Assembly: GCA_026026165.1 (NCBI GenBank)
Contig: JAPEUD010000108.1
Coordinates: 1-53,138, forward strand
Direction: 5' to 3'
Length of the DNA: 53,138 nucleotides
DNA from: Sarea resinae
Taxonomy: Eukaryota
The translations under genes and the position numbers were made by a program. Under the pieces are notes generated by a model, which saw only the letters and a program-made list of their open reading frames with translations, was not told where the DNA came from and made no database searches. Positions within the stretch are counted from its first letter, which is position 1; each line of letters opens with the position of its first letter. Shown in pieces: positions 1 through 53,138 of this stretch.

Positions 1-132
1 TCCTTCTCCTTCTCCTTCTCCTTCTCCTTCTCCTTCTCCTTCTCCTTCTCCTTCTCCTTCTCCTTCTCCTTCTCCTTCTCCTTCTCCTTCTCCTTCTCCT
101 TCTCCTTCTCCTTCTCCTTCTCCTTCTCCTTC
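1..132. repeat. (TCCTTC)n hexanucleotide microsatellite, truncated by the window edge
   Basis: About 22 perfect TCCTTC units from base 1. Confidence 0.97.
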
Positions 133-310
133 TTCCTCTCACCGTCTTCCTGCTACTATTACTACTACGGCCCCTGAACCGTGATTATAAGCATCGCCCA
201 GCTGCACCTTGTGGCTTCCTTTAATTTGACATTCATTTAATGGATTGAGTCTTTCCGACCATCTCTGGCCATCTGCGATCACCTGGCGTCTTCGACTAGA
301 TCCTCTCGCC

Positions 311-1576
311 ATGTCGCGAACTGCTTACGGGCGCCAGTGCAGTGGCCTGGAAAGCTTACCTCCGGAGCTCATCGTCACAATCCTGGAACATTGTGATGAT
401 GTCCAGTCCCTTGTCTGAGGAATCTCGATATCTCCTTACATAGAAGACGTCTTCGCCTCCGTGTATGCGTCTTCTGCTCCGGCCCTTCTCGACAACGCCA
501 TAGCATCATCGTTATCAGTTCATGCTCGAACGTATCTGTATGCTACATTCGCAGCCAAGTATCATCCGCCTCACCTGGCCTTGATGCCCAGGTTCTTTGT
601 AAATCATATCGGGAAAAAAGACCGAAAGACTGCATATATCTGCAAAGATCCGCTGCGCAACTTAGCCGCTACTGCTCGCGAGATGGCCCACATGATTGAC
701 GAAGTTGATCTGCTAGCAAATTGTTTCGTCAAACATCGATTTAGCAGACTGGACGTGCCGTTGACGCCAGAAGAGATGGATCGGATCCATCACAGTCTTT
801 GGCATCTTCAGCTTCTCTGTCAGCTTTTCAACGACCCTATCGAAGCCACTGACGACTTTATGGACCAACATCACCTTGCCGACTTCATGATCCGACTTCA
901 GCTTTGGGAAACCCTAGAAATGAGTAGCATGTACCTGTTTCTTCACCAGCTCATCAATACTCGCCGAGGTGTGCAGAGAGTCGCTGAAGAGCCGGATCCT
1001 ATTGCAAGCGCAAGAAACGGGGGCCAGCCCTTGTCTGTACGATCAGCTCATTCCTACAGACTTTTCTCGAAGCTTGTTACCAGTCGCTGGGGTATACATA
1101 GAATTACGGAAGACGATCATTCTATCATTATGGATAACAACGAGGCCTCTTCTCTGTTATCCGCTCTTTCCCGTGGCATTCTCTCTAATTCATTCGTTCG
1201 GGGCGTCCTGTTATCCCCGCTTGAGGATCATATCTACGTTTCTATGGCAACAACGAAAAGAATACCTTGCCGAGAAATCCCTGATGGGAAATGGACTAAC
1301 AAGAGCGACCCAAGCGTTGGCTGGAATGAGCTTCAAGACCGACTGTTCAGCCGCCGTCACAACGGCTACAGGCGATTGTTCACCGAGCTTGGCATCATCT
1401 TCTGGGGCGCAGAGCGTATGCGAAGCCAAGCTGAATTGATAGCCAAGTATAAAATTTGGGCCGGGAAGGCATATTCCTGGCAGAAGAATCTCGAGGGCTC
1501 CTGGGAAGTCTGCCTGTTCGATTATGTTGATCATGTATCGGGGGTAGGCAGGTATGGGCTTGTGCTGGGAATTTGA
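311..1576 (+). pseudogene. F-box-domain protein gene with a premature in-frame TGA (416-418)
   Basis: GCC-ATG at 311 reads MSRTAYGRQCSGLESLPPELIVTILEHCDDVQSLV*GISISPYIEDVF, an LxxLPxEL..IL F-box motif. It is in frame with the 461-1576 ORF, and no plausible intron removes the stop. Confidence 0.7.
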
Positions 1577-2142
1577 ACGCGCAACTCCGAGGACATATTA
1601 ATGCGACGAAAAGATACCTGAGCATTTCTCATCGCATACTTATCGGAAAACGCTGTCCTCACATCCTACTTTGAATTGTTTTGGCATCCTTGGGCGGATG
1701 TAGCTGCTGTACTTGTACCTGTTTTGCGGGTAGAGTCTTTGTCCCGTGAATCTACTGGTCGAACTATGATGGGATCACAGTGTCTTGCGGAAGCAAATTG
1801 GAGGATGGTGACGGCACGGTTTTGGCGATTTCGGAGACAAAACGCAGTATACTTGCATGAAGATGAATCAAAACAATATGTACAGAGATTTCAGAAACCC
1901 CACACATTCAAGTAGCTAGTCTCGTTCAATAATACAGGATTGTTATTATTTTCATTTCAAGGTCACGAGCATCTATCATCTTCAACGTTCAAGTCTACCT
2001 AGATAGGTGCCTAAGGCAGATATCTATCCATTCTGACATACTGCGTACCTTACTAACGCCCCGAGCACGTTGAGAAGAAAAGTCATTCCGGCCCAGCCTA
2101 CGGACCGGCCGTCTATTTCTTCGGCCTCTTCTCTCTTCTCTC

Positions 2143-2177
2143 TTCTTCTTCTTCTTCTTCTTCTTCTTCTTCTTCTT
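2143..2177. repeat. (CTT)n microsatellite
   Basis: Run of CTT units seen directly. Confidence 0.9.
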
Positions 2178-4674
2178 GCCTCGGTATCATCCATGTGACT
2201 CTGTACGTTACTGCAGTCCGTCCTGTCCTGTCCTATCCTGTTCTGCATCAAATCAGTCGTCCAGTCTCGCGGCCGGAAACACTGGTGCATGCATCCATTT
2301 CAACTCCCTCTATCCATCTAGAGTAATGTAATGTAAATATCTGTACTGTATAGCTCGAATGCTTTTTCAAAAGTTCGGGATAAATACCAATGCAGACACC
2401 AATGCAGACACAAGAAATGCAGTCATACGTTCAGTAGGTAGGCAAAATACGCCCGGCTGTGCTGCGGACCTTGGGAACCCTGGTCAAGGGGGGAAGAGTC
2501 TGGGAGCTTGGGGCACGCACCACTGGGGAGATGATATGTATGGAGTAGTATGTAGGGAGGGGGAGCAGGGCGCTAAAAGATGGTGGAGGGGTGGGCTTTG
2601 TTCGGATTGCGGGGAAGAGGCGTTGCATTACCTTAGAAATACGGGGTAGAAGTAGGTACAGTACCAGGGGGAGTGGGAGGAGGAGGGAGGGAGGGCAGGG
2701 GGAAGGGGGGCAAGCGCTACTGCGGACATGAGATGGATGCGACATGCGTCGCCACGCCACGAGCGAGAAACATCTGACCTCAGCTCTCGGGCAGCTTGGG
2801 CGGTCAATTTAGCCCATTGTTTACATAGTAGTAATAGTAGTAGTGCAGTGCGGAGTAGAGTACGGAGGATGCAGTACTGTGCACGCCGAAATCAAATAAG
2901 TCTACGAATTTGGAGTAGGGGTAGAGTGTGACCGGCTGATTTGAGTCCGCTACTACTCTCTTCTAGGTTGCTGTCAAAAATCTAGTCGAGCGTGTGACCG
3001 ACGGCTAGCTTACAAGTAGTTGGTAGGTCGACAGAGGCCGAGCAGCGAGCAGCCTTACGAGTTTTACTATATACAGGCGGATGGAGTACGTAATCGAGTG
3101 CTGCTGGCGTTGTTTGGGGATTGGATGTATGAGCATACTGTAAGTTAGGTGGTTTACTAAGGTACGGTATGTACAAGCACATAGGGATGTATGACCCCGT
3201 GATGAGATCCATGAGATCAATCTGATGTCGCCATGTCGTCCGTTCCTGCAGCCGGGTGGCTTTCCTCGGCGTCTCTGTCATCTTGTCCTGCGGCACCGCG
3301 AGCGGTTTTCTGGGAAAAAGCAATATCCAAAGCAGGCATGAGGGCGGTTACGCAGTATGGATGGATGCTCGTCGGCTTGGCATGGACATGGACCTGTGTA
3401 AGGTATTCTTAAATCACGATCCAGCCTGACCGCAGGTCCACCACCGCTTCTTCTGTTGTTGCAGCAATCATGTTTACCAAATCAACAGATGGTTCATACT
3501 TTGCACCATCGTCACCACCGTTTGCATGCTTGACGACTTCACCATGGCAGTGCTACTCGTACTCTATTTACATACAAGTACTCCACATGGGCGCTGGATT
3601 GGAAACGATCGACCCCGCACAATTGCCCATGTGGATGGCGAGATCAAGACAGCTGGTGGTAGACCGAGTTCCTATTACCCCCTCGAAACTGGAGCCCCTC
3701 TGTCTTCTCCACCGGGGCTTACACGTCGCCGGCGGAGGTGAGTAATGGGTGTGTATGGCAACAGGTCCAATATCCAGTAGGATTTGGGAGAAATTGCACA
3801 AGGGCAACAGAGAGGCTTCGTGCTGTGGTCCGGCCGTGGTGCCATAACGTAAGGAAAACGTTGGATGGGCTGTTGGCCACGAAGGCGGCGAAAGAGCGGC
3901 ACTGGATCGTGTGGATCGGTAGATCGGTAGAGCAGCCGAACACCTTCATGGGTACATGATTCGTGCAATGGAAGGACGCTGAAGGTGACGGATGTGAAAA
4001 TTTGCAGGAAGGATCTTCAGGCACGAGTACCTCTCTCGGCGGCCAGCCACGGTGTACGACGCAGTAAGCCCGGCCTGGCCGCCTTGTACCTCTGGCCGCT
4101 TTTACGTGGATGCGTCGATGCCGTCACTCGGCCACAGCGTCTGTGACTTCGGTCGGAACTCGCGAAACGCATCTCTGACGGCGCCACTGCCGTTAACTGG
4201 AAAGCGTCGGTTCTTTTCATGAAGAAACCAAGGGAAAAACACTAACAGTGCCCAGAATGCCCGAGTCATCACTCTGGCCCATCCGCAGTCCTCTGCTGTC
4301 CATCCATCCATCCAGACTAATTCTCGTCGGCCCGTCGCTCTGCCTCCCTCCGCCTTTTGTCTGCGTGACCACAGAATACTGGAGAAGATGCCGTTAACTG
4401 CATAGTTCTTGCAGTTAACGGCATCGTGGCTTTTGCCTGCAGAGATTTCACCATCTTCCACAATGACTCCTCGCAAAGACGTGCGACGAGCCTCGATGCC
4501 TATATAATCACTCTTCACCACTTGGATCGATCAGACTGACCACACCAGCATTTACCACCTCTACAGACATTTACCCTCAAGCATATCAGAGACTCTACTC
4601 AACTCAAGCAATCAAACCAAAAACGGTCATTTACCCTCTCAAATCCCCTCGAAGTCATTACATCATCATCCAGC

Positions 4675-5154
4675 ATGGTATTCCACCTGACTGAGCCGCA
4701 CCCATCGGTGCCATCCACCTCCTACATCCACTCTGGCCGCGGCGGTGCTGGCAACGTCGTGCATGTTCCTGCCAACAGCACCACACCATCAACCACCGCT
4801 TCTGGCCCTGCCGCTCGCATCCCTCTCCCAGCCCCACCAGCCAACGAGCGCTTTGCTGCTGGCCGTGGTGGTTTCGGAAACATGCACACCAACAGCGAGC
4901 GTGCCATCTTCAGCTTCGATGAGGAGCTCGAACGCCAGCGCGCCATTGCCGGCCGTGAGGCACCCGTCTTCCACATCGGTCGTGGTGGAGCCGGCAATGC
5001 CGTCGACGACCACCCGAGACCAAGGAGCGGTCGTCTCAACTCCATCGACTCGACTGCCAGCCGTGACAGCGATGACAGCGGCGCCGGCGCTCGGGCACGC
5101 CGGAGCATCGATGGCGTTCTCGACAGACTCAGCCATACCTTTTCGAGGAACTGA
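4675..5154 (+). CDS. PAR32: DUF3602 / Par32-like protein
   Basis: Three GRGG(A/F)GN motifs (HSGRGGAGNV, AGRGGFGNM, HIGRGGAGNA) typical of Par32/DUF3602; TATATAA at ~4501. The symbol reflects family resemblance only. Confidence 0.8.
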   Translation: MVFHLTEPHPSVPSTSYIHSGRGGAGNVVHVPANSTTPSTTASGPAARIPLPAPPANERFAAGRGGFGNMHTNSERAIFSFDEELERQRAIAGREAPVFHIGRGGAGNAVDDHPRPRSGRLNSIDSTASRDSDDSGAGARARRSIDGVLDRLSHTFSRN

Positions 5155-6047
5155 AGAGAAAGACTCGCTGTCTAGGATTCTCTTTCAACTCTTTGAATTC
5201 TCATCAGCGAGATATCCTCGTCGTCTGTCTACACCAGCAATCAGCATACCCTCCAAATTTTCATCCAGTATACCCCCTCGTCAATGGTCAGATGGACTAG
5301 ACGTCGCCACAAAAGCCTTGGCGCCTTCGATCCAACGACCCAGCACGATCTTCTTTCAACATCCATCAAAATATCCACGACTGGTCCAATGACGGAATTG
5401 CATCTGCATCCGCGTCCGACCCATGAGCACGAGCATACGCATACGCATCTGCATTTCCAATCGCATCGCGTCTGCTTCGTCATTGCTTTGCCAGTTTGAT
5501 TCTTTCCGCGTCATTCACAACGCATATCACGATAACGATCACGACCCCAAAAGTGCTTTTCTGCGTCTGGAGTTTGTGCACCATCGGCATTTGTGTATTC
5601 AGGCGGTCGGTGTTACTAGGAAAGGGGAAATATTTGGAAAATACCCCAGGGATCTGACCGAGGTGATCAGAGCATTACTATCTACCAACGTAGCACATAG
5701 CACATAGCACGATTTAATCAATAATCTTTTCCACAAATTCTCGTGCACAGATTGAGAATTGGAGATGCGAGATGACCATCATTCAAATAAAAACCTCTAA
5801 GCTAACATGGTCTAAGCTAAGATGAATGTATCGCAATTGAGAGCGCTCTCGTAGGGTGCAAGCCACGTAGTACACCCCATTACCCTGCACGCGAAAGCGA
5901 GCGTCAACTCTGACATCACTGTTATCATTATTTCTTTCGCACGCAAAGCAAACTTCCACAATTGAAGGATCTCATGACAACACCGACCTCAATGCAGATA
6001 CCGTTTTGGTGAAAATAAATGTCCAAACATTTCCTGCATTGAACACC

Positions 6048-7774
6048 ATGTTTGCCTTTCAGATTCCTCGCAGCCTCTTACGGTCGTCCACCGCTGGTGT
6101 CGGCATCGCAGCTATAAGTCGCAGAGCTGTGTCCACGCTGCAGGGGAATCCGCACATCGTAAGAGCCATCCTGCTTCTTCCAACCAACATCCCTCAGAAA
6201 TAGAACCTCTCTCCACTCCGCCCAGGGAAGCCAGCTCACCAACCCCTTTTCTCTACAGTACGTATTCCCCTCGACACCAGTGCCGTCGAATCAAGAGCCG
6301 ACCTCACACATCCTCTCGCTCCTCCCTACCACGCCCCCTACGCCGGCCCTCAGCCTAGGCACTACCACCGCCATCCCGCCGACGCCGCAGTCCTTTTCCG
6401 AAAACCCAGCCTTCCTGCCCCTGCTGCACCGCGTGCTCGCCGAATACGCGACGCACGACCCGGACACGCAGGCGCAGGCGCAGGCGATGGCGTCGACGGC
6501 CGGCGCGGGCCTCGGCAGCGGTGGTGTTTTCTTCCCGGGCCAGCGACAGCGCCAGGAGAAGAGGCGAGGCGGCAAAAGCTATGGCGGGGGTGGCGGGGCC
6601 GGAGGCGATGGTGCGGGGGGAGCGAGTGCGCAGGGCGGCGCGGGCGGTGGCGGCGTCGGCGGTATGTTTGTGTTCTACTGTTGTTGATTTGCTTGCTTGG
6701 TGGTCATCGTATAGATGGATAGATTGAATTGAGATGAGAGACTGATTCTGGGTGGACTGTAGGCTGGATCCATGTTAGCGATCAACGGAATCCGCCTGAC
6801 TTTGGTACGTCTGGGAACACACCCTCCCTCCATCCACCGCTTTTTTATTTCAATATGTTTCCCCCTTTCTTCTCTATTCCGTTACCTCCCCCGTCAAAGT
6901 TTCCTGTGCCCCTGGCAGTAAGAACCAAGCTCAACTAACGCCATCGTTGACATACAGGTCGTATACGTAAGACCCCCCTTTCTACTCCCCCTTTGACCTG
7001 TCCCACACTACCCTCCTTAACTCAACCATTCTGTCCTCGTTCCCATTCCCATCCCAGCTCCCGTCCGTCCACAAGCAGGCAGGCACACTAACACAGCCGC
7101 TCCCGGCCCCACCATCCAGCCTTCCCCGAAGACATCTTCGGCAGTCTCGAAGTGGACGGACACGGCCAATTCGTCGGCGAGCACGGCAGCTACCAGCCCT
7201 CGGGCACGTATCGGATCGTCACTCGTGAGGGAATGTACGTGTTTAGTTTTTCTTTTTTCTTCTTCCTTCCCCCTAAAGAAAAGGAAAGAAAAGGGGAAGG
7301 GTGGAGAGGGGCGGCAGGGATCTTTGCTTCTTTCTCCTCTTGCCGTTATTATTACCATCATCACCGTCCTAGTCGTCGATTCTCGTTTTTCTCGTTCGTT
7401 CGTTTGCACGTCGTTGCTGGAATAGCTAAGGTAGACGGCCAGCTAGACAGCTAGTCAGCTAGTCGCCCTTTGCCGTACCGCTCCGCATAACCCAAGCCTT
7501 GTGTTTCTATCACCTCCCCCCTCACCCTTCCTTCTCTTTCCTCGCCCTCTATCACTATCTTCATCTCCACTTCCACGACCACTTCCGCCACCACTATCTC
7601 TATCTTCATCTCCACCACCTCTATCTCTATTTTCACCTCCACTACCTCTATCCCAAAACCAAAACCAAAACCAACCACTAACTAAGCTAAACTAAAACCC
7701 ACAGATTCGGACTCTCGCCCTTCCTGCGCGAGAAACTGGTCGAGCGCTTACGGACGCTGGAGAAACAGCAGTAA
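6048..7774 (+). CDS. Conserved fungal hypothetical protein, probable mitochondrial presequence, 6 exons
   Basis: Exons 6048-6158, 6259-6661, 6763-6804, 6958-6966, 7120-7234 and 7705-7774 with GT-AG introns join into one frame ending GWIHVSDQRNPPDFGRIPFPEDIFGSLEVDG...YQPSGTYRIVTREGIFGLSPFLREKLVERLRTLEKQQ*. The N-terminus is Arg/Ser-rich with no acidic residues. Confidence 0.85.
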
Positions 7775-8215
7775 CAAAACTAAAAAAAAAAAAAAAAAAA
7801 TGGGGGCAGGAGAAGAGAAAATGAGGGAGGGCCGGGGGCGAAGGGGGTGGATAGGGGGGAAGAGGGGAAAAGGGGAAAAGGGAAAGGTGGAAAGGGGGAA
7901 GTTGATCATGGATCGATGGATCGATCTATCGATTAATTGCTTAATGGGTCGATTTGCACAGAAGATCAATCTGGTTTCAATTGAATCGAATTGGATTTGT
8001 GGGGACTACAGGACTCTAGACTAGACCACACGAGCCAAATCCCCCAATTAGCCACCTAGCCAGCCAAGCCAAAGGGCTCGTTGCCAGACTACGCTACCCT
8101 ACAGTAAGAAGAAAGAAAGAAAGAAACAAAAAACCCCGAGAAAAAAGACAACGACGGCACCAAAACAACCCAACAAACGGCCCAGCCCGCACCGCACCGC
8201 ACCGCACCGCACAAC

Positions 8216-10270
8216 TCAGCCGCCGCGCGGCGGGGCCCTCGGTCCCAGGATCTGCCTCCGGCCCGCCCCGATCCCAATGCCCTGGTCGCCTCTGTTCTGC
8301 GAGCCCCCGCCCAGCCAGCCGTACTGATGTACATCCCAGGTCTCGCCGCGGGGGCCGAAGCCGGCGGCGGCCCCGTCGGCGTGGCCGTCGTGGTTCTTGG
8401 AGGCCGCCGCTTGGCGCGTCTCCGTCTGCGCGGCTTCCCATTCGCGTTGTCGCTCGCGCTCGCGCTCCATTTCGCGCTCGAGCAGCGATGAGGTCGTGCG
8501 TTTGGGCATGGTCGTGGCGGGCGTGGTGGTTTTGGCTTTGGTGCCGGTGCTGGGTGGCGGGGATGGCGAGGCGATGGAGTTGTTGTTGTTGTTGTTGCTG
8601 TTGGTGGCGGCAGCGGTGACGGGGGTGGCGGCGACGGGCGGCCGGTACGGCGTATATGTTTTCTTGGGGTCGGGGAGTGGGCGCGATGATGTTGCTGTTG
8701 TTGCTGCTGCTGCTGTTGGTGCATGTGATGTGGACGGGGCGTCTGGAAGGGGCCGAGGCGGTTGTGGTGGTGGGGGTTTTGAGAAGGCCGAAGGAATGGA
8801 GGTGGAGAGGGCCGTTGGCGACGTGGTGGCATTTTGTCTGCCCCATTCGCGACGGAGATAGTCACGCTCGTCATCCTGCCAGCCGCCGTCGTTGTCATCC
8901 GTGTCCGTCGCTTGAGCAGCCGGCGTTGCTGTGGTCAGCAAAGGCGATGACTGTGGTTCACGCAGAAGGCTTTTCTGACGTTCCTGTTCGTATTGCCGCT
9001 CCCGCTGGCGCGCTTCTTCCAGTTCACGCTCCAACTGGCGGATCCGCTCGCTTTCGGCCGAATGCTCGTGCTTGGGGAGCCGAGCTTGCTGTTCCGCCTG
9101 GTACTGGCTCAGGAACTGACCGCGAAGACGATTGTCGCTGATGATTCTCTTCGCTTGATGATCTCGCTCGGCGCGGAGCTCGGTTTCTTTTTCCTCTTGA
9201 ATCCGACGCTCTTCTTCGGCTTTCCATTTCTTGTCTTCTTCCTCCCAGCGGCGCGACTCTTCCTGCGCTTCGAGGAGCTCCTTCTCACGCCGTTTGCGCG
9301 TTTCATCTTCCCAGCGCTGTTCCTCGGCGATTCTATCACGCTCCTCCTCGGCTTCTCTCTCTGTCTGACGTTTGTATTCGGCCTCTTCGGCTTGTATCTT
9401 AAGACGCTCTTCCTCCTCTTGCCGCCGTTTCTCCTTTTCTGCCAAGCTGGGAACCATAGGTGAAGCCGTTGTGATCTGTCTCCTTGCTCCAAACGAAATC
9501 CCTTGATTGCCCTGGCTGGCTCCACCCATGTAACCGTACTGATGAATGTTCCACGCTGGAGCCGTATTGACTTCGTCGGCCTTCTTGCTCCAGCTACTGA
9601 CCCCCCCGGTCCGTGGGGAAGCGGGGAGCCCATTTGCGGATGGTTTCGACGAATTCGAGCTTCCAGTCAATGTAGGGCTCATGCCCGCCAGCGCTGGTGA
9701 CCTGGACTCGCCAGCATTGCTAAATCCTCTACCTCTACCCTTGTCGCTGGCGCCAGTCTGGGTCGGGCTCATGGAATTCGTCTTCCCTTTCGGCCCAATG
9801 CTTCGTGGGAAACGACTCGGTTGCAGCCCGTTTGCCGCTCTGCTAAAGGAACTAAGACATTGCAGCACTTGTGCCGGATCCTTGGCTTCGTAGAGATCGA
9901 CGGTCAGGAAGACATCGTGCGGTGGGAGGCTCAGGGGTGGGAGCTGACACGCGCGTAGGAAATGGGATATATTTTCCATCTGCACGAACGGCATGGGCGA
10001 GATTTTGTATTTGACACCCGGCGAAGGAACCACGAGGTTGACCAATCTAATAGATCGAGCTGTCAGCCTATAGTAAGTCATGAATGTGAAAGAAGTGACT
10101 TACTTGCACAGTGCGACGCCGTCCTTGAGGGCATCAAGTAGATCGCCGCCTGCCAGTCGTTCACCCAACACTTCCTCGATCCAATCACGCACTTCATTCG
10201 CGGCCTGCGGTGTATATTTTGATAGGCGCATATTGCGCAGATCTTTGTCCAGAGACGTCACGGACGCCAT
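8216..10270 (-). CDS. SCP1: Calponin-homology (transgelin/Scp1-like) actin-binding protein
   Basis: Exon 1 10270-10104 (MASVTSLDKDL...WIEEVLGE...LKDGVALCK), intron 10103-10047, exon 2 10046-8216 (FVQMENISHFL...DLYEAKD). Two calponin-repeat-like motifs: QYGYMGGASQ and QYGWLGGGSQ. Confidence 0.88.
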
Positions 10271-10777
10271 GATGATGATGTTGACGATCCTTCACTCAGG
10301 CTCTGTTCTGGTAAGTTGTAGCTTTTGTTGGTGGTGAAAGAAGCCTGTTTTGGCGTATTTTCCCAAAAGAATGGATGATGGCGACGTGATGAGCGAGAAT
10401 GTTGATTTCGTGCTTGCTGTATTGGGCAAGAATGAATCCCCTGTAGCTCGGGTATCCACAAGAGAAGCAACAGACGGACTCACTCTCTTCTGATGTTTGA
10501 AGAGGTAGTCCCAAAATTGTTAAAATCGGGTTGAAGACGACAATATTTACAAAGAATGCGGTGGAAGGAGTCGAGTAGAGACAATTGGCGCGTGGAATGT
10601 GTAATTACGAGTCGTCATCTCACCTGCCACAGGGCTGAGGGGCCCTCTCGGCCCAACGTCAACGTCAGTGCCGTGTGCTGTGGCGGTGCACATCCGAGCC
10701 TACCCTCTACAGCTCCAGACTTCTTTTTGACAGATTCAAAACACCGTCATCGACAATCATAATCACAGTCATCCACC

Positions 10778-11453
10778 ATGACAAGCTCACTGAAGCGTGC
10801 CTGGTACAGGTGGAAGAGTCTACGACTGCCATGGCGACGGCAATTCCTCGTTGGTGCGTAATGCTCTATTCGGTGGAAACAAAGATCATTCAAGAACTAA
10901 CAAGTCAACCCCAGGATTCGACCTCTCAAACAACACTTTCTGGGAATTTAAAGATCATATCAACACCAACCGGATGCGGCGAATCATCCGCTACAGTCAC
11001 CCCACGCACTTCTCCGACATCAAGATCTCCCCTCAGTGGCACCAATGGCTCCGTCATGTGCGCGAGACACCCCCATCGCTGAACGAACAGCGCGCCGAGC
11101 TCGTGCGTCAGGAACAAATGAAACAGCTCGCTGCCCGCGCAGATGCGAGATGGGCGAGTAAGCCGTCGTTTTTAGATAGTCCGGCAAAGGGCCAGCCATC
11201 GCCGACAACCATGCCACGAGATCAGGGCGAGTATGGTGGCGTCGATCTAGGCAATGAGGGAAAGGAAGGGGTTAGGAACGCTGTTGCGGGGGCGGAGGGG
11301 TTGGCGGATAGCAAGGAAATCAAAGCGGCGAAGGAGGAAGCGAAAGAGAAAGGGAAAGATCCTTGGGAGCAGGCAAAGAGAGCACGAGGGGGACCGAGTG
11401 AGGATTGGCAGCCTACCGCTTGGTCACCAACTTCTAAACGGGCACAGCGTTGA
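10778..11453 (+). CDS. NDUFAF2: NDUFA12-family complex I assembly factor (NDUFAF2/B17.2L-like)
   Basis: Exon 1 10778-10853 (MTSSLKRAWYRWKSLRLPWRRQFLVG), intron 10854-10914, exon 2 G-FDLSNNTFWEF...RRIIRY...PQWHQWLRHVRETPPS, C-terminal WQPTAWSP. Confidence 0.85.
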
Positions 11454-11815
11454 TATTCATCAACATTAGGACAGGACAGTCAAGGGTCTACGGTTGGGCA
11501 AGGTAAAATCTAGGGGTAAAGTGCATCTCTTATTGTTTATATAAGTGTACAGGTTATGCATATAGTGGCGTTAGGATATAGGATGAAGCTCAGAGAGCTG
11601 GAGCAATCGACGTCACTCATCACCTCTCAGCCTAATCTAATTTGTTCGAGAAAGTCACCAGCTCATGTAAAAATTCGTTATCATAACAGGTATGAGTTCA
11701 TCCTAATCCAATCCTGAATTCGATCCAGACACCACAACTACGGAATTGAGGAACGGCATTTGCATCACTTTTTTGTTATTTCTTCCCAACTCGCAAAATT
11801 TCGGACGATTGTCTC

Positions 11816-12976
11816 TCAACCGAATTTGCTTCTTGGCTGCTGTTCCTTGACACCATCGATAAAAATGTCGACTTTCTCATTATAGAAGCAGACGTATCCC
11901 GCGACCTGCAACGATTCCTGGGTAGGGTATCGGTAGTACCAGATGACGTCTCTATAGTCCTTAGAGCCAACTCGAACGGTATAGTAGCTGCAGGAGGCCA
12001 TAGTATCAGAGTAGTTGAGGATAAATGATAATAAACGAAGACACTGAGGGTTTGAGTGATATTAACATATTCCGAAACTCACTTTGCTTCACCCTTGTAC
12101 GGGCATTTGGAGGTTGTGTTGCTAGGATTAATGTACTCCCAATCAACCTGTCAAACTCACCCTTTAGCCCATGTCTCCGTAATACTCAGCCGCAAGGACT
12201 CTGGGATGATGGAGATACGCACGGAGGTCTGTGGCATATAATATCGCACAGGTAAACCCGTCTCGAATAAGAATCTGCACGCGCTGCTCTCTGCAATCGT
12301 CTGGCCGTCAATCTGGACTCTGATATGCCTGGTAGAGGGGAGAATATCGACACGCTTATAGGGATCTTTTGGATGGACCTCAATCTGTTGGTCTTCCTCA
12401 TACCACGCATCTGGGCTCGCAAAGAAGAGTCGATTAGTAACGTATCAATATCGTAAATGCTTCATCCAAGACAACATGTCGTATGCATTCAGCAAAGAGA
12501 CGGGTAAATACCGACACCGCCAAAGTCCACCCTCACTAAGCCATCTAATCCCCACTTCTTTGCCCTCTCACCCTCAAATCCAACCACGCCACCATAATCT
12601 CCACCATCGGCCTTCACGCTACCGAACCATGCCCCATCTCCGGTGCCATTCCCACCCCCGTCAGACGGGCCAAAGCTCATCATTGTCCTATCGTCTCGCA
12701 CTAATGACCCTTTCTTGAAGCTATCAACCGGGAGGTAGAACTGCGGATAGTAAGGATGCTCCCACACGTGCCGCGCAGATGTCGTATCGACGATAAATGT
12801 CTGCCGGAACCTGATGCGGACGCGGCGGGGCGTGACCTCTATTTTATTAGGTCCATGGGCCAAAAGAGTCTGTGCCAGTTTTTGGAGGCGGTGGGTGAGG
12901 TGTTCAAAGCTTCTGTCCTTTCCTTAGTGAGAGTGTCCATCATAGGAGGGGAGCGAGAAGATGCTCACTCCGCCAT
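11816..12976 (-). CDS. Tandem DUF427-domain protein, 5 exons
   Basis: Exons 12976-12969, 12912-12512, 12410-12223, 12147-12083, 11987-11816. Motifs WEHPYYPQFYLP, HPKDPYKRVD, LFETGLPVRYY, CPYKGEANYY and WYYRYP. Confidence 0.88.
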
Positions 12977-13803
12977 TATTCGGGATATTGGCACTGTCGT
13001 GCTGCTGATCCTGTTCTGTTGATCAATGTACACTACGAAGTTCTGCAGGTACAAGTAAATTTCAGGAGTATCTCTTGATGGTTGGTAAAAAGATGTAAGA
13101 GGGGAGGACAAGCAGACAGTCATTAATCGTTGACTTCATAGATGACAAATGCAGCTTACTGCTCAACGCTTTGACTTCAAGTAGGCCAAAACCAATTGCC
13201 CCTTTTTATGTCTGCTTGGATGCTACGTATTACTGCAGCAGGCCGAGTCCTTCAATAATGCGGGAAAATTGCTCTATGTCTTTGAGTGCTTACATTGCTG
13301 TTATGATTTGCAGCAGCCAGATCCAGTAAACAGTAAACGGTCGAGAAAGTGACGCGATGCGGGGCTGGTCAGAGCTTCTCCAGATCGACGTAGAATACGA
13401 AGTACTCGCCAACTAAGTCCCTTCTGACCAAGCGTTGCCGCTAAGAGACTTCGAAGAAGAGTACACTGGTACCCTGTCTCCGTCTTATGTCCGTCGTCCA
13501 CAGCTCACTCTAAGCCAGCATGATATCTAAAGATCAGCATCATTCTATCGAGCAGGACACTTTCATTATCCTATTCACTCAGTAGACTATCTTTATGATC
13601 TAGAAAAAGCATGATGATTTATAACGCCATGTCTTTGCCACAAGCACACATCTTTACACTCCACTTTACGCCACTGAGATGTTGACCCTCGAGAAAGCGC
13701 CAAAGAGACTCGTATCGCCCATAACCATTGGTACAGCCGGAGGAAGGTGAGAGAAACAGATGGTATGCTACCCTGAACCTGCAGCGCAAATGAAGAGAAA
13801 ACA

Positions 13804-16800
13804 TCATCTCTTCTTCTTCGATTTGCTCTTGCTCTTCGCTGCGGTCCCCGTGCTCGAGGCGGACGTCACACTACCGGCCCGGGACGTAGAAGCGGAGGTG
13901 GCCTTGCTAGCACCAGCGGATTTCACGTTGTCCAGAGCTTTGTTCTATGGGGGAATAGCAGGTTAGCAAACATCGGGAAATAGGCGTAGAGCTGCCTCTT
14001 ACCTTGACACCATTTTTGGCCTTCTTTTTGACCGGAGCAACCTCTTCGTCTTCCACCTCCTCGAAGTCATCTCGCTCTCTACCACGATCTTTGCCAGACC
14101 CATTGACCACCTTGCCATCTCCTCCCTCGAACTCGCGTACGACAGTCGTAAGGAGGGTGGCACATCTCCGTCCAATTTCAACTGGCGTCCGACTCAGGAA
14201 GAACCAATCGAACCTGAATAAGGGAGACTCTCGAATCTCGTCTCTAATCTTGTCGTGGATGCCTTCGCTGTCCAATCCGAATCGATCAAGCATGACAAGC
14301 AAGAAGCGATCTTCTTCCTCTGTATAGACCTTCTTATTAGTAGTCGAGACAGAGTAATTAAGCTTGAGTTGTTGAAGCGGGACACGATACAGCTGCATCT
14401 TCTTTCGTAGCATCTTTCGCTGGTGGTTCATCTTCCTTGCCTTTTCTTCGCCGGCTTCAATGGTTGCAATGTATTTTGAATAATCCTGGATCTCTGGATA
14501 TCGGTCCCAGAAAACCTCGGCGTACTCGCGGATTTCCTCCTCAGTCTTGCTGCCTAGCTCTTCGGCGATGGCAGCGTAGTCATCACGGCCGTGCTTCGCC
14601 GAGGCATTAACAAACTGTTGGAAGTCACGACGGTTCCAATGCACAAAGCCATCTTCGGAAAGCTTGGCCTTCTCCTCCTGCTCCTCCTCCGTAAGGGGGG
14701 TTGCATTGTCAATTTCTTGTTGCTCCAGGTCGCGCTCTGCCTCTCGTTCCTCGAGATCAGCTTCATCACCGTCGGCCAAAGGCACCTTGTATCCAATCTC
14801 TTTACGGAAGTATGCAGTCTCCTTCTCCTGCAACTCAACCAACAACGAAGGGAAGAACTGATAGTCGTGTACCGCAACCTGTTTCGGGGCTCTTGGTGCT
14901 TTAGGTTTCTGCTCCGCCGTGCGTCCACCCGTGGACAGGGCTTGTCGGTAGTATTTATCCATCGAGTATGATTGCTCTTTCCTCTCGCGCTTCGCCGGAT
15001 TGATCCACGTGAGACCGATATCTTGCTTTGGTTTCGTGAAGTTCTCGCCGTTCCACTCGTATGCAGACTCAGACGTAAATTTCTGAAGGTCGTCGATTCC
15101 GAGCTTCTCGTATCGCGCATTCAGTTCAGCAGTCCTCTGTTCGCCCCGCTCAAGTATTTTTTCGAAATCATCTTCTGTGATCTCGTTGCCCGAAAGGGCC
15201 CCAGTGCCACCTTGAGACTGGAAGACCTTCTCCGCTCCATGCTGAATCATGCCAAGCAGCTCGTCCTTCGATGCGGCAGCCTTGGCCTGCTGCTGCGCGC
15301 GCCCTTGCTGGATGACGAGCTGGTCTAGGCGCAGCTTTTGGGCTGCACGCTCTAGGACCTTTTCTTCAATGGCGTTTTCGGTGACGAACCTATAGACGAC
15401 GACTTGCTTTGTCTGCCCAATTCTGTGCGCTCTGTCCATGGCCTGCAAATCGGCTTGCGGATTCCAGTCACTATCAAAGAGGATAACAATATCGGCACTG
15501 GTCAGGTTGATGCCCAGTCCACCAGCACGCGTTGTTAGCAGGAAAACAAATTTCTCGGAATCTGGTTTGTTGTAGTCGTCGATGGCAGCTATGCGATCTT
15601 CGTGAGCAGTAGAACCGTCGATTCGGCAGTATTGGAATTGGCGGAAAACGCAATAATCCTCCAGGATATCAAGCAGTCTGCTCATTTGCGAAAAGATGAG
15701 AACTCGGCTTCCTTGCTTCTTCATGCGTATCAGAAGTTTGTCGAGCATGACCATTTTGGCCGCATTGTAGACTAAATGCTCGTCGGTCGTGTAAGGTGGT
15801 CCAGGCTCGGCTCCCTCGAAGAGGTATGGATGATTGCAACACTTTCGGAGTTGCATCACAATGTTCAGAAGCCGTGTCTTTGATTCGCGTTTGCCACCAG
15901 CTCCATTGACAGCATCGATATCTTTTGAGAGAATCTTTTGATACCATTTCACTTGCATGTCAGACATGCCAATGTACAGGTTGACCTCTGCGAGATATTA
16001 GCATCGCACAATGTTCATCTGAGAAATACATACCTTTCTTGGGCAGCAGGCTTTTCTCCACGTCACTCTTTACTCGACGCAATAAGAAAGGTCTCAATAC
16101 TTTATGCAATTGCTGCACAACGGTATCCTGATCGGCACCCTGTCCGGAAAACCATTGATCGAAAGCCTCGGAATCTCCAAAGACATCCGGAAGGAGAAAG
16201 TTGAGCAGAGCCCAGAGCTCATGCAAATTGTTCTGCAGCGGAGTGCCGGTGATCAAAAGTCGATTGCGAGAATTAAAGACCCGAATGATTTGCGCGAGGG
16301 ATGACTCTTCATTTTTGATTCGATGAGCCTCATCGATGATGATGTACTCCCAGGCAAACTTTTTCAAATGCGCTTTCTCCCTCAAGATCATCTCGTAACT
16401 GGTGATGCACGCATCAAACTTCTCATCGATGAGTCTCTCGTTGATCAGCTGGTGACGCTCTTCCTTGGCTCCTTGCAATACTAGAATGTTGACTTCCGGC
16501 GTCCACTTCGAGAATTCTCTGTGCCAATTATCTAAAGTGGATTTTGGTACGACGATCAGATGAGGGCCGGTGATGCCGCAAATATGTCGGAGGTACCCCA
16601 AGAAGGCAATCGTTTGCAAGGTCTTGCCGAGACCCATCTCGTCGGCCAGGATTCCGGAAATACCGTTCTCGTGGAGAGAGATGAGCCAATTCAGACCTGC
16701 CACTTGATAATCTCTCATTTCGCCTCCTTTGACGAAGCCCGGCGACTCACGGAAGACAGTCTCTGCTGAGCCGCCCTGCTTCTCGTCTTTCAGAAGTTCC

Positions 16801-17543
16801 GCATCTTCCTCTTGCTCGGTCCTACGACGCCGTTCGCTCGCTGCCCCACCTTTTCGCCCTTGGGCCTTTGAGCGTTTTTCTTCTTCCTCATTTTGACGGT
16901 CAATCTCAGCCATGATCTCCCTGATTCTCGGATTGGGATTGGTTTCGATGAAATGACGAAACAGGTCGGTGAGACCTAGTAGGTATCGAAAACGACGGAT
17001 GGAATCATCTTCCTACATTGTTAAGTAAATTAGCATGTATTGATGGGCAGAAATGATGCGCGAGAAATATATACCTTGGACTCGTCGAGACGATTGTGTT
17101 TCTTTCCAAAAACACTCTTTCTCAGTTGTGTGGCCTCTGACCTACGCTTTCTCCCGTCTGCCGGCATGACCTCGCCCGCTACGCTGCTTGCCGTCGTATT
17201 GGGATTGGTGTCGGAGTCCTCCTATTAAGGGCGGTCAGTACGCGCTTCATTCACCGCTGGCATTGGACAGCGAGACGAGCACAGGGCTTGTTCATCGCCA
17301 AGGAAGCTTACGGTGTAATCAGGAGTGTCCTAGAAGACCAGATTAGTCCACTGCAATCTTGGATGACTTGATAGAGATCGAGACGGGTCTAGTTGGATCA
17401 TCGAGCTGGGAGCATACCATCATGTTCTCATCGCCGTCTCCAGCAGGGTGAGACCCTACGGGTTGCTCGTTGCTATCTGCCATGGGCGTATCCGCAGCAG
17501 ACGTGTCCTCCGTGTCAGACAGACGAGATCCATTAGCCGCCAT
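13804..17543 (-). CDS. ISW2: ISWI chromatin-remodelling ATPase, 6 exons
   Basis: Exons 17543-17418, 17329-17312, 17221-17075, 17012-16034, 15987-14003, 13944-13804. SNF2 motifs [14 protein letters not shown] and [11 protein letters not shown], then a HAND-SANT-SLIDE C-terminus. Confidence 0.96.
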
Positions 17544-18537
17544 CTCTCGCGGGCCTCCCCTAGAGGCTAGTCACGTCGGAACGAAGTTGGCGATTGAAGT
17601 GTATTGAGGGATTGGTAGATGTGCTCGTCGCGCTTTTTCAGATGCGTTGCCAGTCTCGCTAGGAGCGCTGAACGTATTGCATATGCTGCTGATGAGGAAG
17701 TGGGAGAGTACGTGAGAAGAAGTGGATATGGGAAGGGTGACGGGGCTGTATGAGAAGTGGTGGGTATGAGGAGTTCCAGATGGCAGACCCCGTTGGAAAT
17801 ATCTGGCGCCGCAGTCGCAGAAGAGCTGCAAGTAACGAGTACGCAGTAGCAGTAACAGCTGGAGCACGCGTAGATTAGAGATACGAAATACCTGGAGGCT
17901 TATGTAAGATGGATGTTGAGCGGGAAGAGACTCTGGGTACTTTGGCCATCGAGCGAAGAGCCGCGCAGATGGAAGTATTCATCCGTACTGCACGCGTTGC
18001 GACCTCTAACGACACGCGAGAGGGGCCATCTATGCAGGATTGGGCGTCAAGCTGCCCTGGAGAGCTCTACTACGGGAGTGCTACGTTCAGCTACAGGAAC
18101 CTTCCAAGGGCGCTGTTCGCTTCAGGGCTACTACTGCGCAGTACGGAGCCCTTTCGTACGCCAAGTGGGGGCGGCCCTGACTTTCGTTGTCTCTGCGTCA
18201 AGACGGTCGCCGGTCAGCTGCTTTGACTTCACCTCGAATTGCCATATCGCCATCAACAGTCACAGCGACTCGACGACACCGACCGCTTTCGGACTCTAGT
18301 ATACTCTCTCTCCATCTCTTGCAATCCAATTGTCTTCGTCTTTGTCTCCGTACCCGGTGACGCGCTGCATAGAGGCAGACGCAACAACTCCACTCCGTTT
18401 GGTTTTGGTCTTGTGGCCAGAATAACGTGAGTTCTCATTCCGCTCCATACAATACCTGAGACGGACCTGAGTCTAATTCGAGCCTTTCCAGTCAGCAGAA
18501 TTAGTCGAGTCTCCAGTAAGAGCCCCAAATTCCAGCC

Positions 18538-19389
18538 ATGGATTCGATGAGGTCCCTCAATACCTCTCTGCCCAACCCGTCCTCGCCCAATCCCCGGACG
18601 GCCCAGCCACCAGAACAACTGCTTCAGGCCTTCAAGTCTGCCGCACTCTCGGTGACGAACCTGTATAAGACAGCGGCATCAGACCAGGCTCGAGCACGTC
18701 AGTCTGGTTATCAGGAAGCGCTCGATGAGCTCTTGACCTTCCTCGACAAAGAAAATCTGGGGCTCGGTGACGGGGAAGGTTGGAGGGTTAGACGATGGGC
18801 TACCGAAAGACTGGATGGCACAGGACCCCACAACACGTCAGACAGTGATGACGAGCGGGAAACCATCGAGAAGCGAGCGAGAAGCTCTTCGCCAGTCATT
18901 CAACGGAAGCAAAGCGTTGATCTACGCTCCCGCCCTACCGTAAGATCCGAATCGCCAGTTCGAACCGACTCGGCTCCTCCTAGCATCCCTACTACTACGG
19001 TTTCTGCATCCCAGAACAGCGACATCACTTCGAGACCAGAGATATTTACCTTCCGATCGGCACACACGTATCCTCAAGATGCTACTATGGAGGGCTTAGA
19101 TCAGGATGGTAACGCTTCCGACGGTGCATCACAGCTTCCGACCCAGACCTCAAACGCTTCAACGCCTTCTGTGAGGGTGGAACTCGTTCCACGGCATTCA
19201 CGATCCGGCGTCAGACACAGCGTACACTCTAACAGGACAAGCGCTCGCTCCTCGGCTCCTTCCAGTGGTCTAGGTAACGGCGCGGGCTTCAAGAGGCGGA
19301 TACCTTTGGACGAGTTCTTCGATATTGGTAGCTTTGGCAACGGCAAGGATGGCTTCGGTGGTGGTGGAAAGAGAAGCCGTTTTACGTGA
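18538..19389 (+). CDS. Conserved hypothetical protein, HAPSTR1/YJR056C-like
   Basis: Intronless 283-aa ORF with N-terminal LLQAFKSAALSVTNLYK...GYQEAL, a disordered Ser-rich body and a basic C-terminus (FKRR...GKRSRFT). Confidence 0.75.
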   Translation: MDSMRSLNTSLPNPSSPNPRTAQPPEQLLQAFKSAALSVTNLYKTAASDQARARQSGYQEALDELLTFLDKENLGLGDGEGWRVRRWATERLDGTGPHNTSDSDDERETIEKRARSSSPVIQRKQSVDLRSRPTVRSESPVRTDSAPPSIPTTTVSASQNSDITSRPEIFTFRSAHTYPQDATMEGLDQDGNASDGASQLPTQTSNASTPSVRVELVPRHSRSGVRHSVHSNRTSARSSAPSSGLGNGAGFKRRIPLDEFFDIGSFGNGKDGFGGGGKRSRFT

Positions 19390-19882
19390 GGCAATTGCTA
19401 GAGGAACGGGTATTATTGACTTTCACACGACGAGCACGAGCACGAGCACGACGTCGACGATATGCACTTAACAAATGATCAGCATTTGTGGAGTTCCTCA
19501 GCGATTTCATCTTCGGACTTAGAGCGGAGAATGGCTACATTGCAAGGGCATAGCGAGGATCGGCTTCAGGCCGGCACGCCGCGCAGCGGGCACCCCAGCA
19601 CCGCTGATATAACTGTTGCTTTTTTTTCTTTGGGGTAATTAGAGGGCGAATGTATCTGCTTCTGCATCTTCTGCATCATTATAGTGTGGAGTGTTGAATT
19701 TGCGGCGCGTCTAAAGTGGAGTGTATATAGACATCTCAGCTAATTCAGGAGCGATATCAGTATGGCTTGAATGTTTTTCGAGGATATGTGCTTGCTCACT
19801 GTTCCCTTCTAAGAACCAAAATTACCCTAATCGAAACTCCCAACCCCCTAACGCCATGCTCATGCACCAGAGCTTCTTATGC

Positions 19883-20252
19883 TCAATTGATCAGCCGCCA
19901 GACGCCCATGCCCACCAGCATCGTAGCGATGCTTGCCAGGCCCGCCTTTCTAGAGCGCATCCCAAACATGGACCCGCTCTTGAGTATGGCAGCCTGCTGC
20001 TGTCGGAGTTGATGTTGACCGGAGAAGTAGCTGTAAGCCCCGAGGCCGATGAAAGCCGTACCCCCTTTTTCAGAAAAACAACGAGCATCAGCCAGACGCC
20101 GACAATGGCAGGTGGAAAAGAAGGACTGTTGAAGAGTCACCCGTACCTATTACTTTACACGGCAGGCAATCCTTGGGTTTGTCTTCGGCGAGTAACGTGT
20201 TGAGCTTCTCCGGCTGCTGCAGCTGGTAGAGGGTTGCGGCGTCTCGACTCAT
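19883..20252 (-). CDS. DUF4536 / DMAC1-like small membrane protein, 2 exons
   Basis: Exons 20252-20147 and 20064-19883. DCLPCKVIGGTAFIGLGAYSYF (CxxC plus TM helix) and a second TM helix ending GVWRLIN. Confidence 0.8.
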
Positions 20253-20570
20253 GCTGTGAAGCTGAGAGATATCTCTATTAAGTTGAGGGGAAATTAAAAT
20301 ATCGTTTGGTCTGGTCAAGGCGCCGAGGCGATCAACTGCCGTCTTCTCCCAGGAGCTGTTGAACAATCTTTGGTTGCGTTTTTGGAGTTCAAGAAGGTGG
20401 TTCTAGAACATGATGGTGTACGGCCAAACATAGAGACCTGAGGCGTCAAAACTATCTACACCCAATATTGTATCCATGGATGGTGGATGGGCTGTGACAC
20501 CGTCGCGGGGCAGTTTCCCAGCACAACAGATCCGTCCAGCTCCTCTCAGAGCTCAGTCAAGCCCCCCACC

Positions 20571-22553
20571 ATGAGCAATGCAATAGAGGCGCTCTACATT
20601 TACGACCAACACAAGTATGAAAGCAACCCTCCTTGCTGTCGCAGGATACTGACTGGTGACAGTACGCCTATCCTCGAACATGTCTACCGCGGCCGCCCAC
20701 TCTCCGCGCGCACCCTCCTCCCCCTCTACCTGAACCATCCCGACCCGCGGCCGTCCCTGATCTACCTCCCCAACACTGCGCCCTCCACTCTCGTCTTCTC
20801 GATCATCCACGCACAGCTCCTCTTCCTCTGCCCCTGCTCCAACGAGACCGAGCCCCTCTTCGTGCTTGAGTTCCTGCACCGCGTCGTCGATGCGCTCGAA
20901 GAATTCCTCGGCGCCCCTTTACTGGCGTCGAAGATCGAATCCTCGTACGACATCGTCGCGCAGCTGCTGAGCGAAGTCTGCGATGCCGGCAATGTCGCCA
21001 ATACGGAGCCGAACGCGCTCAGAGACGTCGTCGAGGTTCCTGGCTGGGTGAACAAGATCCTCGGCGGTGTTGTTGCCGGCCTTCCAGGCTCTTCTCCCTC
21101 TCTCCTCTCCTCGCAATCCTCTTCTTCTGGCGGCGGGCCTCTCTCATCTCTCTCCTCTGCCTCCTTACAAAATACCCCGGCCCTGCCCTGGCGTCGGGCA
21201 AACGTCCGGCACACCAGCAACGAGCTCTACGTCGACATCCTCGAGTCGCTCTCCGTCATCCTCGCGCCCTCGGGCCGTCCTCTCTCCGCGCTCGCGACAG
21301 GCAGTATCGCCTTCACGTCCAAGATCTCTGGGGTTCCGGACCTGCTGCTGACGCTGTCGTCGCCGGGCGGCGGCAAAGCCAACGTCGGGAATGTCGTCGA
21401 GCGGCCCGTGTTCCACCCGTGCGTGCGGCTGGCGCGATGGCGCGAGCGGCCGGGCGAGCTCAGCTTCGTGCCGCCAGACGGCCGTTTCGTGCTCTCTGCC
21501 TACGAGGTCAATCTCCTCCCCTCATTGCTCTCGTCGTCGAACCAAATCCCCAAGTCTCTGTCCTCGCACTCGCCCTATCCGAACCCGAATCTCTTCCTGC
21601 CGGCCACTGTGGAAATCGACACGCTCCTCGGGCCCAACGCCTCCGACTTTGAAGTCCGCCTCCTCCTCTCACCCTCCTTTGCCTCTTCCGCCGCAAACGC
21701 AAGCAGTTCCTCTTTCTCCTCTTCGTCGGCCGCGTTCGCCGCAGCCCGCAGCAGCAGCGGTGGCGGCGCCGGTATCAGCAATAGCGGTGGTGGCATTGGC
21801 ATCGGGGCCACAGGATCCTCGTCGCACCCGACGCTCGAAGAAATCTCCATCACGCTTCCGATCCCGCCCGGCGTCCGAAACATCACGGGCCTGCGGGCCA
21901 CGCGAGGAGACGCGCACTACAATCCGGGCGACAACGCAGTTGAATGGCGCGTGCCGTCCAAAGAAGCCTCGGCCAGCTCTCTTTCTACTGCTACCTCTGC
22001 TGGTGGGAGTAACGGGAGCAACATCGCCACACTCCGCGGCACGGTCGTCGGGCCCCTTTCCGACGACGATGACGACGAAGACGACGACGAAGATGAAGGG
22101 ACGGATAGTAATACGGCCCTGGCTCTCGCGGCAGCCGATCCCTACGACTACCCTGACACATACCAAGCCTCGTCCCAGACGTCCTCGTCTCTGCCCAGCA
22201 CCACCACCATCTCCCCAGCAGCAGAGAAAAAGTCGAAAAAGAAACACCGCAAACACGCCCCCTCCACATCTCTATCAACATCGACATTTCCCCCCCCAAC
22301 AACCACCACCAACACCAACACACCCCCCCACTCCCGCCATCCCACTTCAACGAAAACCGCCAAATACCGCCCCCTCATGCCCAGCGCCGCTCTCCTCTCG
22401 TTCCAGGTCCGCGGCTGGCTGCCCAGCGGCCTGCGCGTCGAATCTCTGGCCGTCAACCAGCGCGCCAGCCGCGGGCTCGGCGAGGCCGTGAGGCCGTATA
22501 AGGGCGTCAAGTATTTGACTGTGAGTCGGAGGGGCGTGGAGGCCAGGTGTTGA
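20571..22553 (+). CDS. APM3: AP-3 adaptor complex mu subunit
   Basis: CACC-ATG at 20571; intron 20615-20662. Motifs LEFLHRV, PWRR...HTSNELYVDILE, ISGVPDL, FHPCVRL..W, LSFVPPDGRF and PYKGVKY, with Ser/Thr-rich inserts. Confidence 0.92.
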   Translation: MSNAIEALYIYDQHKYESNPPCCRRILTGDSTPILEHVYRGRPLSARTLLPLYLNHPDPRPSLIYLPNTAPSTLVFSIIHAQLLFLCPCSNETEPLFVLEFLHRVVDALEEFLGAPLLASKIESSYDIVAQLLSEVCDAGNVANTEPNALRDVVEVPGWVNKILGGVVAGLPGSSPSLLSSQSSSSGGGPLSSLSSASLQNTPALPWRRANVRHTSNELYVDILESLSVILAPSGRPLSALATGSIAFTSKISGVPDLLLTLSSPGGGKANVGNVVERPVFHPCVRLARWRERPGELSFVPPDGRFVLSAYEVNLLPSLLSSSNQIPKSLSSHSPYPNPNLFLPATVEIDTLLGPNASDFEVRLLLSPSFASSAANASSSSFSSSSAAFAAARSSSGGGAGISNSGGGIGIGATGSSSHPTLEEISITLPIPPGVRNITGLRATRGDAHYNPGDNAVEWRVPSKEASASSLSTATSAGGSNGSNIATLRGTVVGPLSDDDDDEDDDEDEGTDSNTALALAAADPYDYPDTYQASSQTSSSLPSTTTISPAAEKKSKKKHRKHAPSTSLSTSTFPPPTTTTNTNTPPHSRHPTSTKTAKYRPLMPSAALLSFQVRGWLPSGLRVESLAVNQRASRGLGEAVRPYKGVKYLTVSRRGVEARC

Positions 22554-22559
22554 TTCCTT

Positions 22560-23516
22560 TTTGACTGGGTTGGGTTGTCGTGCTGGTTAGGGAGGGATGG
22601 GGTGGAAGGTGAAGGGTGAGGGGAAGAGGGAAGAGGAGAGGGGGGGAGGGGGAAAGGGCCTCAGCCACTACCTGCTGTGCTGGAAATAAGGCAAGACAAG
22701 GCATAGGCATAGAGATAGAGATAAGCATACATACATACATGCATACAGACATGCGTGCGTGAGTGCATGTCGATATTCCTACTATAGAAACCAAAAGACA
22801 TGAAGAGATCAAGAAGAAATCCCCCTAAAAAAGGTTCCAAGGGGTTGAAAGACAATAATAATAAACTCAAATGATCAAAAGAGGCTCTAGCATTTGGCTG
22901 TGTGTGGTTCACTTCTATATTATACTATTTTCCACGCTCTTCTATCTGAATCTCTCTCTCTTCTTGTGATCTGCTTTAGCTGTCCTGTCCCACTTTATCC
23001 TCTCCCCTTTGCTAGCCTGTCGTGTCCTTTCCTTCCTTTCCTGTCCTATCCTGTCCTGTCCTGTCCTATCCCGTCTTATCTGTTCTTATCTTATCCTATC
23101 TTATCTTCTCCTATCCTCTCTCACACTATGCTATTCTACCCTGTCGTCTAGTCTAGTCTAGTCCGGTCCTGTCTTCTTACCACTCACTTACCTTAAACAA
23201 GAACCATTTCCAGTAGAGTAGAGTAGAGTAGGACCACTACGAAAGACTAGGAACCCCCAGGACTAGGACCACTAGGACTAAGCTTGCCTGATATCATATA
23301 ATATCCTTCCTAGGTAAGGTAAGGTAAGGTAAGGTAGGTATGTTCTCTTTATCCTCTTGCTTGCTTGCTTGCTTGCTTGCTTGTTTGCTTGCTTGGTTGT
23401 TGTTATTGTTTAGCCTGTTTTTTTTTCTTTTTTTCCCTTGTACATGCCTGCCTACTCACTCTCTTTCTCTTGTTCTCTTACTCTCTCTCTCTCTTTTACA
23501 CACACACACACACACA

Positions 23517-23567
<51 letters not shown>

Positions 23568-24080
23568 TTACAAAGCTAGACTAAATTTCTCCGGATTTCT
23601 TTTTTTTTTTTAAAAAGTTTGATTTTTGTTTGATTTCTGTTGATTTTTGGAGGCAGGGAAGGAGGAGAAGGAGGAGAAGGAGGAGAAGGAGGAGAGTAAG
23701 ATGATATGGTCTATTAGATAGGCTGTCTAGTGTGATTTGATTTGTTTTGATTTGATTTAGGTGGGGTTAGGTTGAGTTGGGTTGATTTGCATTTGCATTT
23801 GGTTTGATATGATTTACTTAGTTCTCGATGAGAAGCAGAGACAGATGGACAGAAGGACGGAGACAGAGAGAGAGAGGTACAGCACTTCCTCTCAAGAGAA
23901 GAGACGGAGTGCGGGAGTATGTGAATATCGAGGCGGTGGCGAGGGCGAGGGAGGTGTGGAACGGGTAAGGAACAGGTAGGGAACAATATGAGGAAGGGAG
24001 GTGAAGAAGATGAATGGCAAGTCAGGCAGATCCCTCCCGCCCTCCCTCCAATCGGTGAAGTGATAAGTGGGACTGGGCGT

Positions 24081-24116
<36 letters not shown>

Positions 24117-24480
24117 CGGGTAGATGTCTGTCGTACTGAGGCAGTAATCATGGCCGGGCTCGGTGATTCGGGTGATTCGGGTGATCGTGGAGCCGATTGC
24201 GGTCGTCGGGAAGCGTGCCCGGTCTTACTTCCGAAAATCGTGCGGGCGGGAGGGCGGGTGATGTTACTCCTGAGAGAGAGAGAGAGAGAAGGGCAAAGGG
24301 AGAGATAGGCGGGAGAGAAAGAGTGGGACATTTGGTGCATGTAGTAGATTGTATGAGTGGTTTTGGAAGCGGTGGTGGTGAGGCGGGCACTTCAAGAGGA
24401 GTTGAGGGGTTTCGGGGAAAAGGAGGCAAGGGGATATGGGGATATGAGATGAGAAGTTTGAGAACGGAGAAGTAGTAGAA
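22560..24480. repeat. Microsatellite-dense spacer between convergent APM3 and ARP1
   Basis: Adjacent short arrays of (CATA), (CTGTC), (TCTTA), (CTAGT), (AGTAG), (TAAGG), (GCTT), (CA), (CT), (GAAGGAGGA), (GATT) and (GA). Confidence 0.9.
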
Positions 24481-24538
24481 CGAGGAAAAGGAAAAAGGAG
24501 ATGCAGGACAATATTCGTCGAGGACACGGATCAACCAA

Positions 24539-25869
24539 TCAAGTAAACTTCGTATGGATTATCTCCGGGTTCTCATGCCAGTCGTCAATCGACACCCACA
24601 TCTATTTTGCATCCACCATTAGCCCGGCCGCCAAAAAAAAAAAAAAGAAAAACTCACCTTCCGGAACGTGCTCAAGCCCGCCAGAATACTGCCGCCGATC
24701 CACGTGCTGTACTTGCGCTCCGGCGGCGCGAAGATCTTGATCCGCATGTCCTTGACTGCCAGCCGTTGCACCTCGTGCAGCAAGCGGTCCGGAAACCCTT
24801 TGGTCAGCGTCGCCCCGCCGGACAGCACGATGTTGGTGAAGAGCGCCTTGCGCAGGTCCAGGTCGGTTCGGTTGATGGCGTCCACGATCAGTTGGTGCAC
24901 GCCCGGGTATTCGAGTCCGATGATTTCGGGGTCGAAGAGGATTTCCGGAGCCCGGAATCGTTCGGCGGAGATCTGCAAGGGGTGTCAGATTGCCAAAAAA
25001 AGTGTAGCCAAGAAGAAAACATACCTTTAGCTTATGGCCATCAGGTAGCGTATACTCGACCGCCTTTCCTCCCTCCCCCGTGCCTCGGCCCGCACCACTG
25101 GCCGCCCACTCCTTCTCCTCCTTCTTCGGGTCCAACGCCACATAACTCGTCTTCTCCTTAATACACCTCACCACCTCCTTCTCCGCACTCGTATGGAACA
25201 CGTATCCGGCTTTCCGCAGCAACGTCTGTAGATGCTCCGTCACGTCTCGCCCGGCGACGTCGATGCGGCGAATGCTCGACGGCATGGCGAACCCCTCGTA
25301 GACGGGGACAGCATGCGAGACGCCATCGCCCGCGTCGAGCACGATGCCGGTCGTGCGTCCGGAGGCGTACAGGGACAGGACTGCTTGGATGGAGGTGTAG
25401 AGGGCGGGTACGTTGAAGGTTTCAAAGAGGATCTGGGCGGCAGTGTCGCGATTGGTGCGAGGGTTCAGGGGGGGCTCCGTCAATAAGACCGGATGCTAGA
25501 TATTGTCAGTTAATAGGACAACCTCGAGACACAGACCTTTCCGAAGGGTTTGTCTACGCATACCTCTTCACTCAACGTCTTCAGCTCCTCTCCATAGACA
25601 AACTGCCAGATCCGTTCCATGTCATCCCAGTCCGTGACCACCCCATGCTCCAGCGGGTATCGTATCTTCAGCAGCCCTCGTAGTTCCTGCGCCCGCGCTC
25701 CTATGAATACGTCGCCCTCGAGCGCACCCGCGAGTACTCTCAGATGCTTTGGACGCCCGACGAACGAGGGAAAATAGCATTTTGGTAGGTCGTCGCCCGC
25801 AAAGCCCGCTCGAATGGTGCCGCTCCCATTGTCCAGCACGATTGGGGCGTTGTGGAGAGTGTCTGTCAT
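24539..25869 (-). CDS. ARP1: Actin-related protein 1 (centractin, dynactin filament), 4 exons, 384 aa
   Basis: Exons 25869-25564, 25495-25025, 24972-24658, 24601-24539. Motifs [43 protein letters not shown] and [17 protein letters not shown]. Confidence 0.95.
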
Positions 25870-26693
25870 GGTTGTGGTTGTATTGTCGCTGATGGGAGGA
25901 TGGGTGGATGAAGGAGGCGGAGGCGGAGGCGCAAAGTGCGCTGCTGGGTGATGCTTAGATGGCGCGCAGTTGAGTGAATGAAGTCGAGCTTGAAATATTA
26001 AACCCTCGTAATACGAGCTTTCTGGATTATCGTCATCTGCCCGAGGCCGTCTCTGGATGTTCAATACACAGTCGATTGACGCGGTTTGGTGAACGCGATG
26101 CCAAGCAGCTGCAGTCGACAATGACAGACAGGGGTCTCAGGGTCTCGTCTCGGCAGACTTGATTGATACTTTGTAGAATGTATTGGCTGGCCCCTTGACG
26201 AAAGTTGAAGACAGTCGAGATTCACGGTTCATGATTTGCATCTTGAGAGACAGTCTTTTAAGTTTTTGCGTCAATTCTTCACACGAGCACTTGATTGTGG
26301 CCGGTGTCTGTTTACTGTTTATTGACCCTTTTCTATTAACGTGGAACACCACGGACCAGGCTTCAAGTATGCAATGCAATGCAAAACCAACTCAATCCGT
26401 AGTCTCAGGCTCAAAGAGAATAGCTGCGGCCGGCCGACAACAGCCAGAAATGCACGCACAGGAGGCCTCAAGTCGAAAACAGTCAAACGTTAAATTATCC
26501 TCTACCCATTATATTTCTCCCTTCCCCTCTATACCTGTCTAGCTATATATTACCGATTATCATTATCATTCATATATCACCTACCTATATCCAGAACCTC
26601 ATCCATGATTATTACACCCACACCTACCATCACGAAGCAAACGTCGACGCAACTGCCCGGCAACACTCAGGAATCAGCCTCAGGAATCAGTCT

Positions 26694-29633
26694 CTAGCCC
26701 AAACCACTGGCCGCATCCCACCACCGGCGGATCACATGAGCCTTCTTCTTGGCCGGCCTCTCGACCGTAGGGCGGCTCGGGGGCTGCTGGTATAGCGGAT
26801 GATCCTCAGCTTGCGCCTGAGGATGGGCCTCCGGCTGATACTCCGGAAAAGCACCTTCCCATTGTGGACGAGCCTGGTGCTGTGGTCCCTGGCGTGGAGG
26901 TAATTGAGGGAGTGGCGGCGGGTATTGCGCTTGCATCCCGTACATGTAACTCGCCACGGCCGGGATCTGCTGCTGTGGTGCTGGCGCGGGCCGATATGCT
27001 TGGTACACGTGCTGCACCGTCTGCTCTGCGTGGTAGCCGTGGGCTACAGCAACGTACCCGCCTCTCTGCTGCGGATAGTTCGCAATGGGAACCTGTCTAG
27101 CACCAGCTCGCGGCTTGATCTCATCTTGGCGAGTGTCCTGACCGTGCACGTCAGCATCAAAGTAACCTCCACGGGCACGCGGTGTGACTTCGTACTGACG
27201 AGCATCCTGCCCGAACATCCCAGCCGGCAAGGCAGAGGCGCCAGCACGCGGTTCGCGTTCGTCGGCCGCGCCATCAAGCAGGTTCAGCGGCGGATTCCGG
27301 CGATCTTCGTCCCACCGCAGGACGTGCTTCAGGTCCTCAGGGGCGACTCCTTCAAGCCGGACGAGCTGTGCTGGCGTCATCCCTTCGCACACCATGTCGA
27401 CTAGTTGGCTTCTGGTATAGAGGACATGCTGCGGGACTGCCAGTTGCTGATCCTCTTCCCTGGGGACGACGGCCGCGTTCTTGAAGTATTCGTACTCCGT
27501 TTGGTTGCGGGCATGTTGCATCCGGCGCTGACGTTCCTTGGCCGTCATGACGTGTTGCGGGGGTGCGGGATGACGTCCCTGTGGAGGCGCGGCAGGACCT
27601 GCCTGTGCTCTGTCCTGTCCCAAGCCAGCCGCCGCCTCATTCCTCTGTTCCTTGACGGGCGCCGGTTTCTGAGAAGTTTCAGCATATGCGTTCTTCGGGA
27701 ACACTAACTTCCTTGGCTGCCGATTGGACTCATAGTCCGGAGGGGAACTGGCCGGAGGAGGACTCGCCGGCTCTATCAGGGGAGTATTTTTCCGCGGGAC
27801 CGGGGGTGGGCCGTTGGATGGTCCTGCCGCGGGAATGTCTTCGTCCCAGCTGCTGATATCGCGGTCGATGGCAGCGCCAAACTGTTTCGTGCCCTTCTCG
27901 ACCAGGTCAGCAACATGGTCCCGTACGAACTGAAAATTGGACCTCCTGTACGTGAGCGCGTACGCGTGGTCGTTGTCATACCGCTCCTGCACTTCCTTGA
28001 AGTAGAGCAGGTGTTGAGGAAAGGTGATCTCCTCGTTCTCCTTGGCCTTCTCGTACGCGTCTTCCGCCAGTCGTTCGTGCAGCGCTAGTCGATCGCTGGT
28101 ATAGCACCATAGCTTATAGATGTCCACACGGTGGCGAGCATCGAACGAAACGCAGTTCAGGAGCAGTCTCTGCAGATCTTTGCTGTACGGGTAGATCTTC
28201 CAGTCCTTGGCTCTCTTCAACGGGGCTCGCTGGAGATGTTTCGGTATCACTTTACGGCTGTGCTCGATCAGATGATACATCGTAACGGCCAAGGAATAGA
28301 CGTCCGAGTGGCTGCCCTGCTGGTCGTATGGAAGACCACGTACATGGGAAAAGTGGGTCGAGACTTCTGGGGCCATGAAACCTTCGGTGCCATGGCCAGA
28401 GGCCGATCTGAACTGCGTTATCTTCGCATTGGGAAGCGTAAAGCTGAGACCAAAATCGGCGAGCTTGCAGACCGGATACTTGGTTCCGCTGTTGCCTTGG
28501 TGAGCCCCGAGGAGGATGTTTCCCGGCTTGATGTCGCTATGGAGGATGGGCTCCCATTTCCTACCTTGGACATAGTTAGCACTTGCATCAGTCGGGGGGT
28601 CTTGGCTTCCTTGTTTGCAGTACAATAGGGCATTGGCCATGCTGTGAAAGACGTGCCATATGAACGCCTCGGGCAAGCAAAGCGATCTCTTTCTGTACCA
28701 TTGAAGAAGCTCATGCAAGTCTCCGTATTCGGTGTACTCGTAGACGGTCCGCATATTCTTGGTATGTCGAACCAGAGCCCATTCAACGACCCTGACGACA
28801 TTCTCGCAGCCAGCGTCGTTCAGGCGCTTGGTGAGGTGGCCTTCCGAGTTGTAATCCAAATACCACGATTCGTCCCACCTGGCAGTCTTTACCGCTATTA
28901 AGATTGAAGGCTGGTTGCTTGCCTTGAGTTCCCAGAGCATTACCGAACCCTGCCCACCCGCCCCGAGAGACTTGATAGGGATGAAACCGTAGTCTGGATG
29001 TTCTTTGTAGTACTCCTGAGCACCTTCCTGGAGAATCCTGCCGAGCAGAGAACGATTCGGGGGCTGCCCTGGAATAAAGCAGGAATCGGACTTGCTGAGT
29101 TCGTAGGCATAGTAGTCGTGCACGTCTTGGTCGAATTCTTGGCGATCACGCCGCCGTTTCAACCCCTTTAGGAATTTCGGTGGCATATTCGGAGGATTCG
29201 ACGACAGGCTCACCTCGTTCGAGACCCTTCCACCAGCCAGGACCTGCTGGATTTCGTGAAGCAACTCTGCACGTGTAAATCGTCTCCCCGCCTTCGAATC
29301 ATGTTCGCGCCGAGAACGCTCTAGTCCGGCTAGAGTAGCAATCGCTGAGACGTTGGCTTCGGCGAATCTGGTGGCATCCTCGGCGAGGGCTGGATCGCTG
29401 GTTCTTTCTTGCTGGATCGTGTTAGCATCAATATGTGGAAGAATGATAGTATCCGAAGAAGAAGTGGGAACGAAAGCGGGGTTACCAAGTCGTTCGTTCC
29501 GAAGGCCGCCAGCGGCCGGATATCGGGGTGGAACATTGAGACGGTTAGATGGACCAGCATCCTGCCCGCCAAGAAACATGCGGGGTCGTGTCATGTTTGG
29601 AGCCACCGAGGCCTTTCTGGGAGTATGCTCCAT
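26694..29633 (-). CDS. Ser/Thr protein kinase, divergent NEK/NimA-like, intronless 979 aa
   Basis: Motifs LGAGGQGSV, IAVK, LPEAFIWHVF, HSDIKPGN, LADFG, GTEGFMAPE and SDVYSL, followed by a long Pro/Gln-rich tail. Confidence 0.88.
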   Translation of the reverse strand: MEHTPRKASVAPNMTRPRMFLGGQDAGPSNRLNVPPRYPAAGGLRNERLGNPAFVPTSSSDTIILPHIDANTIQQERTSDPALAEDATRFAEANVSAIATLAGLERSRREHDSKAGRRFTRAELLHEIQQVLAGGRVSNEVSLSSNPPNMPPKFLKGLKRRRDRQEFDQDVHDYYAYELSKSDSCFIPGQPPNRSLLGRILQEGAQEYYKEHPDYGFIPIKSLGAGGQGSVMLWELKASNQPSILIAVKTARWDESWYLDYNSEGHLTKRLNDAGCENVVRVVEWALVRHTKNMRTVYEYTEYGDLHELLQWYRKRSLCLPEAFIWHVFHSMANALLYCKQGSQDPPTDASANYVQGRKWEPILHSDIKPGNILLGAHQGNSGTKYPVCKLADFGLSFTLPNAKITQFRSASGHGTEGFMAPEVSTHFSHVRGLPYDQQGSHSDVYSLAVTMYHLIEHSRKVIPKHLQRAPLKRAKDWKIYPYSKDLQRLLLNCVSFDARHRVDIYKLWCYTSDRLALHERLAEDAYEKAKENEEITFPQHLLYFKEVQERYDNDHAYALTYRRSNFQFVRDHVADLVEKGTKQFGAAIDRDISSWDEDIPAAGPSNGPPPVPRKNTPLIEPASPPPASSPPDYESNRQPRKLVFPKNAYAETSQKPAPVKEQRNEAAAGLGQDRAQAGPAAPPQGRHPAPPQHVMTAKERQRRMQHARNQTEYEYFKNAAVVPREEDQQLAVPQHVLYTRSQLVDMVCEGMTPAQLVRLEGVAPEDLKHVLRWDEDRRNPPLNLLDGAADEREPRAGASALPAGMFGQDARQYEVTPRARGGYFDADVHGQDTRQDEIKPRAGARQVPIANYPQQRGGYVAVAHGYHAEQTVQHVYQAYRPAPAPQQQIPAVASYMYGMQAQYPPPLPQLPPRQGPQHQARPQWEGAFPEYQPEAHPQAQAEDHPLYQQPPSRPTVERPAKKKAHVIRRWWDAASGLG

Positions 29634-30350
29634 ATCGTAAGTGTCGACCAGAAACCAGCTCGAATAGACACAGGAAGAGTAGAAATCAAAAGCAATGGAA
29701 CAATTCGCAGCTCAAGGCAAAAAGATGAATAAAGGTGAAATAAACAAAATGAGTGAAGCAAGTGTTGGCTGGAAGGGGATGCTTGCTCTTATAGAAATAG
29801 CAGTTTTGTTTTCAGCTCCGATTTGGGTTCGCTTTGTTCCAGAATTTATTATCGTGGCAACGGCGCAGACAGGGCTATAAACCGTAGAAAAAGCCTTACC
29901 AGTCAAAAGGCCCACGATGATGAACAAAGGGAACAAAGATAGGCTACCCAGAGAGGGACGTAAAAGGTTCGAATTTAATAGACAATCAGTATCCGAAGAA
30001 GAGATAGAAGAGACGGACAGAGCCTCAAAGAGAAATGAAACTCTCCTTGAAAACAATAAAGAAGATACAATGGCACATTGTTCCATTGTAATTCAGAGCG
30101 CGTTAGTAGAAATGGTAGAAATGAAAGAAGTATAATCCTCTCTAGTGATGACTCCCTTGTTCGACGTACAGACCGGGGTTGGGAGCTGAGATCTTGCATT
30201 CCGACCATCCTTTGATCATCGAAGACTAGCTTCAATTCCTTGACGCAACAGGCGGATTTTCTTCCTTCACCCTATCAGAAGGGAGGATGAGGACAAGAAG
30301 TTTATTTATCTATGAGAATCTCTTTGGGTCTATTGCTTAAAGGAATTTGC

Positions 30351-31619
30351 TCAAAGGAACCTCCTGACCAGCGGCTCCGGCTTGTTGCCGAGGACACTGT
30401 CAATCTCCTCCAGGATCTCCGGAGTCAATTTTGGAACCACGTCCAAAGCTCGAACGCTCTGATAGACCTGTTCGACCTTTGACGCACCCGTGATGGCCGA
30501 GGAAACGTTCGGATTCTTCAGCACCCACGCCAACGCAAGGGTGGCTTGCGTGATGCCCAACTTGTCCGCGACCGGCTGAGAAGAAAGGATCGTCAGTATC
30601 AGCATACAATACTAAAGAAAGATGAGGAGCGCACCTTCAATTTCTTGACTTGCTCAATATCTTTCTGCCAATTTGCATCACCGAAGCGTGAATTCATCCA
30701 CTGTGCAAATTTATCTTTGCTAGAGCCCAGCCGACTGTCTCCAGGGATCCCGTCATTGTACTTTCCTGTCAGGATACCAATCTTCAACGGGCTGAAGGTG
30801 GTCAATCCCAGACCGACCTGCTCATATAGCAACGCAAATTCCTTCTCCACCTTTTCACGGGACAGGAGGTTATATTGTGGTTGTTCCATGACCGGGCCAA
30901 TCAGATTGAGCTTGTCGGCGTACCGCCAGGCCGTTGCGATCTCTTCAGCAGTCCATTCGGACGTGCCCCAGTAGAATGCCTTGCCCGCGTTAATAACGTA
31001 GTTGAAGGCCCGCACCGTCTCCTCGATGGGAGTATTTCGGTCGGGACGATGTGCGTAGATAAGGTCGACTAGAGAGGTTAGTTGACAAACTCCACAACCT
31101 TGCAGCATCGGACGCACCATAGTCTAGCTGCAACCTCTCCAGACTGTTGTCCAGACCCTCGATGATATGCTTTCTGGAAAGGCCTCCGTTGTTGACGGGA
31201 TTGTTTCCATGCGCAGCGCCCCAGTTGATCTAGATCTCGCATTGAGATTAAACATGGACGGTATTTCGAGCCGACTTGGTTGCACGAACCTTGGTCGAGA
31301 TGACAATGTCATTTCTCTTCCAGCCAAACTTCTTGATAGCCTGACCCATGACCCTCTCAGACTCGCCATCGGCATAACCCTCCGCGCAATCGAAGAAATT
31401 GACACCCGCATCGTAGGCAGCTTTCATGCAGGAAAAAGTATTCTCTGGGGGTAAATGGGAAGATCAGCCCACCATCCAGACACGGCAGAGAACTCTACAC
31501 TGACCATTGTCGACATGCCCGCCGTACGTCAACCATCCCCCCAAGCCTATCGCCGAAACCTGTAGACCGGAGCGGCCCAGGAAACGGTATTGCATCTTTG
31601 GAAGATCTTGGGAAGTCAT
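30351..31619 (-). CDS. Aldo-keto reductase, voltage-gated K+ channel beta-subunit family, 5 exons
   Basis: Exons 31619-31505, 31444-31290, 31229-31118, 31068-30635, 30575-30351. Motifs [42 protein letters not shown] and YWGTSEW. Confidence 0.93.
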
Positions 31620-32535
31620 TGCTGCGGTGAACTGATGTGCGGTATGTGGTGTATGTGCGGTATGAGAAGGGAACGTGCAATTGGGAAAGTTGGCGCTTTA
31701 ATTCTTGAGATCGTGGTGTGTCAACATCTCACATCAGCTCACCACTTTGAACCCTAGGCCCTTGGCTCGAGGCACCCCATCATCTCGTAAGCTCTCGTTT
31801 CGGGTCCTCCATGCCCCGCACCCCACATGGTCGCCGTTGTCGTACTTGGAGCCCAGCTTGCGCAACTACCTATGCAGCTACGACAGTTTGATGTATGACT
31901 CTTAGAGTGAAGTACATGGTCATGATTCTAGAAAACCATAGAATCGCGACAAGCTGGAGGGGCAGCTCGAGACAGTGCAAGTAGAGTGCAGCGCCCCACA
32001 GCGCGGCATCATCAATCAACAGATTTGATGCCCACCAGTTTGCTCCACCATCCTGGACAATGGATCAATGACTTTGAGCTAGCCAAGTGGCATCAATACA
32101 TTGGTATCAAAATCCAAGGTTGAACATCACATGATATCAATTCCCGCAACATTCAGTTTTAAAATAGATGATAGTAGAATTATGCATGACTACTTCGTTA
32201 TCCGCCAGTCATACGCTCGTAAAGACCCGTTACCAGCGAGTATCGTTAGTACACATTAATTAGGTAGGCAGTCCGAATCGTAAAAGCAACCCAAGTCCAA
32301 CCATATAATCATACACACAGCAAACGCCCCATGAAAATGCTTTCCGTCCAGAGAAACCCGGGTGGAAAGGAAGGTAGGTGAGGCACGTAAACACCGTCAT
32401 CTTTCGACGCCGTAAGCGCGTCGGTGGAGTCATGGCCATAATTCATATCGATACAGTTGAGACTACAGAAATGATTTAGCGATCCGTCGTTCCAATACGA
32501 ATCGAACCGACGCGCAGCGACTAACCTGTGATGAT

Positions 32536-33171
32536 TCAGACCTGGGACATTGCTGGTGGTCCGCGTCTGATACCGCCACTGCGGAGGTTCGTCGGGCCAC
32601 CCTTGCTTGCGAAGCCAGAGACAACGGCCGAGATACAGTAGGCAGCGAAACCAAACCAGAGGAAAGCGGTCACGGCCTGGGCTTCGTGGCATCGCTTGCC
32701 GGTGTTGTAGGATCCATCTGTGATGCTGTTGCTATGAGTGTAGGCCTGAAACCCGCATTGTTAGCCAAAAGATCCCGGGGACTCTGACGTCAGCCGGGAG
32801 TTGGACGTACCTTGTTGCCGCAGCTGTGAACGTGCAGGCGGGCAGCCAGATCGATACCACCGCAGAGGAAAAAGATGGCATTCAGGACGTCGAGGACGAC
32901 CATGATGAGCGGGTGGATGACGACGGCATCAATGAATGAAGCCGGGATGAGATAGAACAGCGACAACATCGAGAATGCCGACACGAACATGGCGTAGTTG
33001 ACGCCGGATGGGTTGCCACTGAATGCGGTAGCGATCATGTTACCGACGAGCGCCATGATGAGAATGGTCCAGATAAACTGCAGTTTTCGTCAGCATGGCA
33101 ATGGCAGGACGAATCCGGCTATCGCATACCTGGAACACCCGAGCGGTGATGTTGATGATTTTTGCGACCAT
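32536..33171 (-). CDS. NCE102: MARVEL-domain eisosome protein Nce102, 3 exons
   Basis: Exons 33171-33130, 33077-32811, 32745-32536. Motifs NPSGVNYAMF, LHVHSCGN and RCHEAQAVTAFLWF, ending PAMSQV*. Confidence 0.93.
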
Positions 33172-34984
33172 TGTGCCGATTTGCTTTCTAATGCGATCGA
33201 AGAGAAGAAAGAAGCGCTCTGCTGGGGAGACGAAAGCACGAGGTTAAGAGGAAGGCGACGAGAGTATCGAGGTGGACAATGAATTCGAGGGTCGGGACGT
33301 TGGGAGCACTGGCTAAATGTCGCAGACTTTCGACCGGAAATGTACGGTTAGTTTAGGTGAGGAGATGGGAAGGTGTGTGGATAGGTGGGCGGTGGTTGTG
33401 TAATATATCGATGGAGCAGGAATGGGCAAGGTAAGGTTGCAAGGAGCGGGCACTACTAACCAACCTACGTAGGCGGTGGTGGTCCTGGGGCACTCGTGAC
33501 GAAGCACTGCTGCTGTGCAAGGTGAGTACTAGGCAGGCAAGGGTCGGTGGCTACGGTCGAGGGTAAGCAAGGAAGAGAGGAAGAGAGGAGATTAACTACT
33601 ACGCCGTACATAGTATTGAATGGACGAGCAGGAGCCTCGCGGAAGGGGGCACAACAAGAAGGTCGAAGGTATCCAAGTATCGCGCTCGTTGGGGGTGGTG
33701 TGGTGATCCAATGGGCGCCTGAGCGGAGTTGGGACGGGGGAGTTTCTGCCGATGAAGCTCTAGGGGAATCTCGAGGGGAAAATTCAGTCCTTGATGACGA
33801 TGACGATGATGCGATGATGATTGATGGAGCTGATGCCGATCTCCCAGGGCCGTCGCCGAGGACTCTGGAGTACATGCAGCTGGTCCAACCGCCATCGACC
33901 AGACGGCCATTCGACGTCATGGCGGCCACTACGCACCGGCAAACGGGTGGGATGCGAATCCGGGCAGCTCGGAGAAGAAACAAGGCGGCGGAAGCTACCT
34001 GGCTCGAGCGTACATCGTACTGAAGGTACTCCGGCGCTGCAGCACTCATGGCCACGGACAAGTACCTTTTCGACGGAAGGTGGCTGTACGGCTACCTCTC
34101 TCTCTCTCGCGTGAGGAGGGAGCAATGCTCGATACCTCGTACCTGAGGTACTGACCACATGTAGTCGTGTCCGTGTGTTGCCTCTAGGTAGGTAGGTACT
34201 CCGAGTGCTGGACCTCTCAATGGAAGTCTGAAATTCTCACCTTCTTTACTCTACATCCATCCATCCATCCATCCATCCATCCATCCTCACGATTTCTTCC
34301 CATCCACGCTCTGCCCCTCGAGTACCTCGTCCGTTCCTCTCTCTCTCTCGGCCCAATCAGGCAAGAGTAGTGCCGGAAGCCGAAGGGAGAGGGAGAAGAA
34401 TCGGTGCTAATTGGCTGCCGTGCGGTAGCGGCATAAGCGCACCGAGTAGAGTAAAGGCAGAGTAAGCGAGTGAGCGAGATCAAGCCCCGGAGTACCTTAG
34501 GGAAACGCTACGGCATTCAGTCATCATCATCTACCATCTCACCTCCGGCTACTAGTAATCTATGTAGTACACCCAGATAGAACACAGACACCAGACAACA
34601 ACAATAAGCTCAGCCAGCTTCATCGAACCATGACTCATATCCGATGAGAAATGCATCCCTTAGTGCCTGACCTTATTCCACCTTATCAATCCCATCACCG
34701 AAACTAGCCAGACCAGTATCATCGAACATCCTACCTTACCTTACCTACCGTCCCAAAGTAATCCCACTCACAAAGTAGAGTACTAGAGATTGCAGAGTCA
34801 GTCAGACTATTGTATCTCAAGCCCAAGCCACGTACTATGAGTACGGAGTACAGTACAGTACAGTACAATCTCTCTGAACCACGCCGAACCACGTAACTCC
34901 TCCGTACAAGACCATCAATCTATCAATCAATCAACAATCAAAATTCCATCGAGACATCCATCCAGATATCCAATCCAAACCAAG

Positions 34985-35033
<49 letters not shown>
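34985..35033. repeat. Poly(C)/poly(G) tract, ~49 nt
   Basis: Uninterrupted C run; the exact length may be a sequencing artefact. Confidence 0.9.
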
Positions 35034-35035
<2 letters not shown>

Positions 35036-35928
35036 CCGCCTCGACTACCTACCCTACCTACACCCCCCAATTGCCCAATGACGACCTCAAAACCAGATGG
35101 CACTCCCCCATCACACACCTCACACCTCACACCACACACCACACAGCAAAGCACCGCCCACTCCACTCCCCTCGCCTCGCTGCGCCACGACAAGGCACGA
35201 CATGACACGTGAAAGGAAGTGAAGTATTGATGTGTGCAACCGCCCGCGCGCCCACCCACTCACTCACTACCTACCTCCCGCAGTAGTACTTCAATGCCAA
35301 TGCATTCCCCTCCTAGCCTATACCTACCCTGCCCTACCGGTTAGGGTACCCTACCATCTATCCATCTGTGATGCGATGCGACGCGAATGCGAAACCCGTA
35401 CTCGAACCCACCACCCCAAGGTACCCTAAACCCAACTCTACCTCCAACTCTCCTAATCGTCCGTCGGGACGAGACACAAAGCACAAGCAAGAAAACCAAG
35501 AAAGACAAAATAAACGTATATGGCATTGGTATCAATAAAAAAAGTGAAGCAGCCAAGGTAGAGAGCGAGCGAGCGAGCGAGCGAGCGAGCCCGAAGCCCC
35601 CTTCACACTCCTGGATCTCCTATCCCATCCGTCAGCGACTGCGCTGCGTAGATGAAAAGCCCCCTCCGCTTCTCCTTTTGATTCGCGAGTTCAAACCCCG
35701 CCGTCCAGCAGAGCCAAAATAGGGAGAAATAGAGATACTCTGGTCGGCTCGCAAGCGCATCGCACGGGAAGATGTGAAGATGAACGAGGCTCTCAAATAC
35801 ATACACAGAGAAATGAATCGAGTGAGCACGAGACCAAAGCCAACACCAAAGAACCACCATTGCATCACGTCGTCACGGTCGTCCCAGTCAACTAATCCTC
35901 CTCGTCCTTTTCCTCCTCCTTTTCCTCC

Positions 35929-38646
<2,718 letters not shown>

Positions 38647-39973
38647 TCTGGCTGGTGAGGCGGGGCTTGCAATGCTTCAACAAGACGAATCCGCACCCAG
38701 GAAGTAGCGGCCAGTGGTGTTGACACGGATGCAACCCCAGCGGGCCAAATGGGTGACGGGAACCAGAGACAGATGGGGGGGGATGCTATCGTGAAGTGAC
38801 GGCGATGTATGAGAGTCGAGAGTAGCACCGCACTCGATTGTGCATGGAGGCTGGAAAATTGCAAGTCGAGTCTAGTGGTCGAAAGCAGCGGTCGAAGATG
38901 GAGCCATGTGGCACAAGGGGGAGCGAAGAAGGTTTGGGGTGGGGATGGCGGAGTATGGAGGCGTAATGGGGATCTGTCGTGTGAGATGGTGTACGACCCC
39001 GACTGCCTCTGCGGTCGGATGTGTCTCTGTCGATGTCGTGCGAGGAAGGCCACACCGAGGGTGAAGAGGCAATGGAATGGATTGGGATGATGGAATGATG
39101 GGATGATTGTCCGCTTGTATCATTCCGGTGTTGGTGGTGCGGAGGTCGGGCGGTGGTGGGGGAGTGTCAGCTACCTTAGGCTCGTTGACCCGGGCAGCGA
39201 TGATGAGGTCTCCGGCTCGCGCTCTCACACGATGGACGATGGAGGATGAGTCGAGTCGAGTCGAGTCGAGTCGCAATCACAGCTGGTCGTCACGGTCGTC
39301 ACGGTCAAGGCCCGCCCGGTCTCGCTACTTGGCCATGACCCGGTTAGTCAGGGAGTCCGAAGAGACGTCGTACCTCGAGGCCTGAGAGTAGAGTACTTGA
39401 CCTCAGGTACCTTGCGGTAGGGAATGGCATACCGACACGGGGGAATGGGCCAGAGCTAGCACGTTTCTTTTTCGCGGACCGGGAGGGATCAATTACGATG
39501 GAGATGGAGGGAGCACTGGATGCGGCAATGGATATTGGGATATCGACCCTCTCATCGGATGACTTGCAGGAAGATTGAATGTACTCGGAGTACTCGGGAA
39601 CAGACAGAGTAGAGATCATGGAAGGTGGCGGAAGCCTTTCTGCTGTTGGGTACTCGCTGTACCGGTCCAGACAATGGCATACTCGGTACGATGAGTACCC
39701 GTACTTCATACTCGTACTGGAGGGGCTTGCCTCAGTATACTCAGACCTCGCTTGGCGGGTGGTCCGCTGCGCACGGACCACTATTGCCTAAATAGGCAAT
39801 CCACCAGCCAGAGGTCTGAGGCAACTTCTCTGACGTACTATGACTGAGGCAGGCGATTTGTATGGAGTCAACGATCACTGACTTTAAGGCATAAGATATC
39901 TGCAACTATAACGCTAACAACACTAAAAGTTGCATCAATTAAAAGCCACACTTCTACTGTATAATTGATTACA

Positions 39974-42750
39974 ATGTCTGTGTCTGCAAAGGAATTGTCT
40001 AGTTAGAGGAAGCGTCGCAAGACAACGACTATATCTGCACTAACTGCACTAACTGCACTGACTACACTGTAGACGTTTGCAACTGCAACGCCTACAGCGA
40101 CAAATAGTTAATCTTAGCGACTAATATCTGTATCTAATAGATTATCTTTAAAGGAAAAGGTTAAGATTATCCTAACAAAGCTGTAGGAGTAGCAGTTATC
40201 GCCTATCAACTTTATAGAGATCTAGCTTGATTATCTAGAAGAAGATTAAGAGTATATACAGTTAAAGCATTAAAAAGCCCTTCTTAACATAGTCCTTTAG
40301 TTTGACAACATTATCTATCTCTTACAAACTGCAGATAGAGGTCTAGACACAGTTATTAACAGCAGTGTTGCTTTTATCTGCAGCGATCTAGACTAGCTAC
40401 AAAGCCACTGTCTGCTGCTTAGCTAATATGACAAAGAGACAGACTTAAAGACACTTGACTTAGCTAGCTCTGCAGATCAAATAAAGACTATCGCACCTAT
40501 GCTGTCACGTCTTATTAGCAGAGCTGCTAAATCGCAGTATATTGCGAAACATTAGCAGACAACGCACTTAGCAGACAATAGACAACTAGTTATGACTGCA
40601 TCTATGCTTAGTCTTAGATATACGCAAAAGACAATGAATTGCTTCGCCTGTATGCTAGGACTATATCTATAAGACTCTAGACTAACCTAGAGAGGAATAA
40701 GCACGCTTTATAGCTTAGGCTTAGTGGATAGATATCGCACATTAGATGCGCAGAAAAAGCGGATATTAGAACAGAGCAGAGAACGTGGTCCTTAAACGCT
40801 GTTATTTTTAAAGGCTAACTGTCTAAAGATAGCTATCTGCTCTGCTATGCAGACGTAGGACTACACAGTTGTATACAATAATTTCGAGTGGCACGCAAAA
40901 ACACAGCATCAATTAGTTAGTCATACAGGAACTCTATATTCATACACGACTAGAAAACTATTACGCGGACGATGTCTACTAGATAGCAGACTTACACAAG
41001 ATATGTTTTATCCTAGCGTTTAGGTAGACGTGATAGATCTTCTAGCTGCAGATAGAAATCAGATAGACGACACACAGGCGCGGATTTCGACATATTTCAT
41101 AGCTAGTGCTATCTGCGCGGCATATCTAGATGTTATTAATGATATATTCGCTGCAGATATCCTTATGTTTCTGCAAATGCCAACCCTTAACGTCCTTCTG
41201 CACAGGCAGACTAAGCAGATTACCCTTAGACTAATCACTAAGTCAGAGAGTTCTATTGCAGGCACGTACAACGTGTTAGACAACATATTTGCTAGTCAGC
41301 TAGGGAAGGACACAGTTAACTTTAAGAAGCAGCTGATATTAGTATTTAGTGATCAGAAAACAGCAGGCCTAATCCGCTTATGTTAGCTTAAGCGATTAGA
41401 GGCAGCAGATAGATACAACTGCCTAGACTAGATATTATCTGTACCTAGCCTCTTCTACATGCAGATGAACCTTCTAGCATTGATTGTCAGATCACACTAT
41501 AGAGGACAGAGTAGTCTCTAGCAATATTCGACGCTATATTCGCACATTAATTTCCTTAGCCGTTAGAGTATACCTGCAGATAAAGCGCTCTTCTACTATT
41601 AGCAAGAGCTTGTTCAACATAGCTTTTAGGCAAGGATTGTTGCGTTATTCTTGTCAAAACTCCTAGGTGCATAGAAAAGACAGCATTTAGGTCGACTAGA
41701 CATATTCCTCTGCACATTAACTCCTGCAGAATTCCTTGCTTATGTAGAGGATATCTGCAAAATCGCCTTCTTTGCTGCTAGTTATTAAGAGCTAGCTTAA
41801 TACAAGGCGGATATTTGTTGCGCAGATAACGCTACAGGGGATTCAAAGCAGAAACAAAAGCAGAAACAGCAGCATCTGCCTTATAATACAGAGTATTTCA
41901 ACTACATCTGCTTTATACACTATGTTAAGACGTACCTAACATTAAGGCATGCTATTAAAGCTGCAGACATTAGATTGCTCTGCTATGCGATTGCCTGCAG
42001 TTGTCTTTACTTTAGCAGAAGCAGGTCATTTAACTATTCGCAGGAGATGATTTGTTTATAGCAGCTAATATCTACGCCGACATGTGATCGTTGTCTGCAG
42101 CAGGCGATACTTGCAAACAGTCTTGTTAGCAACTATAATTAACTAGGGACCTTCTTCGAAGTTGATTAGATAAATAAACTTCTTAATCTACAGCTAAAGA
42201 CTATTCTACAGACTAAGGGTAATTTAACTCTCAATGTGACAGCATTGTTTAAGTGGTCAGTATTAATAACTAGTTATCTTGCTCTGCTGCAGTCTTAATT
42301 TGAATTTACGTTCAGAGAACGTATTAACACGTCTCACACTAACAGATCTGCTACAGCAGATATTAGGAGTCTTGCAGATTTGATTGCTTAAGACTCTATT
42401 ATCTATTGCAAGGACAGAAGATCTGCTCACACAGCACTAGGATTATTGCAATTAGGTGTTATGCGGCTAGCTTAAAAGGGACTGCCTACGTTGAGTAGCA
42501 GATATGTAGATCTAGATAAGGCAGATAATGACGATATAGACTAACAAGTTACAGAGGCGTTAGTAGGCCTTAATGTAAGTGTATATCCGCGGCTTTACAT
42601 TTATAATTCTAATGCAGAAGACTGTTCTAGGCATTAGATGCTTAACCTATTAAGCAGACATCCTAATATAATGCCTACTATATCGCTTCTGTAAGCAGAT
42701 ATCGTGTTAGATTATCTAAGTCATTGCATTATTATCGAAATTTCATTTAA
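39974..42750 (+). pseudogene. DUF6589-type DDE transposase, RIP-inactivated (3' end approximate)
   Basis: One frame from ATG 39974 with many TAG/TAA stops. De-RIPped motifs: NCFARMLGLYL..SG...GISTLHGLG, VVY(D)NF (40874), LVF(G)DQKT (41351), VP(G)LF(H)MQMN (~41444) and FFEVD.IN(E)LLN (42158). Probable introns at ~40781-40828 and ~42576-42630. Confidence 0.8.
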
Positions 42751-42810
42751 CTAAACGACTGCAAACACAACTAACAATATCTATTGTATCTATAAACACC
42801 CTTATCACAA

Positions 42811-44678
42811 TTACCCTTGATTACATGACTGCTGCTGTTACTCAACCTAGCTAAACTACCTGCAGCAGATGTAATTCAGAATTTCTAAGACATCTCTAGA
42901 TAGCCTTCTAACATCTGCTCTTAACAAGGTCACCTCTGATCGCAACTCCTCTAAACCTTCTGCTGTACTAGCGTTATTCGCTGCTGTACTAGCGTTTCCT
43001 GCTTTAGCAGAGGCAGACAAAATGGTATTACGCAGGGCATTACGCGGCTAGAGGAGGCTGCAGACGCGTTTATTAACAGTGGCAGTTGACTTATAAGGAG
43101 GGCAGGCAGACAACGCAGCGCGCTAGGTATAGAGTCTGTCACAAACAAGGGCAGCAGGCGATGATGCAGCAGCAGGCGATAATGTGGCAGCAGGTAGAGA
43201 GCTAATAATAGCCTCTGCTTTGCTGTCCTTAAGCTCAGTCAGATCTGTTGTCTTCTGTGCCTGTACAACGTGTCAGCTCCTACTAGATATGCATATCTGC
43301 GTCGAACATACCTTGCTAGGGCGCAGATAACTCTCTTTAGCAGGTGTCTTAGCCCTACGCTTCTGCGACTTCTTGTTTGAACTGTCTTTGATTCTGCTAG
43401 AGGCATAGACTGTATGCTGTAGTGTCTTAGTCCCCTACAACCGCGTCAGCTATATGCATTATCTGCCTAGCAGATATACAAACCTAATCGCCTGCAGACT
43501 AATCGATATTAAATTTGCATGGCTTGCTAGCCTGTCAGCAACTAGCGCAGCTGTCTCTAGGTTTTACTATAGCCTTTTTAGGCTTATTTTTGTACACCTT
43601 ACAGCGCAAGCCTCTTTTAACGCAGCGTTTACACTTTGTCTGCAGTTTAACTCCCTAATATAGATCGTTTATAATTAGATCTGCATAGGCGTAGGCCTTT
43701 TAGCAAGTTCCTCTAAGGCTGTCCTATACTGACTAGTCACATGCAAGCCAATCTAGAGTCGTAGGCTTGTGGATATACTATTGCTTGTTGAAGAATTAAG
43801 ACTGTGCACAATTACAAGGCGCAGATAGATCTGCAGACAAACCTCCTTGTTTAGATAATGCGTCTAACGTCTTGTCTGATCCTTTTTAGGAACCTTCTAG
43901 CCTAGATAGCAGCTTCTGTGATTTCTTACCTCTCTGCGTATTTGTAGTAGTCTCTTCAGCTAGTGTCTCCTTAGCTAGTGTCTCCTCTGCTAGTGTCTCC
44001 TTAGCTAGTGTCTCCTCTGCTAGTGTCTCTGCTAATGTCATATCTGCTAGTGTCTCTGCTAATGTCTTATCTGCTAGTGTCTGTTCAGCTAACGTTCCTG
44101 CTTCCTGCATAAAAAATTTCTAGAATTGCAGAGGACAAAGCAGTTTAGGCGTGTCTCTACAACGCAGGTTTTGTGTTATCACTCTAGCACGCGAACAATA
44201 ACTGTCGTCACCTAGCAGAAAGGCGAATAGATCCTTGCTATAATAGGTCAGTTATTGCAGCTGATTTACATATGCTTATAACAGCGAGAGACGTTTAGTT
44301 GACAGTAAAATCACTTACCTAGTGTTCACAGTAGGTGCTAGAGCAGACGCGGACGCAGACTAGCCTATATTCTCACTTAATAGAGGTTAGTAACAGCAGC
44401 TGATATACTTATGCGTTTAACGCGAAAGATAGCAGTCAGCTAATAGTAAGATAACTTACCTAGCGTTTATAGCAGCAGATGCAGACTGAATCAACTCCTC
44501 ACTATATAGAGGTTAGCAACTGCAACTAATATGTGCTAATATAGAATTAAATTGAGTCAGAGGACTCGATCTAGTTAGAATTTATCACTTATATAGACCT
44601 TAAGGCACCCTTGTCTCTAGTAGCAACTCTCCTAACATACTCCTCTAACTTATCTCTGCTATCGCCTGATCTAGCTAT
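42811..44678 (-). pseudogene. Spliced gene encoding a Cys6 zinc-cluster-like protein with repeats and a C-terminal coiled coil, RIP-inactivated
   Basis: Reads CKRCVKRGLRC-x17-CASC*QASKPC at 43633-43517. GTAAGT donors and CTAAC/CTGAC branch points at 44240-44530; TLA(E/K)E repeats at 43955-44095; tail ELRSEVTLLRADVRRL. The start is assumed to be an ATG>ATA codon at 44678. Confidence 0.65.
43955..44095 (-). repeat. 12/15-bp coding minisatellite (TLAEE/TLAKE/TLAE)
   Basis: Repeated GCTAGTGTCTC(CTTA/CTCT/T) units on the + strand. Confidence 0.85.
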
Positions 44679-45789
44679 AACAGGTATTAGAAGTGATAAG
44701 AGACTTAATAGCTTGCTATTAAGACTGCAGCAATAAAGTTACAATAGAGATAGTTGAGGTTGATTAGTTCAACTAGACAAAGACAATGCTATAATCATAA
44801 GAAGTTAAGTTAAAAGTAGAGAGTAGTTGCTAGGGTTAGGTGCTGAATATAAACAGATTAATTAGACAAGGTGTTCTTTGTTCGAACTGCATTCACTTAT
44901 TAATAGCGCGTTTTCTTTGTTGCGCGGATTGGCTGCAGGTGAATGTTTATATCTGCCTCTACTAAGGGCTAACGTCTCTTATATGATATGTCTACTGCGG
45001 CAGACAATGTGTTACCTTATAAGATACAACGCAAACGACTGATTAGTAGCGAATCAGATAGCTGACTTGATATATCAGATGTTGCTAAAAGAGACAAGTC
45101 AGCTATAGCTGATATAGCTGATAGAGAGGGATAAGTTTAAGTCGTCGAATTATCTGCACAGATACAGGCCGCTAACGCGCCTAATTCAGACTTGTCTAGA
45201 GGCCTGCCATCCTATTCTGCACATCTAATCAACGATTCTGCATCATGAATACTAGTCTTCTACAGACATATCTGCTCTATAACGTCTACTGATATCACAT
45301 ATCCTAGCACTAGGACCTAAGTCATATCCTTGTACTTTGTCTGTAGCCACTCTAACGTTGTAGAGGGACGAAATAGACGCACTAAATCAGTGCTAAAGCA
45401 GAACACCTAGACAGTCCTAATAACTCCTTGTGTAGTCGACGAGATAGCTATAACAACTACTTAACAACCTACTACTAAGGCATAATCAGTGGAATAGCAC
45501 GAAGCAGAGAGATCAGAAGGTGACTGCTTCTCTAGGAAGGAAGTAGTAGGAGAGCTCTTAATTAATTGATTTAACTAAAGAATAAAGAACTGCTCTGCGC
45601 TTAAAAGCTGCCTGAAAAACTAAACATGACTGAACTAATAAACTTCTGAATTGATCCTGACCCCTTAACGTAACACTATCCTCCTTGAACTACATGCCCT
45701 AAGAACAATGCACGTGATTTGCTGACTAATCCTGACCGAACCATTCTGACCTATGACATCCTTCCCCTCTACAAAGTGAAAGTTGTCCC

Positions 45790-48700
45790 TTAACTTTCAA
45801 CAAGATCATTATCGTCGTGCTTAGCAGAAGGGTGTGTAGCCCTAATTCTAGAAGATTGGCGAACACGTTTAGGATCTAGCGCGTCATCAGAATCTGATCG
45901 ATTTCTCTTGTTCGTGGTTTCGTCGTGCTTAGTTCCTAATAGTGATACAGCGGCAAACTGTTGTAGTGCGACATCAAGCTCTATATTCTCGGCGGCGCGG
46001 GTCAGGCAGGACACAGTCTTGTCAAAGACATCTTTGATTAGGGGCGGTACTAGCGTGTCCTCTAGGAGCTCAACTAGTTGTAGTCGTGCACGTCAGTAAA
46101 GAACAGTGGTGCCAAGCTGAATAGGACTTGTGACTATGCCGAAGGAGGACAGGCGAACAGACAGGGACGTAGCTTCTGCTAGAGAGGAGACTGTAGTGGT
46201 TTTAGTCAGCGGTTGCTGCGCATTCTTAGCTTCGCGGACTCTCTAAGCGACCTGTTCGAACAGTGTTTGTCTAAGTAATACTGACTTTAGAACTAAGGCT
46301 ATGCTTTTAGCTAGAGTGCTAGGTAAACTTCTAGACAGTCTAGGTGTTCCTTAGTCTGATTTGTCGCTGTCGTACTCGAAGTCGGATAGGTCAGGGTCTT
46401 TGTCATCGCTGACGACTATGACTTTATTGTCACAGGCCTAGAAGAAAGATTTCTGTCTATACACGCGTCTTTCCTCCTATTCAACTAACGACTAGCTTTT
46501 CTTAACAACTTTTACTGCTGTTGCTCTCTATTTGTCACAAAGCTTATTAAACTTTCTTGTCTTATTGCCTAGCATAATATTGCGTTCTTCGATAACCGCA
46601 GGATTATCCTACCGCCTCTGACTAACTAATGCATCTGATAGGGCCCTGAGTCTAGTGACAGCAACATTGGCAAGGAACTTGTAAGGGATACTGCTATGCG
46701 TGTTAGGATGCCCTGACAGGCTATTTAGTCTAGGCACTAGATCTTGATGCGCTATTGCTATATCGTTCTACGTACCTAACTTAGGAATTTCAAGGGTATT
46801 GTGATCTTTCTCAATTTTGACAAGCTATAGGAAAATCGATCGACAAACTTTGGTCAGATCAGGTGCTAGACTGTGCGGAATTGTTGGCAGAGTAAAGCGT
46901 ACGCTGTAGGCTAGACAAGGTTGTCGCCGCGTTTTGATACCCAGCTTTGCAGAGTCAGCAAGAGTCTACATCTTAGCGTCGATGTCTTAAATCTTGCTGG
47001 TTTGACTGTATCGTTTAGGCTCTTGTTTAGCAATCTCCGCGGCCTATTAATCGATCTTCTTATGCATTCCTAACAACAGTCTCACGCAGTTGTGATTATC
47101 TTCTTTGTTAAACGAAACAGCTACTTGCACTATGTTAACCTCTCGACCTTCTTCTACTATCAACTGTAAATTTTGGTCTAAGTGAAAGAACTAAACTTTG
47201 TCCCTTAGATGCACATGACGCGCGTAATAGGGGTAGGAAATGAGATCAGTGGCGTGATTAGGGCGTAGTAGTACAGTCTAGGCATAGAGGACAGGATCTT
47301 AGCAGATGAGCTGCTAAATAGTAGAGTGCATCATAGTTCGCGCCTATCCTATATCAGATGCTCTGTTTACTAAGCGTTAATAGTGGTGGTACATTTCGAA
47401 CTCATTGTCTATGATCTAGTCTAGGCCTTTCGTTTTTATCTATGCAAACATGTCTAGTATGATCACTGATCTATTTTCTTCCTACAGAAGCTCTGCAGTC
47501 TTTCCTATTTCTTTTTGCACTGCTCCTAGTCCTAGCACGTAGTCCTTATCCTCTGCTTCTAGCTTGAGTCAGTACAGTCCTTGCGCGTCACTCTCGCGGG
47601 CTAGGCGGTGGTCTTTTAGGAACCAAAAATATGAGTTTCTTCTCACTTTAAGACCTATAACGTCCTGTGTCATCTGGATAGTTAATAGGCGCTTGATTAA
47701 TTCGTGGTCCTTGCGCGATGTTTAAAGCCTAAATTTTCCAGCTAACGCGCGCAAATGACTTCTGCAAAGATTGGCATTGACATCCTAGACCTATTGTGCC
47801 TACTGATTAACATAGCTCATTGCTGTGTTAATAGAGACCTCTTTCTGGCTCGCGACTTCTTCTTTGAACTCGTTAGTGACACACAGAGAACAGCGACAGT
47901 TTTTAATAGCCTTGTCTTTGTTATCGGTTTCGTTTTCCTTGTCTTTCTTCTAGACTGTCCTGAAGTTCCCTGTCTTCTCTTCTCTACTGTTGGTTGGGCC
48001 TAGAGTGTGCTCGCGGTCTAGAGGGCTGGTAGGCGGTTCGTCTAGAGAGATCTCTTGCAGGGTGGTAGACAGTTAGTCATCTAATCTTAGAAAGACTCGC
48101 TCCCCTTAGTAGCTAGGTTCTGCTTTTCGCAATATGCTATGTCTATCGATATACGCATTGTGCTTTTCTAATTCCTCTGAAGTAATGTCTATAACAGCTG
48201 GGCTTTTGTTTTTGGCTTTAACAGAGGTGGCTACAGCAGTCTAATCGGCAGAGATCTAGGCAACAGCTAGCATGTTTGCCCCCTGCCCCTTTCCTTTGCG
48301 CAGTCTGATTATAGCAGCTGAGTTTACTATTTTCATGCTCTCTTTAAACGAATATTTCAACGCTACAGCCTTTATCGCGTCTAGTACATTCCTTGCTATG
48401 TTGCCTAGTGGTAGAAGATTTGCTGTGTCTTCTAGTCTCTATTCTTTTTGTATCACTGATCTTGCTTTTGCGATTCTCTTCTGATTTGTCTGTCCTAACG
48501 CTGCAACGCGCTTGAATTCTTGCATAGCACTGTCCTTCCTATTGAGCATAGCTACTAAGGCTAGGTATCTCTGTATGCTATCCTTAGCTAAAGTGAACAA
48601 GTACGCGAACTCTGTGATTTTAGCCCCTATTTCTTCAACAAATCAGGCGAACCACTCTCTTTGCAGCTCTATTTCTAGTGTGCCGATATAGCTGAGGAAA

Positions 48701-49029
48701 TGTTCGATGTTGCGAAAGTCTGTATTCCGAATAGTCAGGAAAGATTGAGTTGTAGGTAGAGGCGGCTGAACAGTATTCAAGGCTAGTCTAACTGTTATAT
48801 TTAGTGCTGCTTGCTCTGAACTTCTAGACAGGCTAGGAGTTTCTTCGTTTGGCGTCTCAGGCTGATCTGCTTCTGCTATGCCTGGTTCGTCCCTTATAGT
48901 AATATCGTCGTCGTTGGTCTAGGGAAGCAGTACGTTCAGTGTGAGAAACATTCCTAGTTCGTCAGAATAAGAAGATGTAGAGGGTAGTGCAGAGGTAGAC
49001 AGAACAATTGTTTCTTCGTTGTCTGACAT
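45790..49029 (-). pseudogene. 1,079-codon ORF with a PhyH-like 2OG-Fe(II) dioxygenase domain, RIP-inactivated
   Basis: ATG 49029 to TAA 45790 is exactly 1,080 codons with no frameshift and more than 30 stops, each explicable as a transition from CAG/CAA/CGA/TGG. Motifs LISYPYYARH, FFHLDQN (HxD, 47184-47176), VQVAVSF, LLGMH, VRFTLPTIPH (distal His 46875-46873) and V(R)RSIF. Confidence 0.72.
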
Positions 49030-49164
49030 GTTGTAATTCTAACTACTAGACTGTCCTGAAGTTGCTGATAGTGATTTGGATAGGAATAGAGGAGGAATCT
49101 GTTTATCAGATAGTATGTCTGTCTGCAATAACAAGGGCGAAGTTTCTTTCAGAAGATGCTGAGT

Positions 49165-49287
49165 TAAGCGAGCCAATCAAAACTAGGCATTTAACTGAGC
49201 CAATGAGAATGGTAGATAAGCGAACGAATTAGAGGACAGGGCAGTAAGCGAGCCAATCAGTATGAGAATCGTAAGCGAACTAATAAG
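49165..49287 (+). promoter_or_regulatory. Five-unit spaced repeat, consensus TAAGCGAGCCAATCAG (CCAAT-box-like)
   Basis: Units start at 49165, 49192, 49217, 49245 and 49272 (spacing 27, 25, 28, 27); three keep AGCCAAT. Confidence 0.6.
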
Positions 49288-49878
49288 CATTGAGTATGAA
49301 AAATCAGTAAGAAGAAGAACAGAGCGGCGGCGGCAGGCAGTCATAGAGAGATGTAGGAAATATGTAGGAAGGATAGAGGCAGGCAGGGTCGGCCTAATAT
49401 TTATACTCCTCGCTTAGCTAGCCTGATCTAGATATCTAGACAATTATCGTCGAACATCGGCAGTAAGAAACTCTTTTTCTTTGTCTTTTATTGATTGTTA
49501 TAGCGGTTGCTAGCGTGCTATAGCTGATTCTAGGTGTGTAGTGGTTGCTTTGTTGTTGTTTGTTTGTCGCTTAGCCTCACCTCACTTTTTAGTGAGGAAC
49601 GCTGCAAAAGGTAAGGTAATGTTAAGCCACGTATAAATAGCGTGTAATCTGTGTGTAAATTGCGTGTAAATTGCTGCGGTTGCTCGAGTAGGATCACCGC
49701 TGGCTTATATCTTGTTGCTTAGTCATGTAGCGAGTCAGTTGCGCCGTGTGTTTTCCTATATGCTGAGTCATAAGTGCCGGCTTAATAAGCAGTCTTTTGC
49801 GCCTTTGATTGCCTTGTGCTCCTTTGCTAGCAGGTTGATGCCAGTAGTAATCTCATGCTTGCGCCAGGTATTTGAGCT

Positions 49879-50009
49879 TGTAACACTGTAAATAGGTTTC
49901 TGTTAGTGGTTTTAATCAGGTATGAGTAGTCGTATTATAAGGTGTTATATGTGGCGTTTGTAGGTGGTTTCAATTGAGTTTCTATGCATTAGCAGTGCAT
50001 ATGCATGCA
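49879..50009 (-). repeat. Putative 3' LTR of the Ty3/Gypsy element
   Basis: On the minus strand a PPT GGAAAAAGAGGGGGGTAGAGG (50030-50010) is followed by TG at 50009, and the segment ends ...GTGTTACA at 49879. The second LTR is outside the window, so the distal end is unconfirmed. Confidence 0.6.
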
Positions 50010-53000
50010 CCTCTACCCCCCTCTTTTTCCTAGAAACTGCTAGGCAGTCTAGTAGTTTCTGATAACCTAGCTTATCGTGGCTGGCGGTGAATAACTACCC
50101 TAGCTGCAAAGCGACAGCTTTGTGGCAGCACATATGCTTAAAGGGCTTCTGCATCCTTAGCAGTGATTTCATTGTTGTTATCTCCTGTATCACTATCGAT
50201 TAGTGTTTCTTGCGAAGCTGGCGTGTTAGGGCTCTGCAGGGTGCGTGGTGACTAAGGGGTTTGTAGACTGCAAGGAGTAGTCAGACGTTAATCTTAATCA
50301 GGACTGCTAGGCGGCGGCGAAGAGGCTCTAGAGTCTGTCTCAGGCTGAATTCGCTGAACAAATAGCTTTAACCTGTTGCTATAAACTGTGCTAGCTAGGG
50401 GGCTGCTATCTAGCTCTTCTAATTTGTGCGTTCCTCTGTCTAGGTCTACCCACGTGACCTAATAGGGTCCTATCTAGCGAAAGGCGAGCTTTGACGTGTA
50501 ATTGTTGTCCAGCTTAGTATCGTGTAACAATACTATATTCCTAACCATAAAGGGTGTTTGACAGAGCTAATAAGAGTCGTCGAATAACTCCTTATTTTCT
50601 TCTTAGATTCTTTGTAGGTAGAGCTGTGTGTTCTTAAGGTCCTTAGTACAGCGTTCTAGTTGACGAGCTTAAAGAGCTAAGAGGTTAGCAGTGCTGCGCA
50701 CTAAACCCTAATCCAGTATATGCTATGTAGGAAGTCTGAGCTTAATAGGAAGGACAGCATCATAGCTATATAAAACTTTGTACAGTGTCTTGCTAGTGCT
50801 AGCACGAACAGTGGTTCGATCCGCCTATAAGACTGCAAGAAGGTGTTCGACCCAATTATTTCTGCCGCCTTCTGTCAATTTAGATAAAGCATTAACAATA
50901 GAGGTATAGCCCCTTTCCACGAGTCTATTTGCCTGAGAGTGATAAGCAGAGACAACTGCATGATTGATCTTATACTTTTCAGCGAGAATTTCCACAGCGC
51001 GTTTATTCTCTAGTCCTCTGTCTGTAACAAGTTTCTAGAAACATCTGTGTCGACAGATAACATCCTCCTAGAGGAACTTTGCAACTGATTCTAAGGTCGC
51101 ATTAGTCAGCGCCCTTGCTTTAACCTATCTAGAGAAATCATCGCGAGCCACTATAATATTTTTCTTCTGATTGCACTGCGGCATGTGAATCATGTCTAGT
51201 CTGATTTTCTCAAAGCATGCAAAGGACTATGTAGAGTGTAAGGCTTCTTCTTGCTGATTTAGCTTCCTCTGTTAACATTCCGCGCAGCTGCGAACATACT
51301 GTGCAACCTTAGGGAACAGTTTCAGCCACTAGTATTTGTCTGCAATCCTTTAGTAGGTTCCTTCCTAGCCTCTGTGTCCACTATTATCATGCGCTTCTTT
51401 AAGGACTTGACAGCGATCTTGTTCTTTATCCACAACTCTTTAGAGAGGCATGTTCTTTAAGGCTCTCTTAAACAGATAGCGGTCGCGTACAAGGAATTTG
51501 ACCGCATAGTTTTTAAAGTGTCGAAATTCCTTGCTATCTATATCTTCTAGACGGTCTAGATGTATGAGCTAGCGCGCGATCCGTTCTGATTCTTTAGAGT
51601 AGAGTCCTTCTTTAAGGACAGGTCCTGCATCTCCTTCCACTGATATAGGAAAAACTCTCACAGGATATAGCTCAGCATCGATGACGTTGTCTATGTCTAC
51701 TTTATTTTCTATTTCGACTAGGTCTTCTGCTGTTGCAGGTTGTCTAGACAGGCTGTCCGCGGCACTGTGTTTCTGTCTAGGGACATAGCAGACTATGAAG
51801 TCAAATAGCTGTATCTAGGCTAGCCAGCGCGTAACTAATGCTCTAGGGAGGTCTGATGCTAGCATGTTTAGTTGAGCCACAAGCGTATTAGCATCTGATT
51901 CCACTGTAAATTCTTGGCTGTACAAATAGACTTGTACTTTCTTTAACGCTTTAAGTAGTCCTTAGCATTCTCGCTTCCTAGCATCATACTTCTTTTCGGC
52001 ATCGTTCTACAGACCACTTTCAAACCAGATAGGGTGTCGCTTTCTAGTATGTAGGTTGATCTGCATTAGCACTGCTCTCTAACCTAACAAGCTTGCGTTA
52101 ACAGCTAGGATTATCTCTCCTCCTTCTAGTCTATAGACTATTGTAACAAGCGCGGGTGCAGAAGTCAGAGCGTACTTTAGCTAGTCTATAGCGAAAATCT
52201 GGTCTTGTCCCTAGGTAAAATCGACATCCTTCTTAAATAGGATAAATATTGGTCTGGCTATAATCGCGAAGTCCTCGATAAAAATTCGATAGTAGACGCA
52301 AATTCTAATAAAGGCCTAGGCTTCTGTGACGTTCTTACATTCTAGCCATTCGACAATTTTTAGGACCTTAGTGCTGTCAGGATGCCTGCTGTCTAAGTCG
52401 CATACATATCCGACTATTTTTATGCCACCTATGCCGAACTGTGACTTTTCTCTAGAAACTGTGCATCCTGACCGCTCGATGTCAACAAGGACCTTGTCTA
52501 GTGCCTGAATATGTTCCGCTATAAAGCGCCTTATGCCAGGTAGGATCTCCTCATTGTTGTAATTTGTCTTCAGCCCTTTTACGCCGATATCGTCAAGGAA
52601 CGGCCTAGCTAGTCTTGGTATATAGTCGGCTAAGATTTTAGTAACAATCCTTACAAACTGTGCCACTGAGTTAGTTGCCCCTTGTAGTAAGGTAGTCTGA
52701 CGTAGCAAGCCAAGTGGTGTTATAAACGCGGTCAAATCTTAGCAATGCTCTGCTAACTCGATTTGGTCGTATCTAGAGAAGAAATCAATCAAGGAGGCCA
52801 CCTGCATTCCTGCAAATTCCTCTGAAAACTCCTCTACTAACAGTAGGAGGTTTGCATCTTGTATCGTGACCTTGTTGATTGCTATTGCTGCATTTACCAT
52901 GCGATATTTTCCGGATTTCTTCTTCACTAGGAACCAGGGGTTTCGGTAAGGCCTATGGCAGGGTTTAAGGAGACTATTCTTAAGCCTTTCTTAAAGCATC

Positions 53001-53138
53001 TCGATAATCGTTTCAGTCAGTGCCTGCAGAACCAAGAAGCTGCTCGCCTGCTATGCCTTATGTAGAATAGTTCAGATCTCTTGCAGAGGCGCAACCTTAG
53101 GACAAACCCTTCCAATTTCTGAGAACTCCTATGCCAGT
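49879..53138 (-). mobile_element. Ty3/Gypsy LTR retrotransposon, RIP-degraded pol (RT, RNase H, integrase), truncated by the window edge
   Basis: Domain order RT (YDQI, TAFITPLG, FLDDI), RNase H (LAV(D)AS, ESDANTL), integrase (HDNSGHRG...CAEC, RDDFS, SAYHSQAN.LVERG, GPY), with numerous TAG stops. Confidence 0.95.

Follow-up and report, generated by a model that had tools for sequence, protein, structure and literature searches.

Transposon-encoded 2OG oxygenases are known, as far as the literature searched shows, in two forms: TET/JBP enzymes on fungal DNA transposons and, in orchids, an AlkB-type RNA demethylase on Gypsy elements. The TET/JBP genes were reportedly described by Iyer et al. 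in 2014. Their carriers are KDZ, Plavaka, hAT, Harbinger and Helitron elements, according to one account (PMC12730594). In the orchid Phalaenopsis, Ty3/Gypsy elements hold an extra ORF with an AlkB-type 2OG dioxygenase; its 565-aa product has m6A RNA demethylase activity in vitro, and the enzyme is proposed to aid the element against host control (PMC9289625).

Here we compare these systems with a degraded gene, ORF3, in a 53,138-nucleotide stretch of a Sarea resinae contig. We call this whole stretch the window, and its features are collected in Table 1. The best explanation of ORF3 is that it is a RIP-inactivated ORF3 copy of a Ty3/Gypsy LTR retrotransposon in a Pezizomycotina fungus. We put the probability that it is a dead PhyH-like oxygenase gene belonging, as ORF3, to the adjacent Gypsy element at roughly 0.75.

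Table 1. Positions of ORF3 and of the surrounding element parts in the window
Feature	Position	Strand	Remarks
Degraded Ty3/Gypsy pol (RT, RNase H, integrase)	50190..53138	-	5' side cut by window end
pol-ORF3 spacer	49030..50190	-	about 1.1 kb, pol end to ORF3 ATG
Degraded ORF3	45790..49029	-	1,079 codons, 36 internal stops; terminal TAA 45790-45792
C-x-C...C-x-x-H motif (NCRCSLC...LCRSH)	47743..47901	-	residues kept in window copy
PhyH-like double-stranded beta-helix oxygenase core	46429..47403	-	EFEMY to SFF
Polypurine-tract-like AGAGGGGAAGGA	45759..45770	-	20 nt past ORF3 stop, abuts TGTCA
Putative 3' LTR	45239..45758	-	TGTCATAGG...ATGATGCA, about 520 nt, TG...CA ends

A first-pass annotation of this DNA had proposed a hidden minus-strand frame of 1,079 codons, and the stop counts bear this out. 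The internal stops of the frame (25 TAG, 8 TAA and 3 TGA) compare with 49-97 stops in each of the five remaining frames of 45790-49029, and 2,000 mononucleotide shuffles gave a mean of 62.8 stops (sd 7.5, minimum 40) against the 37 observed. The end of the frame falls 20 nt short of a polypurine tract and 32 nt short of the putative LTR, which suits a real ORF end. Homology to the family spans only residues 174-865 or so, and the last 215 codons are without counterpart in the relatives, whose tails vary. The annotated motifs are in place: NCRCSLC at 47881-47901, LCRSH at 47743-47769, LISYPYY at 47224-47244, FFHLDQN at 47170-47190, PTIPHS at 46870-46887 and VCRSIF at 46831-46848. Residues that the annotation had restored by undoing RIP (QQLxRQDP, RPD, PHG and RRxxxPW) match the consensus of real homologues. 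A Pfam scan of the window's X-read translation returned 0 families. The window copy of ORF3 is dead, with its 36 stops and with the 2OG-binding Arg changed to Cys.

ORF3 is enclosed by a 13-kb AT-rich block with a RIP-like signature. Between 40 and 53 kb of the window, GC is 0.39-0.44 (0.48-0.60 in 1-40 kb) and TpA/ApT is 1.23-1.44 (0.48-1.05 in 1-40 kb), while the second RIP index, (CpA+TpG)/(ApC+GpT), is only borderline at 0.95-1.14. The observed/expected ratio of TA is 1.05-1.20, against 0.69 in the host part. To test the direction of change, we took the 69 family columns with at least 80% conservation and compared them with the window copy, which deviates in 16. Undoing C>T/G>A restores 13 of the 16 and undoing T>C/A>G restores none, and five of those 13 are stops at a conserved W or Q. 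The proposal that RIP had mutated this sequence is upheld by the direction test and the TpA excess, with the second index borderline. An alternative genetic code was also considered for the stops, and was rejected because they fall on conserved W and Q codons.

That ORF3 is a degraded gene for a PhyH-like double-stranded beta-helix Fe(II)/2OG oxygenase, as had been suggested from the letters, is supported by Pfam matches in homologues, a fold model and a conserved HxD...H...R signature. PhyH (PF05721) matches 31 of 86 homologues at E<=0.01 and 17 of the 86 at or above the gathering score (22 bits), and no other Pfam family recurs among them. In the homologue P0065, the Pfam stretch (residues 85-209, HMM positions 98-212) includes the HxD, the distal His and the Arg. 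The AlphaFold model of the P0042 domain (pLDDT 91.4, pTM 0.88) predicts a double-stranded beta-helix, and Foldseek with this model gave 42 PDB matches at E<=1e-3, all of which, among the matches listed, are 2OG oxygenases or DUF1479/YbiU proteins. Feature matches in the ESM Atlas are PhyH clusters, and a BFVD search brought up nothing more specific than generic PhyH-like proteins from giant viruses and phages. Run against PDB sequences, a 13-homologue profile gave nothing meaningful (best E 1.6, in a low-complexity stretch). TET/JBP had no Pfam match in the 86 homologues and did not appear among the 50 fold matches listed; the nearest folds to the oxygenase domain appear not to be of the TET/JBP, AlkB or JmjC kind.

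The residues expected of such an enzyme are conserved in the family. H610, D612, H711, G712 and R721 (P0002 numbering) are each at least 90% conserved in 119 sequences, and the metal triad likewise in 124. The window copy keeps its metal ligands, H616 and D618 at 47176-47184 and the distal His719 at 46873-46875. Its 2OG-binding Arg has become Cys729 (TGT, 46843-46845), which is one C>T from CGT, as expected for a pseudogene.

In family proteins, the oxygenase makes up the C-terminal 330 residues. Upstream of it are two helical domains, whose fold was not recognised, as well as a conserved Cys2-Cys-His motif, with a disordered linker joining these parts, and the C-terminal tails are basic. The Cys and His residues of the motif (C361, C363, C407 and H410 in the ORF3 numbering of L016, an intact relative) are at least 90% conserved in 98 sequences, and the N-terminal AlphaFold model shows their module as helices with pLDDT above 90. 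The C-x-C...C-x-x-H motif is probably a zinc site in a helical module. A KDZ-like CxC domain was considered for it and rejected, since no Pfam CxC family matched.

The first-pass annotation had taken ORF3 for transposon cargo, which holds: ORF3 comes immediately after a Ty3/Gypsy pol and shares its strand. Pfam finds RVT_1, RT_RNaseH, Integrase_H2C2 and rve in this pol (minus strand, from 53137). The analogy that the annotation had drawn with KDZ carriers fails, because the carrier is a Ty3/Gypsy LTR retrotransposon and KDZ transposase and CxC1-6 Pfam domains are absent both from six-frame scans of 39501-53138 and from the 86 homologues. Past the ORF3 stop, the polypurine-tract-like sequence has a parallel in the intact relative L018, which has GGCGGGGGAGG ahead of its 3' LTR. 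An error-free contig of the sequencing run ends at 45238, beside the terminal CA of the putative LTR. Since the window has no second copy of this repeat (and no other long repeat was found within it), we only infer that 45239-45758 is an LTR. Only one of the element's ends is in the window, the 5' end being beyond its edge.

Searching metagenome contigs with a profile of a 13-sequence alignment provided three intact elements for comparison: L016, L018 and L039. In all three, pol is full-length and ORF3 sits between pol and the 3' LTR. L018 is the clearest, with LTRs at 127-404 and 10470-10748 (274 nt, 99.6% identical) that bracket ORF3, a polypurine tract, a likely 5-bp target duplication (ACTAC) and three intact reading frames, namely ORF1 for gag-protease, ORF2 for pol and ORF3 with 986 aa. 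L016 is laid out likewise, with a 127-nt repeat cut by the contig end, and L039 is a wrapped contig with gag-pol and ORF3. Decayed or partial versions are L027/28/31 and L063; a 276-nt inverted repeat around the L027 gene has no clear LTR ends. The catalytic motifs, including R721, and the Cys/His motifs are intact in ORF3 of L016, L018, L039 and L027. The N-terminus of ORF3 showed no similarity to ORF1 or ORF2 of its own element (best E 2.4).

The pol in the window shares 49% identity with its counterparts in L016 and L018 and 43% with the one in L039, and the window ORF3 is 31% identical to L018 ORF3 (E 6e-69) and 34% to P0002, i.e., no nearer to L018 ORF3 than to other family members.

Depth gives a further view of the locus. 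Among sequencing runs, one DNA run, available as contigs, contains the stretch, and no RNA run was listed for it. Depth in this context is summed contig depth from that DNA run and is not a copy number. By this measure, ORF3 has 996-1,710, which is 3-5 times the unique flank (about 335), the spacer has 4,171-4,316 and pol has 4,171-5,603, while the bin 45145-45811 reaches 16,198 (48-fold). Changes from contig to contig are dominated by the RIP direction (467 C>T and 513 G>A, against 245 A>G and 233 T>C), and the depth and these changes together agree with the claim that ORF3 is multicopy. The ORF3 depth is well below that of pol, so many copies may lack ORF3, or the parts may be separate repeats. 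The window also contains a DUF6589 gene, 3.4 kb off, with a depth 8-10 times that of the unique flank.

Two unrelated repeats could indeed lie side by side here by chance. The Gypsy element would then end with its own LTR inside the 1.1-kb spacer, and the oxygenase gene would come from another mobile unit (Helitron-, DUF6589- or Plavaka-linked) or be a RIP-hit host duplicate. Such an arrangement would fit the spacer, which is three times longer than in intact elements (333-449 nt there), the step in depth near 49147, where about 1,100 gives way to about 4,200, the presence of family genes beside Helitron, DUF6589, Plavaka, DDE_3 and rva_4 genes at other loci, and the DUF6589 gene in the window itself. 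However, the order pol-ORF3-LTR and its strand are found again in L016, L018 and L039 and, decayed, in L027 and L063. The spacer has a depth that resembles pol and not the LTR bin, and no similarity was found between it and the putative LTR; pol homology runs to 50351, which is residue 1068 of 1122 in L018 ORF2. The ORF3 stop leads straight on to a polypurine tract and TG. The DUF6589 gene, for its part, runs convergently and differs in depth. We therefore consider chance adjacency quite unlikely and keep ORF3 as part of the Gypsy element.

Selection on ORF3 was assessed with L018 and L016 as the dN/dS pair (950 codons for ORF3, dS 0.33). ORF3 has a dN/dS of 0.071, pol of 0.069 and gag of 0.173, so in intact relatives purifying selection acts on ORF3 as strongly as on pol, and ORF3 is conserved as part of the element. 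By region, dN/dS is 0.071 in the N-terminal part, 0.081 in the Cys/His module, 0.041 in the oxygenase and 0.263 in the tail. Since related elements keep it intact and conserved, the enzyme looks like a functional component of a selfish element. The protein might instead keep the fold and serve as a structural or binding protein, like the PhyH-fold subunit of the trypanosomal RNA-editing complex, but this is very improbable given that conservation of the triad, the Arg and their neighbouring residues is at least 90% in 119-124 sequences and that the oxygenase core has the lowest dN/dS of all.

The family extends well beyond these elements. An exhaustive phmmer search with the X-read frame found 642 protein clusters at E<=1e-3 and 119 at E<=1e-30 (best 5.7e-76); a word-index search with residues 430-900 gave no match. 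Family proteins are fungal and about 900-1,000 aa long, with named members in Sclerotinia borealis, Sarea resinae, Coniocarpon, Vezdaea, Candelina and Coleophoma. The named relatives mark the fungus as one of the Pezizomycotina. The first-pass annotation had asked whether homologues sit next to transposases or recombinases, and some do. Helitron Rep/helicase genes adjoin the family gene at L034 and L035, a DUF6589 gene at L038, Plavaka and DDE_3 transposases at L050 and rva_4 integrase-like genes at L002 and L067. However, among the 19 distinct loci that have 1,500 bp or more of upstream sequence, pol is directly upstream in 3 and missing from the other 16, with L039 and L063 adding two. In a tree of the family, the retro-borne copies are not one clade (3 changes are needed, and 0% of 200 bootstrap trees unite them). 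The window copy is placed unreliably, with a branch length of 1.89, and the tree is no firm guide to a single or multiple origin of the retro-borne copies.

This breadth could also mean that ORF3 is a passenger, i.e., a small-molecule oxygenase captured from host metabolism that plays no role in the element's life cycle. The majority of the family lies outside retroelements, and two Coleophoma species have orthologues on contigs 1.8-1.9 Mb long. The closest structural matches are either oxygenases of small molecules or amino acids or proteins with no known substrate. Against this, dN/dS equals that of pol at a dS of 0.33, and the constraint also covers the 528 non-catalytic N-terminal residues. 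Three or more pol lineages, at 43-49% identity, have retained ORF3, and transposon neighbours recur across the family. The long disordered linker, the Cys/His module and the basic tails would be unusual for a metabolic enzyme. A passenger is thus distinctly unlikely, and a functional part of the Gypsy element remains our preferred reading of ORF3.

On that reading, the element would make the ORF3 protein, which may enter the nucleus, as the basic C-terminal tails suggest. With Fe(II), 2OG and O2, the protein would hydroxylate or demethylate some macromolecule, and this oxidation would aid the element's expression or self-copying. The target could be part of the host silencing machinery or a methyl mark carried by chromatin or nucleic acid, a possibility that falls short of an even chance. 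One of the element's own proteins or its RNA is an unlikely target, and the remaining probability goes to something else.

A broader and more speculative reading, which we think doubtful, is that PhyH/YbiU-like oxygenases with a Cys/His helical module are a dedicated weapon of Pezizomycotina transposons against host silencing, found on Gypsy elements and beside other transposons. The enzyme would act by oxidising either a component of host silencing or a methyl mark of DNA, RNA or histones, blunting heterochromatin, methylation or RIP. ORF3 would then be kept by active Ty3/Gypsy elements and also occur beside Helitron, Plavaka, DUF6589 and integrase-like genes, as a retrotransposon counterpart, from another oxygenase lineage, of the TET/JBP genes of fungal DNA transposons. 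The fungi in which ORF3 occurs turn RIP and heterochromatin on repeats. If the enzyme does counter silencing, it offers a direct handle on retrotransposon survival in such genomes and a new substrate class for PhyH-like enzymes. With L016, L018 and L039 as intact natural elements, the question is testable without reconstruction.

Among cellular proteins, YbiU/Gig2 (DUF1479; PDB 4rgk, 6akz) is the best fold match, at a sequence identity of only 10%, and DUF1479 (PF07350) matched 0 of the 86 homologues at E<=0.01. In contrast to ORF3, YbiU and Gig2 belong to the cell, have a single domain each and show no connection with transposons, and we know of no established substrates for either. A literature search on DUF1479/Gig2 brought up fish Gig2 papers of no relevance here. 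The phytanoyl-CoA 2-hydroxylase family (PF05721; human PHYH, 2a1x, and PHYHD1, 3obz) is the one that only 17 of the 86 homologues match at or above the gathering score. Compared with it, the ORF3 family has about 530 extra N-terminal residues and a helical C-terminal extension of 130 residues.

Among transposon-borne enzymes, our literature search found no paper on a PhyH-like oxygenase as ORF3 of fungal Gypsy elements. The orchid elements are alike in being Ty3/Gypsy with an additional ORF after the polyprotein and a 2OG/Fe(II) oxygenase at the C-terminus of that ORF. They differ in being plant Tat/Ogre-like elements of 25.5 kb, whereas the fungal elements here are about 10 kb, and in their 565-aa AlkB-type enzyme, whereas ORF3 is PhyH/YbiU-like and has 900-1,000 aa and a Cys/His helical module. 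The TET/JBP system shares with ORF3 a 2OG/Fe(II) oxygenase on fungal transposons of several classes, copy expansion and a proposed counter-silencing role. It differs in its DNA-transposon carriers and oxygenase lineage, the carrier here being a retrotransposon, and in its hosts, which here are RIP-competent Pezizomycotina outside Pezizomycetes. Beside these two forms, fungal Gypsy elements add a third kind of oxygenase, conserved as strictly as the polymerase.

The minus-strand frame of the dioxygenase-like gene runs for 1,079 codons to a terminal TAA and contains 36 internal stops (25 TAG, 8 TAA and 3 TGA); the remaining five reading frames there contain 49-97. Shuffling (n=2,000) gave a mean of 62.8 stops (sd 7.5, minimum 40), against 37 observed. 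The frame lies in an AT-rich block that extends from ~39.2 kb to the end of the window, with a GC content of 0.39-0.44 (versus 0.48-0.60 in the first 40 kb) and a TpA/ApT of 1.23-1.44 (versus 0.48-1.05). A second index of repeat-induced point mutation (RIP) is no more than borderline in the block (0.95-1.14), and TA observed/expected reaches 1.05-1.20 across the repeats compared with 0.69 for host sequence. At 69 columns, each at least 80% conserved in the protein family, the window matches 53 times and deviates 16 times. Undoing C>T or G>A reverses 13 of the 16 deviations, with five being stops at a conserved W or Q, and the opposite transitions undo none of the 16. The directional deviations are therefore a RIP footprint on a formerly functional gene, and the window copy is dead.

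Read with X at its stops, the frame (P0001) matched no Pfam family and returned nothing in a word-indexed search. An exhaustive phmmer search with this query retrieved 642 clusters at E<=1e-3, of which 326 reached E<=1e-10 and 119 reached E<=1e-30; the top match was P0002 (E 5.7e-76, 34% identity, residues 353-887). Named family members are hypothetical proteins from Sclerotinia borealis, Sarea resinae (57% identity across residues 212-409), Coniocarpon, Vezdaea, Candelina and two Coleophoma species. Together with the lichen-forming Lecanoromycetes that are closest to a host kinase gene of the window (see table), these names place the host in Pezizomycotina. Homology spans residues ~174-865 of the window frame, and its final 215 codons have no counterpart among the relatives, whose tails vary. 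The proteins of Coleophoma crateriformis (P0014) and C. cylindrospora (P0154) form one 90%-identity cluster on contigs of 1.8-1.9 Mb, and may represent copies that reside stably in the host genome or have been domesticated.

Conservation is at least 90% for the H-x-D motif, the distal H-G and an Arg located ten residues further on, both when 119 and when 124 sequences are aligned. The sole recurrent Pfam family in 86 homologues is PhyH (PF05721), which 31 match at E<=0.01 and for which 17 reach the gathering score; in the homologue P0065, the matched stretch includes H-x-D, distal His and Arg. AlphaFold modelled a 380-residue domain of another homologue, P0042, from the 124-sequence alignment (pLDDT 91.4, pTM 0.88), and Foldseek matched this model to 42 PDB chains at E<=1e-3, the best being DUF1479/YbiU/Gig2, EvdO1/MO1, proline hydroxylase, GriE, EctD and SnoN/K. 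A VIA-align fold comparison with 48,161 chains gave scores of 16.9 for YbiU (4rgk_A; rmsd 2.9, 248 aligned), 16.6 for Gig2 (6akz_A), 10-12 for several further PhyH-like oxygenases, 9.9 for human PHYH (2a1x_A) and 6.4-7.0 for AlkB, ALKBH3, FTO and NMAD-1, with no TET/JBP or JmjC chain among the 50 matches listed. The double-stranded beta-helix (DSBH) fold that the first-pass annotation expected of the restored protein thus holds up in the predicted structure of this homologue, with a triad that is known from sequence.

A C-x-C...C-x-x-H motif N-terminal to the oxygenase is also at least 90% conserved. When residues 1-540 of the protein from metagenome locus L016 were modelled, residues 15-210 formed a confident helical domain, residues 213-345 a disordered linker and a second helical module bore the Cys/His motif; fold comparison of both helical parts gave no convincing known-fold match.

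The gene had been likened to TET/JBP genes on KDZ-type transposons, but scanning 39.5-53.1 kb in all six frames against Pfam revealed no KDZ transposase. The carrier is instead probably a Ty3/Gypsy element, whose pol (RT, RNase H, integrase) lies directly upstream of the gene (hereafter ORF3) on the same strand and runs past the window end. The window covers only the 3' part of the element, with the 5' half, where a partner LTR would lie, outside it. Starting 20 nt past the ORF3 stop is AGAGGGGAAGGA, then TGTCATAGG. When contigs of one sequencing run were aligned to the window, their summed depth, which is not a copy number, was ~335 in unique flank, 996-1,710 in ORF3, 4,171-5,603 in spacer plus pol and 16,198 in bin 45145-45811. 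An error-free contig of the same run stops at 45238, immediately after a CA, and it is because of this end and the depth in that bin that we place a putative 3' LTR here (see table). Differences among the aligned contigs (467 C>T and 513 G>A versus 245 A>G, 233 T>C and 9-38 per transversion) join the depth in supporting a multicopy, RIP-diversified family, as first proposed. Several points count against assigning ORF3 to this element, among them that the window takes in just one end of it, that the pol-ORF3 spacer is ~1.1 kb in the window versus 333-449 nt in intact relatives, and that ORF3 depth is below pol depth.

Table. Coordinates of features in the window and in metagenome loci encoding relatives
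Sequence	Feature	Position	Strand	Remark
Window	ORF3 frame	49029-45790	-	stop codon 45792-45790
Window	C-x-C...C-x-x-H motif	47743-47901	-	retained
Window	H-x-D motif, FFHLDQN	47170-47190	-	retained
Window	Distal His	46873-46875	-	retained
Window	Arg	46843-46845	-	Cys in window copy, one C>T change
Window	Putative 3' LTR	45239-45758		
Window	Open strands over ORF3 tail	45794-46099; 45790-46092	+; -	each open ~100 codons, unusual for AT-rich RIP-like DNA
Window	GTCTCCTYWGCTAGT-like 15-nt tandem repeat	43950-44098		8 overlapping copies; inside RIP-like block, between DUF6589 gene and putative LTR
Window	Degraded DUF6589 (PF20231) gene	40439-42376	+	E 2.4e-41; RIP-like signature; summed contig depth 8-10 times unique flank; separate repeat, convergent with ORF3
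Window	Host protein kinase gene	26694-29711	-	~966-1,005 aa; adjoins repeat block; fast-evolving, closest named relatives 32-36% identical (lichen-forming Lecanoromycetes)
L018	LTRs	127-404; 10470-10748		274-nt, TG...CA, 99.6% identical
L063	Decayed case	1-1856		pol C-terminal fragment, then shortened dioxygenase ORF, metal His to Tyr (FRYID)
L034; L035	Shared segment	10332-15520; 6358-11283		dioxygenase 3' half (91.7% identity) and adjacent convergent Helitron Rep/PIF1 gene (95.8%)
L006; L012; L003	Conserved ~1,280-aa ORF	4481-8344; 518-4354; 18841-19797		no Pfam match; near relatives of ORF3

Intact carriers were found among 80 metagenome loci encoding relatives. The window pol shares 49% identity with the pol that immediately precedes the gene in L016 and L018, and 43% with its counterpart in L039. 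L018 is a complete element with a polypurine tract (PPT), a likely 5-bp target duplication and intact ORFs for gag-protease (977 aa), pol (1,122 aa) and ORF3 (986 aa). Its 3' LTR starts 48 nt past the end of ORF3, and its PPT-LTR junction parallels the AGAGGGGAAGGA-TGTCATAGG junction in the window. L016 shares this layout and 88.7% identity with L018. L039, a wrapped contig of 10,220 nt, has a chromodomain-bearing gag-pol followed by ORF3, and its 167-nt terminal overlap means that the element assembles as a circle made up of the internal region and a single LTR. Copies of the L039 ORF3 (926 aa) that are at least 98% identical occur in four other records (two ENA, one Logan, one JGI; contigs of 6.4-10.3 kb), which suggests an abundant, young element. 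ORF3 resides in these active-looking retrotransposons with its oxygenase fold and full cofactor-binding set, the catalytic and Cys/His residues being intact in all three. The L018-L016 comparison gives dN/dS values of 0.071 (ORF3), 0.069 (pol) and 0.173 (gag); the regions of ORF3 have 0.071 (N-terminal domain), 0.081 (Cys/His module) and 0.041 (oxygenase). This constraint on all domains marks ORF3 as a component under selection in these elements.

Also counting against the retrotransposon reading, pol precedes the gene in three and is lacking in 16 of the 19 distinct loci whose upstream sequence spans at least 1,500 bp; L039 and L063 are further cases with pol. In a careful ML tree, where the window sequence sits on a long branch of unreliable placement, retro-borne copies require three changes of state, and none of its bootstrap trees unites them. 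Neighbours of other members include Helitron Rep/helicase genes (L034, L035), a DUF6589 gene (L038), Plavaka and DDE_3 transposases (L050), rva_4 integrase-like genes (L002, L067), SNF2 or RecQ-like helicases, kinase-like genes and, in one case where the gene is a fragment, ordinary host genes (L030). The family therefore reaches beyond the retrotransposon arrangement and has changed context on more than one occasion. The DUF6589 gene of L038 is an intact two-ORF gene directly after the dioxygenase relative. L034 and L035 differ upstream of their shared segment, which may represent a Helitron with a captured piece of the dioxygenase gene.

The ORF3 protein is probably nuclear because its tails are basic (e.g., KRRRR in P0002 and RVRGKGKERMR in L016). 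The helical and Cys/His parts would probably reach a macromolecular target, and the oxygenase, whose activity is predicted, would probably hydroxylate or demethylate it to the element's benefit. Among the roles named here, counter-silencing carries the most weight, at a probability of about 35%. It seems unlikely that the target is a protein or RNA of the element itself, and that ORF3 is a passenger metabolic enzyme is a little more doubtful still.

Full-text searches of the main text of openly available articles turned up no description of a PhyH/YbiU-like ORF3 on fungal Gypsy elements. The closest systems are orchid Gypsy elements that carry an AlkB-type ORF (PMC9289625) and the TET/JBP genes that ride on fungal DNA transposons (PMC12730594). 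The window gene represents another oxygenase lineage (PhyH/YbiU-like) and has a different carrier.
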